Shown: one piece after another, positions 1 to 54,031 of the stretch
Layout of the letters: each line of letters begins with the position of its first letter
Numbering within the stretch: position 1 is the first letter of the stretch
Virus record (IMG/VR): IMGVR_UViG_3300021180_000001
Coordinates: 1-54,031 of that record
Length of the DNA: 54,031 bases
Source of the DNA: a virus
Lineage: Duplodnaviria; Caudoviricetes
Strand: one strand, 5' to 3'
Notes under the pieces: generated by a model
What the model was told of the DNA's origin: nothing
Database searches by the model: none
The model's input: the letters and a program-made list of their open reading frames with translations, nothing else
Position numbers and translations under genes: made by a program

Positions 1-127
1 AAGATATATTAGAAGGACAAGAAGAGCCAAAACCTTCTGAATTAGATTTTTATGCCAATCTAGCTGAAGAACTAGATGAAGGCACTTTAAATAGCCTTGC
101 TATCCGTCTTATTGAAGAAATCAATGA
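1..127. repeat. Terminal direct repeat (circular assembly overlap), copy 1
   Basis: Bases 1-127 are identical to 53905-54031; 127 is a typical assembler k-mer length. Confidence 0.97.
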
Positions 128-2300
128 AGATAAAGATTCTCGTCAAGAATGGGAAAATACCATTGTTATTGCGCTTAAATATACAGGATTTAAGGTAGAA
201 GAATTTAAAAGTGTTCCATTTTCCCAAGCCTGTGCTGCTTTCGATACAACTCTTTCTGCTTCTCTTTTGAAATCCTGGTGCACCTTTAGAGCGGAGCTTT
301 TTCCCGCTATGGGACCTGTTCGTTCAGAAATTAATGGAGTTCCGACTACTGAAGACGAGGATAGAGGTGAGCGGGTCAAGATGTTCATGAACTATTATCT
401 GACCCAAGTAGATAGAGATTATTATCCAGACTCAGACAGATTATTATTATATGTAATACTTTTTGGATGCGCTTTCAGAAAAGTCTATCAAGACCCAGTA
501 TCAAAATTACCAGTCGCTAAAACTATAGACCCACAAGATTTTATTATTAATCATCATACAACTAGCATTCTTTCTTCTAATCGAATGACTCATAGAATGT
601 TCCTATCAAGAAAAGAAGTAATTTTGCGAGAAATGTCAGGAAATTATATTAATGCTGCCCTCCCAGTGACTAATGACGATAATGACAATGAAGAATCTAA
701 TATCCAAAAAACTATTAAAAATATGGAAGGCGTAGATACAAGCGCTTCTGAAAATAAATCCCTTTTTACTTTTTATGAATCCCATGTTGATTTGAGCGCT
801 AATGACATAGAGCCAAATGACGAAGAAGATGAGTATGACTTACCGCGCCCTTATATAGTAACTATCTGCGAAGCTACTAAGAAAATAGTCTCTATTCGCA
901 GAAATTGGAAAGAAGGCGATAATACTTATAAAAAGAAAGATTACTTCGTTCATTATTATTATTTACCCGGTTTTGGAATATATGGCTCTGGATTAGCTCA
1001 ATTAATTGGTTCAAATAGCATCGTTTTAACAAGTCTTTTAAGACAACTAGTAGATGCTGGAACTCTACGGAACTTCCCAGGCGGTCTAAAAGAAAAAGGT
1101 CTTAGAATTGAAAATAATGACAAAGCAGTAGGACCTGCTGAATTTCATGAAGTAGAAACAGGAGGACGAGCAATTTCAGAATGTGTGATGCTCATGCCTT
1201 ATCAAGAACCATCCATTGTTTTAAATGAATTAAGGAAGGAATTAATAGAGCAAACAGGAATGATTGCTGGAACTATTCTGCAAGAACTTCCTGAAAATTC
1301 TACCAATGCTCCTGTTGGTACGACATTAGCACTCTTAGAAGTTGCTCATAAAATGCAATCTTCAATTTTACGCTCTTTACATGTCTCTTTAGGACTTGAA
1401 TTAAAACTTTTATTCAACCTGTTTGCAGAATATTTGCCAGATGAGCCTTATCCTTTTGTAGTTCCTGGCGCTGAAACTGCTATTATGCGCCAAGACTTTA
1501 ACGATAAAGTAAATATTGTTCCAGTTTCTGACCCAAATGTTTTAACAAGTACTCATAGACTTTTAAAATCAGAAGCATTGTTAAAACTTGCTGAAAGTGC
1601 GCCTGATATTCATGATAGAAGAGAAGCCTATCATCGTATGTATTCTGCGATGAATGTTGAAAATATTGATAAATTATTGCCACCTTTACCTCAGCCAGTT
1701 CCTTTTGACCCTATTACAGAAAATATGAATCTCTTACTGGGGAAACCCTTATCAGTTGCTCTATTTCAAGATGATGATGCTCATAACGTGGTTCATCGTA
1801 AGTTTGTTCAAGAAATACAGATGAATCCTCAGACATCTAATCCACAATTAGTGGCTCAGATGATGCTTCATATTCAAGCTCATGAAGCTTATAAAATATT
1901 GAAACAAATTCCTGAATTAATGCAGCAAGTCCAATCTATGGATATTTCTCAATTAAAGCCAGAAGATATATTAATGACACCAGAAATTCAAAATATGCTT
2001 GCTATGAAGGATTCTCAAGAAGCTCTTCAAGCAATGGAAATGCAAAGACAGCAACAGGAAATTATTAATTCTCAACAAATTGACCCTATGAAAGTTGCAT
2101 TAGAAGAAGTAGAGCAACGTAGAGAATCTGCATATCTTAAGAATGAAGAATCTAAATTAAGAGCAGAAACTGAAGCCTTTAAGGCTCAAACTAATTTCGA
2201 AGGCAATAAAGCCAAAATAGAATCTGAGAAAGAAATAGCTAGTGAAAAAAATCAAGTTGAACTAGCTATTGCAGAGATGAAAAACCTTGATCACATTTAA
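1..2300 (+). CDS. Portal protein, 3' part (true start 53772 across the circular join; ~810 aa)
   Basis: Frame is open from 53772 through the overlap into the 267..2300 ORF. Portal-like motifs: LRQLVDAGTLRNFPGG, NAPVGTTLALLE, Q-rich C-terminus. Follows terL. Confidence 0.9.
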   Translation, partial: DILEGQEEPKPSELDFYANLAEELDEGTLNSLAIRLIEEINEDKDSRQEWENTIVIALKYTGFKVEEFKSVPFSQACAAFDTTLSASLLKSWCTFRAELFPAMGPVRSEINGVPTTEDEDRGERVKMFMNYYLTQVDRDYYPDSDRLLLYVILFGCAFRKVYQDPVSKLPVAKTIDPQDFIINHHTTSILSSNRMTHRMFLSRKEVILREMSGNYINAALPVTNDDNDNEESNIQKTIKNMEGVDTSASENKSLFTFYESHVDLSANDIEPNDEEDEYDLPRPYIVTICEATKKIVSIRRNWKEGDNTYKKKDYFVHYYYLPGFGIYGSGLAQLIGSNSIVLTSLLRQLVDAGTLRNFPGGLKEKGLRIENNDKAVGPAEFHEVETGGRAISECVMLMPYQEPSIVLNELRKELIEQTGMIAGTILQELPENSTNAPVGTTLALLEVAHKMQSSILRSLHVSLGLELKLLFNLFAEYLPDEPYPFVVPGAETAIMRQDFNDKVNIVPVSDPNVLTSTHRLLKSEALLKLAESAPDIHDRREAYHRMYSAMNVENIDKLLPPLPQPVPFDPITENMNLLLGKPLSVALFQDDDAHNVVHRKFVQEIQMNPQTSNPQLVAQMMLHIQAHEAYKILKQIPELMQQVQSMDISQLKPEDILMTPEIQNMLAMKDSQEALQAMEMQRQQQEIINSQQIDPMKVALEEVEQRRESAYLKNEESKLRAETEAFKAQTNFEGNKAKIESEKEIASEKNQVELAIAEMKNLDHI

Positions 2301-2315
2301 ATCGGAGAACCTAAA

Positions 2316-2942
2316 ATGCGTGATATAGCCCCTACTAAGTTTCAAGCCGGATATGAAGGCGAAGATTCAATGAGAAACAAAGCAGAAAGAATGTTTAGAG
2401 ATGAAATGAAAGGATACGATGAGGTTAAATCTCCTCAAAGCATGTCCTCAAAAGGTAGAACGAATATGAGGCTTTATAAAAAAGGCGGTCATGTAAAACA
2501 CCATAAAATGGAAGAAACTCAGCATGATATGGTAATCCCACGTCGCCCAAAAACCCCAAAACTTAATGTAGAAAATTTTGCAGAAGTAGAGCATATGAAA
2601 CGTGGTGGTAAAATTCACCATAAATCTCATATGAAAAAACATTGCGCTTCTGGCGGAACTATTTATGAGAGAGAAATGTTAGGCGAGAAAACCTCACATA
2701 AACGTCCTCATATTAATTATGAATCTGATATGAAAGGCGAACGTGCAGAACATATGCCAACCAAAAGTAGCAGACATGCCGCTGGTGTTGATGCTTCTCA
2801 TGGAGAATACATGAAGAAAGGCGGAAAGGTAAAGAAAATGGCAATTGGCGGAGTCGGTAAAGTTCGTCATGAGGCTGCTACTAAACGTGGAATGCCGATA
2901 AGCAAAAAGGTTAATAAAGGAAGATATAGCGAGGGCAGATAA
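2316..2942 (+). CDS. Basic His/Lys-rich protein with repeated xxGGx[VI] motifs, probable internal virion protein
   Basis: GGAG RBS; YKKGGHV, MKRGGKI, MKKGGKV repeats; directly after portal. Confidence 0.6.
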   Translation: MRDIAPTKFQAGYEGEDSMRNKAERMFRDEMKGYDEVKSPQSMSSKGRTNMRLYKKGGHVKHHKMEETQHDMVIPRRPKTPKLNVENFAEVEHMKRGGKIHHKSHMKKHCASGGTIYEREMLGEKTSHKRPHINYESDMKGERAEHMPTKSSRHAAGVDASHGEYMKKGGKVKKMAIGGVGKVRHEAATKRGMPISKKVNKGRYSEGR

Positions 2943-2944
2943 TA

Positions 2945-3172
2945 TTGCTTCTAAACTATTGTGAAACTTTATTAACACAAATAAGAGAGCGTCAGAAGAT
3001 TTATTCTGAACGGTTGTGTTCTGGCGCTTTTCTTACTTTTGAAGAATATAAATTTGTATCAGGAATACTGAAAGGATTAAAGGAATCTGAAATTTTAACA
3101 GTAAACCTTTACAAAAATATATTCGAACCTAATAAATCATCTGGTAAAGAAGGAGAAAATTTTAGTGACTAA
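2945..3172 (+). CDS. Conserved hypothetical head-module protein
   Basis: TTG start; EEYKFVSGILKGL motif; overlaps the next gene. Confidence 0.6.
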   Translation: MLLNYCETLLTQIRERQKIYSERLCSGAFLTFEEYKFVSGILKGLKESEILTVNLYKNIFEPNKSSGKEGENFSD

Positions 3173-3653
3173 TTTTAAATCTATCGTTGATAAATTATCT
3201 TTTTATAAAGATAAAGTTAATAAATCTATGTATAGTTTTATAGATGATAATGAAGAACAGGAAGCCAAAGAACTCATAGAAAAACATCTAGGATTTCCGG
3301 CGCCTAGAGCAACTGGTTATTATATGGCTGTAAAAATATATTTACGTCCTGAAGAAATAGCAACTGTCGTTGATGAAGTAACAGGAAAAACAAAATCTAT
3401 TTATCTTCCAGAATCGGTAACGGCTAATGATAAGTATAGAAATTGTACAGCATTAGTAGTTTCTCAAGGAAGCGAATGTTACAAAGGTAAAAGATTTAAA
3501 AATAGTGGTCCCTGGTGCAAAATCGGAGATTGGATAGCTATTCCAAGGAATGAGGGTACCCAATTAAATTATCGTGGAATTCCAATGCAATTTATCCCAG
3601 ATGATAGAGTTTTATGCGTTGTAGAAGACCCAAGTTATATCACAAGAGATTGA
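3165..3653 (+). CDS. GroES/Cpn10-like co-chaperonin
   Basis: PRATGYYMAVK...IYLPES...ALVVSQGSECY...PWCKIGDWI...IPDDRVLCVV resembles the phage Cpn10 pattern; between portal and scaffold. Confidence 0.8.
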   Translation: MTNFKSIVDKLSFYKDKVNKSMYSFIDDNEEQEAKELIEKHLGFPAPRATGYYMAVKIYLRPEEIATVVDEVTGKTKSIYLPESVTANDKYRNCTALVVSQGSECYKGKRFKNSGPWCKIGDWIAIPRNEGTQLNYRGIPMQFIPDDRVLCVVEDPSYITRD

Positions 3654-3665
3654 TGAGGAGAAATT

Positions 3666-4679
3666 ATGGAATCTATTAGAGAATTTTCAGAAGATAATTA
3701 TGACCATGTTGTAGGGGATAACCAAGAAATTGAACCTAATAATGATTCTTCTGAAGAAGTTTCACAAGAAGTCCCAATAAATGAGATTTCTGCTGAAGAG
3801 CCTTTTTCGGAAGAATCTGAAGAAGTTAAAGATAAGCCAAAACCTAAACATAGAATACCTGCAAAGACCAGGATTAATCAAATTCAGCGCGAGAAATATC
3901 AAGCTTTAGATGAAGCAAATAGATTAAGGGATGAAGCACAACGTTTATTAGAGGAAAATGAACGTCTAAAACAAATTGCAGACTATTCTAGCGAAGCTGC
4001 TGAAAAGCATTACGAAAATGGTATTAAGCTTAGAATGGACCAAATAAAACAATTAAAGGCTCAAGCTATCGAATCTGGGGATGTACAAGCACAAATAGAT
4101 GCAGATGAAAAATTAGCCTCAGCAGCAGCAGAAATGTATGGACAGAATAGCTGGAAAGCAAGCCAGGCTATGAAAATGGAACAGCAAAGAAGAGCAATGG
4201 AATCCGTCCAATATCAACCATCTGGTCCTAGTCCTATTGCTCATCAATGGGTAGAAGAAAATGCTTCCTGGTTTCATCCAGACAGTGAAGATTATCATCC
4301 TGATTTGGCAGCAGAAGCAGAGAGTTTTGCTGATAGATTGGACGCTCATTATTATAGGACAGGACAGCAACATCTTATTCAAAATTCAGAAGAATATTTT
4401 AATGAGATTAACGCACATCTTAGGAATTTTTATCAACAAAGATACATGAATAATCAAGCTCCAAAAAGAGGTTTAAATATGAAGCAATCTAGAACGATGG
4501 TTGGAACGGTTAGAAGTGGTGTTCATCAGTCAAATGGAATGTCAGGACAAACAGTTAAAGTTACCCTTAATCCTGATGAAAAGGATATGGCACGAAGAAT
4601 GGGAGTTACAGACCAAGTTTTTCTTCAAAAGAAGATAGAAGATATGAGAAATAATCCAGGTAAGAGGAGAGGATATTAA
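3666..4679 (+). CDS. Capsid scaffolding protein (probable)
   Basis: Acidic N-terminus, coiled-coil body, C-terminal VTLNPDEKDMARRMGV; upstream of capsid genes. Confidence 0.7.
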   Translation: MESIREFSEDNYDHVVGDNQEIEPNNDSSEEVSQEVPINEISAEEPFSEESEEVKDKPKPKHRIPAKTRINQIQREKYQALDEANRLRDEAQRLLEENERLKQIADYSSEAAEKHYENGIKLRMDQIKQLKAQAIESGDVQAQIDADEKLASAAAEMYGQNSWKASQAMKMEQQRRAMESVQYQPSGPSPIAHQWVEENASWFHPDSEDYHPDLAAEAESFADRLDAHYYRTGQQHLIQNSEEYFNEINAHLRNFYQQRYMNNQAPKRGLNMKQSRTMVGTVRSGVHQSNGMSGQTVKVTLNPDEKDMARRMGVTDQVFLQKKIEDMRNNPGKRRGY

Positions 4680-4680
4680 T

Positions 4681-5187
4681 ATGTCAACAAAAAGAGAAAA
4701 TAGAGAAATTGAAGATAGAAGTGCTGAGATAAGACGTTTGGAGGAACGATTAGCTGAACTCAGACCTAAATATAATATGATGTATAGAGACCCCTTAAAT
4801 TTTGATGAAAATGAAATTCCTTATGGATGGGAATATCATTGGTTTAGGTCGACTATTTACGATGTGCCTGATAGGAGTCGTATGGTAGAAGCACAACAAA
4901 GAGGTTGGACAATTGTACCTCCTGAAAGACATCCTGATAGATGTTTTGCTGATTATGATGGGACTATCCAAAAAGTTATTTCTCATAAAGGATTAGTTTG
5001 TATGGAGCGTCCTAAAGAAATTGGTGACGCAGAAAGAAAAAAGCAGTCTGAATATAATAAGGTTAGAGAAAGCTCTATGCCTGGCCTACATAATGTTTTA
5101 GGAGAAGCGCCTGGAGCCATTCCATTGAAATCGTATGTAAATGAAGTTAACTGGGGACCAGAGCCTCCTGCTTCTTTTGGATATTAA
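4681..5187 (+). CDS. Conserved head-module protein (W-x-R...GW-x-x-V family)
   Basis: GWEYHWFRS...RGWTIVPPE...GLVCMERPKE motifs; between scaffold and capsid genes. Confidence 0.7.
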   Translation: MSTKRENREIEDRSAEIRRLEERLAELRPKYNMMYRDPLNFDENEIPYGWEYHWFRSTIYDVPDRSRMVEAQQRGWTIVPPERHPDRCFADYDGTIQKVISHKGLVCMERPKEIGDAERKKQSEYNKVRESSMPGLHNVLGEAPGAIPLKSYVNEVNWGPEPPASFGY

Positions 5188-5210
5188 TAATTAGTCCTTA
5201 TCAACATAGA

Positions 5211-5244
5211 GGGAGATAGCAGTTTGCTTCTCCCTTCCCTTTTA
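5211..5244. terminator. Intrinsic terminator between convergent genes
   Basis: GGGAGA-T-AGCA / TGCT-TCTCCC stem followed by a pyrimidine/T tract. Confidence 0.6.
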
Positions 5245-5775
5245 TTGCTCTGCTATTTTCTCTTTATCCTGATTATCAATAGCAAATGCTATGCAAACAA
5301 AGGCATCTTCAATTAATGTTTTATCTCTCATCAAATCAGGAGGGCAATCAGACCTGCTATAGGTAGATGGAGAAAAAAGACCATTGTGCAATCGACAAAA
5401 CCAAATTTTTATGGGACCTAATATTGCAACATTTTTCTTTAAATCCACTTTCCAAGGAGCTGATGGTCCGCCTCGCTCTTTTACTTTCTTCAAAATGGTA
5501 TTAAGCTGCATAGCGTTATGCCGATAAATTTTGATTTTCTCAGCAATCTCATCAAAATCACTTAATACGCTATCTATCCCATCTGGACGCCATGGCATTC
5601 CAATTCGGTGTAAACGTAACCACGCCTGAAGTGTTTGTTCGGCAGGCCCTGTCATCTTCGCAGAATTATCAACCCATCTCATAACTGTACGTATATCAAC
5701 TGATAAAAGCTTTGCTACTTCTGTTTTGGTTAGTACTAGCTCATTTAAAGTGTTTATAAGAGCTTGATTGAGCAT
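5242..5775 (-). CDS. HTH (XRE-like) domain protein, moron on the opposite strand
   Basis: LTKTEVAKLLSVDIRTVMRWV HTH. ATG 5775 has a GAGG RBS; the 5820 start lies inside the promoter. Confidence 0.75.
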   Translation of the reverse strand: MLNQALINTLNELVLTKTEVAKLLSVDIRTVMRWVDNSAKMTGPAEQTLQAWLRLHRIGMPWRPDGIDSVLSDFDEIAEKIKIYRHNAMQLNTILKKVKERGGPSAPWKVDLKKNVAILGPIKIWFCRLHNGLFSPSTYSRSDCPPDLMRDKTLIEDAFVCIAFAIDNQDKEKIAEQ

Positions 5776-5806
5776 AATGTCCTCATAAAAAGTGAATAAT
5801 AGATTA

Positions 5807-5836
5807 ATTATAGAAGACAATATGATAAATTGTCAA
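5807..5836 (-). promoter_or_regulatory. Sigma70 promoter with palindromic operator for the HTH gene
   Basis: Minus strand TTGACA (5836-5831)-N18-TATAAT (5812-5807); palindrome GACAAT-N7-ATTGTC at 5816-5834. Confidence 0.7.
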
Positions 5837-5872
5837 TTCTAAATTTAGTCTAATGCTTAAATATAAATACTA

Positions 5873-5899
5873 TTGACATAACGAATTATCTGTTATATT
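5873..5899 (+). promoter_or_regulatory. Promoter for capsid genes
   Basis: TTGACA at 5873 and extended -10 TGtTATATT at 5891-5899 (short 15-nt spacer). Confidence 0.5.
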
Positions 5900-5904
5900 G
5901 TTGG

Positions 5905-6045
5905 TCATGAAAGAGAGGACCAAACTCATTAAATAGGTCAGATAGTCAACTATCCACCGTGTGTAAACACGCTAAATCAAGACGGACCAGAGTCTTAAAA
6001 CGGTCGGGATTTTTTCCCTGTCACAGTTGAATTGATTAGCGGAGT
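5905..6045 (+). ncRNA. Structured 5' leader with two H-type pseudoknots and hairpins
   Basis: Two GACC...GGTC pseudoknot units; CGTGT-GTAA-ACACG (GNRA loop); GATAG/CTATC; GGGA/TCCC. Confidence 0.55.
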
Positions 6046-6050
6046 AGTTT

Positions 6051-6743
6051 ATGTACGGTTTTAATCAAAATACCCCTAAGGGTTTACAGCCATCTCAATA
6101 TTTAAATGGCTCAACTTGGTCGGGTCAAACAGGTCAATATTACGTCCTTTCTGGTTATGCTAATTCTCTTTTCCAAGGAGACCCGGTTACGATGCTTAAT
6201 ACCGGTGGTATTGGCATTGGAGTAGCAGGCTCAGGCATTATCGGAGTTTTTTGGGGCGTTACTTATCAGGATTCTACAGGGAATTATGTTTATTCTCCTT
6301 TTTGGACTACAGGAACTGTAACTTTTCAAGCACAGCCTGCAATTGCTTATGTCATTGATGATCCAAATGTTCTTTTTGACATACAGATTGCTTCAAGCGC
6401 TGGCGCTCTTGTTGATGCTCCAGGATTAACATTAACTCAATTAAATAATAACGCTAATTTTGCCCTTGGTGCTGGTACTACTTATAACCCAGTTAATGGA
6501 GTAACACCTTTAACTAACCCAACAGGTGGTTCAACACTTACTGGACAATCAGCTTTTTATTTAGATTCTACAACTATTCAAACTGGGCAGGCTGCATTCA
6601 GTTTGAAAATAATTCGCCTTACTCCTAATCCGACTAACGTATTTTTTAGCGCTGGTCCTCCAATAGTAGGTGCATTCAATAACGCATTAGTCCTTATCAA
6701 CAATGACATCTACAAAGGTGGCACTGGTACGGTTGGAATTTAA
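6051..6743 (+). CDS. Capsid decoration / minor capsid protein
   Basis: PKGLQP, LFQGDPV, GVFWGV, AYVIDDPNVLFDIQ motifs; directly before the major capsid gene. Confidence 0.7.
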   Translation: MYGFNQNTPKGLQPSQYLNGSTWSGQTGQYYVLSGYANSLFQGDPVTMLNTGGIGIGVAGSGIIGVFWGVTYQDSTGNYVYSPFWTTGTVTFQAQPAIAYVIDDPNVLFDIQIASSAGALVDAPGLTLTQLNNNANFALGAGTTYNPVNGVTPLTNPTGGSTLTGQSAFYLDSTTIQTGQAAFSLKIIRLTPNPTNVFFSAGPPIVGAFNNALVLINNDIYKGGTGTVGI

Positions 6744-6755
6744 TAGGAGAAAAAA

Positions 6756-7658
6756 ATGGCAATTAATACCGTCGCAATAGCTAATCTTTTAAGACCGGGA
6801 ATAGCTGCAGTTTTTGGTGATTATCCGAGCTACCCTTCTCAATGGTCTGATATATATGGGGTATACGAATCTGACAAAGCAGTTGAAATAGAAGTTGAAA
6901 TGAAGATGTTAGGTCTTGCTCAAATTAGACCGGAAGGTTCACCTACTGCTCAAGATACGATGGGACAAAGAGTTATCACTCAATATCAACATCGTTATGT
7001 TGCTCTTTCGTTTTCCATAACGCGTCAAGCAATAATGGATAATTTATACAAAACTAAATTCCCATTAATGGTAAAAGCGTTAAAGAAATCGATGGCTCAA
7101 ACAAAAGAAATTCTTGGTGCATCGGTTCTTAATAATGGATTTAATGCTGCATTTCCAATTGGAGATGGACAACCATTATTAAGTACTGCACATCCAATTG
7201 ATGTCGGAACTGTCGCTAATACACCAACTGTTGCTGCTGATTTGAATGAAGGCTCTCTTGAAGCTGCCATCATTGCAATTCAGCAGTTCAGAGACCAAGC
7301 AGGTCTTATTGTAATGACGAAGCCTGAGAAGTTGATTGTTCCTCCTCAAGGACAATTTGTTGCTGAAAGGTTGTTAGCGTCTGCTTTCAGAACTAATACT
7401 AACAACAACGATATCAGTGCAATTTATAACATTACCGCTGTTCCTAGTGGTTATAGAACGAATCACTTTTTAACTACTGCAAATAGCTGGTTCCTTTTAA
7501 CGGACGCACCAGATGGTTTCAAACATTATGTTCGGGAATCAATTGAAACTGATGTCTACACTGATTTTACGTCAGATAACTTACTTGCAAAAGCAGTAGA
7601 GCGCTATAGTTTTGGGGTCAGTAATTTTAGAGCTATTTACGGTAGTGCTGGAACCTAA
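6756..7658 (+). CDS. Major capsid protein (Mu gpT-like, HK97 fold)
   Basis: MAIN...LLRPGI, SITRQAIMDNLY, GDGQPLLSTAHP, PEKLIVPP, ERYSFGVSNFRAIYGSAG; AGGAG RBS; terminator follows. Confidence 0.92.
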   Translation: MAINTVAIANLLRPGIAAVFGDYPSYPSQWSDIYGVYESDKAVEIEVEMKMLGLAQIRPEGSPTAQDTMGQRVITQYQHRYVALSFSITRQAIMDNLYKTKFPLMVKALKKSMAQTKEILGASVLNNGFNAAFPIGDGQPLLSTAHPIDVGTVANTPTVAADLNEGSLEAAIIAIQQFRDQAGLIVMTKPEKLIVPPQGQFVAERLLASAFRTNTNNNDISAIYNITAVPSGYRTNHFLTTANSWFLLTDAPDGFKHYVRESIETDVYTDFTSDNLLAKAVERYSFGVSNFRAIYGSAGT

Positions 7659-7680
7659 GACTTAAACACTTAGGTTTTTT
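7652..7680 (+). terminator. Intrinsic terminator after the major capsid gene
   Basis: AACCTAAG / CTTAGGTT stem followed by a T run. Confidence 0.7.
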
Positions 7681-7697
7681 ATATTAGGAGTTTTTAA

Positions 7698-8414
7698 ATG
7701 AGTGGTATTAATTTAATTTCACCATCAGGGTCTACTTCAGCATTTTTAATTGCGGATACAGTTAAAACGACAGGTGGCTCTAACGATACTATTTCGACAA
7801 TGACTCAGGTCAATGGAGTTACTGTTAATGCTGCATTGGAAGTTCAGTCGACATTAGGCTCTGTGCTTTTTCCGAGAATGACTCAAACTCAGATTAATGC
7901 CTTAACGACTGTTGTAGATGGAATGTTGGTTTTCAATACAACTACCGCTGCCTTTAACTTTAGACAAGGTGCCGCATGGGTAGTTTATTCTCTTCCTATA
8001 GTTCCTCTTGTATTTCAAGCAAGTGTTACTTTATCTTCCCCGCAATTGTTAGCTTTAAATGCAACTCCAGTTACTGTTTTAGCGGCATTAGGTGCGAATG
8101 TTGTTATTGTTCCGCTTAGAGTTGTCTACGAATATAAATTTGGTACGACTCCTTATGTAAATTCAGGTGCTCAAGCATTTGAATTAATAATTGGTACTGG
8201 GCCAACTGTTGTATCAACTACCACAAGTGCCATTGGCTTAGTAGACCAAGCGGTTAATACGACTGCAATGGGTGCTGCTGCAAGTAGTACTGGCGCTGCA
8301 AATACAGCACTGGCAAATACTCCATTAAAAGTTACTAATACTGTCGGAAATTTTACTGCCGGTGATGGAACAGTGGTTGTTACTGTCTGGTATCAAACGA
8401 TTACTTTAACCTAA
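7698..8414 (+). CDS. Virion structural protein (head fibre/decoration-like)
   Basis: Thr/Ala/Gly-rich; N-terminal module ALEVQST...PRMT...DGMLVFN is shared with the fibre genes. Confidence 0.6.
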   Translation: MSGINLISPSGSTSAFLIADTVKTTGGSNDTISTMTQVNGVTVNAALEVQSTLGSVLFPRMTQTQINALTTVVDGMLVFNTTTAAFNFRQGAAWVVYSLPIVPLVFQASVTLSSPQLLALNATPVTVLAALGANVVIVPLRVVYEYKFGTTPYVNSGAQAFELIIGTGPTVVSTTTSAIGLVDQAVNTTAMGAAASSTGAANTALANTPLKVTNTVGNFTAGDGTVVVTVWYQTITLT

Positions 8415-8426
8415 TAGGAGTATGAT

Positions 8427-8639
8427 ATGGCTGAAGCCGTTAATAAGATTGAAGACCACTTAACACGTTTAAAAGAAGAATTGCAAAAAGGCGTTACTTA
8501 TTTAAATGAGCTTGATAATGCGATTAAAAAGCTTAGGAACGACCGAATAATCTCTCAAAAAAATATCGATACTATTAATGGTGCAATTCAGGCTTATGCT
8601 GAATCTGTTCGTTTAATTAATGAAAAACCTCAAGGATAA
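8427..8639 (+). CDS. Small coiled-coil protein
   Basis: AGGAG RBS; heptad pattern. Confidence 0.65.
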   Translation: MAEAVNKIEDHLTRLKEELQKGVTYLNELDNAIKKLRNDRIISQKNIDTINGAIQAYAESVRLINEKPQG

Positions 8640-8641
8640 TA

Positions 8642-9286
8642 ATGGCGAGGAGAGTAGTATTTACATGGCCTGCTGCAAGTGCGACAGGTGTAGCTGCCCT
8701 TCAAACATTAGTTGGAGCAGGCTCTTTATCTATTAATGGTGGATTAGCAATCCCAATTAATGGGATTTCTGCTCCAAACTTTGTTCAATTCTCTGGAATA
8801 TCTAGGACAATTTCTATAACTTCTACTAATGACCTATCAGCAGTTCATTTTACGATTACTGGAACTTATAGAAATGCGCCTCAGACTGAAACTCGTATTG
8901 GTCCAAATAATGCGACTGTTTTAACAACTGCATTATTCGATACGGTTACTAGTATTACTACAGATGCAGCAGCGGCCGCAGTTTCTATTGGAAGTGGAAC
9001 TACGGGTCAAACTCATTGGAAGAATAGTAATTTTCAATCGACAGTTGTAAATATGTCTATTCAGGTAGTAGTCACAGGAACAATCACTTATTCATTTATT
9101 ACAACATTAGATGATGTTCAGAAAATTGCAGCTCCTACAACTTTCTCACCTATCGCGGCAATGACAGCTGCTACGACAAACCAATTAGGAAATTATCTAA
9201 ACGCTACTGCTTATTCGGCTATTCAAATTACTGCCGCTACTACAGGTTCGTTAGTGTCAACCTTTATTGAGCAAGGAATATTGTAA
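8642..9286 (+). CDS. Virion structural protein
   Basis: Thr/Ala-rich beta composition; within the structural operon. Confidence 0.6.
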   Translation: MARRVVFTWPAASATGVAALQTLVGAGSLSINGGLAIPINGISAPNFVQFSGISRTISITSTNDLSAVHFTITGTYRNAPQTETRIGPNNATVLTTALFDTVTSITTDAAAAAVSIGSGTTGQTHWKNSNFQSTVVNMSIQVVVTGTITYSFITTLDDVQKIAAPTTFSPIAAMTAATTNQLGNYLNATAYSAIQITAATTGSLVSTFIEQGIL

Positions 9287-9489
9287 TGGGTAGGTCTAAA
9301 AAAATGTTTATCCAGGAAGCTATAAAACATCCAGGCGCTTTGCTCAAATCTTTGCATGTTCCAAAAGGACATAAAATTCCAGAGTCTAAGTTAAAAAAGG
9401 CTTCTCATTCTAAAAATCCTACTTTAAGGAAGAGAGCTATTTTAGCTGAAACCTTTAAAAAGCTTCCTAGGCATCATGGTCCGAGGTAA
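9286..9489 (+). CDS. Small basic phage protein (AIKHPGAL family)
   Basis: IQEAIKHPGAL...KIPESKL...KRAILAETF; coupled TAATG junction. Confidence 0.7.
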   Translation: MGRSKKMFIQEAIKHPGALLKSLHVPKGHKIPESKLKKASHSKNPTLRKRAILAETFKKLPRHHGPR

Positions 9490-9502
9490 GGATGTTAAAT
9501 AA

Positions 9503-10561
9503 ATGTCTACTTCAGGTACTTACTTATTTAGCTCTCCTCAGAGCGAACAGATAATAACTGATGCATATGAGCGCGTTAGTATAAAGCCTGATTTACTTAC
9601 TTATCAGCACATACAAACAGCGCAACGCTCCCTTAACTTTATATTGCAATCTTGGATTAATAGAGGTTTAAATCTCTGGACTGTTAAGCAAGGAATGATT
9701 GCTCTTTATAACAATCAAACTAGTTATAATCTTCCACCATTTGCTACTGATTTATTAGAAGCAACTGTCAGGACTTCTGTTCGAAATTTAGGGGGAATGC
9801 CTTTTTCAAGTGCAGGAGGTGTGGCTTCAAATGCTTTTGATAATAATCCTGCAACTGCTTGTACACAAACTGCTTCTAATGGATATATAAGCTATAATTG
9901 GAATACAGCTCAATATGCCATAGCAATGGTCGGAATCCAATCAAATGTAGATACGACTTATACATTGATTGGAGAATATTCAAATGATAATGTTAATTGG
10001 ATAACGGCAGTCACAATTCCTGCTCAGAATTATCCATTAGGAATAATTGAATGGTTTATAGTACCTGTTCCTACTCTTGGTAGTTTATTTAGAGTTAGAG
10101 AAACTGGTGGCGCTACTTTGAATATTCAAGAACTTTATTTCAATACGGCCTTAAATGATACTGTCATTACTCGTGTTTCAAGATCAGAGTATATTGCATT
10201 TCCTAATAAGAGTATTACTAGTCGTCCTAGTAGTTTTTATGTAGATAGGCAGATAAATCCAGTACTTTATTTATATCCAACTCCTAATACTCAATATAAC
10301 AATTTATATTTTAGCTATATCCAGCAAATGCAAGATATTGGGACGATGCTTAATAATGCTCAAGTCCCTGCTCGATTTTTAGAAGCACTTTGTTCCAATT
10401 TAGCACATCGGCTAGGGGTTAAAGAACAACTTGAAATTCCTAGAATTGAGATTTTAGAAAAGCTAGCAGAAAAAGAATTCAATCTTGCTGCTGCTGAAGA
10501 TAGGGAACGTGTGCCATTACGTATTTATGGTGATTATATGCAAGGGTGGACCCAAGTATGA
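9503..10561 (+). CDS. Head-tail adaptor / tail tubular protein with inserted beta-sandwich domain
   Basis: RSLNFILQSWINRGLNLWT, EYIAFPNK...RPSSFYVDRQ, VPARFLEALCSNLA; central insert SNAFDNNPAT...YSNDNVNW. Confidence 0.7.
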   Translation: MSTSGTYLFSSPQSEQIITDAYERVSIKPDLLTYQHIQTAQRSLNFILQSWINRGLNLWTVKQGMIALYNNQTSYNLPPFATDLLEATVRTSVRNLGGMPFSSAGGVASNAFDNNPATACTQTASNGYISYNWNTAQYAIAMVGIQSNVDTTYTLIGEYSNDNVNWITAVTIPAQNYPLGIIEWFIVPVPTLGSLFRVRETGGATLNIQELYFNTALNDTVITRVSRSEYIAFPNKSITSRPSSFYVDRQINPVLYLYPTPNTQYNNLYFSYIQQMQDIGTMLNNAQVPARFLEALCSNLAHRLGVKEQLEIPRIEILEKLAEKEFNLAAAEDRERVPLRIYGDYMQGWTQV

Positions 10562-10965
10562 CTTATAGACCAAAAGGTAAGCATGTTCGTATTAGCCAAT
10601 CAGCACCACAAGCATTGGGAATTTGTGACTATACGGGTTTTGTTTTTAATAGAAAAGATTTGGTTAGACAAATGGAATGGCGTGGAAATGCTCTCATATG
10701 GACAGGATTTTTAGTGGGTCGTCCTTATGTTGATGAGCCTAATGAGCAATTAAGGCCACCTATTTTACCTCCAGACCCAGTTCCCGTTATGTATCCTAGA
10801 TTGCCTTTTGAATCTACTGTTACTTGGTCAACAATTGGTAGTCCTACTTGGAGTACGTTGACTATTGATGCTTGGATTGATTGGTATGGAAGTTTTGACG
10901 GTATTCCGGCATTACCAGAAGACCAAAGATTACAAGCCCTACAAAATTATTATTGGGGAGCATAA
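10558..10965 (+). CDS. Conserved tail-module hypothetical protein
   Basis: ALGICDYTGF...MEWRG...DEPNEQL...PPDPVP; ATG 10558 overlaps the upstream stop. Confidence 0.65.
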   Translation: MTYRPKGKHVRISQSAPQALGICDYTGFVFNRKDLVRQMEWRGNALIWTGFLVGRPYVDEPNEQLRPPILPPDPVPVMYPRLPFESTVTWSTIGSPTWSTLTIDAWIDWYGSFDGIPALPEDQRLQALQNYYWGA

Positions 10966-13900
10966 ATGTCTCAATTAACAAATTTAGTTCCAGCATCTTC
11001 TTACGGAGATTTATTGACTACTACTAATAATGGTCAAGGATTAACGACAGTTTTAACAAATTTACAAGATGGATTGGGGAATAATAGTACTGTACAGATT
11101 GCAACTACGGCAATTAATTTTAGTAGGAGTGGTCCTAATACTTTTCAGTTAGATGGAATATCATTAATTTCGGTTGTAACTGATATTAACAATATTTGTA
11201 AACCTAATCCTATATTACCAGGAGTTGGTGGAGTTGTTTTGCCAAGCGGTACAACTGCTCAAAGACCTAATCCTGCAACAGATGGAACTCTTAGATTTAA
11301 TACAGATTCCCATATTTTAGAGTTTTCTTTTGGAAATGCATGGACCAGCTCTGGGTTTGGAGATGTAATTGGACCAAATGCTTCTGTGTCTGGAAATATC
11401 GCTATTTTTGATTCTAATACAGGAAATAGTATTTCAGATAGTGGTGTCCATATTGATGCGGTAGTTCCACCTCAACCTTTAAATCGTTTCAATTCTTTTT
11501 TTTCTACCCCTAGGCCATTAGCCCCACAAGTAGATGTTCTTCAATTAAGTAATATTGGTGTATTGGCTTTTGATGATGAATTAGCTACTAGCGGTGTAGG
11601 AAATATAGTTGTCGGCACTGAGCAGATATTGAATCTTTTTGTACAACCTACTACTTTTTTAAGAAATGCTGTTTTTACGGATGGAGTAGATACTGCGCCA
11701 ACGAGTTTTTCTGCTCTGGTGGAATTGAGCTCTACGACTGGTGCCCTTTTATTATCTAGGATGACTACTGTAGAAAGAGATGCATTAGATGCCGTTAATG
11801 GTATGTTTATTTATAATACTACTACTCATCAGGTTAATGCTTATGTAAATGGAGCTTGGACTGCTGGAACGGGTGGTGGCTCTCCAACAACTTCAACTTA
11901 TATTTTAAATACTGCTGACGCAAATTTACCTAGTGCTCAAAGCTTAGGAACTTTGCCAACAGGATTGCTTAAAAATAATCTATCAGGAAGTACAGGTACG
12001 TTAAGTACTTCTATAGCTGGAACAGATTATTATGCGCCTGGATTTCCGACCCATATTTTAGATACTTTTGGAGGAAATTCTAATTTTGGAATAGGCTCTC
12101 CAACTCCTAATAATACGGGACTTTTTAATACTTTTATAGGCTTAAATGTTGCTCAGAGCTCTAATAGTTCTTCTACTTCAAATGTGGGAATTGGTTTTTC
12201 TGTGCTTTCTGGATTAACATCAGGCACTAATAATACAGCAATAGGAATTATTGCATTACCCACTTTAACAACTGGAAATGATTGTACTGCTATTGGAGCA
12301 AATTCTTTAAATGGTAACATGGGTAATCAAAATACTGCGATTGGCTCTCAATCTGGATATCATACTATAAGCCATACTGCCTGTAGTTTTCTTGGATTTA
12401 TGTCAGACGTAGACCAATCAGCGGGAACTTTCTCAAATGCAACCGCTATTGGGGCAAATTCAGTTGTTTCTATAGGAAATTCAGTTGTTTTAGGAAATTC
12501 TTGTAATGTTGGGATTGGTCTTTCTAATCCTACTTTCCCTCTAGATATAGCCAATGTCAATAATCAAGCAGCTATTAGGTTTGTAAATTCTACTTCTACT
12601 CCAAATTCACCAGGCGCTAATCATGGAAATCTATACTTAAGCGGTGGAAATTTATTTTTCATGAATTCTTCTAGTATTAGTATTCCTATTGCAACGCCTA
12701 ATAATGCCACTTATATCTTAAAATCTGCTAACTCAGCATTACCAGATTCTCAAAGTATTGGTGCATTAACAACTGGATTAATGAAAAATAATGTGTCTTC
12801 TAGTATTGGAACTGTAAGTACTGCTGTGGCTGGCACTGACTACTATTCACCTGGTTTCCCTGCTTTTATTGAAGTTAATACTGTAAATAATAGTTTTTAT
12901 ATTGGAAATGCATCAGGAAATAATGCAGGAACTTTTGACACTCTCGTAGGATTTAATGTTGCACTTAATAATAATACCTTTTCTTTTGCAAATACAGGAT
13001 TAGGAAGCTCTGCTCTTCTCAATATGGTTTCAGGAATAGATAATACTGCAATTGGAAGGAATTCTTTAGGAAATACTATTAGTGGTCAAGCCAATACTGC
13101 TGTTGGCTCTTTTTCATTATTCCAAGCCTTAGGAAATAATAATACAGCATTTGGGGCGGGCGCTGCAGATAATTTTGTAAATTACGATTCTTGTACTTTT
13201 ATTGGTTCAGATGCAGATGCTAGTGTCGACCACTTAACCAATTCTGGCGCAATTGGTGCTAATTCTTTAGTAGGAGTCAGCAATGCTATTTCAATTGGTA
13301 ATGGTTGTTATGTAGGAATAGGAAATAATTCTCCAGCATATACTCTAGATTTAGGGAATATCGCAAATCAATGTGCTATACAACTTGTTAATTCAAATAA
13401 TACCCCAACAACTCCTGCTGCTAATCATGGTGTTTTATATCTTAGCAGTGGAAACTTATTTTTCTTAAATTCTTCAGGAACAAGCATACCAATCGTTACT
13501 CCTAATACTGCTACCTTTATTGTACAAACTGCAAGCGCTTCTCTTCCTGATGCTCAAAGTTTAGGCTCTTTAACGACTGGTTTATTAAAGAATACAGTAA
13601 CAGGAAGTACAGGTATTCTTTCTAAGGCAGCAGCTGGGACAGATTACTATTCTCCGGGAAATCCAACAACTATTACTGATAGTGCCGGCTCTGCTAATAA
13701 TTTTTCTATTGGAACAAATTCATCTCCAAATGCAGGTGGACTTAATACTTTTGTTGGAATAGGTGCAGGTCAAAATACTAATAATAGTTCATCTAACAAT
13801 GCAAGTTTAGGTTATAATTCACTAAATTCATTAACTGGAGGTGTAAATTGCACTGCTGTCGGGGCAAATGCATTAGCATCAAACACAGCAAATGGAGTGA

Positions 13901-14979
13901 CAGCTTTTGGAAATGGCGCTGGCTCTGCTTTTTCCAATAATACCAGTTGTACATTTATAGGTAACTTAACCAGTTCAAGTGCTAATAATTTATCAAATTC
14001 TACTGCTATTGGAGCAAATGCATCTTTTTCTGCAAGCAATTGTATAGTTCTTGGAAATGGATGTAATGTTGGAATTGGAATAAGCAATCCATCTTATAAT
14101 CTACATATTAGTAATATTAGTAATGTTGCAGCAATTGGTTTACATGATACGACAAATACTCCTTCAACTCCTTCCCTTGGTATTGCTGTTTATAGCTCAG
14201 GAGGGGATTTATGGGTAATCCATCCAGATTCTTCTACTACTCAAGTTACAGGTTATACAGATACTACTAACCCTAATGTAGTAGAATTTACAAAACCTAT
14301 ACAAGTAACTGGAAGTGTTCCTCTTACTAATAATTATGCTTTTTATGCATTATCTGGAACGTCTCCTAGCACTGGATATGCGGCTGGTGGAAGTGGTAAC
14401 TATGGTCTTTATACTACTTTTAGACTTTTAGCATCTGAATTTGATGCAACCAGTTCTAAAAAGATTAAGGATATTATTTGTCCTGTTTCTGATATAGAAG
14501 ATGAGCTTATAGAATCATTTTTAAAGATTCCATTCTTTAAATATCAATATAAAGACAAGGTAAGAGATGGGAATGCTGATTGTTATGGCGTTATAGCAGA
14601 ATACTTAGAAGGAGTATTTCCTGGATATGTTAGCAATTCTCAACAGCAATTTGTCCCTAATATATTAAAATTTGGGAAAGTTTCTAAATTTGGAAGTGAA
14701 AAAGGCGTTTATTCTATAGAATTAGAAGAAAATATCCCTCAATTAGAAGGAACGCGTCTCCAAGTTTTGTTAGAAACTGATGAGCAAATAGAGGTAGATA
14801 TTTTCGATTCTATTGGAAAACTATTGATTGTTAAAACAGAAAGAGCATTGCCTGAAAAATTATTAGTTTATGGAACATATGAAACATGTCCCGTCGTTTC
14901 AAAGCCTAGATTATTTGAGATTGGATTAGTTATCCTTCAAGGACTCATTAAAAAACTTCTGGACAAGGGTGTTTTATGA
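10966..14979 (+). CDS. Tail fibre with three tandem YadA-like repeat modules and a C-terminal S74-type chaperone domain
   Basis: NTAIG/NTAVG repeats; three AQSLG...GLLKN...AGTDYY modules; C-terminal TSSKKIKDI...YGVIAEYLEGVFP. Confidence 0.8.
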   Translation: MSQLTNLVPASSYGDLLTTTNNGQGLTTVLTNLQDGLGNNSTVQIATTAINFSRSGPNTFQLDGISLISVVTDINNICKPNPILPGVGGVVLPSGTTAQRPNPATDGTLRFNTDSHILEFSFGNAWTSSGFGDVIGPNASVSGNIAIFDSNTGNSISDSGVHIDAVVPPQPLNRFNSFFSTPRPLAPQVDVLQLSNIGVLAFDDELATSGVGNIVVGTEQILNLFVQPTTFLRNAVFTDGVDTAPTSFSALVELSSTTGALLLSRMTTVERDALDAVNGMFIYNTTTHQVNAYVNGAWTAGTGGGSPTTSTYILNTADANLPSAQSLGTLPTGLLKNNLSGSTGTLSTSIAGTDYYAPGFPTHILDTFGGNSNFGIGSPTPNNTGLFNTFIGLNVAQSSNSSSTSNVGIGFSVLSGLTSGTNNTAIGIIALPTLTTGNDCTAIGANSLNGNMGNQNTAIGSQSGYHTISHTACSFLGFMSDVDQSAGTFSNATAIGANSVVSIGNSVVLGNSCNVGIGLSNPTFPLDIANVNNQAAIRFVNSTSTPNSPGANHGNLYLSGGNLFFMNSSSISIPIATPNNATYILKSANSALPDSQSIGALTTGLMKNNVSSSIGTVSTAVAGTDYYSPGFPAFIEVNTVNNSFYIGNASGNNAGTFDTLVGFNVALNNNTFSFANTGLGSSALLNMVSGIDNTAIGRNSLGNTISGQANTAVGSFSLFQALGNNNTAFGAGAADNFVNYDSCTFIGSDADASVDHLTNSGAIGANSLVGVSNAISIGNGCYVGIGNNSPAYTLDLGNIANQCAIQLVNSNNTPTTPAANHGVLYLSSGNLFFLNSSGTSIPIVTPNTATFIVQTASASLPDAQSLGSLTTGLLKNTVTGSTGILSKAAAGTDYYSPGNPTTITDSAGSANNFSIGTNSSPNAGGLNTFVGIGAGQNTNNSSSNNASLGYNSLNSLTGGVNCTAVGANALASNTANGVTAFGNGAGSAFSNNTSCTFIGNLTSSSANNLSNSTAIGANASFSASNCIVLGNGCNVGIGISNPSYNLHISNISNVAAIGLHDTTNTPSTPSLGIAVYSSGGDLWVIHPDSSTTQVTGYTDTTNPNVVEFTKPIQVTGSVPLTNNYAFYALSGTSPSTGYAAGGSGNYGLYTTFRLLASEFDATSSKKIKDIICPVSDIEDELIESFLKIPFFKYQYKDKVRDGNADCYGVIAEYLEGVFPGYVSNSQQQFVPNILKFGKVSKFGSEKGVYSIELEENIPQLEGTRLQVLLETDEQIEVDIFDSIGKLLIVKTERALPEKLLVYGTYETCPVVSKPRLFEIGLVILQGLIKKLLDKGVL

Positions 14980-17900
14980 GTCTAAATCAGCTATCTTCTC
15001 CCACATTTCCTACTACTACATTAATTGCAGATTTTGGGGTTAATCCATCTCAGCCTGTCGATTCTATTCCAAGCATTACTAAAGTTAATAATGTACCAGT
15101 TTCTGTTGCTTTAGAAATTCAATCTGAAACAGGTAGTCTTCTAATTCCTAGATTAAATCAAGACCAAATAGATTCATTAATTACTACTGATGGAATGTTA
15201 ATTTACAACGCAGATACCCTTAATTTTAATTTTAGACAGGGAAATACTTGGGTAGCATTTGGAACGGGTGCTGGTAATGGAGATGTTATAGGACCTGGAG
15301 AATCTATTAGTGGAGATATAGTAATATTTTCTGGTACTAGTGGAACTTTAATAGCAGATAGTGGTGTTAGCATTACTGATGTCCCGCGACCATCTCCATT
15401 AAGAGGTCCATTAGTAAATGTTATTCAATTAAGCGGAATTGGAATATTAGCATTTGATGATGCTGCAGCTACTAGCGGAATAGGTAATATTGTTGTTGGC
15501 ACTGAACAAGTATTAAATTTATTTGTTCAGACAGGCAGTTTTTTGAGAAATTCAGTATTCACTGATGGTGTTAATACAGCTCCTACTAGCTTTTCTGCTT
15601 TGGTTGAATTGAGTTCAACTACTGGTGCACTTCTTTTATCAAGATTAACGACTACTGAAATAAATGCATTAAATCCAGTTGATGGAATGATGGTTTATAA
15701 TTCAACAACTAATCTTTTTAATTTCTATCAAAATGGTGGATGGACACCAGCAGCTCAAGGTGGGACGGTCAGTAGCATTACTGCTGGAACTGGTTTAACT
15801 GGTGGGACAATTACGAGTACAGGGACTATCGCATTAGCAAATACTGCTGTAACGGCTGGTTCTTATACTTATCCTTCTTTAACTGTTAATGCTCAGGGTC
15901 AGATTACGACAATTTCCAATCAAACCGCAGTTACTAACATTATGACTGGAACTGGTTTAACAGGTGGTCCTATCACAACAGCAGGTACCATTGCTTTAGC
16001 GAATACTGCGGTTAGTCCTGGTAGTTATATAAATTCTAATATTACAGTGGATGCTCAAGGTAGAATTACTTCTGCTTCTAATGGGACTTCTGGTATTACG
16101 TCAGTCGTTGGAACTACAAATCAAATAACTGCATCTGGTACGCCAACAGCCACAATAGCTATCGCGAATAATCCTATTATTCCTGGAACTGCAAGCATCA
16201 CAGTCCCAGTAGGAACAACCGGACAGCGTTCTGGCTCTCCAGTTATTGGAATGGTTCGATATAATACGAGCATTCTAGCTTTAGAAGCTTATGTAAATGG
16301 TTCATGGCAAGCTATTAGTATTGCAGAAGCTAATTTTATTTTAGCACATCCAAATTCTAGTTTGTCTAATGCTCAAGCTATATCAGATTTAAATGTATCA
16401 AATGGACTTTTGAAAACTTCTCTTACTGATGACAGTGTTATAGCAATTGCTCAACCTGATGTTGATTATGTAACCGCTGAAACTTTTTTAATAATTTCAA
16501 ATGAAGTTATTGCATTAGATTCGCAAGTCAATAATCCTGCAACTGGTTTACCTACTACTTTTGCTGTTGCGACAGGCGCTGCGGCTGCTGCTTCTGCGGC
16601 TACTACTATTTTAGGAGAAGGCACATTTATTGTGCAGGAATCTTTATTTGGTTTGGAAAATGCTCAAAGTTTAGGCAATATAGGAAGTGGAATTGTAAAA
16701 AATAATAACAATGGATTTGGTACTGGAACTTTAAGTATTGCTTCTGCTGGAAGTGATTATGGGACTGTTAGTTCTGTTTCAGCCAGCACAACTTCTGCTG
16801 GTCTTATTATAAGCGGCTCTCCTATCACAGGCTCAGGTACTTTAACCTTTACTTTAGATGCAGAATTACAAGGCTTGGCTGTTTTAGCGGTTAATGGAAT
16901 TATTGCGAGAACAGCTCCTGGTGTTTACACTCCTGTAACAATCACTGGAACATCTAATCAGATTTCTATAACGAATGGAGATGGTGTTTTAGGGAATCCT
17001 ACAATTTCTATTTCTAGCAATCCGACTATTCCAGGCGCAGGCGGTTTAGTTGTGCCAATGGGAACAACTGCTCAACGTCCAGTTTCTCCGACAAATGGAA
17101 CTATTCGTTATAATACAGATATTGGTAAGTTAGAAGCATTTATGAGTAGTGTCTGGGTACAACCAGCGGGTGGTACCGTAATGAGCATTACCGCAGGCGC
17201 TAATTTAACGGGTGGTACAATTACTACAACAGGAACAATAGCTTTAAGTACTACTTTAGTAGGCTTAGTTTCTGCTGCAATTGGAAACTTATCTTTATCA
17301 GCAGGAACTATATTAAATAGTTTAACTAATGGAAGTATTGTTATAGCTCCAAATGGTACTGGAGAATTACAAAGTAATAATAATATTAATATTCAAACTG
17401 GTAATAAATTAAAGTTTTTTAATTCTTCGAATACTCAAACAGTTTCATTTCAGGCAGGAACATTGATAGCTAGCACTGCTTATACTTTGCCTACTGCATT
17501 TCCAACTGCAAATGGACAGGCTTTAACTTCTACGACCGCAGGTATTCAAAGTTGGACTACTCTTGCGCCAAATACGTCTGATTATATATTGAAAACAGCC
17601 GATGCAAATCTCCCAAATGCACAAAGTTTAGGTGCACTGACAACTGGATTATTGAAAAATACGGTCTCTACAGGTATTGGAACTTTATCAACTGCCACAG
17701 CAGGAACAGATTATTATTCACCAGGTCATCCAACAACGATTGTAGATACATCAGGCGGAAATGGAAATTTTTATATAGGAACAGGAACAGGTACAAATAA
17801 TGGGACCTCTAATTTTTTTATTGGATTAGGTGTTGGTGCAAGTTCCACAGCTTTATCTTTCCAAAATGTTGGTGTTGGTATTGGTTGTCTCTTAAATCTA

Positions 17901-18647
17901 ACAGATGGAGGCTTAAATGTTGCTGTTGGACAAGATGCCTTAGGAAGTATAACAGTTGCAAGTAATAATGTTGCTGTTGGAGGAGGAGCTTTATTAGAGT
18001 TGGAGACAGAATCTTTTAATACTGCTGTTGGAGATTCTGCTGGAGCAATTTTTTCTGATTATACAAATTGTACTTTTTTAGGGTCATCAGCTGATGCGGG
18101 CGCTAATAGTTTAACAAATGCTTGTGCCATTGGTGCTAATGCAATTGTACATATTAGTAATGCTTTAGTATTAGGTAATGGGTGTAATATTGGAATTGGA
18201 ACTGGTTCTCCTGCAAACATTCTTCATATTGTTGGAACTTATCAACAGAAAGGTATTATTTCAGGTTATACGGGAACAGATTTAATAAAAGGTCAATCAA
18301 GTATTCAGACTACTAATAATACAACGACAACTATTTTAACTATTCCTGTTCCAACTAGTCTTGATACATCAGTTATGGCTAATATAAATCTCACTTGTAT
18401 TAGAACTACGGGTGCTTCTGCTGCTTATGGAAGTTCATTTGCAGCAGCTTGGTATAATGGTACAACCACTGCTTCAATTAGTACTTTACCAACTATTACC
18501 ATGACTAATTCAGGAACATTTTCAGTTGCTGCTAATTGGTTAATATCAGGAAATAATCTTTTATTACAAGTAACTGGAATAGCTGCTGAAACCATAAATT
18601 GGGTCGTTAGTTATGAACATTTTGCTGTAACAACTTCAACTTCTTAG
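14976..18647 (+). CDS. Second tail fibre (paralogous modules)
   Basis: SITAGTGLTGG, TVDAQGRITS, GTTAQRP...GTIRYNT fibre repeats; shares modules with 10966. Confidence 0.8.
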   Translation: MSLNQLSSPTFPTTTLIADFGVNPSQPVDSIPSITKVNNVPVSVALEIQSETGSLLIPRLNQDQIDSLITTDGMLIYNADTLNFNFRQGNTWVAFGTGAGNGDVIGPGESISGDIVIFSGTSGTLIADSGVSITDVPRPSPLRGPLVNVIQLSGIGILAFDDAAATSGIGNIVVGTEQVLNLFVQTGSFLRNSVFTDGVNTAPTSFSALVELSSTTGALLLSRLTTTEINALNPVDGMMVYNSTTNLFNFYQNGGWTPAAQGGTVSSITAGTGLTGGTITSTGTIALANTAVTAGSYTYPSLTVNAQGQITTISNQTAVTNIMTGTGLTGGPITTAGTIALANTAVSPGSYINSNITVDAQGRITSASNGTSGITSVVGTTNQITASGTPTATIAIANNPIIPGTASITVPVGTTGQRSGSPVIGMVRYNTSILALEAYVNGSWQAISIAEANFILAHPNSSLSNAQAISDLNVSNGLLKTSLTDDSVIAIAQPDVDYVTAETFLIISNEVIALDSQVNNPATGLPTTFAVATGAAAAASAATTILGEGTFIVQESLFGLENAQSLGNIGSGIVKNNNNGFGTGTLSIASAGSDYGTVSSVSASTTSAGLIISGSPITGSGTLTFTLDAELQGLAVLAVNGIIARTAPGVYTPVTITGTSNQISITNGDGVLGNPTISISSNPTIPGAGGLVVPMGTTAQRPVSPTNGTIRYNTDIGKLEAFMSSVWVQPAGGTVMSITAGANLTGGTITTTGTIALSTTLVGLVSAAIGNLSLSAGTILNSLTNGSIVIAPNGTGELQSNNNINIQTGNKLKFFNSSNTQTVSFQAGTLIASTAYTLPTAFPTANGQALTSTTAGIQSWTTLAPNTSDYILKTADANLPNAQSLGALTTGLLKNTVSTGIGTLSTATAGTDYYSPGHPTTIVDTSGGNGNFYIGTGTGTNNGTSNFFIGLGVGASSTALSFQNVGVGIGCLLNLTDGGLNVAVGQDALGSITVASNNVAVGGGALLELETESFNTAVGDSAGAIFSDYTNCTFLGSSADAGANSLTNACAIGANAIVHISNALVLGNGCNIGIGTGSPANILHIVGTYQQKGIISGYTGTDLIKGQSSIQTTNNTTTTILTIPVPTSLDTSVMANINLTCIRTTGASAAYGSSFAAAWYNGTTTASISTLPTITMTNSGTFSVAANWLISGNNLLLQVTGIAAETINWVVSYEHFAVTTSTS

Positions 18648-18656
18648 GAGAATTTT

Positions 18657-18806
18657 ATGCCACTTGTTAAAGGTAAAAAAGCGAAAACGAAAGAAGGAAT
18701 TTCGGAGAATATTGCGACTGAAATTAGAGCTGGAAAACCAAGACCTCAAGCAATTGCAATCGGAATGTCTTTAGCTGGAAAATCTAGGAGTAAAAAGAAA
18801 AAATGA
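18657..18806 (+). CDS. Small basic protein MPLVKGKK...QAIAIGMSLAGKS (49 aa, not in ORF track)
   Basis: AGGAG RBS; ATGA overlap with the next gene; resembles common phage MPLKKG...QAVAIA proteins. Confidence 0.75.
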   Translation: MPLVKGKKAKTKEGISENIATEIRAGKPRPQAIAIGMSLAGKSRSKKKK

Positions 18807-19435
18807 CAATGACTTATAATAGTCTGGTTAATCAACTACTAGATTATTTAAATAGAACTGATGCTGACACTACTGCTGAAGTTCCAAATTTTATTTATCA
18901 GGCAGAGCAAAGAATTTGTCGTGAATCTAAAAATATTGGACTTGAAGTATATGTTACTGGAACTTTTACGGTTAATGTTAATGTTATGGCAAAACCTGGA
19001 CGGTGGAGACGTAACATTACCTTTAATTTTGGTAATGGAATAGGAAATAATACAGCCAATCAAATTGTCTTAAGAAGTTATGAATTTGTTAGAAATTATT
19101 GGCCAGATGCAACTCAATTGGGTCCTCCTAAATTTTATTGTGATTATGGTTATGATCACTTCTTAATGGCTCCTACTCCAGACCAGAATTATCCATTTGA
19201 ATTAGGATATTTAGAGCTTCCAGAACCATTAAGTGTTAATGTTCAAACTAATTTTCTTACTAATAATGCTCCTGATGTATTGTTATATGCGAGTTTATTA
19301 GAAGCTACTCCATTCTTAAAAAATACAGACCTTATTCCGACTTGGGAACGAATGTATGAACGCGGATTAGCAAGTCTTAATTCTCAGGACGATCAACGCG
19401 TTGTGGATAGAGCAACCAATAGAGGTGCTGATTAA
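18803..19435 (+). CDS. Phage adaptor / tail tubular-like protein
   Basis: FIYQAEQRI, APTPD, APDVLLYASLLEATPFLKN motifs. Confidence 0.75.
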   Translation: MTMTYNSLVNQLLDYLNRTDADTTAEVPNFIYQAEQRICRESKNIGLEVYVTGTFTVNVNVMAKPGRWRRNITFNFGNGIGNNTANQIVLRSYEFVRNYWPDATQLGPPKFYCDYGYDHFLMAPTPDQNYPFELGYLELPEPLSVNVQTNFLTNNAPDVLLYASLLEATPFLKNTDLIPTWERMYERGLASLNSQDDQRVVDRATNRGAD

Positions 19436-20934
19436 TGCCTCGAGGACAGTTATTTCCATTAGTTACTCAACCTGGCATTAAAAGAGATGGAACTCAATTT
19501 TTAGGTAAATGGTACATTGATGGTCAATGGGTAAGATTTTATCGAGGACGTGCTCGTAAAATAGGTGGCTATAAGCAAATTATTGGAGGTCTTCCTAATA
19601 TTCCAAGAGGAGTCTTTGTCACTCCTAGCACCCCTAATTTTGATGTTTATATAGGAGACCAAAATACTCTAAATTTTTTCCAAATGGATCAAAATGGTAA
19701 TGCAATTAGTGGACTAAATAATATAACGCCAGCTGGTTTTAATCCAGATGCCGATAATCTATGGCAATTTGATGAGATGTTTTCAACAGTCAGTAATGAA
19801 AGCATATTAATTGCCCATGCGGCGCCTAATGCTTCTTTTATTGGCAGCACCGTAGAAAGACCTGTTTACTATGGCCCTATTGATATGAATACTCCATTAA
19901 TTTCTACAGGGCAGGATGTATCAGGTGGCATAGTTGTTTTACATCCTTATCTTTTTATGTTTGGGAATTCAGGGGATGTTCGTTGGTCTGCGGCTAATGA
20001 TCCAACAACTATTTTAGGAACTGCCAGAATAGCTTCCGAAAAGATTGTTTATGGAAGTTCAACAAGAGGTGGCAATTCTTCTCCTGCTGGACTTTTATGG
20101 ACATTAACCAGTCTTATTAAAGTTACTCAAGTCGGGACAACCGATATTTTATTCAAATTTGATACCGTAACAGACCAAAGCTCTATACTTAGTAGTAGGT
20201 CAGTAATTGAGTATGATGGTCTTTATTTTTGGGCAGGAATTGACCGATTTTTAGTCTATAACGGTGTTGTTCAAGAAGTTCCAAATCAGATGAATTTAAA
20301 CTATTTCTTTTTGAATCTAAATTATCAACAACGTCAAAAAGTATGGGCAACTAAAGTTCCTCAATATGGTGAAATCTGGTGGTTTTTTCCATTAGGAAAT
20401 AGCGTTGAATGTAATCATGCCATTATCTATAACAAACGTGAAAATACATGGTATGACACCTCTATTACTCGTGGCTCTGGTTATTTTGAACAGGTATTTG
20501 CAGATCCCATTTGGGCAGATACTTCCTTGATTAATGGCAATTATACTCTATGGCAGCATGAATCTGGTGTAGACCAAAGAATTGGCAATAATCTAACTGC
20601 TATAGATTCTTTTTTTGAAACAGGAGATTTAGCTTTTGTCGCATTGGGCCCTACTGGTAGTTGGACTGGCGATGAAATATGGATTGATTTATATCGTCTA
20701 GAACCTGATTTTATTCAGGCTGGAGCCATGAGTCTTGTTATAAACGGAAGAGAATATGCTCGTTCTCTTGTCCAATCATCTATTCCTTATCCTTTCGATC
20801 CAGCTACCACTAAAATTGACTTACGCGAGCAACGTAGAGAAATGACTTTACGCTTTGAAAGCAATGTTGTTGGAGGATTTTATGAATTGGGAGAGACATT
20901 ACTGTACTTTAGAACAGGAGATGTCAGAGCATGA
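19435..20934 (+). CDS. Tail tubular protein B / nozzle (P22 gp10-like position)
   Basis: QPGIKRDGT, WVRFYRG, YFWAGIDRFLVYNG, GEIWWFFP; beta-rich composition. Confidence 0.75.
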   Translation: MPRGQLFPLVTQPGIKRDGTQFLGKWYIDGQWVRFYRGRARKIGGYKQIIGGLPNIPRGVFVTPSTPNFDVYIGDQNTLNFFQMDQNGNAISGLNNITPAGFNPDADNLWQFDEMFSTVSNESILIAHAAPNASFIGSTVERPVYYGPIDMNTPLISTGQDVSGGIVVLHPYLFMFGNSGDVRWSAANDPTTILGTARIASEKIVYGSSTRGGNSSPAGLLWTLTSLIKVTQVGTTDILFKFDTVTDQSSILSSRSVIEYDGLYFWAGIDRFLVYNGVVQEVPNQMNLNYFFLNLNYQQRQKVWATKVPQYGEIWWFFPLGNSVECNHAIIYNKRENTWYDTSITRGSGYFEQVFADPIWADTSLINGNYTLWQHESGVDQRIGNNLTAIDSFFETGDLAFVALGPTGSWTGDEIWIDLYRLEPDFIQAGAMSLVINGREYARSLVQSSIPYPFDPATTKIDLREQRREMTLRFESNVVGGFYELGETLLYFRTGDVRA

Positions 20935-20937
20935 TGA

Positions 20938-20953
20938 TGTGCCACGTGGAACA
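20938..20953. promoter_or_regulatory. Chromosomal-type parS site (1 mismatch)
   Basis: TGTGCCACGTGGAACA versus the palindromic parS TGTTCCACGTGGAACA; intergenic. Confidence 0.65.
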
Positions 20954-20967
20954 ATATTGCATGGAAA

Positions 20968-21210
20968 ATGGGAAATCAAATCATGATATTACCTGAAAAT
21001 GTGACATTAAGAATGTGGGCAGGTTCTTTAATTATTGATTTTCCCGAAGATGATATTCCAATTTTAATTGATGAAAAGGACTGGAAGGAATGGGGAAATT
21101 TTTTGATTGAATCGACAAGTTTTATTCAAAACAATGCTCCCAGTACAGCTATTTACCAGGATTGGAAGGAATGGGCAAGTGCTGTTTACTTTACCATGAA
21201 TGACCTATGA
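20968..21210 (+). CDS. Conserved hypothetical protein (start possibly 20983)
   Basis: Two DWKEW motifs. Confidence 0.65.
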   Translation: MGNQIMILPENVTLRMWAGSLIIDFPEDDIPILIDEKDWKEWGNFLIESTSFIQNNAPSTAIYQDWKEWASAVYFTMNDL

Positions 21211-21256
21211 TTAATTTGATGATAAAATAGTTTTATGTTTAGAGTGAGGTATTAAT

Positions 21257-23158
21257 ATGTTTACGAGAAATCAATACGGAATGCCGGCTCCCATGAGTCC
21301 AGCACCAAATTCAACTTGGCCTCCATTGTTTCCTAATATGACTACTCCCCAAGTAACACCTGGAGGTGGTTTTCCAAACTACAATCAGGCTCAAGCTCAA
21401 TTTGCAGGGGGAGGCAGAGTATCTCATGGGCATCATGCAAAAACCCTTCGAGATTTAGCAGATTTACTAGAAATGTCGGGGGAAGGTCGAGATACGATTT
21501 TAGCTCATATTAATCCTGAAGAAGCTGAAGAGTTATCAGAAACACATGGTGGAGATATTAATCCTTATACAGGACTGCCACAGTTTGGGTTTTGGGATGA
21601 TATAGGTAGAGGATTGGCTCAGCGAGGATTAGGCGCTCTAGATACAGGTATTCAGGCTGGTTTTAGACGTGGATTGCCTATGCTTGGAAAAGGGGCTGGA
21701 ACTTTATTAGGTGGTGCAATTGCAGCTCCTACTGGTATGACATCAGTTCCAAGAACATTAGGCTCATTAGGTGAAGGTGCCGGTAGAAGTGCTGGGGAAG
21801 CTTTGAGTGGTTGGTATGGAGGCACAGGTGGATTAAGAGGATTAGTAACACCCCATTTAGATGTTATGGCTCAGGCGGGAGGTCCTAATAGACAAACTCT
21901 AGGGACATTCGGTCAAGGTATTAAAAGAGATGTTAGAGCTGGAATAGGTGGTCTTGGTCAAAGAGGTCTTGGTGCTGCTGATACGAGAATTGGTTCTCTT
22001 ATTCCTAGGGCAGCTTCATCTTTGGGTTCAAGAATTGGTAGTTATTTTGGTGGTAGAGGTTCTGAAGTTGGACGAAATGTAGGCAGTCAATTAGGTGAAT
22101 ATGCCGGAAAACAATTTGGGGAAAGAGGCGGACTAAGTTCAACTTTTGGTCCTAAAATTGGAACTCATTTTGGATTAAACCCTATGACTGGTAGTGGTCC
22201 AGGAGAGCCAATACTTGGTGAAGAAATGCAACAGCAAGTTCCTGCTATGGCAAGAGGAGGGCGTGTTACACATTACCCTTTTACTGATGCGTCTCATCCA
22301 TTTAATGAAGAAGCTGAAATGTTGAGACGCCATGGTCAAGACGAAGATATGATTCTTGCTCATATTAATCCTGAAGAAGCAATGGAGTTAGATGAAGAGT
22401 ATGGAAGTGATATTAATCCGGAAACAGGATTACCACAGTTTGGGTTCTTAAAGAAGTTAGAGAAAGGATTAAGGCCATTATTAAAAATGGCTATCCCTGC
22501 TGCTGTTGGTATGGGGACTGGTATGTTTTTGCCCAATATTTTTGGTAATGTTGGGAAACAACAATCAAGAGATGTTGCTTATGAAGATTTTTTGAAACAA
22601 CAACAAAAGGAAAAAAATCCGGAACCTGGATTTTTAGATAAGTTAGCACAAGAATTTGGAGGTTATGGAAATCTTGGGTTATTAGGAGTATCTGGTCTTG
22701 GTGCTCTAATGAGACGAGAAAGGATACCACATGAACCTTCTTTTGCAGAAATGGTTGAGGCTAATAAACCTAAATGGGGTCCTGAGCATCAATATAAAAA
22801 GGCAAAACCTTTTAAATTAACAAGAAAGGAACTTAGAAAAGGCTATAAGGCCGGATATGAGCCAGAAGAGGAATTCTTTGAAGGCTTTAATCCAGAAGTT
22901 GAATATTATGCAGACGGTGGATATTTAGAAGGTGGCTCAGGCGGTCAAGACGATAATATTGATGCTAAATTATCACCTGGTGAATATGTAATGGATGCAA
23001 CTACTGTTTCTTTGTTAGGAGATGGAAATAATAAGGCAGGCGCTAAAAAGTTTGATTTATTCAGGAAGGAACTTAGGTCCCATAAAGGCGTCAATAAGTT
23101 TTTACCGCCTAAGTCTAGGCCAATTGGGTCATATTTGAAAATGGGAGGTAGAATATAA
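21257..23158 (+). CDS. Internal virion / DNA ejection protein
   Basis: Duplicated ILAHINPEEA...INP-TGLPQFGF domain; Gly-rich region; C-terminal DDNIDAKLSPGEYV. Confidence 0.7.
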   Translation: MFTRNQYGMPAPMSPAPNSTWPPLFPNMTTPQVTPGGGFPNYNQAQAQFAGGGRVSHGHHAKTLRDLADLLEMSGEGRDTILAHINPEEAEELSETHGGDINPYTGLPQFGFWDDIGRGLAQRGLGALDTGIQAGFRRGLPMLGKGAGTLLGGAIAAPTGMTSVPRTLGSLGEGAGRSAGEALSGWYGGTGGLRGLVTPHLDVMAQAGGPNRQTLGTFGQGIKRDVRAGIGGLGQRGLGAADTRIGSLIPRAASSLGSRIGSYFGGRGSEVGRNVGSQLGEYAGKQFGERGGLSSTFGPKIGTHFGLNPMTGSGPGEPILGEEMQQQVPAMARGGRVTHYPFTDASHPFNEEAEMLRRHGQDEDMILAHINPEEAMELDEEYGSDINPETGLPQFGFLKKLEKGLRPLLKMAIPAAVGMGTGMFLPNIFGNVGKQQSRDVAYEDFLKQQQKEKNPEPGFLDKLAQEFGGYGNLGLLGVSGLGALMRRERIPHEPSFAEMVEANKPKWGPEHQYKKAKPFKLTRKELRKGYKAGYEPEEEFFEGFNPEVEYYADGGYLEGGSGGQDDNIDAKLSPGEYVMDATTVSLLGDGNNKAGAKKFDLFRKELRSHKGVNKFLPPKSRPIGSYLKMGGRI

Positions 23159-24051
23159 TGCCTTTAACAAGTGCTACTGAGTTTGCAGCCTTACCTCCAT
23201 GGCTTCAAGGAATTGTTCAGGAATTAGCTTCTAGATCAGAAGCTTTATCTAAGAGGCCTTATGAGAAGTATCCTTTAGAACGTTTAGCACCTCTCCCAGA
23301 AGATATTCTTCAAGCTCAGGCGCTTGGCAGAAGGTTAGGAGTTTCTCTTCCGAACATAGAAGCTTCGGAAGCTTTGACAAGAGGTGCTGCTCAAAATTTC
23401 CCTTCACAGGTTGAGACATATCTTGGTGCGGGTGCTCCTTTTCAGCAAAGAGTTCTAAATAGAATTGCAGAAGAAGGTGGTCGTGCCATGAACGAACAGA
23501 TAATGCCAGCCTTAGAAGCTACTTTTGTAGGTCTTGGTCAACATGGGTCTTCTAGGCACAGAGATTTAGCACAAAGAGCGGCAAGAGATTTACAAAATGA
23601 GATATCTGCAAGGCAAGCTGATGTTTTACTCAAAGGATATCAACAAGCAGGGCAATTATTTAATGCAGACCAATTAAGAGCTCTAGAAGCAGCTCGAGAA
23701 ATGTCTGGGCTTGGAACTCAGAGACAGGGCTCTCAATTAGCAGATATTGAAGCTTTAACTCAACAAGGTCGATATCAACAGCAACAGGAACAAGCATCTA
23801 GAGATGTTGCTTATGAAGATTTTTTAAGACGACAACAACATCCTCCTCAACTTCTTGCAGAGCATGCAGCTACTATTCATGGATTGCCTACGCCTATGCA
23901 AACAACATCATTTTCACAAACACCCGGAGCTCCACAAACAAATGTTATTGGTAATTTAGGTAGTTTGGCGGGTCAAATATTGAGTTCTAGGTTAGCATCA
24001 ACTGGTAGGAAAAGAGGTGGAAGTATTAGAAGACGTTATAGGAATTTTTAA
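23158..24051 (+). CDS. Internal virion / ejection protein
   Basis: Q/A-rich helical; GQHGSSRH; YEDFLRRQQHP; coupled junctions. Confidence 0.65.
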   Translation: MPLTSATEFAALPPWLQGIVQELASRSEALSKRPYEKYPLERLAPLPEDILQAQALGRRLGVSLPNIEASEALTRGAAQNFPSQVETYLGAGAPFQQRVLNRIAEEGGRAMNEQIMPALEATFVGLGQHGSSRHRDLAQRAARDLQNEISARQADVLLKGYQQAGQLFNADQLRALEAAREMSGLGTQRQGSQLADIEALTQQGRYQQQQEQASRDVAYEDFLRRQQHPPQLLAEHAATIHGLPTPMQTTSFSQTPGAPQTNVIGNLGSLAGQILSSRLASTGRKRGGSIRRRYRNF

Positions 24052-24881
24052 TGTTTCGTTATAAATTATTTCCTAATTCTCCAATTTATTTTAATGCGCT
24101 TCCTCCTGCACAATATTTTGGACCACAGGTTCCCTTCGTTAGAAATCCAGATGGAACTTATGAGCCTGCTCCAAAGCCTGAGCCTGTTTATCATCATCCA
24201 GCTCCAGCCCCGGCTCCTGCTCCACCTGTTCATATTCCGGCTCAGGATCCTGCTCCTGCTATTGTAGCAGCTCAGCCTCCAAGAACAGAAAATATTCCTC
24301 CAAGAAGCGGTAGAATACAGCCATTTATTAATCAAGTTATTGAATTAAGAAATAAGAGGAATAGAGAAAGTGCACATAAGTTTCCGCACGCACATCCATT
24401 AGATTTTACCAGTGCATTTAATTCAGCTTTACAAAGTGGTGTCATTACTGCTGAAGATGCGCCATTTATTATTGAAGATTTATATAATCAGGGATTGGTT
24501 AATTTTGGACTTCCTCAGACAGAATATCTTATGACAAAATATAAGAGAGCTCCTGGAGCTAGAAATGCTGTTCCTGAATTGGCTGCTAATCCTATGGCTG
24601 AAGCACAAAGACCAGTACCGGGAGCGCAAATGCAGCGACTAGCATCTCGCGAAATGAGACCGGCAGCGCCTATTCTTAATATTATTCAACAACAAGGTAA
24701 TGTGGATAGAAATATTATTCCACCTTATATTAGAGCATTGAGACAAGCTGCTGAAAATCCACCGATTGCAACTCAATATGTGAATAGAGGTCCAAATAGA
24801 AGAGAAAGAATGCAGCGTGTTATGCAACATTTAGATCCTACTGCTTATGCAGGAGAAATACCAGAGGAGGATGAAGAATGA
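24051..24881 (+). CDS. Pro-rich hypothetical protein in the ejection module
   Basis: PAPAPAP tract; coupled to both neighbours. Confidence 0.55.
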   Translation: MFRYKLFPNSPIYFNALPPAQYFGPQVPFVRNPDGTYEPAPKPEPVYHHPAPAPAPAPPVHIPAQDPAPAIVAAQPPRTENIPPRSGRIQPFINQVIELRNKRNRESAHKFPHAHPLDFTSAFNSALQSGVITAEDAPFIIEDLYNQGLVNFGLPQTEYLMTKYKRAPGARNAVPELAANPMAEAQRPVPGAQMQRLASREMRPAAPILNIIQQQGNVDRNIIPPYIRALRQAAENPPIATQYVNRGPNRRERMQRVMQHLDPTAYAGEIPEEDEE

Positions 24882-26098
24882 ATCCAGCTTTAATGGAAAT
24901 AGCAATGGCAAAACAACAGCAGCAACAGAATCAACCTCAGCAGAATATTAGTCCGATTGATTCTGGTGCGATGGCAGGAATGGAAGCCACAAAGAGATCT
25001 CTAGAAATGGATGAAGTTCAGAGGAAAAGAGCCTTAGGAAGAGCTATGTCCAGCTTTTTTACAAATCTTTCTAAACCAGGATATGGGCCTGGATTCTCGG
25101 GTGCTTTATCAGCAATGAATGCCTCATTTGAGCCAGGTTTAAGAACTTATCAAGATGAAGAAGAAAGAGCTATGCGCCTAAATGCAGCGGCACTTCAAAG
25201 GCAAGACACTCTTAGGAGAGAACAAGAGCAAGCATCGCATCTACAACAAAGACAACAAGAAGAAGCATTATATCGACAACAAAGAGAACAAGAAATGCAA
25301 AGAAGATATAATGAATCTATGGCTTTCAAGAGAAGGCAGCTTGAAGAGATGACTCCTTATCAAAAAGCCCATATTGATATTTTAAAGGGTAAATCAGAGG
25401 CTAAGAAGTCAAATATTAAAGACTTTGTTGATACTGCAACAGGCTCTCTAGATGTTTCTGAATATCCCATAATAGAGACTGTAAATCAGAAGAATATGTA
25501 TGCTAAAGACTTTAAATCTTGGAGTGAAGTTTCTAGAGATTTAGAGAGTATCAATAAAGATGTAGAAGAATTAAAAGAAATATCTCAAGGAAATTTATTT
25601 TCACCACTTGGGTCTGTTGCGGGTGAGGCTCCAAATATTGCAAAAGATTACTTAGCTAGATTAGGAACTGCTATTAGTCCAAGTAGTCCATCTGTCAAAA
25701 GGTTAAATAAAGAATCTATTGTCAGAAATAGATTAGTCTCTAAAATTTCTCAAATTGAACCTCTTTTGGAAAGGAGTTCAAAAGGTGGTGCTCCAGATGC
25801 TCAGCTTCTGAAGAGATTTCATGAATTGAAGGTTTATTTAGGCTCTAATCAGCCTATTAATGTTGTAGAGGATAAACTTAGAGAATTACTCAGGAAATCC
25901 CATGAAAATAAAGAAACTGCCCATTTGAGTCTTAAGTCAGGAAGACAAATTGACTTTTTACCTACCGAAGAAACTGCGAAAGAATCTCCGGATGAGCAGT
26001 CCTTAATTGGGAATGTTAGAAGTCAATATCCTGAATTTAAAAAGTTCACAGATGAACAGGTTTTAGAATGGGCATTGAGAAATAAAGGAAATAAATAA
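24878..26098 (+). CDS. Internal virion / ejection protein
   Basis: Q-rich coiled coil; position in module. Confidence 0.6.
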   Translation: MNPALMEIAMAKQQQQQNQPQQNISPIDSGAMAGMEATKRSLEMDEVQRKRALGRAMSSFFTNLSKPGYGPGFSGALSAMNASFEPGLRTYQDEEERAMRLNAAALQRQDTLRREQEQASHLQQRQQEEALYRQQREQEMQRRYNESMAFKRRQLEEMTPYQKAHIDILKGKSEAKKSNIKDFVDTATGSLDVSEYPIIETVNQKNMYAKDFKSWSEVSRDLESINKDVEELKEISQGNLFSPLGSVAGEAPNIAKDYLARLGTAISPSSPSVKRLNKESIVRNRLVSKISQIEPLLERSSKGGAPDAQLLKRFHELKVYLGSNQPINVVEDKLRELLRKSHENKETAHLSLKSGRQIDFLPTEETAKESPDEQSLIGNVRSQYPEFKKFTDEQVLEWALRNKGNK

Positions 26099-28353
26099 TG
26101 CACTATTTAGACGAAATGGATGAGATTGCTCAAAGAAAGGCTGGACAAACATCTGTTCCCGAATTTATTCCATCTTATCTCGAAGAAATGGATAAAATTG
26201 CTGCTAGTAAGCAGCCTATAGTTGATGAATTAGAAAATCCGGAAGAGTATACCTATACAGAGCGCGGCTTACAAGCATTGAGAGGAGCTGGAAAAACATA
26301 TGGAAGCCTTGCTGATGTTGCATCCCGGGGAATTTCAGCAGGTATGGAATTAACTAAAGGATTAGGAAAAAAGTTATTGGCAGAAAGACCAGAAGAGTTA
26401 GTTCAGAAAGAAAGAGGAATAGCAGAAGCTCAAGAACTATTTGCACATCCGACTTATGGAGAAACTATTCCTAGGGCAGTTGAAAAATTAGCTGGAAGAG
26501 AGTTAGAGCCAAAAGAAGGAGATATTATTGGAAAAATTTTAACTACAGCAGGAGAACTTGGAGCGCCTTTACCTATTCCTGGAGGAGCGCTCCTTAAGCC
26601 AGGTCTTAAAGGTTTAGCTATAAAAGCAGGCCGTGAAGTAGCAACGGCTGGAGGTGCTGCTGCAGCTCTTCATTTAACTCCTGAATTAGCTGAAGAAGGA
26701 ACAGTAGGAAGAGTAGGCGAAGATATCGTTAAAATAATGCTTGGTGGTCATTTAGGTAGTAAATTAGGTACAAAAGCTTCTAAAATTGCTAAAGATGTTG
26801 GGAATTTAGCTTCCCAAGGACGTTATAAAGATATTCTTATGAAACCAGTTGAAGCAATTACTGAAATCCCTATCAAAGGAGCTGCTAAAATCGCATCTTT
26901 AAAGGCAACTCCTAATGTAGAAACTCTTAATTTAGCTAAAAAACATGGAGTAGAAGTTCCATTCAATGTAGGAATGGGTAGTACTCCTTTAAATTTTATG
27001 AAGAATAATTTTTTGAAATCTATGTTTGTGTCAGATGCCTATAAAAAAGTCTTACGAGATGCAGATACCTCTATGATTAATAAAGTAAAGGAGTCTATCG
27101 ATACTTTAGGAACTTCAACTTTAAAGCCAAATGAAGCATCAGCAGAATATAGACATTTTTTAAAAGAAGATGAAAAAAGACTTATGAAGGAATCTAACAT
27201 TATTTATGATGAGGCTCAGAAATCTTTAAATCCTACAGATGTCGTTTTACCTAAAAACACCATTAATTCTATTGATTCTATGAAAGAATTATTAATGAGG
27301 GATATTCAATCTCCGGCAACCAAAAGAATCGCTGGTGTTATTGGAAATATTGCTCAATCTTGGGGAATATTACCATCTTCAAAGTCTTTAAAAGAACTTG
27401 AAGATAATCCTAAACTTATTGAAGGAGTATTATCTGCTTTTAAAAAACAACAACAACCTATTTCATTAGAGCGGTTAAATGGTGTTAGAAAAGAGCTTTA
27501 CAATATTATTGATTATGACCCAGGAGTAAGAGGAGTAGAAGCTTATCTTTCGAAATTAACTCGTGATATCACTAAAGACATAGAATCATCTTCCAATCAA
27601 GAATTTGTTTCGAAATGGAAAGAAGCTAATAAATTCTATCGAAATAACATAGCCTCCAGATTTAGAACTGACCTATCTAGGAGCATTATGACAGGTGAAA
27701 TACCTATTGAAGCTTTTAATAAAATGAATTCAGTTGAAAACATTAAAACATTAGAGAAAATAGCAGGAGAATCTCCAAAAGGAAAAGAGATATTTGATGC
27801 TCTCAAAAAAGCAAAAGTTAAAGAAATTATTGAGAAAACAGCACAACATGGTCTTGAAGAAGGCTCATTACGAACAGCTGCTTTTGCTAATCTTTTTGAA
27901 AAAGGAGAAAAAGGGCAAGAAATATTAAAAGAGCTTTTAGGAAGTACAGAATATAATAAATTAGCTGATATTGCTCATATTGCAAGAGAATTTTCAAAAT
28001 CTGGCTCTGAGCTTTTAAATACAAGCGGCACTGCTTTAGCCTCTGCAGATATTGGGAGAATTGATAAAATGGTTTCTCTTATATTAGGGACTGTATTTGG
28101 AGCTGGAATTGGGGCAGCAACTGGACCAGGCGCATTAATAGGTGCTGCTACAGGAATTGGGACCCCTTATCTTCTTTCTCGTCTTATAGTTAACCCTAAA
28201 TTTGTCAATCAGGCTCGGGCTTATGCCATTGCGCGCCAACAAGGAAAAGACAAATACGCTACAACTTTATTAAATAATCTTATCAAAATTGCTAAAGCAG
28301 AAGCTCCTCATATTGCAAAATATGAAGCCAATCAGATAGCTGAGGAAGAATGA
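26098..28353 (+). CDS. Large DNA ejection (transfer) protein
   Basis: 751 aa helical protein with Gly/Ala hydrophobic segments, as in podovirus ejection proteins. Confidence 0.65.
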   Translation: MHYLDEMDEIAQRKAGQTSVPEFIPSYLEEMDKIAASKQPIVDELENPEEYTYTERGLQALRGAGKTYGSLADVASRGISAGMELTKGLGKKLLAERPEELVQKERGIAEAQELFAHPTYGETIPRAVEKLAGRELEPKEGDIIGKILTTAGELGAPLPIPGGALLKPGLKGLAIKAGREVATAGGAAAALHLTPELAEEGTVGRVGEDIVKIMLGGHLGSKLGTKASKIAKDVGNLASQGRYKDILMKPVEAITEIPIKGAAKIASLKATPNVETLNLAKKHGVEVPFNVGMGSTPLNFMKNNFLKSMFVSDAYKKVLRDADTSMINKVKESIDTLGTSTLKPNEASAEYRHFLKEDEKRLMKESNIIYDEAQKSLNPTDVVLPKNTINSIDSMKELLMRDIQSPATKRIAGVIGNIAQSWGILPSSKSLKELEDNPKLIEGVLSAFKKQQQPISLERLNGVRKELYNIIDYDPGVRGVEAYLSKLTRDITKDIESSSNQEFVSKWKEANKFYRNNIASRFRTDLSRSIMTGEIPIEAFNKMNSVENIKTLEKIAGESPKGKEIFDALKKAKVKEIIEKTAQHGLEEGSLRTAAFANLFEKGEKGQEILKELLGSTEYNKLADIAHIAREFSKSGSELLNTSGTALASADIGRIDKMVSLILGTVFGAGIGAATGPGALIGAATGIGTPYLLSRLIVNPKFVNQARAYAIARQQGKDKYATTLLNNLIKIAKAEAPHIAKYEANQIAEEE

Positions 28354-28356
28354 TTT

Positions 28357-29643
28357 ATGACTACTTATACTAATATTTTTGGTGGAACAACTGTTCAAAC
28401 AGCCGATGTGAGCTATTTATCTATTGCTCTAAGTCAAAATACTACTTTGAGCTGGCCTACTCAATTTCAAGACACTAATCTAGTAGTTGCTCATATTTTA
28501 GATGTGGTTCCAACAGGAAATGGATTTAATTTAACATTACCAGACGCCACCCAAACTAGCGTGGGTCAAGATATATTAATTAATAATCCCTCTGCTTTTA
28601 CCTTTACTCTAAAAGCAAATGATGGAACTAATTTATTGTCTCCTGTTCCCGCTGGCTCTAGTAATTATTTTTATTTGATTGATAATACAACACAAGCAGG
28701 AACATGGAGAAATGTACCATTCGGGACAGGTGGGGCAGTTGTCACTTCTATAGCTGCTACTTCTGGTTCAACAGCTTTAACTATTACAGGCTCGCCTATA
28801 ACAAATGCTGGCACATTGGCATTTAATATTGTGGGTGATTTGGCTTCTATTAATGCGTTAGGAAGTACTGGATTGGGAGTAAGGACAGCCGCTCAAACAT
28901 GGGCTGTAAGAACTATTATAGGAAGTACAAATATAACTGTTAATAATGGAGATGGTGTTGCTGGAAACCCTCAAATTGTTTTAAACAATTCATTAACAAA
29001 TCTAACTCAAGTGACTATTGGAAATATTACTATTGGTTTTCCAAATGCTCAAACTATCACTACAACAGCAGGAAATCTTGAATTATTTGCATCAGGAACG
29101 AATCCTATACAATTATTATCATCTACCTGGATGGTAGGAGATGGTGTAAATGCGAGACCAATTTTATTTTTTAATGGTGCTAATACTTTTGCTACTGGAT
29201 TGATAGCAGGCGCTAATACTTCAACTGTTGTTTTTACATTACCTATTGCAGATGGAGTCGCTAATGCTTTAATGAAAACAGATGGCGGTCAAAATTTAGG
29301 GTTTACATCACAGTATACAACTAGTAAAGGCATATTGCAAAGTTTTATATCTTTTACTGGTATAGGTGCTGCAACTGTTGTTACTTCTTATAATGCTACT
29401 GTTGCAAGAGTTACTGGGGGAACCTATACTGTTACTTTTCCGGGAGGTATGTTTTCCAGTGGAACCAGTTATATATGGAATATTACGGCAGGACAAGGAG
29501 CTGCTGGCACAGGTGGTTTTATAGTTAATGCACCATCTACTGGAACTACTCCAACTTCTACAACTTTTACATTTACCGTAAATACGACTGCTGGAACTCC
29601 AACAGATGCTGAATTTGTTTCAGCCATGTTTATAGGAACATAA
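28357..29643 (+). CDS. Tail fibre/spike protein
   Basis: Thr/Gly-rich; ITGSPITNAGTL and NGDGVAGNP modules shared with 14976. Confidence 0.7.
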   Translation: MTTYTNIFGGTTVQTADVSYLSIALSQNTTLSWPTQFQDTNLVVAHILDVVPTGNGFNLTLPDATQTSVGQDILINNPSAFTFTLKANDGTNLLSPVPAGSSNYFYLIDNTTQAGTWRNVPFGTGGAVVTSIAATSGSTALTITGSPITNAGTLAFNIVGDLASINALGSTGLGVRTAAQTWAVRTIIGSTNITVNNGDGVAGNPQIVLNNSLTNLTQVTIGNITIGFPNAQTITTTAGNLELFASGTNPIQLLSSTWMVGDGVNARPILFFNGANTFATGLIAGANTSTVVFTLPIADGVANALMKTDGGQNLGFTSQYTTSKGILQSFISFTGIGAATVVTSYNATVARVTGGTYTVTFPGGMFSSGTSYIWNITAGQGAAGTGGFIVNAPSTGTTPTSTTFTFTVNTTAGTPTDAEFVSAMFIGT

Positions 29644-29647
29644 AATA

Positions 29648-30733
29648 TCAAAATAAATTTTTTATCTTCTCCTTATTTAAATCCAATGTCTTAGGGGAAG
29701 AATTATCCTGTGATAACTGTGGAGCAATTGTTCTAGAAAACATTAAAATTCTATTACTTTCTATTTTAGTAGAAAGCTCTTCATTGTTTTTTTCTGAAAG
29801 AGATAATTTTTGTTGTAAAAAATCAATATTTGAACATAATCTATTCATCTCATTCATTTGACTAGATATTTTATTGGAAAGATTTTTTACCATATCTTCT
29901 TTTTCTAAAATCGTATCTTTTAATAGATTGACTTGCAATTTTATTCTATTTTCTATCTCTATTCTTTCAGATTCAAAGGCATTTTTCATATTATTAATAG
30001 TATCTTGTAAATTTTTATTTTCATTTTGAATGTAAATGATTTTTCCAACTTCAATATCTAACTTACTTGCTAATAAATTGATAGCATTTTCTTTATCTTT
30101 GATTTGTGCTTTTAAATTTTCTACAATATTTATAAAATTATTTAAATCTCTTGTTTTATCTTTATTATCTTTTAAAAGCTCTTCCATCACAGAATTCATA
30201 GAGCCAACTTGCAAACGAGCAGAATTATCAGCATAAAGTAACTTTTCATTTAATTCCTTGTTGAAATTTATTAATTGTAGTATTTGAGTTTGAATTACCT
30301 TAAATTCATCAAAAAGTTGAGTATTAGCCAATAATTTTTCGCTCATTCTATTATTTAATAAATCCATTTCTCTTAATTTTGCTTCATTTTGTTGTAATTT
30401 TTCAAACCTAATAATATTTAATTCAATATCTTTTACTTTCAGTTTTTCTTCTAAATCAATAAGTGTTTGTTCTAAATCTAACACACGATTAGTACCTTCT
30501 AACAAAGAATCCTGAAGGATCTTTATTCTTTGCTGTTCTTCAGTATTCTTAATAATTAATTGTTCTTCTTCTGATGTCATTTTTTTATTTTTTTCATTAT
30601 CGACAATTTCATTTAAAATAAGCTCGAATTCTTGACTGCTCAAACTATCACTTTTTTCAGTCATTAGAGCATTATTATTTATATTGTTTAAACTACGATT
30701 GCTTTCTGCTCGCTTAATGATTCTATTAAACAT
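29648..30733 (-). CDS. Long coiled-coil protein
   Basis: 361 aa N/K/E/L-rich heptads; GGAGG RBS. Confidence 0.7.
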   Translation of the reverse strand: MFNRIIKRAESNRSLNNINNNALMTEKSDSLSSQEFELILNEIVDNEKNKKMTSEEEQLIIKNTEEQQRIKILQDSLLEGTNRVLDLEQTLIDLEEKLKVKDIELNIIRFEKLQQNEAKLREMDLLNNRMSEKLLANTQLFDEFKVIQTQILQLINFNKELNEKLLYADNSARLQVGSMNSVMEELLKDNKDKTRDLNNFINIVENLKAQIKDKENAINLLASKLDIEVGKIIYIQNENKNLQDTINNMKNAFESERIEIENRIKLQVNLLKDTILEKEDMVKNLSNKISSQMNEMNRLCSNIDFLQQKLSLSEKNNEELSTKIESNRILMFSRTIAPQLSQDNSSPKTLDLNKEKIKNLF

Positions 30734-30760
30734 AAATCCTCCTTAGGATATTATTCAACT

Positions 30761-30931
30761 TTATTCTTTCTTTATCTCTTCATCTGCTGTTTCATTTTCA
30801 TCAACATGTTGACTACTATCAGCCCTATTCTTCTGAGAAGAATTAATAGCGCTGGTAACTAACAAAGTAATACCACCAATAATAATAGCAAAATATATAA
30901 TTAAGTCTATAACCTTTATTCGCTTATTCAT
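30761..30931 (-). CDS. Small single-TM protein (56 aa, not in ORF track)
   Basis: MNKRIKVIDLIIYFAIIIGGITLLVTSAINSSQ...IKKE; AAGGA RBS. Confidence 0.6.
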   Translation of the reverse strand: MNKRIKVIDLIIYFAIIIGGITLLVTSAINSSQKNRADSSQHVDENETADEEIKKE

Positions 30932-31035
30932 GATAAGTTCCTTTATCTTATTACTAATATATCCTAATATATATTACATTAATCCAATAGTCAAATATTT
31001 TTAAAAATTAGACCAACAATTAAATATATAGCTTA

Positions 31036-31329
31036 TTAAACATCACGTCCTCGATAAGTATTAAGGATATTTTTTGCTTCCATTTTCAACTTTCCAGGCG
31101 CTATCTTTTGATAGGCAAGTTCTTTTTTGTCCATCTGTTCAGATATTTCCTTAGTATCTCCTATTAATTCGATTTCAAATCCCATTTTCCCGACCCATGG
31201 TAATTCATGAGTTTCTAATCTTCCCCGTCTCAAAAGATAAAATAATGCCTCTGACTTAGGACATCCAGGGTAAATGTGAGATTCACCATAAATAAATCTG
31301 GTTTTAAATATCATCTTTTTATCTTCCAT
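31036..31329 (-). CDS. Hypothetical protein
   Basis: GAGGAG RBS; 97 aa. Confidence 0.65.
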   Translation of the reverse strand: MEDKKMIFKTRFIYGESHIYPGCPKSEALFYLLRRGRLETHELPWVGKMGFEIELIGDTKEISEQMDKKELAYQKIAPGKLKMEAKNILNTYRGRDV

Positions 31330-31521
31330 ATAAACTCCTCTCTATTATTTAATAGTATATCAAAATTTTATAAAAAACAATAGTATATTTTATTTTTTAT
31401 TATAATTCTTATAAATATACTGACAAATGCTTACAATTTTTATGTGTAATATATTATTGCTGTAACATTTAGGAAATTTATAATAAATTTTTTAATATTC
31501 TGAATATATCAGGTAAATTAT

Positions 31522-32397
31522 ATGAAAGATGGTTTCTTAAAAGTTAGAAAAACAGGAATTGGCGGTAGCGATATCGGGGCAATCATGGGTGAAAATAAAA
31601 ATAAGAGCGCTTATGAAGTTTATTTAGATAAGACAGAGGAAGTAGAGATTCAATGTGAGGATAATGAGCCTATTGTGTGGGGAAATTTATTAGAAGATCC
31701 AATTTCCACACGATATGAACAATTGACTAATAAGGAACAAATTTTTGTAACTGATACTTTTAGGCATCCTAAATATCCATTTTTAATTGCTCACCCGGAT
31801 AGGATTATGCCTATAGAAAAAAAAGGATTAGAAATAAAAACTGCAGGATTTATGTCGAGGGACTTATGGGGAGAAAGTGGGTCTCAACAAATTCCAACTC
31901 ATTATTATCTCCAAATTGCTCATTATATGTTGGTTCTGGACTATGATTCTTGGGACATAGCTGTTTTGATAGGAGGACAAGAATTAAGGATTTATACCTT
32001 TGAAAGGCTTAAAGAAGCCGATGATATTATCTTAGAAAATGGTATAAACTTTTGGGAAAATCATGTTTTAAAGCGTAATCCTCCTACTTTGGAAAATATT
32101 AATTCAAAAACAGTTGAATTTCTTAAAAAAAGATATAAACTAGTTTCTCCTGAAATTGTTCCTTTTGGAGATAATCTTTTCCAATGGAGAGATATATGGC
32201 TAGAAGCCAAAGAACTTGTGAAACGATATCAAAATCAAGTTGATATTGCCCAGGCTCATTTGTTAGAAGCCATGAAGGAAGCTGGAAGAGGAAATTTTAG
32301 TGATGGGAGTTCTTTTGTTAGAAAATTGGTCAAGGCAAAAGAATATATGGTTAAAGAAAGAGAGTATGTACGTTTTGAATTTAGAAAAGGAGGCTGA
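31522..32397 (+). CDS. YqaJ-family (lambda exo-like) recombination exonuclease
   Basis: [21 protein letters not shown]...[15 protein letters not shown]. Confidence 0.93.
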
Positions 32398-32398
32398 A

Positions 32399-32644
32399 AT
32401 GTTAATTTTAACTAGGAATATAGGACAATCTATCAAAATTGGAGATGATATAACTGTAATGATTTTAGATGTCAGGGGAAAGCAAGTTCGAATAGGGGTA
32501 TCTGCTCCAGATCGGATAGAAGTTCATAGAGAAGAAATTTATAGGAGAATTCAAACGGATAAATTAAAGACGGCGGAAGATAAGGCTAAGGAATTAGCAG
32601 AGTTATATTTTCCGGTTCCAAATTCTAAACCATCTGATATTTAA
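32399..32644 (+). CDS. csrA: Carbon storage regulator CsrA/RsmA homolog
   Basis: [51 protein letters not shown]; AGGAGG RBS; true start 32399. Confidence 0.96.
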
Positions 32645-32653
32645 GGAAAAATT

Positions 32654-33547
32654 ATGGATAGTAGCAACATTGTAGATCTAAGTATCCCACCTAAAAATCT
32701 TAATAAAGGTTTTATGGTAATAGATTCTTTAGATAAGGCAAAAGAAGTGGCAGTTTTAATGATTGAATCTGGCATAATTCCAGATTTCCATCTTAAAGCT
32801 AAAAATCCAGTGGCTTCAGTTATTATGTGTCTTCAAAAAGGATTAGAAGTAGGATTATCTCCTACTCAATCTGTTCAGGATATTGCTAATATTAATGGTA
32901 GGCCCGTTGTATGGGGAGATGCCGCTTTAGCTTTATGTAAAGCAGCGCCTGATTATGAATATTGTCATGAAACATATGAGGAAAAAACTGAAACAGCAAT
33001 TTGCGAAGTTAAAAGAAGAGGAGAAGAAAAAGTTGTTAGAATTTTCTCTATAGCAGATGCAAAAACTGCTGGGCTTATAGATAAAAATATTTGGAAACTT
33101 TATCGAAAAAGGATGTTGCAAATGAGAGCTCGAGGATTTGCTCTACGAGATTGTTTTCCTCATATTTTAAAAGGATTACATTTAGCTGAAGAATATGTAG
33201 GAGTCAAAGAAGTAGAGATTAATCCAATAGAGAAAACTATTGAAATCAACGAAGGTCTTGTAAGATTTGAAAGCATTTCAAAAAATCCTCTAGAATCTAT
33301 TAAAGAAAGATTAGAAAGAAGAAAAGAGAGAGAGATGAATTCAACATTATTTACAGACCAGATTATTACTACAGAAACTCACGCAGAACTTATGAAATGG
33401 ATAGGTTATAAGAAGGTTCCATCTTCTGTAATTAATAAATGGTTGACTAAAGCGAATGTCGTTAATTTGAGTGATTTGACAGACATTCAAGCTCAAGCTA
33501 TTATAGAAATGCTAATTTCAAAGGAGGAAAATTATGAGCAAGACTAA
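32654..33547 (+). CDS. RecT/Redbeta-like single-strand annealing protein
   Basis: GLEVGLSP...INGRPVVWGD...WKLYRKRMLQMRARGFALRDCFP; paired with the YqaJ exonuclease. Confidence 0.85.
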   Translation: MDSSNIVDLSIPPKNLNKGFMVIDSLDKAKEVAVLMIESGIIPDFHLKAKNPVASVIMCLQKGLEVGLSPTQSVQDIANINGRPVVWGDAALALCKAAPDYEYCHETYEEKTETAICEVKRRGEEKVVRIFSIADAKTAGLIDKNIWKLYRKRMLQMRARGFALRDCFPHILKGLHLAEEYVGVKEVEINPIEKTIEINEGLVRFESISKNPLESIKERLERRKEREMNSTLFTDQIITTETHAELMKWIGYKKVPSSVINKWLTKANVVNLSDLTDIQAQAIIEMLISKEENYEQD

Positions 33548-33743
33548 AACTTATATTAAGATTGCATTGGATAAATCTGCTCCTATTATTTCCTGTATAG
33601 AGCTTATGGAGAGCATCAAGAAAAATAATATTGTTGAGAAAGTGCAAATATTTTCAGAAACAAAAAAAGATAGGTCATTAACTTATTTACCTTTCAGGTT
33701 GGATATTGATGCAATTTATGGCAATAAAGAATTTCCTATGTAA
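33534..33743 (+). CDS. Hypothetical protein
   Basis: AGGAGG RBS. Confidence 0.6.
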   Translation: MSKTKTYIKIALDKSAPIISCIELMESIKKNNIVEKVQIFSETKKDRSLTYLPFRLDIDAIYGNKEFPM

Positions 33744-33758
33744 TTACTGGAGGATAAA

Positions 33759-33995
33759 ATGGATATTGAAATTTTAGAACGAAAGGCAGCAGCAATTTCG
33801 GAAGCATTGGTTGATGTTAATCTCACATTATCTTGTTTAAATGACCTGCTATATGAATATAATAAACTTTTGGTAGAGCATCAATCTTTAAAAGATAAAA
33901 TAAAAGAGATTGTTTATGACATGCAGAGTGAAAATAGAGATTTATTACTTCATTCAGAAGAAATAGAAGAGATTTTAAATGGAATTGATATTTGA
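33759..33995 (+). CDS. Hypothetical coiled-coil protein
   Basis: GGAGG RBS. Confidence 0.6.
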   Translation: MDIEILERKAAAISEALVDVNLTLSCLNDLLYEYNKLLVEHQSLKDKIKEIVYDMQSENRDLLLHSEEIEEILNGIDI

Positions 33996-34102
33996 AGTTT
34001 TGTGAAAGTGCCTATCTTTAAGATCAATACTCTTGAACAAAAATATCCGATCAGATATAATTTATTCAATCTGTATTGCTCTTAAACACGGTTACAGATT
34101 AC

Positions 34103-34140
34103 GAAAAGGCTAGGAGTGTCACCCTGGCCTTTTCACTTTA
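34103..34140. terminator. Hairpin / bidirectional terminator
   Basis: GAAAAGGCTAGG / CCTGGCCTTTTC 12-bp stem. Confidence 0.65.
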
Positions 34141-34569
34141 ATAAGCTCAGAACTATGTCTTGTTTACTTCAATTCCGCTTGAAACTATTGATCAGATCGA
34201 CTTTTAGTTTTTTCATGCACTTTTGTCAAAAAATTTATCAATATGCAAGCATATTCGTAGCAGATCGACATGAAAGATTTATCTAAAGTGCCTTTTCTTT
34301 AGAAACCACTGTATAATATTTTGTTTGTTTTTCTAATAACTAACTAATTCGGTTTAGCATTTGTTTTCCTAATTTTTACAGTCTGGGAATTATTACCTGG
34401 GTATTAGCCAAATAAACATTCGAGAATGCCCCAAATCTTTCCATACAGGCGTTTTTAATGAAAGGTGCACCTTTGTATACCCAATCCATAAAAACTCTCA
34501 AATATCGAAATATTTAAGGTTTTTATGCTTATCTGTGTTTTTGTATAGATATATTTTTTTCTTGTCTAA

Positions 34570-34845
34570 GGAGCGCGCATAGGCGCGTGCACACGCTCAC
34601 GCACACACGCTCGCACTCGCGGAGTTATGTCTATGGCCTAAACATTGCGATGTAGCCTAAATATCTAAAATTATTTTATATTTATTATTATTATTAAACT
34701 AATATAAGGTGTAGGTATACAGTTTGATCATAGGTCTGTGGATAAGTCCGTTGTAGGTCTGTGGATAACCCTGTGGACAAGTCATGTATAACTTTTTTTT
34801 TAAATTCTCAAAAAATTGAAATTTAGAGTGTCTGTGGATAAGTAT
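34570..34845. other. Putative replication origin (DnaA-box cluster with adjacent AT-rich region)
   Basis: TGTGGATAA at 34737, 34760 and 34833, TGTGGACAA at 34772; AT-rich (TAT)n tract at 34660-34706; lies in the largest non-coding gap. Confidence 0.8.
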
Positions 34846-34907
34846 ATTTTATCATTCTTAACTAAATAATAGGTATTTATATAACTTTAATTAATATTGT
34901 TTGTGGT

Positions 34908-34936
34908 TTGACTAAATTAATATTCTGATGTAATAT
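34908..34936 (+). promoter_or_regulatory. Sigma70-like promoter
   Basis: TTGACT-N17-TAATAT upstream of an AAGGAG RBS. Confidence 0.5.
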
Positions 34937-34972
34937 GTTATACAGTGTTTTTTTAAACTAAGGAGAGTATAA

Positions 34973-35434
34973 ATGATATTTACTAGTAATTATGCAAGAT
35001 TAAGTTTTTCTAAATTTACTAAGAAGGGTAATAAATTTAGAAATATCCCAAAAGGAGATCAAAATGCTATTGTTTTATATTTGATTATAGAAATGAAAAG
35101 TATTTTGGGAATAAATGAAGATAAAATTTACAATTGGATGAATTCCTTATTAGATTCAAATTTATCCGTTAAATCTATATTTTTAGGGCTAAAAAAGGTA
35201 ATGGAAAACAAAGATTTTTATATGGAGCGTATCCATAATACGGCACGTATCCCTATAAATCCTATGTATTTTATTGCTATTTGTAAAAGAGAGTTTGATA
35301 ACACATTTTTTACAATAAATAATAATCCTCAAGTAAAAGAAATTGCTGAAAAATGTTTATTGCAACTCAGAAAAGAATTCTTAAGAATACCTAAGTCTGC
35401 TCCGTCTCTATTTGTTGGAGAAGTCTCATTATGA
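34973..35434 (+). CDS. Lambda replication protein P-like helicase loader (putative)
   Basis: W...L....SI..GL...P.NP..FIAICK resembles lambda P (W.LAF.ENGI....V..GM...P.PGQF..WC); next to the origin. Confidence 0.55.
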   Translation: MIFTSNYARLSFSKFTKKGNKFRNIPKGDQNAIVLYLIIEMKSILGINEDKIYNWMNSLLDSNLSVKSIFLGLKKVMENKDFYMERIHNTARIPINPMYFIAICKREFDNTFFTINNNPQVKEIAEKCLLQLRKEFLRIPKSAPSLFVGEVSL

Positions 35435-35739
35435 ATTATCGATATAGGTTAGTTGAAGTAATTCCCAATGTTTATTGCTTAAGGTATGAAGCATCTGGAT
35501 TACAAAAAGGATTGGTCATAAGGAAAGAGTTAGGTAAATATCACTCTTTAGTTGGCTCTAAACAAGATAATATGATAGATAAGATAAATTTTTTTTCAGT
35601 TAGGACTTGTATTACTAAAATAAGAATGTTAGATTTGAACAATATGATATATACTAGTGGTATAGAAATATTTAGAAATGGACCTAATAAGATTTCTGAA
35701 AATGTAAATTGGAAATCTATTTGGACTGTAGAGGAATAG
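35431..35739 (+). CDS. Hypothetical protein
   Basis: ATGA-coupled ORF. Confidence 0.55.
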   Translation: MNYRYRLVEVIPNVYCLRYEASGLQKGLVIRKELGKYHSLVGSKQDNMIDKINFFSVRTCITKIRMLDLNNMIYTSGIEIFRNGPNKISENVNWKSIWTVEE

Positions 35740-35744
35740 ATAGA

Positions 35745-36011
35745 ATGAAAAAAATATTTAAAGTTACCGAAAAGATACTTGATGTAAAGATACCTATATT
35801 TAATACTATATTAGAATATATTAAAAATAAGGGATTTACTCAAACGAAAGCAGGTAATGAATTAGAAGTCGCTCAATGTGAAATATCAAAATTTAAGAAT
35901 AGAAAATATGAACATTTTTCTTTAGAAAGATTATTTAGATTTTTAAAGAGAATCGGGTATAATGTGGAGATTCATTTGAAGGGTAAGGAAGAAAAAAATG
36001 AGAGAGATTAA
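35745..36011 (+). CDS. XRE-family HTH regulator (HigA/HTH_37-like)
   Basis: TQTKAGNELEVAQCEISKFKN...FSLERLFRFLKRIGYNVEI; GAGGA RBS before ATG 35745. Confidence 0.8.
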   Translation: MKKIFKVTEKILDVKIPIFNTILEYIKNKGFTQTKAGNELEVAQCEISKFKNRKYEHFSLERLFRFLKRIGYNVEIHLKGKEEKNERD

Positions 36012-36177
36012 GTTTCAAATAGTAGATAAATATGAAGTAGAAGTTCCATTCCTAGAGAAAAAAGTGGAAAAATATAGATTATTTAGTTTTTTAAAAAGAA
36101 TGGGATATAATGTAAAAGTTCATTTAAAACAGATTAAGTTTAAAATACTAGGTAAAAATAAAATAGAGGAAAAATAG
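35998..36177 (+). CDS. 59-aa protein carrying a copy of the XRE C-terminal segment (not in ORF track)
   Basis: MREIKFQIVDK...RLFSFLKRMGYNVKVHLK. Confidence 0.6.
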   Translation: MREIKFQIVDKYEVEVPFLEKKVEKYRLFSFLKRMGYNVKVHLKQIKFKILGKNKIEEK

Positions 36178-36187
36178 GAATTATTTT

Positions 36188-36367
36188 ATGAAAAAAGTAA
36201 ATATAGATTTTATGGAAATGGAAAGAAGAATGCTTTATTCAAGAAGAACAACTAAAAAAAATAGAGAAAAGAAAATAAGCTTGAAAAATGAGGAAAATAA
36301 TGATGTGTTTATTTCAATGCAGAAACATGGAAAATGGGTAAATCCTAATTTTATTAAGAATGCTTAA
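36188..36367 (+). CDS. Small basic hypothetical protein (59 aa)
   Basis: Fills the gap; TAATG coupling to the next ORF. Confidence 0.5.
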   Translation: MKKVNIDFMEMERRMLYSRRTTKKNREKKISLKNEENNDVFISMQKHGKWVNPNFIKNA

Positions 36368-36567
36368 TGAAGATAGTATGTCAAAATTGTCATTCATCAG
36401 ATTTTATAGAAGTATCTAGCACAATGAAATTGGAAGATTTTGTAAATGATTTCGAACATAAGTATTATACCTTAATCTGTAATAAATGTAAGATATATAC
36501 AGAGTTAGATGGTAAGGATAGAATTGAACAGCAAAAGGTAATAGGAGAGAAAAATGGTTCACTTTGA
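36367..36567 (+). CDS. Zn-ribbon protein
   Basis: CQNC...CNKC. Confidence 0.65.
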   Translation: MKIVCQNCHSSDFIEVSSTMKLEDFVNDFEHKYYTLICNKCKIYTELDGKDRIEQQKVIGEKNGSL

Positions 36568-37477
36568 AGAATTAAATGACGGAAGTAATAAAAGGAAAGT
36601 ATTATTTAATCAACAAAATTCTGTAAAATCGTTAATAAAAGACTTTATAGATGCCAGATGGCCTGTTCTGATAGAAGGTCCTACTGGAATAGGTAAGAAT
36701 TATCTTGTAGAAGTTCTTGCGGAAGAAGAATCTAAAAAAATTATCCGAGTAAATTTGAATGTAAATGTTTCTCAGGAAGACTTATGGGGCCAAAATGTCC
36801 TCATTAAAGATGGAGAAGCATCTATTATTAAATTTAAAGATGGACCTGTAGTAAATGCTATTAAGAATGGATATTGGCTTTTATTAGATGAAATAAATGC
36901 TGCATTGCCAGAAGTATTGTTTTCATTACATGCGTTATTAGAAAGAAATAAGAAAGAAATTTATGTTCCAATTTTACAAGATAATTTACAGGTTCACGAA
37001 GAGTTCAGAGTTATAGCAACTATGAATCCATCTGATGAATATTTTGGAACTAGAAGTCTAAATCAGGCATTCTTAAGTAGATTTATGATAGTTGAAATGG
37101 GAATTCCTTCATTATCAGATATGGCCATTATACTAAAAGAATTTTATACAGATAAAGAAATAGAGACGACTGTTTTTGTGTTGACAAAGTTAATAGGGGA
37201 GTTAAATAACTGGAAAATTAAAATGAATATCTCTATTAGAGATTTTGAAAAAGTTCTAGTTTTGTTGAAGACAGATGGATTGTATATATCAGATCACTTA
37301 GCCTCTATATTTAGAGATTATATTAGATTACTTCCAGAAAAAGCTCTAGAAACTTTTAATAAAAATAAATTTGAAAAAAATGAAAAAGAAATGGGAGCTT
37401 TAGGAAAATTCCTAAAAAATCCAGAAAAATATATAAGTTTGATTGAAATGCTTGAAAAATCTATGGAAAAATCATGA
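36554..37477 (+). CDS. MoxR-type AAA+ ATPase (CbbQ/NorQ/CobS-like)
   Basis: Walker A GPTGIGKN, Walker B LLLDEIN, FRVIATMNP, LNQAFLSRF. Confidence 0.9.
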   Translation: MVHFEELNDGSNKRKVLFNQQNSVKSLIKDFIDARWPVLIEGPTGIGKNYLVEVLAEEESKKIIRVNLNVNVSQEDLWGQNVLIKDGEASIIKFKDGPVVNAIKNGYWLLLDEINAALPEVLFSLHALLERNKKEIYVPILQDNLQVHEEFRVIATMNPSDEYFGTRSLNQAFLSRFMIVEMGIPSLSDMAIILKEFYTDKEIETTVFVLTKLIGELNNWKIKMNISIRDFEKVLVLLKTDGLYISDHLASIFRDYIRLLPEKALETFNKNKFEKNEKEMGALGKFLKNPEKYISLIEMLEKSMEKS

Positions 37478-38328
37478 ATCCAACTATACTTTTGAAATTA
37501 AGGAAATTATTCCAAGTTAATACAGCACCATTATTATTAGCTGGACAACCACGCGGAAAAACTATCAGCAGTTTTTGTTTAGGAAAGGCTTTAGTTAATT
37601 CTAAAAATATTTATAATAGATTTATAGATAAAACATTAGAAGAAACTTATAAGGTTGTTATATTAATTGATGCAAGTGGTAGCAGAACTAATGGGCATCC
37701 TTCCGAAAAAGATAGTAAACATATAACCAAGCAAATAATAGAAATGTATTATAGTTTAAAAATAATTGTTGGAAAAGAGAATTTAAAAATTTATTTATTT
37801 AATCGAGTAATTGAAGAAGCATCAAAAATATTAGGGATAAAAATATTTTCTTATACAAACATTAGAGAGTTTACTATGGATTTAGGAGTAAAACAAGCAG
37901 AAGAAGCGAATAAAAAATTATGTCATTGGATGATTATGAAAAATGGAAGAGAAGGAGCTAATTGTGGTGGGAATCATGATGGATATGCCTTAGATTTTAT
38001 TTCTAAGCTTATGTGGTGGGGAAGTTTACCGAATAATAGAAAGTTAATTATTCATATTTCCGATGGACGACCTTCTTGTGATTATCCACATTGTGGATTA
38101 CCTGGATGTTTTCAGAGTACTGAAGAATTAGAAATAGATTATAAATATGTTGTTAAAAATTTATTAGAAAATAAGTTTAAATTATGTGGTTTAGGAGTAG
38201 ATAGAGAAATGGATGAATATTATGGAAAGGAAAATTGTGTGGAAACAAGTGAAAAACCTCAGAAAATGTTGGAAGATTTTATAGAATTATTTTCAAGTCA
38301 GATTAAGGAAAATAGGAGAAGTGTATGA
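37474..38328 (+). CDS. VWA-domain partner (CobT/NorD-like)
   Basis: MIDAS ILIDASGS, GGNHDG, IHISDGRP; coupled to the AAA+ gene. Confidence 0.85.
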   Translation: MNPTILLKLRKLFQVNTAPLLLAGQPRGKTISSFCLGKALVNSKNIYNRFIDKTLEETYKVVILIDASGSRTNGHPSEKDSKHITKQIIEMYYSLKIIVGKENLKIYLFNRVIEEASKILGIKIFSYTNIREFTMDLGVKQAEEANKKLCHWMIMKNGREGANCGGNHDGYALDFISKLMWWGSLPNNRKLIIHISDGRPSCDYPHCGLPGCFQSTEELEIDYKYVVKNLLENKFKLCGLGVDREMDEYYGKENCVETSEKPQKMLEDFIELFSSQIKENRRSV

Positions 38329-38615
38329 TGAAAATCATAGAATTCCTTTGGGAAGAAGATTCTGAATTATTATGTGTAAAATGCGAAGTTGAAAAAATTG
38401 AAGTTAATTTTAACTTTAGCAAGAAAACAATTGAAGACCGTATTGTTCATAAAAGAGAGGATATAATTGCTCATAGAGAAGAGGGCGTCACAATAGGGCA
38501 ATGGAAGACACTTGTTGAAGATAGAATAAAAAAACTTCTTGAATCAGATGAAGATTTTAGAAATGACCTACTAAAAACTTTGAAAAAGGAACTTTCGAAA
38601 AAAATATCAATATAA
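38325..38615 (+). CDS. Hypothetical protein
   Basis: AGGAG RBS; coupled. Confidence 0.6.
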   Translation: MMKIIEFLWEEDSELLCVKCEVEKIEVNFNFSKKTIEDRIVHKREDIIAHREEGVTIGQWKTLVEDRIKKLLESDEDFRNDLLKTLKKELSKKISI

Positions 38616-38622
38616 AGAATAG

Positions 38623-38817
38623 ATGGATAAATTTTTAGATAATGGGATTATTTTATGTGATTCTCCTCTCCTAGGAAAATTAAATTCTAAAACTGAAAAT
38701 TTGTTATCGTATAGCATGAAAATCATAAAGAGGGATGAATTACATTTGATACCATTTGTGCCGAACGAATATCAGATAGAATGGAAATTAATGGAATACA
38801 GATGGATAAATTTTTAG
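38623..38817 (+). CDS. MDKFLDNGIILCD-leader protein 1
   Basis: Shared 15-aa leader; KIIKRDELHLIPFVPNEYQ segment. Confidence 0.6.
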   Translation: MDKFLDNGIILCDSPLLGKLNSKTENLLSYSMKIIKRDELHLIPFVPNEYQIEWKLMEYRWINF

Positions 38818-39200
38818 ATAACGGAATTATTTTATGTGATTCTCCTAAAATTAAAAGGAAGACTTTTTATTTTCATCAAGTTAAACCTTCAGGAATAAAG
38901 GTTATAATAACTTGTCGTAGTCTGGAATTATCAGTTTTTGAATGTGGACATTATGGACATCCTATAACATGGGACAAATTTTATTTCAAAAAAAATGAAG
39001 AAGATGAAAAAGAATATATTTTATGGTGTAAAAATGAATCAGATTTTATAACTATTAAAGAATTTGAAAAAAGATATAATGTTTCTGTAGTGATTGAAAA
39101 TATAGGGCCTGAAGAAAATGTAGAAACTCAGATACCACCTGTTCTGAAATTCCTTCAATTCAGAAATCCAGAAGTTCAGAAATGGGAAAACCCTTATTAA
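38802..39200 (+). CDS. MDKFLDNGIILCD-leader protein 2
   Basis: Leader starts at ATG 38802 (ORF track start 38781). Confidence 0.6.
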   Translation: MDKFLDNGIILCDSPKIKRKTFYFHQVKPSGIKVIITCRSLELSVFECGHYGHPITWDKFYFKKNEEDEKEYILWCKNESDFITIKEFEKRYNVSVVIENIGPEENVETQIPPVLKFLQFRNPEVQKWENPY

Positions 39201-39215
39201 ATAAGGAGAGGATAG

Positions 39216-39551
39216 ATGAATAAATTTTTAGATAATGGGATTATTTTGTGTGATACTCCAGAAAATATAAGAGATGGAGAATCTATTGATTGTAAAGAAT
39301 ATATAATAGAAAAAGTAGAAATTGAACCTGAAATGAGGATGTTAGGTCTTTCTCAAATGCTACCTGCCTACCTACCATCTGTTGGGCTTGATTTAAGCGA
39401 ATATTCTCTTGAATCTGCTATCCTTGCAATTCAGCAATACAGAAATGAGAAAACTCTTATTAAATCAAGAAGTAGAAAATCTACCACTATTACAGCAGAT
39501 GCTGAAGATAAGATAAGAGTGTTAGGTCTTTCTCAAATGCGAGCGCCTTAG
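39216..39551 (+). CDS. MDKFLDNGIILCD-leader protein 3, mosaic of major-capsid fragments
   Basis: VEIEPEMRMLGLSQ and PSVGLDLSEYSLESAILAIQQYR match this genome's major capsid protein; AAGGAG RBS. Confidence 0.75.
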   Translation: MNKFLDNGIILCDTPENIRDGESIDCKEYIIEKVEIEPEMRMLGLSQMLPAYLPSVGLDLSEYSLESAILAIQQYRNEKTLIKSRSRKSTTITADAEDKIRVLGLSQMRAP

Positions 39552-39635
39552 TAAAAATATGTTGATTTTATATCACAATGATATATACTTCTGTTTTAGT
39601 ATGGTTTGTTTATAGACTAAACAGTAAATAGGTAA

Positions 39636-39992
39636 TTGGTCATGGGTACTGATTATGGTAACAGTAGAGAAGCAAGGATAAATAGACAGAAAGGAAAAAA
39701 AACTGCAATTGAATTGGCAGAAAATTTCATTAAGGAGTTTTCTAAGTTTAAAGAGGAATGGGGACCAAATACTAGGAAAATGATGGGAACATGGTTTTGG
39801 AAAGAAGCGGGATATAATTCCTTGCTCACGTTGGATAAATTAATGGATAATGAAGTAAATGATGTTATGAAACTGGCTTTTAAAAGGAAAATCATGAAAA
39901 TATATGAAATAGGAAAGTATTTATTGAATGATGTGGATAAAGGGTTAAAGAAAAAGGCTGATAAACTTATTGAAAAGATAGAGGGAAAATAA
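39636..39992 (+). CDS. Hypothetical protein
   Basis: ORF downstream of a TTGATT-N16-TATACT promoter-like sequence. Confidence 0.55.
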   Translation: MVMGTDYGNSREARINRQKGKKTAIELAENFIKEFSKFKEEWGPNTRKMMGTWFWKEAGYNSLLTLDKLMDNEVNDVMKLAFKRKIMKIYEIGKYLLNDVDKGLKKKADKLIEKIEGK

Positions 39993-39998
39993 ATATTT

Positions 39999-40259
39999 AT
40001 GAGCGAAAATAAAGCAAATGAAAACAAAGAAATATTGAAAAAAAGATTGGTAGAATATTTAAATGAAACCATCAAACAAGTGGAAAATGATGAAACAGAG
40101 TATGTATTGGTATTAAAATCAGTATTAAAAGCAGGTGATAGTTGTATTCATCCTGTAACATGTTTTTTGAGAAACTCAGGTCCAAAAATGATGGCTGCTG
40201 TGATGGGATATCTTGACCTTATGAAGAATGAATTAATAGAACATTTAACTAAAGATTAA
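39999..40259 (+). CDS. Tandem paralog family member 1
   Basis: EYL..I.QV.NDE.EY...HP.TCFL...VMGYL. Confidence 0.7.
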   Translation: MSENKANENKEILKKRLVEYLNETIKQVENDETEYVLVLKSVLKAGDSCIHPVTCFLRNSGPKMMAAVMGYLDLMKNELIEHLTKD

Positions 40260-40274
40260 AGAGGAAAATTATTT

Positions 40275-40496
40275 ATGCATGGGAATAAAGAGAGAGTCTT
40301 AGAATATTTAGAGGAAGCTATTAGACAGGTGAAAAATGATGAAGTAGAATATATATTATTATTAAAATCATCTAATAATATTGTTCATCCTACAACATGT
40401 TTTCTTAAAGACACAACTTCGAAAGTTACGACTTCTGTCATGGGGTATCTTGAAATTATGAAAAATGACTTAATAGAATCTTTAATCAAAAACTAA
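40275..40496 (+). CDS. Tandem paralog family member 2
   Basis: Clear paralog of 39999. Confidence 0.7.
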   Translation: MHGNKERVLEYLEEAIRQVKNDEVEYILLLKSSNNIVHPTTCFLKDTTSKVTTSVMGYLEIMKNDLIESLIKN

Positions 40497-40511
40497 AGAG
40501 AGGGATTATTT

Positions 40512-40808
40512 ATGATATATGAATTTCTTAAGGCCAAAATGAAAAAAAATGAACTTTTTATGGAAAATAGGAAAAAAGATGCTATAAAAGAGGTTATAAG
40601 TAAACTAGAATCTCTTATGAAAAAAGTTAAAAATAATAAGGTAAAATATGTAGTTATAATTGAAGATAATGATGAAGGAAATTCCGCAGAATTATTTACA
40701 ATTTCATGTAGTAAATTTGACTTGGGTAGTGCAATGGGGTTGATGGATGTATTAAAAAAGAGCATTATGAAAGCTATAAACAAAGGGTCTAAATATGAAA
40801 AAACTTAG
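40512..40808 (+). CDS. Tandem paralog family member 3 (diverged)
   Basis: KVKNNKVKYVVI...SAMGLMDVLK aligns with members 1-2. Confidence 0.6.
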   Translation: MIYEFLKAKMKKNELFMENRKKDAIKEVISKLESLMKKVKNNKVKYVVIIEDNDEGNSAELFTISCSKFDLGSAMGLMDVLKKSIMKAINKGSKYEKT

Positions 40809-40840
40809 AAAAGATATAGTTTAAAGGTAAGGAAAAAGAA

Positions 40841-41128
40841 ATGAAATACCCAAAACTTAGAAAAGATATAGATTGGAAAGAGGAGGATGGCTATATTGTA
40901 CTTTTTCCTATTTGTATTTATCAAAATTCTATTTTAAAAAAAGAACATCCACTCACTGAATTTCCATGCGATAACTGTAATCAACTTTGCTGGCTTACTC
41001 CTAATTCTGAAGAGCTTTCTCGTATTAATCCTGAAATGAAAAAATATTGTCTGACTTGTATGGATAAACTTGGTTTTCTTGATAATGAATTAGAAATTAT
41101 TGAAATATCTGAAAAAGAAGATGAATAG
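40841..41128 (+). CDS. Cys-rich (CxxC...CxxC) hypothetical protein
   Basis: CDNC, CLTC. Confidence 0.6.
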   Translation: MKYPKLRKDIDWKEEDGYIVLFPICIYQNSILKKEHPLTEFPCDNCNQLCWLTPNSEELSRINPEMKKYCLTCMDKLGFLDNELEIIEISEKEDE

Positions 41129-41196
41129 CATTACGGGTGGGGTTATAGTTGGAGCGGGAGTAAAAAATAATGGCTTACAAAAATAGAGGTAAATAA

Positions 41197-41376
41197 GTGA
41201 GCTATTATTTTCTTTTTCGCTTTGGTTGTGGTGAAGGAAATTACTTTAGTAATGGTGATGGATATGGAAATGGTTATGGTTATGATAGTGATTTATGGGT
41301 CTATGATGACAATGGCTTTGATAATAACAGTGGTGGTGATAATGGGTATGGAGATGGTGACATAGTATGCGATTAA
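41197..41376 (+). CDS. Gly-rich cassette G1 (59 aa, GTG start, not in ORF track)
   Basis: MSYYFLFRFG...GYGDGDIVCD; GAGGT RBS; ends in ATGCGATTAA. Confidence 0.6.
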   Translation: MSYYFLFRFGCGEGNYFSNGDGYGNGYGYDSDLWVYDDNGFDNNSGGDNGYGDGDIVCD

Positions 41377-41423
41377 ATTGTTCAAGAATAAAAAATAATG
41401 ATTTATAAAAGGAATATTGGCAT

Positions 41424-41633
41424 ATGCTATTAAATTATTTTGATGGCTTTGAATTTGTCTGGCGTATTGGTTGTGGTTATGACTATAGTGATATTAATTG
41501 GTTTGGCAATGGCTTTGGAAATGGTAGTGGGTATGGATTTCCCTTTAATAGTGGTGATGGTTTTGGGAATGGTGATTATGGAGACGGAATTGGCTATGAC
41601 TGTGATGATATAGTATGCGAAATGGCGATATAA
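41424..41633 (+). CDS. Gly-rich cassette G2
   Basis: MLLNYFDG leader; GxG repeats. Confidence 0.65.
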   Translation: MLLNYFDGFEFVWRIGCGYDYSDINWFGNGFGNGSGYGFPFNSGDGFGNGDYGDGIGYDCDDIVCEMAI

Positions 41634-41662
41634 TATGCAAAGCCATTCAAGAGTAAAAAATA

Positions 41663-42154
41663 ATGGCTTACAAAAAAGGTGAATCTGGTAATCCTTTAGG
41701 CAGACCTGCTGGCCTTGCTGAAATAAATTGGAAGGCGCTAAAAGCGTGTCCTGAAGTAATGGATGAGTTAATTTCCTTAGCTTTAGATAGAGATGTGGAT
41801 AATAAAATAAGAATAGCTGCCATGAAAGAGGTTTTAGATAGAGGAATGGGTAAATCTATTCAATCTATTAGACTTGAGGATAAAACGGTCCAAGAACCAT
41901 CTAAAATGGCTACGCAGGACTTAGAATTGATGCTTCAAGGTGGAATAGATATTCTTAAAGAACAAATACGCCAACAGGTTAAAAGTGAGATTTTAGGTAG
42001 TCAAATGATTATCGAAAAAAAAAGTATTACATCAGATAATAATGTGGTAAGCTACGAAGGTGATGTAGTTAACATAGAAGTTAACGAAAACGAAATGGGT
42101 GAAATGAAACATAGATTGGAATGTAACTTAACAGAGGAGAATAGTCATGAGTAA
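41663..42154 (+). CDS. terS: Terminase small subunit (probable)
   Basis: N-terminal YKKGESGNPLGRP and RIAAMKEVLDRGMGK motifs typical of this TerS type. Confidence 0.75.
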   Translation: MAYKKGESGNPLGRPAGLAEINWKALKACPEVMDELISLALDRDVDNKIRIAAMKEVLDRGMGKSIQSIRLEDKTVQEPSKMATQDLELMLQGGIDILKEQIRQQVKSEILGSQMIIEKKSITSDNNVVSYEGDVVNIEVNENEMGEMKHRLECNLTEENSHE

Positions 42155-42425
42155 AGAGATATTTATTGCAGTATTGGATAGAGGATGGGTATTCATTGGA
42201 ATAAGAGAAAAAGAAATTATAGAAGGAAAACACGTATGGAGATTAAAAAATTGTCATTGCATTAGGAGATGGGGAACTACCCAAGGAATTGGAGAAATCA
42301 GTATACATGGTCCTACCAAAGAAACAGTTCTCGATAAATGTAATGATTTAGAAATAGGATACAGGTCAGTTATTTTTTGGATAAAGTGTAATCAGGAGAA
42401 ATGGGAAAATATAATATGCAGTTAA
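42147..42425 (+). CDS. DUF6948-like protein, possible Sm/LSm-like fold
   Basis: IAVLDRGWVFIG...LKNCHCIRRWGTTQGIGEISIHGP; Sm1/Sm2-like hydrophobic pattern. Confidence 0.65.
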   Translation: MSKEIFIAVLDRGWVFIGIREKEIIEGKHVWRLKNCHCIRRWGTTQGIGEISIHGPTKETVLDKCNDLEIGYRSVIFWIKCNQEKWENIICS

Positions 42426-42601
42426 GCAGTCTAGATGGAAATGGCGGCGGCGACGGATATGATAATGGTGATGGATGGGGTTATGGTTGGAGCGATGGAC
42501 GAGGTCGTGGGGATGGATATAGCAGCGATTATGGCTGTGGTTACGGCAGTCTTTCTGGAAATGGTTATGGAGATGGTTGTGGCGAAATAGTATCCGATTA
42601 G
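42416..42601 (+). CDS. Gly-rich cassette G3
   Basis: MQLSSLDG; ATGCAGTTAA overlap with the DUF6948-like stop. Confidence 0.65.
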   Translation: MQLSSLDGNGGGDGYDNGDGWGYGWSDGRGRGDGYSSDYGCGYGSLSGNGYGDGCGEIVSD

Positions 42602-42656
42602 ATGAAGATAATTTTGCTATGGCCATAGTAATGACTGCTGTGGCTATAGAGCCTGA
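42592..42656 (+). pseudogene. Decayed Gly-rich cassette
   Basis: Junction mutated to ATCCGATTAG; frameshifted FCYGHSNDCCGY remnant. Confidence 0.5.
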
Positions 42657-42676
42657 CAGAAATGGAAAAATATAAT

Positions 42677-42940
42677 ATGAATTTAAGCTATTTTAATGGT
42701 TATGGATTTATCGGTGATGGTCGCTTTAGCGATAATAATGGCCATAATGATGGTTATGGCTTTAGTAATGGCGATGGATATGGGGACGGTAGTGGGTGTG
42801 GCGGCGATGGCTATGGTGGTGGTTTTGGATTTGGCTATGACTGCGATGGTTATGGAAATGGAAATGGGTATGGATATGGTTTTAGTAATGGTGATGGATG
42901 GGGTTATGGTATCGGTAATGGACCTGGCACATGCGATTAA
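42677..42940 (+). CDS. Gly-rich cassette G4 (alternative start 42662)
   Basis: MNLSYFNG...GTCD. Confidence 0.65.
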   Translation: MNLSYFNGYGFIGDGRFSDNNGHNDGYGFSNGDGYGDGSGCGGDGYGGGFGFGYDCDGYGNGNGYGYGFSNGDGWGYGIGNGPGTCD

Positions 42941-43143
42941 GCAGTTTAGATTATTTTTGTGATTTTCATATTAGTCACGAATATGGAAATGGCTATGGAT
43001 GTGGCAGTGATGGTTATGGATTTATCACTGGTCATGGATATGGCAGTCCTTATGGACCTATTTATGGAGATGGCTATGGAGATGGAAATTTCTATGGCAA
43101 CTGCCTTGGTGATGGGCATGGTAATGGCTTTGGATATATATGA
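42931..43143 (+). CDS. Gly-rich cassette G5
   Basis: ATGCGATTAA junction; MRLSSLDY. Confidence 0.7.
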   Translation: MRLSSLDYFCDFHISHEYGNGYGCGSDGYGFITGHGYGSPYGPIYGDGYGDGNFYGNCLGDGHGNGFGYI

Positions 43144-43364
43144 GCTTAAGCAGTTTAGATGAGTGGTTGCTGCATGGATATATTCAATATGGATTTAATA
43201 ATGGTGATGGACATGGTAATGGCAGTGGCTATAGTGGCGATGGCTGGGGTGGTGGTTTTCAATATGGTTTTGGCTGTGATGGTTATGGTTGTAGTTATTT
43301 CTTGGGTAATGGATATGGTTGGGGCAATGGTTGGGATGAAAATGTGGATATATTAAAGGAATGA
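43140..43364 (+). CDS. Gly-rich cassette G6
   Basis: ATGA overlap; MSLSSLDEW. Confidence 0.65.
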   Translation: MSLSSLDEWLLHGYIQYGFNNGDGHGNGSGYSGDGWGGGFQYGFGCDGYGCSYFLGNGYGWGNGWDENVDILKE

Positions 43365-43410
43365 TTACGGAAGTGATTTTGGACATAATATAGGATGATG
43401 GCGACATAGT

Positions 43411-43614
43411 ATGCGATTAGATAGTTTTAGTGATGGCTTTGGTGATGGTTATGGATATGCAAATGGCAATGGATATGGAAACGGTGACGATAATACCTGC
43501 TGTGGATATAAAGATTGTGATGGATATAGATATGGAGATGGTTATGGCAGTGGTAGTGGAAATAACTATGGGTTTAATTGTATAGAGGAAAATAACTTTT
43601 GCTTATGCGATTAA
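43411..43614 (+). CDS. Gly-rich cassette G7
   Basis: MRLDSFSD...LCD. Confidence 0.7.
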   Translation: MRLDSFSDGFGDGYGYANGNGYGNGDDNTCCGYKDCDGYRYGDGYGSGSGNNYGFNCIEENNFCLCD

Positions 43615-43907
43615 TCACTTTAGAGGACTGGTTACGGAATGATTATAATAAATATGGATATGGTAATGGCGATGGTTATGGTGGTGGATATAAGAGTAAC
43701 AGTGATTTCATTAATTATGATGGATACGGCGACGGAAGTGATTATGGGTTTGGTGACGGTGATGATGGAGATGGCGACGGCGATGGTTATGGATATTTAA
43801 ATGGTGATGGATATGGATATGGATGTGGTTATAGTTCCCAAGGCAATGGCTGGGGCGATGGAGACGAAACCGGATATGGAACTATATGTGGAACTCTATG
43901 CGATTAA
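43605..43907 (+). CDS. Gly-rich cassette G8
   Basis: ATGCGATTAA junction; MRLITLEDW...TLCD. Confidence 0.7.
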   Translation: MRLITLEDWLRNDYNKYGYGNGDGYGGGYKSNSDFINYDGYGDGSDYGFGDGDDGDGDGDGYGYLNGDGYGYGCGYSSQGNGWGDGDETGYGTICGTLCD

Positions 43908-44128
43908 TCTATTTCGATGAATTTGGTTTTGGTGATGGTTTTGACTTTGGTGGTGGCAGTGGCTTTGGCGATAATATTGGAGATGGTTGGGGCTTTGGTG
44001 ATGGATATGTGGTTATGAATAAAAGTTTTGGATGGGGCCTTGGTAACGGTTGTGGAGAAGATAATGGAAATGGCTATGGTGATAGTTACAATGGAGATAA
44101 CGGTGACGGAGACGGACCATGCGATTAA
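43898..44128 (+). CDS. Gly-rich cassette G9
   Basis: ATGCGATTAA junction; MRLIYFDE...GPCD. Confidence 0.7.
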   Translation: MRLIYFDEFGFGDGFDFGGGSGFGDNIGDGWGFGDGYVVMNKSFGWGLGNGCGEDNGNGYGDSYNGDNGDGDGPCD

Positions 44129-44358
44129 ATCATTTAGAATATTTTTGCTTTGACTTTTTCCAGGGCTATGGTTTTAAGGATAGTAATTGTCGTGGAAGTG
44201 GTCATGGAAATAGTCATGGAACTGGTTTTGGTGATGGATTGTGTTATGGCCATATTAATGGTAATGGTAATGGGTGCGGTGATGGTTTTAGTGATGGAAA
44301 TGGCTTTGGCGATGGTGAAAATGGAGATGACGGTGATGGAGATGGCGCATGCGATTAA
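44119..44358 (+). CDS. Gly-rich cassette G10
   Basis: ATGCGATTAA junction; MRLNHLEY...GACD. Confidence 0.7.
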   Translation: MRLNHLEYFCFDFFQGYGFKDSNCRGSGHGNSHGTGFGDGLCYGHINGNGNGCGDGFSDGNGFGDGENGDDGDGDGACD

Positions 44359-44597
44359 TTCATTTCGATGATTTTGGATGTGATGGTTATAGTTTTGGTT
44401 TTGGCGAAGGGTATGGAGTTAAAACTGGTAGCGGATATGGGGACGGTTGGAGATATGGTTATGCTTTTGGAAATGGTTTAGGGGGTGGTTATGGATATGG
44501 ATTTGGTAGTGGTGATGGTGGCATGGATCATGGTGATAGTGGTATGACTTATGGAAATAACTATGGCGATGGATATGGATATGGAGACTTAGTATGA
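44349..44597 (+). CDS. Gly-rich cassette G11
   Basis: ATGCGATTAA junction; MRLIHFDD. Confidence 0.7.
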   Translation: MRLIHFDDFGCDGYSFGFGEGYGVKTGSGYGDGWRYGYAFGNGLGGGYGYGFGSGDGGMDHGDSGMTYGNNYGDGYGYGDLV

Positions 44598-44818
44598 GAT
44601 TAAGTAATAATGGTTTTAATCTTAGCTCAGATTGTTTTTATGGATGGAGTGGTAGTGATGGAGCTGGTTGTGGTTATGGGTTTGGTAATGGCGATGGGTG
44701 GGGAGATAGCTGGGAAAGTGGTTTTGGTTTTGGGTATGGTTTTAATGATGGCGATGGTATGGTCTTGAATATGGCTTACGACAGTGGCAATGGAGATGCC
44801 AATATAATATGCGAGTAA
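44594..44818 (+). CDS. Gly-rich cassette G12
   Basis: ATGAGATTAA; MRLSNNGF...IICE. Confidence 0.7.
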   Translation: MRLSNNGFNLSSDCFYGWSGSDGAGCGYGFGNGDGWGDSWESGFGFGYGFNDGDGMVLNMAYDSGNGDANIICE

Positions 44819-45009
44819 GCAATTTAGATGGTGTTGGTAGAGGATATGGATTTAGTGACGGTGATGGTTATGGAGACGGATATGGCTTTGATGGTGATGG
44901 ATATGGCTGTGGCTATGGTTTTGGTGGTGATGGTTTTGGTAAAGGTCATCGATATGGCAATATTTTTAGCGATGATGATGGATATGATTATGAGGATTGG
45001 AACGGATAG
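44809..45009 (+). CDS. Gly-rich cassette G13
   Basis: ATGCGAGTAA; MRVSNLDG. Confidence 0.7.
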   Translation: MRVSNLDGVGRGYGFSDGDGYGDGYGFDGDGYGCGYGFGGDGFGKGHRYGNIFSDDDGYDYEDWNG

Positions 45010-45020
45010 GACAGCATAAT

Positions 45021-45257
45021 ATGAAATTAATATATTTTGAAAGTTTTGATTATTGTAGCTGTATTGGTTTCACTGGCTTTGGTGACGGATATGGGTATGG
45101 ATATGGTACTGGTGAGGGAAATGGGCTTAGTGAAGGTCTTACAAATATCTTTGGTAGTAATGGTGATTCATATCGGTATCGATATGGAATAGCATATGCA
45201 ACGCGAGATGGTGATGGTTATGGCATTGGCTATGGAAATGGTTTAGATGATGATTGA
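45021..45257 (+). CDS. Gly-rich cassette G14 (premature TGA; frame continues YGYGDIVCN to 45287)
   Basis: MKLIYFES leader at ATG 45021. Confidence 0.65.
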   Translation: MKLIYFESFDYCSCIGFTGFGDGYGYGYGTGEGNGLSEGLTNIFGSNGDSYRYRYGIAYATRDGDGYGIGYGNGLDDD

Positions 45258-45277
45258 TATGGATATGGTGACATAGT

Positions 45278-45425
45278 ATGCAATTAATCCATGGTGATGA
45301 TTATGGAGACGGTTATGGTGATGGCTGGGGAAATGGAAAGATTTGGGGAGATGACAACGATATGGAGATGATGATTATAGGCTTATATCTATGATAATGG
45401 AGATGGCGACATAGCATGCGATTAA
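45278..45425 (+). pseudogene. Frameshifted Gly-rich cassette G15
   Basis: MQLIHGDDYGDG... slips frame near 45360; the GDIACD tail is in another frame. Confidence 0.55.
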
Positions 45426-45694
45426 ATTATTATGATGGCTTTGGATTTGTTTTTGATTGGACTTGTGGCTATGGTTTTGTCGATGGCGATGGCTATGGCT
45501 TTGGTAGTGGGTTTATGGTTCTGAATAAATATTTTATGTGGGGTTATGGTAGCAGTTATGGAGAAGATAATGGAAATGGTTATGGCGATGGATGGGGAGG
45601 TAAACGTGGTTACGGAGATGGAAATGATAACGGTATTGGCGATGGTAATGGAAATGGATTTTGTGACCCAATAGAAATGGCTATAAGATATTAA
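45416..45694 (+). CDS. Gly-rich cassette G16
   Basis: ATGCGATTAA junction; MRLNYYDG...EMAIRY. Confidence 0.7.
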   Translation: MRLNYYDGFGFVFDWTCGYGFVDGDGYGFGSGFMVLNKYFMWGYGSSYGEDNGNGYGDGWGGKRGYGDGNDNGIGDGNGNGFCDPIEMAIRY

Positions 45695-45700
45695 TTTAAT

Positions 45701-45907
45701 ATGCGATTAAATGGCAGCATCTTTATCTTTGGATGTGGTTGGGGTAATGGATTTGGCTACGGCCATAATAATGGCAATGGTCATGGAAATGGTTGTACTT
45801 ATGATAGTTATGCCATAGGAAATAGCTGGGGTGACGGAAGTGGTTTGGGTGACGGCAATAATGACGATGGAAACGGGAATGGAGACGGAAGCACAACATG
45901 GGATTAA
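45701..45907 (+). CDS. Gly-rich cassette G17
   Basis: ATGCGATTAA; MRLNGSIF...TTWD. Confidence 0.7.
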   Translation: MRLNGSIFIFGCGWGNGFGYGHNNGNGHGNGCTYDSYAIGNSWGDGSGLGDGNNDDGNGNGDGSTTWD

Positions 45908-46134
45908 ATTATTTAGATTATTTTTTCTTTGATTTTTACCACGGCTATGGTTTTAAGGATAACCATGGCTATGGAAATAGTCATGGAAATGGCTTGGGTT
46001 ATGGAATTGATTATGGTCATATTAATGGTAATGGTTATGGGGGTGGCGATGGTTTTAGTGATGGATACGGTTTTGGCGATGGTGAAGACGGAGATGACGG
46101 TGATGGAAATGGTAATGGAGACGGTACATATTAA
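45898..46134 (+). CDS. Gly-rich cassette G18 (close paralog of G10)
   Basis: ATGGGATTAA; MGLNYLDYF. Confidence 0.7.
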   Translation: MGLNYLDYFFFDFYHGYGFKDNHGYGNSHGNGLGYGIDYGHINGNGYGGGDGFSDGYGFGDGEDGDDGDGNGNGDGTY

Positions 46135-46135
46135 T

Positions 46136-46312
46136 ATGCGATTAAATTATTTCCATGACTTTCACTTTATTGGTTCTGGGTATGGCTATGGATTTCATGG
46201 TGGTGATGGTCTTGGAAATGGTATGGGTTATGGAAATAGTGAGGGAGAAGGCTGGGGTGATGGCGAAGAAGATGTTGGTAATTGTGGTGGATGTGGTAAT
46301 ATGGAATGGTGA
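46136..46312 (+). CDS. Gly-rich cassette G19
   Basis: ATGCGATTAA at 46136; MRLNYFHD...NMEW. Confidence 0.7.
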   Translation: MRLNYFHDFHFIGSGYGYGFHGGDGLGNGMGYGNSEGEGWGDGEEDVGNCGGCGNMEW

Positions 46313-46324
46313 TTTGGAGGTACA

Positions 46325-46378
46325 ATGATTAGCGCGCTTATTTTGCTTATTTTTTTGCTTATAGCATGGAATGCATAA
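46325..46378 (+). CDS. 17-aa hydrophobic peptide MISALILLIFLLIAWNA
   Basis: Strong GGAGG RBS. Confidence 0.45.
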   Translation: MISALILLIFLLIAWNA

Positions 46379-46395
46379 TAGCATGGGGTGTATAA

Positions 46396-46560
46396 ATGAT
46401 GTTTAATTTTAGTAATTTTGAAATTATTATTGGTTGTATTCTTTTATATTTATGTATGTTCCATTTTATCATGTTACCTTTTATTAAGAAAAGATTTGAA
46501 CTTTCTGAGGCCAGAATTTCAGTTTTAGAATATAAAATTAAACAGATAATGAAAGAATAA
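46396..46560 (+). CDS. Small single-TM protein (54 aa, not in ORF track)
   Basis: IIIGCILLYLCMFHFIMLPFI followed by a short coiled coil. Confidence 0.55.
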   Translation: MMFNFSNFEIIIGCILLYLCMFHFIMLPFIKKRFELSEARISVLEYKIKQIMKE

Positions 46561-46770
46561 ATGAATATTATCAAGTTTTTATTTATATTGATAGCTCAAT
46601 TGTTTATTTTATTTCTTTTGCTTATTGTAGCACGTGTTAGTATAATTAATTATTCCAATATAGAAATGATAAAGGAAAGAATTCACAAAATAGAATTGAA
46701 ATTAGAAAAAGATGATATACAGAGATATAGGGATTTATTCTCACCCATAATAGATATAGATAAGGAGTAA
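46561..46770 (+). CDS. Small single-TM protein
   Basis: FLFILIAQLFILFLLLIVA TM segment followed by a coiled coil. Confidence 0.6.
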   Translation: MNIIKFLFILIAQLFILFLLLIVARVSIINYSNIEMIKERIHKIELKLEKDDIQRYRDLFSPIIDIDKE

Positions 46771-46777
46771 ATAGGAA

Positions 46778-47098
46778 ATGAAAGTAAAGGTCTCACAATA
46801 TATGGATTCTCAGAATCCTAGCCATCCATATTATGATACTTTAATTAAAACAATTGGAGATTGGAACATTGTAGAACATTTGGTATTAAGATGTTCGGAA
46901 AAATTGGAAATGATTTTCTTATTAGTTGAGAATGATAACAATTATATGTTTTGTATAGCCTCTTATTTGGGAGTAGGTTTAAATGAACCAGGTCCTTATG
47001 GATTAGAGAAATGGAAATATGAAAATTGTATTAAAGATATAAAAGAAAAAATGATAGAATCAAGAGCACAAAAAAAGGAGCAAGAAAATGTTCATTAG
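46778..47098 (+). CDS. Hypothetical protein
   Basis: ORF in a tightly packed operon. Confidence 0.6.
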   Translation: MKVKVSQYMDSQNPSHPYYDTLIKTIGDWNIVEHLVLRCSEKLEMIFLLVENDNNYMFCIASYLGVGLNEPGPYGLEKWKYENCIKDIKEKMIESRAQKKEQENVH

Positions 47099-47366
47099 TT
47101 TTTTAAAAAATCTCTTTTGTCAGGAAAGTTATAATCCAATTGATGGACTTAAAAAACGTCTTGCGCAAGGATTGGAACTTTTGGAAGATTTGGGAGAACT
47201 TAAGAAAAATTTAGAAAATTCTTATGCAAAAACTTTAGAACAAAATAGGATTAAATATGAAAATCGTAAAGAAGAGCTTAAAAAGTCAGAAGAATGTATA
47301 TATGGAATATTAGAACCGTTGGAGCGTATTATTAAAGAATTTGAAAATATGAATAAGGATAAATGA
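47088..47366 (+). CDS. Hypothetical coiled-coil protein
   Basis: AAGGAG RBS. Confidence 0.6.
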   Translation: MFISFLKNLFCQESYNPIDGLKKRLAQGLELLEDLGELKKNLENSYAKTLEQNRIKYENRKEELKKSEECIYGILEPLERIIKEFENMNKDK

Positions 47367-47369
47367 CAT

Positions 47370-47738
47370 ATGTTTAACTTAAAAGAGGATATAAAACCTT
47401 TTATTAGAATTGTAGAAGGAATATGTGAACTATTTGAAAAAGAGATTTACAAAGAAGATTTACATCTTATTACGAAAATTATGTTAGTGAATATTTTTCT
47501 TGAATTGGAAAGTAAAATTTCGGAAAATTTAGAATTATATCTTCGTATTGATGAAAATGAAGAGATTAAGAAACTCAAAGTAAGAATTAGTAAGATAGAT
47601 ATATATCTTTCTGAATTTGGAATAGAGTTTTCAAAAAAAGCAGAAAATGCAATAAATACGTTATTTTCAGAATTAAATAAAAATAAAGGAAGTTTTGCAA
47701 GTTTAAAAGAAAGTAAAGAAAAGGAGATTATTTATTAA
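47370..47738 (+). CDS. Hypothetical protein
   Basis: Operonic ORF. Confidence 0.6.
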   Translation: MFNLKEDIKPFIRIVEGICELFEKEIYKEDLHLITKIMLVNIFLELESKISENLELYLRIDENEEIKKLKVRISKIDIYLSEFGIEFSKKAENAINTLFSELNKNKGSFASLKESKEKEIIY

Positions 47739-48088
47739 TGAAAGAAAAATATAAATTGATGTATTCAGTAGATATTATATTTCCAACTACTAAAGACCAT
47801 TTTACGAGATTAGAAGTAGAGGAAGCTGTAAAATCAGATGGACGTATGGCCGCTTGTGATGCTGTGGTATTAGTTAGCATAATTAGATATGATGATAGAA
47901 ATGACTTCGCAATCCTTTCAGGAGATGGAGAAAATAAGAGCCAAAGCCTTCCAGTAGAAGATTGGTTTTCATTGATGGTTTTTGTGGCTCATAAGTTAAA
48001 AGACTATGATTTGACAAAATTGAAGACTGATGAATTGAAAGCTTATCAAACTTTTATGGAGATTTATCATGAACATAATGAACAGTAA
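47738..48088 (+). CDS. Hypothetical protein
   Basis: TAATG coupling; AAGGAG RBS. Confidence 0.6.
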   Translation: MKEKYKLMYSVDIIFPTTKDHFTRLEVEEAVKSDGRMAACDAVVLVSIIRYDDRNDFAILSGDGENKSQSLPVEDWFSLMVFVAHKLKDYDLTKLKTDELKAYQTFMEIYHEHNEQ

Positions 48089-48395
48089 AAATGGGTTTTT
48101 ATCTATCGAGATTCTTGGTAAGGAAAATAAAGAATTTTTCTGGGTAAGAATCCTTACTGCAGAACATATAGATTATGAAAATATTGGAAGGAAAGTTATG
48201 AAAGGATGGATTCCAGTCCCCGTAGATTTAGCAAATTATTATCTTATGGAAGATACTTGTAAATCTCTTCAAAATAATATAGATGTAACTATTAAGGACA
48301 ATATGTTTTATGGTAGTAATAGTATGATTCTATTTACTAGAAATACTGAAATAGGCAATGAAGAAAGATTAGTTCAGCTTCATTTATTAGAATAG
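48069..48395 (+). CDS. Paralog of head-module protein 4681..5187
   Basis: FFWVRI...KGWIPVP...TRNTEIGNEER versus YHWFRS...RGWTIVP...ERPKEIGDAER. Confidence 0.65.
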   Translation: MNIMNSKNGFLSIEILGKENKEFFWVRILTAEHIDYENIGRKVMKGWIPVPVDLANYYLMEDTCKSLQNNIDVTIKDNMFYGSNSMILFTRNTEIGNEERLVQLHLLE

Positions 48396-48414
48396 CTTGA
48401 AAAGGAGATAGAAA

Positions 48415-49029
48415 ATGAGTGATGATATAAATATACAATTAGATTTAATTAATAAAGAATTAATAGAAGATGAAGAGCAATTTTTGAATAATCCACTTAA
48501 TCCTTATCCTTACCAATTAAATATATTGCCATTCTCACCTGAAAATGAACTTGGATGGGTTAGAACAAGTTTAAAAGATGAAGCTAATCCTCAAAATCTA
48601 GAAAGAGCTATTCAAGAAGGATGGGTTCCTATTTCTGATGAGACGACGCAGTTTCATGAAATAGCAGGGAAATTGGGATTAACTGAAGATTCTTTTAAAG
48701 AGCTTGCGAAAAATCCTCATATCTCTTTTAAAGATGGATTCATTAGAACCAAAGATTCTATTCTATGCATAAGAAAGAAAAGAGAGCAGAAGGTTCATGA
48801 ATATCGTTTACTTTTTGGACAAACTACGGCGGCAGGATTAATACATGCAGAATTAAGCTATAATGAAGAAACTGATTGTATTGAATTGCTTACAGCTCCA
48901 TATAATGGAGAGTTTAGAGTAGATTTAAAAAATATGACAACATCTGTATTATATTCCGCAAAAGAATTATCTGAACAAATGCCAGAAGTAGATAGAATCC
49001 TTGAACCTTTTATGGAAAAACTTCCATAA
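48415..49029 (+). CDS. Second paralog of 4681..5187 with an extra C-terminal domain
   Basis: PLN...LGWVRTS...EGWVPI...DSILCIRKK. Confidence 0.65.
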   Translation: MSDDINIQLDLINKELIEDEEQFLNNPLNPYPYQLNILPFSPENELGWVRTSLKDEANPQNLERAIQEGWVPISDETTQFHEIAGKLGLTEDSFKELAKNPHISFKDGFIRTKDSILCIRKKREQKVHEYRLLFGQTTAAGLIHAELSYNEETDCIELLTAPYNGEFRVDLKNMTTSVLYSAKELSEQMPEVDRILEPFMEKLP

Positions 49030-49060
49030 AAAAATAGCCCTGATGAGGAACCAGGGCCAA
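49028..49060. terminator. Hairpin preceded by an A tract (minus-strand-type terminator)
   Basis: GCCCTG / CAGGGC stem. Confidence 0.45.
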
Positions 49061-49127
49061 ATATTTTATAAGGAACCACGGTCAATGATAAACTATATTA
49101 AATATTTATGCAAGGGGTTTTGAAATT

Positions 49128-49793
49128 GTGAATATGAATTCGGAAGAATATTGGAAAAAGTATTATGAAAGTTTGATTGATGACAAAGATAAGTCATTCA
49201 AAGATATTCTTGAGAAAGAAAATTCAGTTAATTTGCTTATTGGAAGAACAGAAAAGGAAGTTCAAGATAATTTACCAATAGAAGACCAGGAGATTGGTGA
49301 TGGTATATCATTATCTTCTATGGCACATCCGAGAAATATTTCCTATTTACGGAACAACAAAAATAAAGACTTTAATGATGATAGTTTAGAAGTTTTAGAA
49401 TTTGATATGGATATTGAATTTCTAACTACTGATTTTGAATTGTCAGAGCTTGAAAATTGTGAATTTTTAAAGAAAAGAAAAGAAGTTCTAAAATTTGAAA
49501 ATAAACTTTGTAAAAGATTCTCACAACTTGGAATTAGTTATCAAAAATTCTTATCTTTATTAATTTGTGCTAAGATGATATGTAAACAAAAATCTATAAT
49601 TCCTGTTATTTCAGAAATAACAAACATATGTCACAGAAATATTTTATTTCATCTATCAGAATTAGGAGAACTTGGATTCTTAATAAAGCATGGCTTGAAT
49701 GGAAAATGGGGAGAATATGAAATAACTCCTACAGGAACAGAAATATTAAACAAAGGTATTAAGATTTGGAGGGAAATTAATGAAGAAGATTAA
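49128..49793 (+). CDS. Protein with C-terminal winged-HTH (MarR/ArsR-like)
   Basis: ISEITNICHRNILFHLSELGELGFL...YEITPTGTEIL. Confidence 0.65.
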   Translation: MNMNSEEYWKKYYESLIDDKDKSFKDILEKENSVNLLIGRTEKEVQDNLPIEDQEIGDGISLSSMAHPRNISYLRNNKNKDFNDDSLEVLEFDMDIEFLTTDFELSELENCEFLKKRKEVLKFENKLCKRFSQLGISYQKFLSLLICAKMICKQKSIIPVISEITNICHRNILFHLSELGELGFLIKHGLNGKWGEYEITPTGTEILNKGIKIWREINEED

Positions 49794-50301
49794 ATTTACT
49801 AAAGAAAACATAAAGGCTGTTAAAAAACGTATTGTTTCGACTGATTCATCAGTTATTCTTAAGAAAGAGCAGAAAAAAAAGGTTAAAGTTAGCAAGGACC
49901 TTAGTGATGCTGTTGACCATGGAATAGGAAGTTATAAAAATAAATCTTCTAAAAAACATATAGAAAATTCTAAAAGGATTGAAAAAGAAAATAATATTCT
50001 TCGGGAACAAATTATCAAATATTTAGAAGCTAATTCACATAAATATTATATTTTCATGAGTTCTCCTTCTGCTTTTATAGTTGGAAAAAGTCAAAAATTA
50101 ACTACTTATTCAGTCAATGAAAATAGTGTTTTTATGCCTCGTGAGCATAAAGAGACTAAAAGTTATTTAACTTTAATATTAATATATTATGGAAATATGA
50201 TTTATTCAATAAAAGATAAGTTAGAAAATACACTTATTGACTTAGGTTGTGAAGTTGTTCATATTAGGTCAAGTAGTGAGATTCATCCTAAACTGGAATA
50301 A
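49780..50301 (+). CDS. Hypothetical protein, possibly a degenerate VRR-NUC-like domain
   Basis: E..L..QI..YL and LG..V..IRS ends resemble VRR-NUC, but no PD-(D/E)xK motif is visible. Confidence 0.45.
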   Translation: MKKIKFTKENIKAVKKRIVSTDSSVILKKEQKKKVKVSKDLSDAVDHGIGSYKNKSSKKHIENSKRIEKENNILREQIIKYLEANSHKYYIFMSSPSAFIVGKSQKLTTYSVNENSVFMPREHKETKSYLTLILIYYGNMIYSIKDKLENTLIDLGCEVVHIRSSSEIHPKLE

Positions 50302-50303
50302 AT

Positions 50304-50621
50304 ATGTTGGAGCTTAGACTTAAACCACTTACCGGAAATATGCCTTCTGATGAAGAGGAAGAACGGGCCTTAAAAGAAATAAGAGCCGCCTATGAAGAAT
50401 ATGAAAGATTATTAGAAAAATTAGAAAATTTAAAGTCTAAATATGGACAAACCATTTGTAAGCAACCTATTGCCATTTCATATGAAGATGTTAAACAAGC
50501 TGAAGATGAGTTAAAAATCTCAATAAGTAAATTTGATGAGTTAACTAATAAAAATCCATATACCTGGAATAAAGAATTTTGGAATATTATTAATCGAGAG
50601 AAAAAAAGATTTACAGTTTGA
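50304..50621 (+). CDS. Hypothetical helical protein
   Basis: Operonic ORF. Confidence 0.6.
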   Translation: MLELRLKPLTGNMPSDEEEERALKEIRAAYEEYERLLEKLENLKSKYGQTICKQPIAISYEDVKQAEDELKISISKFDELTNKNPYTWNKEFWNIINREKKRFTV

Positions 50622-50639
50622 AATAATATGGCATAATAT

Positions 50640-50735
50640 TAAATTCTTCTAAAGGTTTGGTTTGCAATCTCCTTCCTTTAGGAGGAAGGTCCATATTTCT
50701 TATCTTAGTTGGTTATGTGGGATTTATGGACCATC
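50640..50735 (+). ncRNA. Candidate sRNA copy 1 (two hairpins, anti-SD loop)
   Basis: TTTACA-N16-(TG)CATAAT promoter-like sequence; stems TTCTAAAGG/CCTTTAGGA and GGTCCATA/TATGGACC; loop CTCCTT. Confidence 0.6.
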
Positions 50736-50861
50736 ATTTAAGATTCTCATAATCTGGGCCCTTTTTTATTTCATTCATTCTTGAAATTACCGTTTGGAAC
50801 TCGATAATTCCAAACGGAACCATCATAAACATATACTTACATATCAAAATATAGTATTATG

Positions 50862-50945
50862 TTAAATTCCCCTAAGGTTGGCTTTGATAACTCCTTTCCT
50901 TGGGCGAAAGGTCCATATTTCTTATAGGATTTATGGACCATAATT
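50862..50945 (+). ncRNA. Candidate sRNA copy 2
   Basis: Diverged repeat of copy 1 with conserved pairing CCTAAGG/CCTTGGG and GGTCCATA/TATGGACC; loop CTCCTTT. Confidence 0.6.
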
Positions 50946-51136
50946 AATTCCAAGTTAAAACTGATATTTTTAACTACGAGTTTTATTGGTCGGCATTATA
51001 CATGCGCATTTTTCAGTGTTTCTTTCCATTTAATGCCGACTTATAAGGTTATTAGCAATTAAAATAACATAAATGTAGACATACATATTAAAATATAGTA
51101 ATATAGTAATTGGTCAAAAATAATTGGAATAATCTC

Positions 51137-51823
51137 ATGAAAAAACTATCCATTTTTGCTTTATCAATATTGCTACCTTCCCTTGTCGTTGCTGATTTTA
51201 ATCCCTATATCGGGACAGATATTCAAATGCGCCATATGTCTTTTGAAAGAAATTATGGAAGGAATCTATTTGGCAGAACTTCACTAGGTGGAAGCTTGTA
51301 TACTGGATTAAATGTTTTTCCTAATTTTGGAGTAGAAGTTGGATATGACTCCATGCCAACCCAATCAAGAGAAAAAACCTTAGCTTCTGGAACTATATTT
51401 TCAGGCTCTAAAAAAGTGACGCCAGACTTGTCTCCTATTGTTTTTCAGACAAAAGAAGATATCAGAGGACCCTACATTAACCTATTAGGGCTTTATCCTA
51501 TTTCAGAAGTTTTTCCTCTAGAAATCATAGGTTCGTTAGGTATTTCCTTTTTAAGGGCTCATTTTGAAAGAGCAGTTATCTGCGCCGGGAATTATAATGT
51601 TGATATGAATAGAATTTATAAAACCCATAGAAATGTGATTAAAATAGGTACAGGATTGCAATATGGACTAACTGACTATATTAAAGTTAGGACTAGTATC
51701 TATTTTTCTCAAACTAATAAATTGAATGCCTGTTCAATCGAAGGATTTTGCGGAGTTCTTACAGATGAAATAAAGCCTAATAATTCTCTATTATTTGGAT
51801 TAGGGTTAATTTGGGGTTTCTGA
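51137..51823 (+). CDS. Outer-membrane beta-barrel protein (OmpA-TM/Lom/Ail-like)
   Basis: Signal peptide MKKLSIFALSILLPSLVVA; PYIG, FGVEVGY, GTGLQY strands; C-terminal beta-signal GLGLIWGF. Confidence 0.85.
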   Translation: MKKLSIFALSILLPSLVVADFNPYIGTDIQMRHMSFERNYGRNLFGRTSLGGSLYTGLNVFPNFGVEVGYDSMPTQSREKTLASGTIFSGSKKVTPDLSPIVFQTKEDIRGPYINLLGLYPISEVFPLEIIGSLGISFLRAHFERAVICAGNYNVDMNRIYKTHRNVIKIGTGLQYGLTDYIKVRTSIYFSQTNKLNACSIEGFCGVLTDEIKPNNSLLFGLGLIWGF

Positions 51824-51857
51824 TATAATTCAAGTCAATTCACATAACTTACTACAA

Positions 51858-53429
51858 ATGGCGGAAGAGCTTTCCGCCCGTAGAAAAGCAGAAATATCCC
51901 TTCATCAGTTTACAAAACAAGCATGGCCACAAATAGAAGGTAATAGAGCATTTGTAGATGGATGGCATATCCAAGCTATTTGTGAACATTTAGAGGCTGT
52001 AGCAAGAGGAGAAATACGTAGACTTCTTATTAATGTTCCACCTAGAACAATGAAGTCTACTTTAGTATCTGTTGTGTTCCCAGCTTGGCTTTGGATAATA
52101 AGGCCCGAAGAACAATTCGCCTATGCTTCTTATTCGTCCGCTCTTTCCATGCGAGATTCTGTTAGATGCCGCCGTCTCATTTCTTCTCCCTGGTATCAAA
52201 CTCGTTGGGGTCATATATTTAATTTAGTTGGCGACCAAAATACTAAAAGTAGATTTGAAAATAACCAAATGGGATATCGCATTTCATTTGGCGTTAATTC
52301 TTCTGTTATTGGAGAAGGCGGTAATATCCTATGCGTAGATGACGGTAATAATGCCATGGATGGAGAATCCGAAACAGTTCGAGAAAGTACCAATCTCTGG
52401 TGGGATACAGCCTGGAGTATTCGCCTGAATGACCCGAAGACAGGCGCTTTAATTGCCGTTCAGCAACGTATCGATGAATTAGATTTATCTGCCCATATTA
52501 TGGAAAGTGATATTAATAAAGAATGGACTTATCTTATCCTTCCTATGGAATTTGAAAGCTCTAGACGAGCTAAAACGATTATCTTGCCTTCTACTAACGG
52601 AAAGATATGGCAAGACCCTAGAGAGAAAGATGGAGACCTTTTATGGCCAAATCGGATAGGGGAAAAAGAATTAAAACAACTTAAAGCAAGTCTTGGCTCT
52701 GAATATGCTATAGCCGGACAATTGCAACAAAGACCTGCTCCAGAAACGGGCGGTATAATGAAAAAATCCTGGTTCCAATTATGGAAACATCCTTCTCCAC
52801 CTAATATGTTTCAAGTATTACAAAGTTGGGATACGGCATTAGAGGCCAATGAAATGAATGCTTATTCAGCTTGTTCAACCTGGGGGCTGTTCTACGATGA
52901 GCATAAGGTTGTGAACGTCATACTTTTGGGGGTCTGGAGAGGTAGGGTCGAATATCCAGATTTGAGGAAGATGGCTAAAAGACTTTATGAAGATTATCGA
53001 GATGATGGAAGTATAGAAATAAAACCAGACGGTGCTCATATTCCTGATATTGTTTTAGTTGAATCTAAAGTATCAGGTATTTCGTTAGTCCAAGACTTAA
53101 GAAAAACGGGAATCATGGCTGTTAAATTTGACCCTAATAAATATGGGGATAAAATATTAAGGGTAAGAAAAATAACTCCTATATTAGAGGCGGGAAGAGT
53201 TTGGGTGCCTGCTAGACCTCCTGGCTATACAACTCTTAGAAGCTTTGCAGATACTTTGGTTCAAATGTGTTCTATTTTTCCCAATGCAGAGTCAAGAGAT
53301 TTAGTAGATAGCATGACTCAAGTACTGTTGAGATTGGTTTATGGTGGATATTTAACCCATCCTGATGATGAGCCAAGAGAATCTGGTTCTACTAAGCCTA
53401 AGCATACATTCTATGGAGTAGAAAAATAA
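51858..53429 (+). CDS. terL: Terminase large subunit
   Basis: INVPPRTMKS Walker A, ILCVDD Walker B, GQLQQRPAP, QSWDTA and DLVDSMTQ nuclease motifs. Confidence 0.95.
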   Translation: MAEELSARRKAEISLHQFTKQAWPQIEGNRAFVDGWHIQAICEHLEAVARGEIRRLLINVPPRTMKSTLVSVVFPAWLWIIRPEEQFAYASYSSALSMRDSVRCRRLISSPWYQTRWGHIFNLVGDQNTKSRFENNQMGYRISFGVNSSVIGEGGNILCVDDGNNAMDGESETVRESTNLWWDTAWSIRLNDPKTGALIAVQQRIDELDLSAHIMESDINKEWTYLILPMEFESSRRAKTIILPSTNGKIWQDPREKDGDLLWPNRIGEKELKQLKASLGSEYAIAGQLQQRPAPETGGIMKKSWFQLWKHPSPPNMFQVLQSWDTALEANEMNAYSACSTWGLFYDEHKVVNVILLGVWRGRVEYPDLRKMAKRLYEDYRDDGSIEIKPDGAHIPDIVLVESKVSGISLVQDLRKTGIMAVKFDPNKYGDKILRVRKITPILEAGRVWVPARPPGYTTLRSFADTLVQMCSIFPNAESRDLVDSMTQVLLRLVYGGYLTHPDDEPRESGSTKPKHTFYGVEK

Positions 53430-53485
53430 TTTAGAAAGTCATCCGCCCTCCTTGTTCAGTGGAAGGCGGACGACTCTCTAAATTA
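53427..53485 (-). other. 25-bp hairpin, fully paired only as minus-strand RNA
   Basis: Three A.C mismatches on + become G.U pairs on -. Confidence 0.6.
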
Positions 53486-53584
53486 AGAGGAAACACTAAT
53501 CCTTATCTTACTTTAAAAAACTCAGATTTTCAATCCTATACATCCTTTGAGCTAAATAAAGGGTAGGTACAAATTGCCACCCCC

Positions 53585-53681
53585 CTTGCTTCTTTTTTGC
53601 TTTTTTCAATCCATTGAAATATTAATACTTTTTTCTCTTATATTGGTTTAAAAAAGTCTCTTGCTTCTTTTTTGCTTTTTT
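53585..53681. repeat. 22-bp direct repeat CTTGCTTCTTTTTTGCTTTTTT x2
   Basis: Copies at 53585-53606 and 53660-53681. Confidence 0.85.
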
Positions 53682-53708
53682 TTGCCTCTCAAAGACCAAT
53701 ATTCAAAC

Positions 53709-53737
53709 TTGACATTAATAAGTCATTAATACACAAT
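53709..53737 (+). promoter_or_regulatory. Promoter of the portal/structural operon
   Basis: TTGACA-N17-CACAAT. Confidence 0.6.
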
Positions 53738-53771
53738 GCTGTAATTGATTCATGGTCAATAAGGCACCTGA

Positions 53772-54031
53772 ATGTCATCTATTTTTCGCTTAAACCTAGA
53801 GGAAGAGCTAGGAGAACCGCCTATCAATTCTCCAGAAATGGTTCCTCTTGAGTCTATCGTTAAGACTGAAGACTTGCCAGATGGAACCTCTGTCTTTGAA
53901 ATCCAAGATATATTAGAAGGACAAGAAGAGCCAAAACCTTCTGAATTAGATTTTTATGCCAATCTAGCTGAAGAACTAGATGAAGGCACTTTAAATAGCC
54001 TTGCTATCCGTCTTATTGAAGAAATCAATGA
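53772..54031 (+). CDS. Portal protein, 5' part (continues at position 128 after the overlap)
   Basis: MSSIFRLNLEEE...FYANLAEELDEGTL...; in frame with the 267..2300 ORF. Confidence 0.88.
   Translation, partial: MSSIFRLNLEEELGEPPINSPEMVPLESIVKTEDLPDGTSVFEIQDILEGQEEPKPSELDFYANLAEELDEGTLNSLAIRLIEEIN
53905..54031. repeat. Terminal direct repeat, copy 2
   Basis: Identical to 1-127. Confidence 0.97.

Follow-up and report, generated by a model that had tools for sequence, protein, structure and literature searches.

A phage array of diverged glycine-rich mini-genes adjoining a DUF6948-family gene

Why would a phage devote almost a tenth of its genome to diverged copies of a single small gene? We examined this question in the IMG/VR record IMGVR_UViG_3300021180_000001 (Duplodnaviria; Caudoviricetes), the whole 54,031-nucleotide stretch of which was analyzed and is referred to here as the window. 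A first-pass annotation based on the sequence alone had reported a chain of about 18 intact and about three decayed Gly/aromatic/acidic mini-genes bracketing terS and a DUF6948-like gene, and this observation is confirmed by our analysis. The interpretation it offered, that of an expanded and diversified repertoire of low-complexity peptides with possible roles as sponges, decoys, condensate scaffolds or partners of the DUF6948-like protein, is supported only in part. Our results indicate that the array is an extreme expansion of a small, acidic, Gly/Tyr-rich gene that most other phages examined carry once, right behind a conserved small gene of unknown function, and this makes it a handle on a widespread gene pair that appears unstudied.

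Composition and organization of the array

The + strand carries 18 intact ORFs of 58–100 aa between 41197 and 46312, here designated g01 to g18. Their summed length is 4,098 nt (7.6% of the record) and the array spans 5,116 nt (9.5%). The 1,338 encoded residues consist of 30% Gly, 19% aromatic and 15% Asp plus Glu residues (D 12.6%, Y 10.2%, N 8.7%, F 7.1% and C 3.3%). The calculated pI runs from at most 4.05, the lower bound of the calculator, to 4.5, and the charge from −6.2 to −15.5. Gly follows a strict period of 2, Gly-Gly pairs at lag 2 being 2.26 times expectation and those at lag 3 only 0.36 times. This pattern is not due to chance: outside the array only one ORF in the 54 kb, a 1,223-aa protein, reaches the GxGxG threshold. 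GC skew is 0.45–0.67 in the five 1-kb bins from 41001 to 46000 and 0.465 in the next bin, which covers the last 312 nt of the array, compared to −0.30 to 0.40 elsewhere; C makes up 8.1% of bases at 42401–46312.

The copies share features at both ends. Sixteen of 18 start M-x-[LV], followed by a residue whose codon starts with A, the exceptions being g01 (GTG start, VSYYF) and g03 if read from 42401. Seven of 18 end in C-D or C-E followed by a stop, and two more keep an internal C-D or C-E and then read on. We found that the C-D-stop end and the M-R-L start are the same ten bases, ATGCGATTAA, read in two frames, and that the embedded TAA is what restricts the fourth leader residue to N, I or S.

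The array begins with g01 (41197–41376, 59 aa), which lacks the MRL leader, so that its start is uncertain, and which ends IVCD-stop; a stub of the terS-like start (MAYKNRGK-stop) lies just upstream. A decayed copy at 41367–41408, a 13-codon stub (MRLNCSRIKNNDL-stop), starts at the conserved junction after g01. It is followed by g02 (41424–41633, 69 aa, MLLNYFDG), which has an internal IVCE and then reads on for 3 codons. The array is next interrupted by two ORFs, at 41663–42154 and 42147–42425, which it flanks as had been reported. The first encodes a 163-aa protein for which the terS label is only weakly supported: the match to DUF5681 (E 6.1e-5, 24 bits) falls below the 27.5-bit cut-off, the only PDB hit is small terminase 6w7t at E 0.26, and no match was found in the phage collection. 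The second, the conserved first gene of a two-gene module, encodes the 92-aa DUF6948-family protein, with an RRWGTTxGIG core.

Following the DUF6948 gene, g03 (42401–42601, 66 aa) has its ATG inside the K-W codons of that gene, in the −1 frame and with AGGAG upstream; a second in-frame ATG at 42416 gives an MQLSSLDG leader. The 5′ end of g04 (42662–42940, 92 aa) repeats the last codons of the DUF6948 gene (by our reading of the DNA, QKWKNII-stop in that frame). Then follow g05 (42931–43143, 70 aa), with a 10-nt overlap with g04, and g06 (43140–43364, 74 aa), with a 4-nt ATGA overlap with g05. A second decayed copy, an orphan 3′ end (DDGDIVCD-stop) at 43394–43420, overlaps the start of g07 (43411–43614, 67 aa, 6 Cys). 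Overlaps of 10 nt with the preceding copy are found for g08 (43605–43907, 100 aa, MRLITLEDWL), g09 (43898–44128, 76 aa), g10 (44119–44358, 79 aa) and g11 (44349–44597, 82 aa). The closest paralog of g09 is g15 (72.6% nt identity), and that of g10 is g17 (81% nt, 72% aa identity). There is a 4-nt ATGA overlap between g11 and g12 (44594–44818, 74 aa), and a 10-nt overlap precedes g13 (44809–45009, 66 aa). The next copy, g14 (45021–45257, 78 aa), is cut short by a premature stop, and its old tail, YGYGDIVCN-stop, can still be read at 45258–45287. The third decayed copy (45278–45424) starts MQLIHGDDYGDGYG and is then frameshifted, its old end GDGDIACD-stop overlapping the start of g15 (45416–45694, 92 aa). 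The array is completed by g16 (45701–45907, 68 aa), g17 (45898–46134, 78 aa; 10-nt overlap with g16) and g18 (46136–46312, 58 aa), which starts 1 nt after the g17 stop.

Association with DUF6948 genes in other phages

The 42147 gene was assigned to the DUF6948 family by transitive homology. The window protein itself misses the Pfam model, but 22 of 49 aligned relatives hit PF22253 and the Atlas places it among DUF6948 clusters. The first-pass annotation's description of this protein as Sm-like is an inference. It had also stated that GxG-rich ORFs occur next to DUF6948-like genes in one or a few copies, and this proved correct. We examined 116 other loci that encode a DUF6948 relative (80 viral contigs, 34 genome contigs from many phyla and 2 metagenome contigs) for a (Gly-x)n ORF directly behind it: 8 loci have none, 99 have one, 6 have two, 2 have three and 1 has seven. 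The window scores 18 by the same criterion.

A GxGxG-rich ORF is present in 77 of the 80 viral loci and in 31 of the 34 genome loci. Pooled over those 114 loci, 138 such ORFs lie within 600 bp of the DUF6948 match, and only 12 lie more than 2 kb away, in 981 kb of far flank. Of 104 scorable loci, the partner lies in the −1 frame in 87, and a start lies within −30 to +20 nt of the DUF6948 stop in 99. The partner usually starts inside the last codons of the DUF6948 gene and encodes a short leader (often L-x-x-L-D-G) followed by 40–100 residues of G-[Y/D/N/S] repeats; g03 occupies the canonical partner position. The pairs are seen in cultured phages, namely Rheinheimera phage Barba (Barba5S gp020/gp019), Rhodobacter phage RcapNL (gp47/gp46) and MW202613, where the partner is annotated 'lamprin'. 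In the entries P0008 and P0033 a GYG tract is fused to a DUF6948 domain.

The gene neighborhood fits an early module. The window carries RecE-like and RecT-like genes at 31.5–33.5 kb. In the other loci, the named families matched by most upstream ORFs are CI/Cro/CII-type regulators (at most 6 of 100 scanned per family), with RecE/RecT at 2 each; downstream they are DnaB-like helicase (3 of 94), replication initiators (2) and a Lar-like protein (2). Most neighboring ORFs matched no listed family.

Maintenance and diversification of the copies

To determine if the open frames could have persisted by neutral drift, we simulated random substitution. A frame remains open with a probability of 0.23 per gene at 10% divergence and 0.07 at 20%, which predicts 4.1 or 1.2 intact genes out of 18; the closest pair is 19% diverged. 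The pN/pS ratio is 0.41–0.57 in the Gly frame and 0.72–1.48 in the +1 frame. Such values are only moderate, and alignments of low-complexity sequence bias this ratio. Codon usage for D, Y, N and F matches the rest of the phage, and the amino-acid pattern is kept in loci of 29% to 64% GC. No close relative of this phage was found that would have allowed orthologous arrays to be compared. The copies look maintained, the ORFs having been kept open by selection.

The array copies are more varied than single-copy partners. The x residues in GxG are Y (25%), D (23%), N (16%), F (9%), C (5%), S (5%) and W (4%) in the window, compared to Y (42%), D (35%), N (12%) and S (6%) in 103 canonical partners, and the entropy at this position is 3.15 bits compared to 2.05 bits. 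Gly content is 23–38% against a median of 50%. The description of an expanded, diversified repertoire therefore fits. The copies are, however, less Gly-rich and less regular than canonical partners, and the presence of three decayed copies and one truncated copy also fits relaxed constraint after duplication.

Origin and proposed role of the array

We consider it somewhat more likely than not that the explanation given here is correct as a whole, but its parts differ in standing. The analysis itself establishes that the array is a tandem expansion of the (Gly-x)n partner gene of a conserved two-gene phage module, that the duplicated unit ran from junction to junction, and that the 18 products are small, strongly acidic and more varied in sequence than the canonical partner. 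In support of the duplication unit, the g04 5′ end repeats the DUF6948 3′ end, all 17 ATG starts keep TAA or TAG in the −1 frame, and locus L014 shows the same thing by our reading of its translations. Each copy therefore carries the overlapping box ATG-NNN-TTA-A, read as C-D-stop in the upstream frame and as M-R-L in the downstream frame. Disorder of the products is partly inferred, since it rests on composition and on a low-confidence Atlas model of a single copy, g10 (pTM 0.17, pLDDT 0.38).

Expression and function, in contrast, are inferred. Most copies would form a chain of translationally coupled ORFs in one early or middle transcript, although there is no expression or protein evidence for any member and no sequencing run was listed. 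Only about 9 of 18 copies have an SD-like motif, against 32 of 40 other genes, so that translation of many copies depends on the inferred coupling. Our tentative proposal for function is that the peptides act through composition rather than a fold. They would be multivalent Tyr/Phe 'stickers' on a Gly/Asp polyanionic chain, made together with the small DUF6948 protein, and would bind or sequester, as decoys, a conserved host factor that handles nucleic acids, or scaffold an assembly, early in host takeover. The mechanism rests on composition and gene position alone, as no domain, fusion or neighbor names a target. Partnership with the DUF6948 protein has genomic support only, consisting of adjacency, overlapping frames and one fusion protein. 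Simple charge pairing with the acidic peptides is not supported, because the DUF6948 core is close to neutral (median charge +0.5, positive in 26 of 49). In this view, expansion would raise the dose and widen the range of variants, as in a gene accordion under host pressure, and the phage's own RecE/RecT-like genes could have driven unequal recombination at the short conserved junctions.

Alternative explanations

A potential concern is whether only the canonical copy, g03, works, the other 17 being slowly decaying by-products of slippage and unequal crossing-over in low-complexity DNA. The three decayed copies, the premature stop in g14, the reduced Gly content, the lack of an SD-like motif in about half the copies and the modest pN/pS are consistent with this possibility. 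Against it, 18 frames are intact where neutral substitution predicts 1.2–4.1, in a simulation that ignores indels; start codons and leaders are kept in all copies but g01; the +1 frame shows a higher pN/pS; and the copies, at 19% or more divergence, are old enough to have decayed. We therefore regard this alternative as unlikely, although it survives better than the others.

Less likely still is that the G-rich, C-poor strand, (GGN-NAY)n, acts as DNA or RNA, for example as two-tetrad G-quadruplexes, an R-loop or origin region, or a packaging signal next to the terS-like gene. The skew and low C content are consistent with such a role, GG-type quadruplex motifs occur at 13.9 per kb against 0.65 per kb in the rest of the genome, and in other phages the module tends to sit between regulators and replication genes. 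However, the motif density follows directly from the Gly codons and no GGG-type motif is present. In addition, each unit has a start codon, a conserved leader, an open frame and a stop, the repeat is conserved as amino acids in loci of 29% and 64% GC, and the partner start is positioned in frame relative to the DUF6948 stop in 99 of 104 loci.

A folded unit, such as a polyglycine-II bundle, a calcium-binding RTX-like beta-roll or a silk-like beta-sheet, serving as a virion or receptor-binding accessory is similarly doubtful. The composition is Gly-rich and Asp-rich, and a Gly-x period is the pattern of silk-like beta-sheets. The polyglycine-II bundles raised by the first-pass annotation require a Gly-x-x period, whereas the period here is 2, which is also not the 9 of RTX. 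No calcium-binding repeat family appeared among the Pfam hits at E up to 0.1, and the g10 model is of very low confidence. The genes lie in the early/DNA-metabolism region, far from the tail genes at 11–29 kb, and in other phages they follow regulators and precede replication genes.

A reading of the copies as precursors of secreted or modified peptides (RiPPs or Gly-rich bacteriocins), with the MRL leader as a recognition sequence, is very unlikely. Many small diverged ORFs do share a conserved N-terminus and a variable core with scattered Cys, and Gly-rich microcins have a loosely similar composition. However, the complete genome has no radical SAM, YcaO or C39 peptidase domain, the mini-proteins hit no Pfam, NCBIfam or PHROG family, the leader is only 7–8 residues with no double-glycine site, and the conserved neighbor is a small DUF rather than an enzyme or transporter. 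A DGR-target reading likewise found little or no support.

Finally, although the record is a metagenome assembly and its 127-bp terminal repeat looks, in our interpretation, like an assembler overlap, inflation of a short repeat by the assembler can be all but dismissed, because no two copies exceed 81% nucleotide identity over their length, leaving nothing to collapse or multiply, each copy has its own sequence, length and indels, the same proteins are recorded on 2 contigs, the longest 54,045 bp, and an independent 7-copy array exists in locus L043.

Genomic context of the array

We first examined the setting of the array within the viral record of 54,031 bp. The ends of the record (1-127 and 53905-54031) form a direct repeat of exactly 127 bp, which is a typical assembler k-mer overlap; by our reading the record is thus probably a circular assembly of 53,904 unique bp and not a phage with true terminal repeats. 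The few recognizable genes are a large terminase (terL) at 51858-53429, RecE-like and RecT-like genes at 31522-33547, and an AAA ATPase at 36554-37477, with long structural-size ORFs at 0.3-29.6 kb that matched no Pfam family. The array lies in the block of small + strand genes between the recombination genes and the terminase. Directly preceding it, at 40841-41128, is a 95-aa ORF with two CxxC pairs (zinc-ribbon-like, with a weak hit to PHROG 17337 at E 3e-4). Two tandem paralogous small genes lie just upstream, at 39999-40259 and 40275-40496 (52% identity, E 3e-28), and a third neighbor at 40512-40808 looks similar by eye but is not significant (E 18), so that this region of the genome seems prone to tandem duplication. 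A tRNA scan found none. A promoter and terminator scan was uninformative, giving 33 promoter-like sites against 41.5 expected and 4 terminator-like sites against 1.8 expected.

Structure of the array and of its junctions

The first-pass annotation had described a chain of small Gly/aromatic/acidic ORFs, and this description proved correct in nearly every detail. Its interpretation, that of an expanded and diversified repertoire of low-complexity peptides, is partly supported, the modes of action that it proposed being inferences from composition. Eighteen intact ORFs of 58-100 aa (g01 to g18) lie at 41197-46312. Their products are 30% Gly, 12.6% Asp, 10.2% Tyr, 8.7% Asn, 7.1% Phe and 3.3% Cys, with a net charge of -6.2 to -15.5. 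Gly recurs with a strict period of two residues, Gly-Gly pairs being found at 2.26 times expectation at lag 2 but at only 0.36 times expectation at lag 3. There are three decayed copies, consisting of a stub at 41367-41408, an orphan 3' end at 43394-43420, and a frameshifted copy at 45278-45424; in addition g14 has a premature stop, and its old tail is still readable.

The conserved leader and the conserved end of the mini-genes are one and the same DNA. Nine of the 18 starts read ATGCGATTA, and all 17 ATG starts keep T-A-A or T-A-G at bases 8-10. The box ATG-CGA-TTA-A therefore gives M-R-L-(codon starting with A) in the downstream frame and x-C-D-stop in the upstream frame, which explains why the fourth residue is N, I or S. 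Seven gene pairs overlap by these 10 nt, two overlap by ATGA, and three are 1-11 nt apart.

The 92-aa protein is a relative of DUF6948

To determine what the array derives from, we examined the 92-aa protein encoded at 42147-42425. The protein itself gave no hit to the Pfam model for DUF6948 (PF22253), even at E up to 1. It does, however, have many relatives. A tblastn search found 106 in viral contigs, with E 9e-22 to 9e-12 for the 80 loci that were kept; a further 34 were found in genome assemblies labeled with many phyla and 2 in metagenome contigs. Relatives were also found in 122 phage records, of which 115 are Rheinheimera Barba phages, the rest being Rhodobacter phage RcapNL, Eggerthella phages and uncultured phages. 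Of 49 aligned relatives, 22 matched PF22253 (best E 1.2e-8). The family shares an RRWGTTxGLG core and a near-invariant Trp close to the C-terminus; W42, G43, T44, G47 and G55 are invariant, and R40, R41, T45, G49 and W86 are conserved in at least 90%. The ESM Atlas places the window protein among DUF6948 clusters (feature score 0.95, TM 0.74-0.85), where it is modeled confidently (pTM 0.78). A profile search of the PDB with the DUF6948 alignment gave nothing significant (best E 0.036).

The neighboring gene at 41663-42154, labeled terS in the first-pass annotation, gave a match to DUF5681 at 24 bits, below the 27.5-bit cut-off, a match to PHROG 15261, a family of unknown function, at E 0.0015, and a match to the small terminase structure 6w7t in the PDB at E 0.26. 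This terS-like gene lies 9.7 kb upstream of terL.

DUF6948 genes are paired with a Gly-repeat gene

In the loci that encode a DUF6948 relative, a (Gly-x)n ORF follows the DUF6948 gene almost without exception. Such an ORF is held by 77 of 80 viral loci and 31 of 34 genome loci, and several of the misses are contigs that end at the match. Pooled over those 114 loci, 138 such ORFs lie within 600 bp of the match, and only 12 lie more than 2 kb away, in 981 kb of flank. Among 104 scorable loci, the partner lies in the -1 frame in 87, and a start codon in its frame lies within -30 to +20 nt of the DUF6948 stop in 99. In the window, the ATG of g03 at 42401 is formed by the codons for the conserved K-W of the DUF6948 gene, and by our reading of its translation the same is true of locus L014, a three-copy locus. 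The other 17 copies in the window keep a copy of this junction. Window leaders include MRLSSLD, MQLSSLDG and MRVSNLDG, of the L-x-x-L-D-G type; similar LTLDG, ATLDG and IQTLDG leaders occur in other loci, where a second leader type (GEDSQ / IDxEA) also exists.

Two metagenomic proteins, P0008 and P0033, fuse a TIGR02996-like N-terminus, a GYG tract and a DUF6948 domain. The two are near-identical and differ mainly in the length and sequence of the tract, which supports a functional link and shows that the tract evolves fast. We asked if the mini-proteins belong with the TIGR02996 'repeat-companion' proteins, which have a Y-A-D-W-L-E-E-x-G core. No hit to the NCBIfam model was obtained for g06, g08 or g10, and the relative P0003 reached only 15.5 bits against a 29.05 cut-off, although JGI labels the two fusions as TIGR02996 family. 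Several other GYG proteins (among P0003, P0009 and P0010) have a W-[LA]-x-x-x-G motif (W-L-A-D-N-G, W-A-A-Q-N-S-G, D-W-L-E-E-H-G) just before the repeats, like g06 and g08; the L-[DE]-[DE]-W-L in g06 and g08 is a resemblance only.

The gene pair occurs in viral contigs, in genome assemblies labeled with many phyla, including Proteobacteria, Actinobacteria, Bacteroidota, Planctomycetota, Chloroflexi, Cyanobacteria and CPR groups, and in cultured phages. Annotated examples are Rheinheimera phage Barba5S gp020/gp019, Rhodobacter phage RcapNL gp47/gp46, and MW202613, where the partner is annotated 'lamprin'. These phages have the same first gene family, with a partner, a Gly/Tyr/Asp repeat protein of 70-105 aa, directly downstream, the same overlapping -1 frame layout, and the same early-region setting. 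They differ from the window in having one copy of nearly pure G-[YDNS] repeats at about 50% Gly, whereas the window has 18 copies at 23-38% Gly with added F, W, C and H, placed on both sides of the DUF6948 gene. All are annotated as hypothetical.

Copy number and growth of the array

By one criterion applied to 116 loci, 8 have no partner, 99 have one, 6 have two, 2 have three, and 1 (viral contig locus L043) has seven. The window scores 18 by this criterion, a score made up of 17 of the 18 intact genes plus the frameshifted remnant, g18 being masked by an overlap rule. The L043 array (7978-10713 of the locus, from a 151-kb contig) consists of Gly/Asp/aromatic mini-genes of 64-88 aa, five upstream and two downstream of a DUF6948 gene. 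As in the window, they share a leader and a common C-terminal end, but the leader (M-x-K-L-x-I-D-G) and the end (P-S-D-W) differ from those of the window and the genes do not overlap. The L043 phage is unrelated, as apart from the DUF6948 gene it shares no ORF with the window at E 1e-5, and its array therefore looks like an independent expansion.

The 5' end of g04 repeats the last codons of the DUF6948 gene. By our reading, L014 shows the same thing, with remnants of the K-W-K-stop end preceding later copies. The duplicated unit therefore ran from inside the DUF6948 3' end to the end of the partner gene. A block duplication is visible as well, with g09-g10 resembling g15 and g17 at 73% and 81% nucleotide identity, respectively. 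In addition, a segment of about 30 nt containing a stop, an A-rich spacer and the first codons of the terS-like gene (M-A/I-Y-K) occurs three times, before g01 (about 41160-41196), before g02 (41385-41423), and before the terS-like gene itself (41640-41680). Unequal recombination at these short boxes, perhaps by the phage's RecE/RecT-like pair, is a plausible engine, but this is inferred.

The copies appear to be maintained as coding genes

We used several approaches to ask whether the copies are real genes. Random substitution drawn from the array's own base composition keeps a frame open with a probability of 0.23 per gene at 10% divergence and 0.07 at 20%, which predicts 4.1 or 1.2 intact genes out of 18; the closest pair is already 19% diverged. 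For the three best pairs, pN/pS is 0.41-0.57 in the Gly frame and 0.72-1.48 in the +1 frame, which is open only because of base composition, while the +2 frame is full of stops. Codon choice for Asp, Tyr, Asn and Phe matches the rest of the genome. On the other hand, constraint is moderate, only about 9 of 18 copies have an SD-like motif compared to 32 of 40 other genes, and no sequencing run or RNA data set was found listed for 41100-46400, so that these conclusions rest on sequence alone. We conclude that most copies are maintained coding genes, probably read as a translationally coupled chain.

The copies are diverged members of the partner family. In 103 single-copy partners the repeat part has a median of 50% Gly, and the x residue in GxG is Y 42%, D 35%, N 12% and S 6% (2.05 bits). 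In the window the period of two is kept, but Gly is 23-38% and x is Y 25%, D 23%, N 16%, F 9%, C 5%, S 5% and W 4% (3.15 bits). The common x residues are one base apart (NAT, NGT and TTT codons), and 92% of the 79 Ser codons in the 18 mini-genes are AGT or AGC, as compared to 31-33% in other genes of the phage. The + strand at 42401-46312 is only 8.1% C. The codon pattern indicates that the variety arose by point mutation of the repeat. Because every common x residue is one step from an NAT or NGT codon, we considered whether the mini-genes are targets of a diversity-generating retroelement (DGR), but the genome has no match to the reverse transcriptase family RVT_1 and this possibility was rejected.

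Sequence and literature searches

Searches of Pfam, PHROGs and NCBIfam with the mini-proteins gave nothing beyond compositional hits to TrAA12 and ser_rich_anae_1, all far below their cut-offs. The tested members of both genes of the pair, including canonical partners from cultured phages, hit no PHROG family at E up to 0.001, apart from two borderline hits of one partner (E 0.0012 and 0.0083) to families of unknown function. A profile of the 18 copies gave 3 hits among 5.8 billion proteins, 2 of them the window's own, and 12 hits among 1.84 billion representatives, 3 of them the window's own; low complexity and large-database E-values limit this route. A DNA similarity search against phages gave only short low-complexity matches in 4 records. 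In a search for close relatives of this phage, the window's own DUF6948 protein found none in viral contigs and 2 distant ones in metagenome contigs. In the literature searched, no paper mentions DUF6948, PF22253 or TIGR02996, none of those found with the motif GYGDG concerns phage as judged by title, and wider keyword searches gave nothing on this gene pair as judged by titles and the starts of abstracts.

Predicted mode of action and alternative explanations

The Atlas model of g10 has a pTM of 0.17 and a pLDDT of 0.38, which suggests disorder for that copy. In other phages the pair sits in early regions. The named families matched by most upstream ORFs are CI/Cro/CII-type regulators (at most 6 of 100 scanned per family), with RecE and RecT at 2 each; downstream they are DnaB-like helicase (3 of 94), replication initiators (2) and a Lar-like restriction-alleviation protein (2). 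Most neighboring ORFs matched no listed family. In RcapNL the pair lies in the leftward operon after the CI-like repressor. The labeled host range is very wide, which argues for a conserved target or a generic physical action.

Our working model, which we hold only tentatively, is that of a multivalent acidic/aromatic chain made together with DUF6948, which would sequester or scaffold a conserved factor that handles nucleic acids early in infection, with the array providing dose and variety. The origin of the array by duplication of the partner gene and the maintenance of most open frames are findings of the sequence comparisons; by contrast, expression as a coupled chain, the recombination engine, any binding to DUF6948 or to a host factor, and the function itself are inferred. 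The model rests on composition and gene position only, and charge complementarity between DUF6948 and the acidic peptides was looked for and not seen. A bolder possibility, which we regard as unlikely but not excluded, is that DUF6948 and its (Gly-Tyr/Asp)n partner represent a new, widespread class of phage early effector that works through a disordered, polyanionic, aromatic repeat instead of a fold. Such an effector could, for example, mimic single-stranded DNA or the acidic-aromatic tail of host SSB, or build a condensate. This phage would then have amplified and diversified it into an 18-member, translationally chained repertoire, a phage 'gene accordion' tracking a variable host target or defense.

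Among the alternatives, the one that survives best, although we consider it improbable, is that most copies are decaying duplicates. A nucleic-acid element is less likely still; GG-type quadruplex motifs are 21-fold enriched, but this follows from the Gly codons. A folded Gly-rich structure is similarly doubtful. Polyglycine-II bundles, such as those of the snow-flea antifreeze protein and the T-even gp38 adhesin, have Gly at every third residue, whereas the lag-3 ratio here is 0.36, and the g10 model is not that of a confident compact fold. RTX beta-roll calcium-binding repeats have a nonapeptide GGxGxDxUx period, whereas Gly-Gly pairs at lag 9 are found here at 0.61 times expectation and no such family appeared among the Pfam hits at E up to 0.1. 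A role as RiPP or bacteriocin precursors was rejected, as the complete genome has no match to Radical_SAM, YcaO or Peptidase_C39, the three classes searched. An assembly artifact is very unlikely, because the copies are at most 81% identical.

We consider the module and its 18-fold diversified expansion to lie outside any described kind of system, with the caveat that the mechanism is inferred. Pfam lists the first gene as a DUF, and the pair has no named function despite its wide occurrence. Its layout is unusually rigid, and the position of the partner's start codon inside conserved codons of the first gene argues for a joint function. The 18-copy array shows that the repeat protein can be amplified and varied while staying under selection, which is the pattern expected of a gene in conflict with the host. 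If the peptides act by composition, this would add a disordered-repeat mode of action to the phage host-takeover and counter-defense proteins known to us, which are folded. The question is open to direct test, because Rheinheimera phage Barba and Rhodobacter phage RcapNL carry the single-copy form and are in culture.

Comparison with other systems

Beyond the phage gene pairs, the resemblances are analogies and not memberships. Gene accordions and multigene families of large eukaryotic viruses involve tandem amplification of a host-interaction gene followed by divergence of the copies, but no phage example built from disordered peptide genes is known to us. The high glycine-tyrosine keratin-associated proteins of mammals are small Gly/Tyr-rich proteins with scattered Cys, are encoded by tandem multigene arrays, and act as a matrix around a partner protein. 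One relative, P0010, gave a near-threshold hit to Pfam KRTAP (PF11759) at 21.0 bits against a 21.1 cut-off; however, the likeness is in composition only, with no homology, and the phage peptides are strongly acidic and very probably cytoplasmic.

The Tyr/Gly low-complexity domains of FUS and hnRNPA proteins (PMC9067507) likewise have aromatic residues spaced by Gly, with Asn, Ser and Asp. Sticker-and-spacer phase separation and kinked beta segments are features of such domains. Disorder, suggested here by the single model of g10, and multivalent, composition-driven binding, including binding to nucleic acids, would be shared under our model. Those domains are parts of large RNA-binding proteins and are neutral or Arg-rich, whereas the phage peptides are free-standing, 58-100 aa in length, with a net charge of -6 to -15.

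Small acidic anti-defense proteins that mimic DNA offer a further comparison, the likeness being that both are small, very acidic phage proteins. AcrIC9 of phage RcapNL is 79 aa with a pI of 3.96 (PMC7391736), and RcapNL also carries the DUF6948 pair. AcrIC9 is described as lying in a three-gene unit whose second gene has an HTH domain (PMC7391736); examination of the RcapNL locus (L128, 21331-22164) indicated that this description fits gp33-gp31, not gp47/gp46, although this assignment is our inference. The DNA mimics known to us are folded, whereas the mini-proteins are low-complexity repeats.

Variation was also found among the DUF6948 loci themselves. Some relatives carry two DUF6948 domains in tandem in one protein (locus L074, 9815-10546; proteins P0020, P0021 and P0032). 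Locus L040 is the locus that shares the most genes with the window, having five further ORFs in common besides the DUF6948 gene (267-2300, 2316-2942, the terS-like gene, terL and 53772-54032 of the window). At 9672-12397 of L040, the DUF6948 gene follows an ORF that looks HTH-like by eye, and is followed by two degenerate, Gly-poor partner-like genes (leader MEIII) and, 1.1 kb on, by a 341-aa ORF with patatin-like motifs by eye.

Follow-up and report, generated by a model that had tools for sequence, protein, structure and literature searches.

Programmed −1 ribosomal frameshift sites, such as that of the phage tail-assembly chaperone pair G/GT, and translationally coupled overlapping genes are described systems against which the array reported here can be set. 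Among coupled genes, the chloroplast ndhC-ndhK pair is joined at a spacing of −10 nt (PMC12548453). The commonly enriched spacings are −4, −1 and −8, with −10 not among them, and reporter experiments are described in which coupling weakens once an overlap exceeds 4 nt (PMC12548453). A further point of comparison is a pair of adjacent phage genes, the first of the DUF6948 type (PF22253), found in the cultured Rheinheimera phage vB_RspM_Barba1A as gp018/gp017, both annotated 'hypothetical protein'. A full-text literature search for DUF6948 returned no paper, and word searches returned nothing on arrays such as the one below.

The window analysed here is a complete 54-kb phage record (54,031 nt). 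In it, a ten-letter motif, ATGCGATTAA, links about 20 small acidic open reading frames (ORFs) rich in glycine, aspartate and tyrosine. The array is a variant of a known phage arrangement and the largest amplification of this gene pair among the loci seen. We read the motif, with a probability of about 70%, as the joint at which stop and start overlap between copies of a tandemly amplified gene, one that comes from the two-gene phage module and would be serially expressed by reinitiation.

Anatomy of the array and its joint

Ten copies of ATGCGATTAA occur in the window, all on the + strand, against 0.12 expected, and none of 100 shuffles reached that count. Nine of them are the exact copies that the initial annotation had placed within 41367-46145 (at 41367, 42931, 43605, 43898, 44119, 44349, 45416, 45701 and 46136), and every one was recovered. 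The tenth, at 8518, lies inside the ORF 8427-8639, where it is neither start nor stop and is therefore read as chance. All eleven variant sites reported earlier are likewise present (41424, 42416, 42592, 42677, 43140, 43411, 44594, 44809, 45021, 45278 and 45898), ten with one or two mismatches to the motif and 42677 with three (ATGAATTTAA). Over the window as a whole, sites with up to two mismatches are about as frequent as chance predicts (85 against an expected 84.97), but 20 of the 85 fall on the + strand within the 4.8-kb array. The prefix GACATAGT, also noted before, stands intact in front of the motif at three sites (41367, 43411 and 45278) and in nearly exact form at three more (45416, 42592 and 44594). 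The joint is the only sequence common to nearly all units, and the last cassette of the array, at 46136, ends without it. The parts of the array are as follows.

41158..41183, + strand: leader and start of gene 41663, first copy; exact 26-nt direct repeat of 41651-41676
41197..41376, + strand: cassette 1, 59 aa, GTG start, atypical head; ends ...IVCD, with its stop in the 10-mer at 41367
41367..41408, + strand: 13-codon stub, a cassette head (MRLN) running into a copy of the 41663 leader
~41384-41410: third, diverged leader copy
41424..41633, + strand: cassette 3, 69 aa; tail joint degraded (...DDIVCEMAI)
41663..42154, + strand: 163-aa gene; N-terminus weakly similar to DUF5681 (E 6.1e-5, which misses the Pfam cut-off)
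42147..42425, + strand: 92-aa divergent DUF6948-type partner gene; ends ...EKWENIICS, with its stop in the joint ATGCAGTTAA at 42416
42401..42601, + strand: first cassette after the partner gene; two possible starts, 42401 or 42416
42592..42676, + strand: remnant; joint start lost (ATC), then the short remains of a cassette head and about 20 nt copied from the partner 3' end
42662..42940, + strand: cassette; 92 aa if the start is 42662, 87 aa if it is 42677
42931..43143, + strand: cassette, 70 aa; upstream overlap 10 nt, downstream overlap ATGA
43140..43364, + strand: cassette, 74 aa, tail frame-broken; ...GDIVCD-stop remnant at 43394-43420 in another frame
43411..45009, + strand: seven overlapping cassettes, unbroken (starts 43411, 43605, 43898, 44119, 44349, 44594 and 44809), each one frame back
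45021..45257, + strand: cassette, 78 aa, tail frame-broken; YGYGDIVCN-stop remnant at 45278
45278..45394, + strand: broken cassette, 38 aa; tail remnant ...GDGDIACD-stop at 45416
45416..45694, + strand: cassette, 92 aa; paralogue of 43898 (73% nt identity)
45701..45907, + strand: cassette, 68 aa; 10-nt overlap with the next cassette
45898..46134, + strand: cassette, 78 aa; paralogue of 44119 (80% nt identity)
46136..46312, + strand: last cassette, 58 aa

The initial annotation had the motif reading C-D-stop for the upstream gene and M-R-L for the next at most junctions. This holds at six of the nine exact sites, which stop a full upstream ORF and start the next, but at 45416, 45701 and 46136 the TAA closes a mere 7-14 codon stretch without a start codon. 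Eleven joints are overlapped, nine by 10 nt (including that from the DUF6948 gene into the first cassette) and two, at 43140 and 44594, by 4 nt of the ATGA type; the remaining 8 of the 19 cassette starts follow the end of the preceding ORF by a gap of 1 to 75 nt. The longest overlapped chain comprises seven genes (43411-45009). Steps of −1 frame, as claimed earlier, are true along every overlapped chain, because an overlap of 10 nt is of the form 3n+1 and any such overlap produces them. Its use in two reading frames, together with the start and the stop that it contains, accounts for the motif being conserved better than the remaining sequence.

The cassette proteins are uniformly acidic, with a pI of about 4.1 and about 30% glycine. 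The paralogues diverge as coding sequence does: in three pairs, dN/dS is 0.35-0.44 in the Gly-X frame versus 0.67-1.5 in the +1 frame. Six of ten cassette proteins looked up are absent from a collection of 15 billion proteins, so standard gene callers did not call them in this form and arrays like this one are under-annotated. The repeat motif of RTX/beta-roll calcium-binding proteins is GGxGxDxUx; a Pfam search of 18 cassettes at E≤1 gave sub-threshold low-complexity matches only (TrAA12 and keratin families) and no RTX family. A multi-copy RiPP or bacteriocin precursor array was also considered and set aside, as no maturation enzyme, transporter or immunity family appeared among 62 ORFs compared with PHROGs, nor did Pfam find any such family in the three ORFs adjoining the array and six others.

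The DUF6948-type partner gene and a probable origin of the joint

The 92-aa protein encoded at 42147-42425, inside the array, has no match at E≤10 when compared directly with PF22253. Its relatives were found in 39 viral loci, and 18 of 37 aligned relatives, which are 30-49% identical to it, match DUF6948 at E≤0.01 (best 1.1e-7); no other family was matched. Atlas feature matches for the protein are to DUF6948 in 30 of 30 cases (score 0.95), and its structural TM to DUF6948 clusters is 0.74-0.85; its sequence profile finds PDB entries at E≥0.3 only. On this transitive evidence, we read the gene as a divergent DUF6948 member.

In the relatives, the gene is one half of a recurrent module. A Gly-X ORF is present in 33 of the 39 loci by our own filter, which counts a single copy in 30 of these 33 and two, three and five in the other three. 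The Gly-X gene starts within −43 to +1 nt of the partner stop in 29 of the 39 loci, and 28 of these 29 overlap, always by 3n+1 nt, placing the Gly-X gene in the −1 frame. In the window, an acidic ORF with alternating glycine (42401/42416-42601) overlaps the partner stop (42423-42425) in the same manner, by 25 nt if it starts at the ATG within the Lys-Trp codons of the partner (42401), as in the relatives, or by 10 nt if it starts at 42416. The neighbours of the module show no conservation across the 39 loci; the 163-aa gene at 41663 has one weak match among them.

The joint that ends the partner gene is homologous to those of the cassettes. It matches 7-9 of 10 positions at all 18 joints compared, and over 31 nt it has 26 matches at 44809 and 24 at 42677. 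The same comparison at 2000 random array positions gave 8.7 matches on average and never more than 20. Just upstream of the 42662..42940 cassette start, 22 nt agree with the 3' end of the partner gene at 18 positions. Since the DUF6948 gene ends in the same joint, ATGCAGTTAA, the 10-mer is read as the ancestral overlap of the pair, carried along by tandem duplication. Identifying the array as the amplified partner of the DUF6948 gene within it, a step that the initial annotation had missed, explains the source of the joint. The ancestral unit would have been a DUF6948-type gene followed by a gene for an acidic Gly-X protein, whose start lay within the final codons of the gene before it. Here the Gly-X gene would have been duplicated repeatedly together with the overlap, so that every copy would end in codons derived from the DUF6948 gene end (I-I-C-S-stop becoming I-V-C-D-stop) and the next would start 7 nt before the stop.

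Taken alone, the joint is unremarkable, being a gene overlap that tandem duplication has multiplied. It is useful as a marker, which records how the array grew, with the end of the DUF6948 gene copied along with each unit. The array also brings to light a gene pair that one scan located at 39 loci, on dozens of phage contigs unrelated to each other, and that is present in cultured Rheinheimera phages.

Expression across the joints and rival accounts

Translational coupling across the joints is plausible from their arrangement. Ribosomes ending one cassette would restart at the ATG just behind by termination-reinitiation, which would yield serial expression of a family of disordered acidic proteins that may work with or for the DUF6948 protein. 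A Shine-Dalgarno sequence is nearly absent at three overlapped starts (42931, 43140 and 43898; −3.0 to −3.3 kcal/mol), and the mean Shine-Dalgarno energy is −5.0 kcal/mol at cassette starts, −3.3 at other array ATGs and −6.45 at 52 other genes of the phage. A usable GGAG lies ahead of about half the cassettes, and these may start independently. No occluding hairpin is common to the ten joints folded. A bolder proposal, to which we grant little likelihood, is that the array is a self-metering device, in which a fraction of ribosomes handed on at each joint would set a fixed descending gradient for some 20 diverged acidic Gly/Tyr/Asp proteins from one entry point at the DUF6948 gene, while unequal crossovers at joints would tune copy number and order in the phage population. 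If true, the phage would have a library of disordered proteins, heritable and quick to evolve, that serve as decoys or scaffolds in host takeover. The seven-cassette overlap chain would in itself be a handy natural substrate for measuring serial reinitiation.

The initial annotation had instead suggested that a −1 slip would fuse successive cassettes into polyproteins. Programmed −1 frameshifting of this kind is extremely improbable: geometry alone speaks for it, in that the next cassette lies in the −1 frame, which has no stop over a stretch of about 16 nt at the joint. None of the joints of the 19 cassettes carries an X_XXY_YYZ heptamer, and the six heptamers found are scattered in cassette bodies at non-homologous places. 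Nor do the joints share an RNA structure, for one of ten windows folds better than its shuffles (43560-43639, z −3.09); in the remaining nine, z lies between −0.40 and +1.92, and no common fold emerges. A profile search of 1.84 billion representatives returned 13 matches and no fused multi-cassette relatives, the two long matches (1152 and 3288 aa) being known by length alone. It is also very unlikely that the array is mostly decaying repeat DNA, with ORFs open by composition and the motif a roleless relic of recent duplication. At least five units are truncated or frame-broken, which together with the 8 of 19 starts lacking overlap means that part of the array may indeed be decaying; the +1 frame, too, is open over long stretches, and gene callers missed six of ten cassettes. 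The cassettes are nonetheless old, with protein identities of 33-44%, and still 14-19 of the 19 sites preserve start, stop and head. Moreover, dN/dS is below 0.5 in the Gly-X frame only, and dozens of unrelated phages retain a gene of the same type after their DUF6948 gene.

An account centred on recombination, the model of the initial annotation, holds that the joint is uniform as a preferred crossover point, where unequal recombination or gene conversion at the 10-mer and its flanks adds, removes and reorders whole cassettes, possibly through YqaJ/RecT. The array clearly grew by duplication, as the pairs 44119/45898 (80%) and 43898/45416 (73%) stand in the same order, and the near-universal presence of the joint, the likeness of neighbouring joint flanks (81% over 90 nt, 44064-44153 versus 44294-44383) and the stub at 41367, which breaks off a few nucleotides past the 10-mer, all favour such an account. 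We nevertheless consider it unlikely. Longer exact repeats lie outside the joints, one of 26 nt in the gene leader and one of 25 nt within a cassette body; all repeated 18-mers are clear of the joints, and three 10-mers of the cassette bodies are more frequent than the motif. Of 69 repeated 16-mers, 62 fall outside the joints, so better microhomology than the joint is available, and the special role that the initial annotation gave it in this respect falls away. The readable remnants have their breakpoints about 4 to 25 nt from the 10-mer and none in it, the duplication that gave rise to 42677 took with it some 20 nt from the end of the partner gene, and cassettes 1-3 are bounded by leader repeats rather than by the 10-mer. 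As for shuffling by a RecT/YqaJ system, the phage does carry both genes, but nothing ties either to the array.

Comparison with known systems

Read as an inherited stop/start overlap, the joint resembles programmed −1 frameshift sites in that the downstream frame is −1 relative to the upstream one; it differs in having neither slippery heptamer nor stimulatory structure, and in that the downstream frame has its own start codon. The likeness to ndhC-ndhK and other coupled overlapping pairs, as far as the source describes them (PMC12548453), extends to co-directional genes with a downstream ATG a few nucleotides before the upstream stop, at −10 nt. Here, in contrast, the overlap is repeated serially, up to seven times, within one paralogous family, and coupling is putative.

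With the module of its relatives, the locus, as read here, shares both parts and arrangement: a small gene taken as DUF6948-type, with the gene directly after it encoding an acidic protein with glycine at every second residue plus tyrosine, aspartate and asparagine, the start of the second gene overlapping the end of the first in the −1 frame. The partner in this phage is too divergent to match the Pfam model, and its cassettes, which carry hydrophobic heads, keep to the Gly-X alternation less strictly. Where most relatives have one unit, this phage has about 20, and its copies are chained by the inherited overlap, whereas those in the relatives' loci L015 and L017 stand 0-43 nt apart.

A chained array of small glycine-rich genes

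The 54,031-bp record is a complete virus genome with terminal repeats. It encodes portal, head and tail proteins, a YqaJ-type exonuclease, a RecT-like protein and a large terminase whose closest relatives, at 44–45% identity, are those of the Roseobacter phages CRP-901 and CRP-902. Directly before the large terminase, where a small terminase would be expected, ORF 51110–51823 matches an OmpA-like transmembrane domain (E 2.7e-5, 24.4 bits against a Pfam cut-off of 21). An AAA_5 (MoxR-type) ATPase gene and a following 284-aa ORF without family match (36554–38328) lie ~4 kb upstream of the array described here.

This array comprises 20 small plus-strand ORFs between 41197 and 46312, 18 of them of 58–100 aa, along with a 13-aa stub and a 38-aa broken unit. 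The cassettes, named by start coordinate, are rich in Gly (30%), Asp (13%) and Tyr (10%), have a pI of ~4.1 and share 33–44% protein identity with the first cassette, M-R-L-[NSI]-x-[FL]-[DE] heads and tails that mostly end in Cys-Asp. The cassette frame appears to be read as protein, because dN/dS in three paralogue pairs is 0.35–0.44 in this frame versus 0.67–1.5 in the +1 frame. Searches of the cassettes against Pfam, PHROGs and sequence profiles recovered nothing beyond proteins of the window itself and low-complexity look-alikes. As identities for the array, RTX repeats, RiPP precursors and non-coding repeats were each considered and rejected. Six cassettes (43411, 44119, 44349, 44809, 45416 and 45701) have no exact sequence in a 15-billion-protein collection that holds four other array proteins; these six were evidently skipped or differently called by gene callers.

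GC skew reaches 0.55–0.61 over 42000–46000 and GC content ~0.39–0.40, versus 0.27–0.31 in the flanks, as a result of GGT/GAT/TAT codon repeats. A promoter and terminator scan gave no signal higher than in shuffles. P0003, an unrelated 157-aa protein among the hits of the cassette searches, couples a DUF7666 head (E 2e-30) to a similar GYGDGYG tail; Gly-Tyr-Asp tails thus occur with head domains of differing types.

The repeated 10-mer that joins the cassettes is real. The window contains ten copies of ATGCGATTAA, on the plus strand only, against 0.12 expected, and none of 100 shuffles gave ten. The initial annotation had placed nine exact copies in the array, all of which are present; the tenth, at 8518–8527, lies in frame within ORF 8427–8639 as neither start nor stop, and we read it as chance. 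All eleven variant sites noticed at first exist as well, ten with one or two mismatches and 42677 with three, and an exact GACATAGT stands before the motif at three sites, a near-exact one at three more. Matches with two mismatches are at chance level across the whole window (85 versus 84.97 expected), 20 of them on the plus strand within the 4.8-kb array. A joint was proposed to serve as both stop and start: six of the nine exact copies do end a full upstream ORF and open the next, but at 45416, 45701 and 46136 the TAA ends just 7–14 codons that lack a start codon.

Neighboring cassettes overlap by 10 nt at nine joints and by 4 nt (ATGA) at two, while eight cassette starts lie 1–75 nt beyond the end of the preceding ORF. 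The −1 frame steps are borne out, the longest intact chain being seven genes (43411–45009), each one frame back from its predecessor; the steps are an arithmetic consequence of an overlap of 3n+1 nt. No fewer than five units show truncation or a broken frame:

41367, plus strand: stub
42592, plus strand: remnant without a start
43140, 45021 and 45278, plus strand: frame-broken cassettes whose ...GDIVCD-type tail is now in another frame

Proposed coupling, frameshifting and recombination at the joint

The initial annotation assigned the joint three roles, and its interpretation is partly right. Translational coupling of the cassettes is plausible from the arrangement of starts and stops. Mean Shine-Dalgarno (SD) pairing energy is −5.0 kcal/mol at cassette starts, compared with −3.3 at the array's remaining 282 ATG triplets, −6.45 at 52 other phage genes and −2.0 at random positions; the overlapped starts 42931, 43140 and 43898 have almost no SD pairing. 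No hairpin is common to the joints, so coupling, if any, would proceed by reinitiation rather than by RNA unfolding. A review (PMC12548453) describes −4, −1 and −8 as enriched gene spacings, lower coupling in reporters with longer overlaps, and one natural example of −10 spacing, from chloroplasts. On this basis, coupling at the cassette joints may be inefficient.

A programmed −1 slip at the joint, fusing cassettes into polyproteins, is not supported and is very improbable. The X_XXY_YYZ heptamer that such a slip would use is found at none of the joints, with six scattered through cassette bodies, and of ten joints folded, a single one outperforms its shuffles. Profile searching across 1.84 billion representatives gave 13 hits and, its two long hits (1152 and 3288 aa) apart, no fused multi-cassette relative. 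As to the idea that the 10-mer is a microhomology for cassette gain, loss or shuffling, the array did grow by duplication. The motif is not special in this respect, however, since longer and commoner repeats lie elsewhere: the two longest exact repeats, of 26 and 25 nt, lie in a gene leader and a cassette body, respectively; of 69 repeated 16-mers, 62 fall outside the joints, no repeated 18-mer overlaps one, and three cassette-body 10-mers occur 13–15 times against nine for the motif. Legible breakpoints are also ~4 to 25 nt away from the 10-mer. Recombination at the motif is an unlikely main cause, kept as a possible contributing one because selection would keep just those events that leave whole cassettes. 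A further point against it is that the leader of gene 41663, a ribosome site and start, occurs in three copies that bracket cassettes 1–3 (41197, the 41367 stub and 41424), two of the copies being identical over 26 nt:

41158–41183: leader copy preceding a cassette
~41384–41410: leader copy preceding a cassette
41644–41676: leader copy preceding the real gene 41663

From this order, cassettes 1–3 look like a leader-plus-cassette unit tandemly duplicated upstream of 41663. Older duplications are visible between 44119 and 45898 (80%) and between 43898 and 45416 (73%), with order kept. Upstream of the array, translations reveal tandem paralogues in 38781–39551 and 39999–40808, two ORFs with a common N-terminal ...KFLDNGIILCD... 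head and three with a common ...EYL.E.I.QV.NDE.EY.L.LKS... core; tandem duplication thus seems to be frequent in this genome region. No close relative in which to compare cassette order came to light: megablast of 36000–48000 matched none of 50,697 phage records, and a TerL-based scan of viral contigs found nothing. A two-joint DNA pattern drew six loci from viral contigs, all rejected as chance matches without Gly-rich ORFs.

The partner gene and the proposed origin of the joint

Inside the array, 42147–42425 encodes a 92-aa protein that we call the partner. By itself it reaches no Pfam model, and its PDB sequence profile has no match below E 0.3. The gene is tied to DUF6948 by three other results: its two database homologues match this family alone, weakly (E ~0.02), 18 of 37 aligned relatives match it and no other at E ≤ 0.01 (best 1.1e-7), and all 30 feature hits in the ESM Atlas are DUF6948 clusters (score 0.95), with structural matches at TM 0.74–0.85. 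A metagenome scan with the protein added one distant relative (41%).

Relatives of the partner are encoded in 39 viral contigs, and 33 of these loci, by our own filter, carry a Gly-alternating acidic ORF. In 29, a Gly-X ORF, with Gly at every second residue, starts −43 to +1 nt from the partner stop; 28 of these overlap the partner, each time by 3n+1 nt. The ATG or GTG can lie within the partner's conserved Lys-Trp codons, as it does at window position 42401 and in loci L015, L016 and L022. No conserved neighbor besides the pair was found across the 39 loci.

The partner ends in ...E-K-W-E-N-I-I-C-S-stop, with the stop within ATGCAGTTAA at 42416. This joint is identical to the cassette joints at 7–9 of 10 positions in all 18 comparisons. 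Over 31 nt it matches 44809 at 26 positions and 42677 at 24, whereas random array positions average 8.7 matches and reach 20 at most. The 22 nt before 42677 are a copy of the partner 3' end (18 of 22 positions). We conclude that the joint probably is the ancestral partner/Gly-X overlap. It would have been copied along with each tandem duplication, and the cassette tails (IVCD, IICE) would for that reason descend from the partner's last codons. We read the cassettes as extra, diverged copies of a disordered acidic protein that would act together with the DUF6948-type protein; the overlap chain would give their expression in series.

A full-text literature search for 'DUF6948' gave no paper, and word searches gave nothing relevant. 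The same pair is present in a cultured phage, Rheinheimera phage Barba1A (2417–2944), where a DUF6948-type gene, gp018, is followed by a strict Gly-X gene of 69 aa, gp017, both annotated as hypothetical. Across 115 Barba isolates, alignments of the 584-nt locus span 584, 590 or 614 nt of the record; these lengths may point to in-frame variation in repeat length. Set beside this pair, the array represents a known gene arrangement in a new, unusually large and chained form, and the phage module it belongs to is unstudied.
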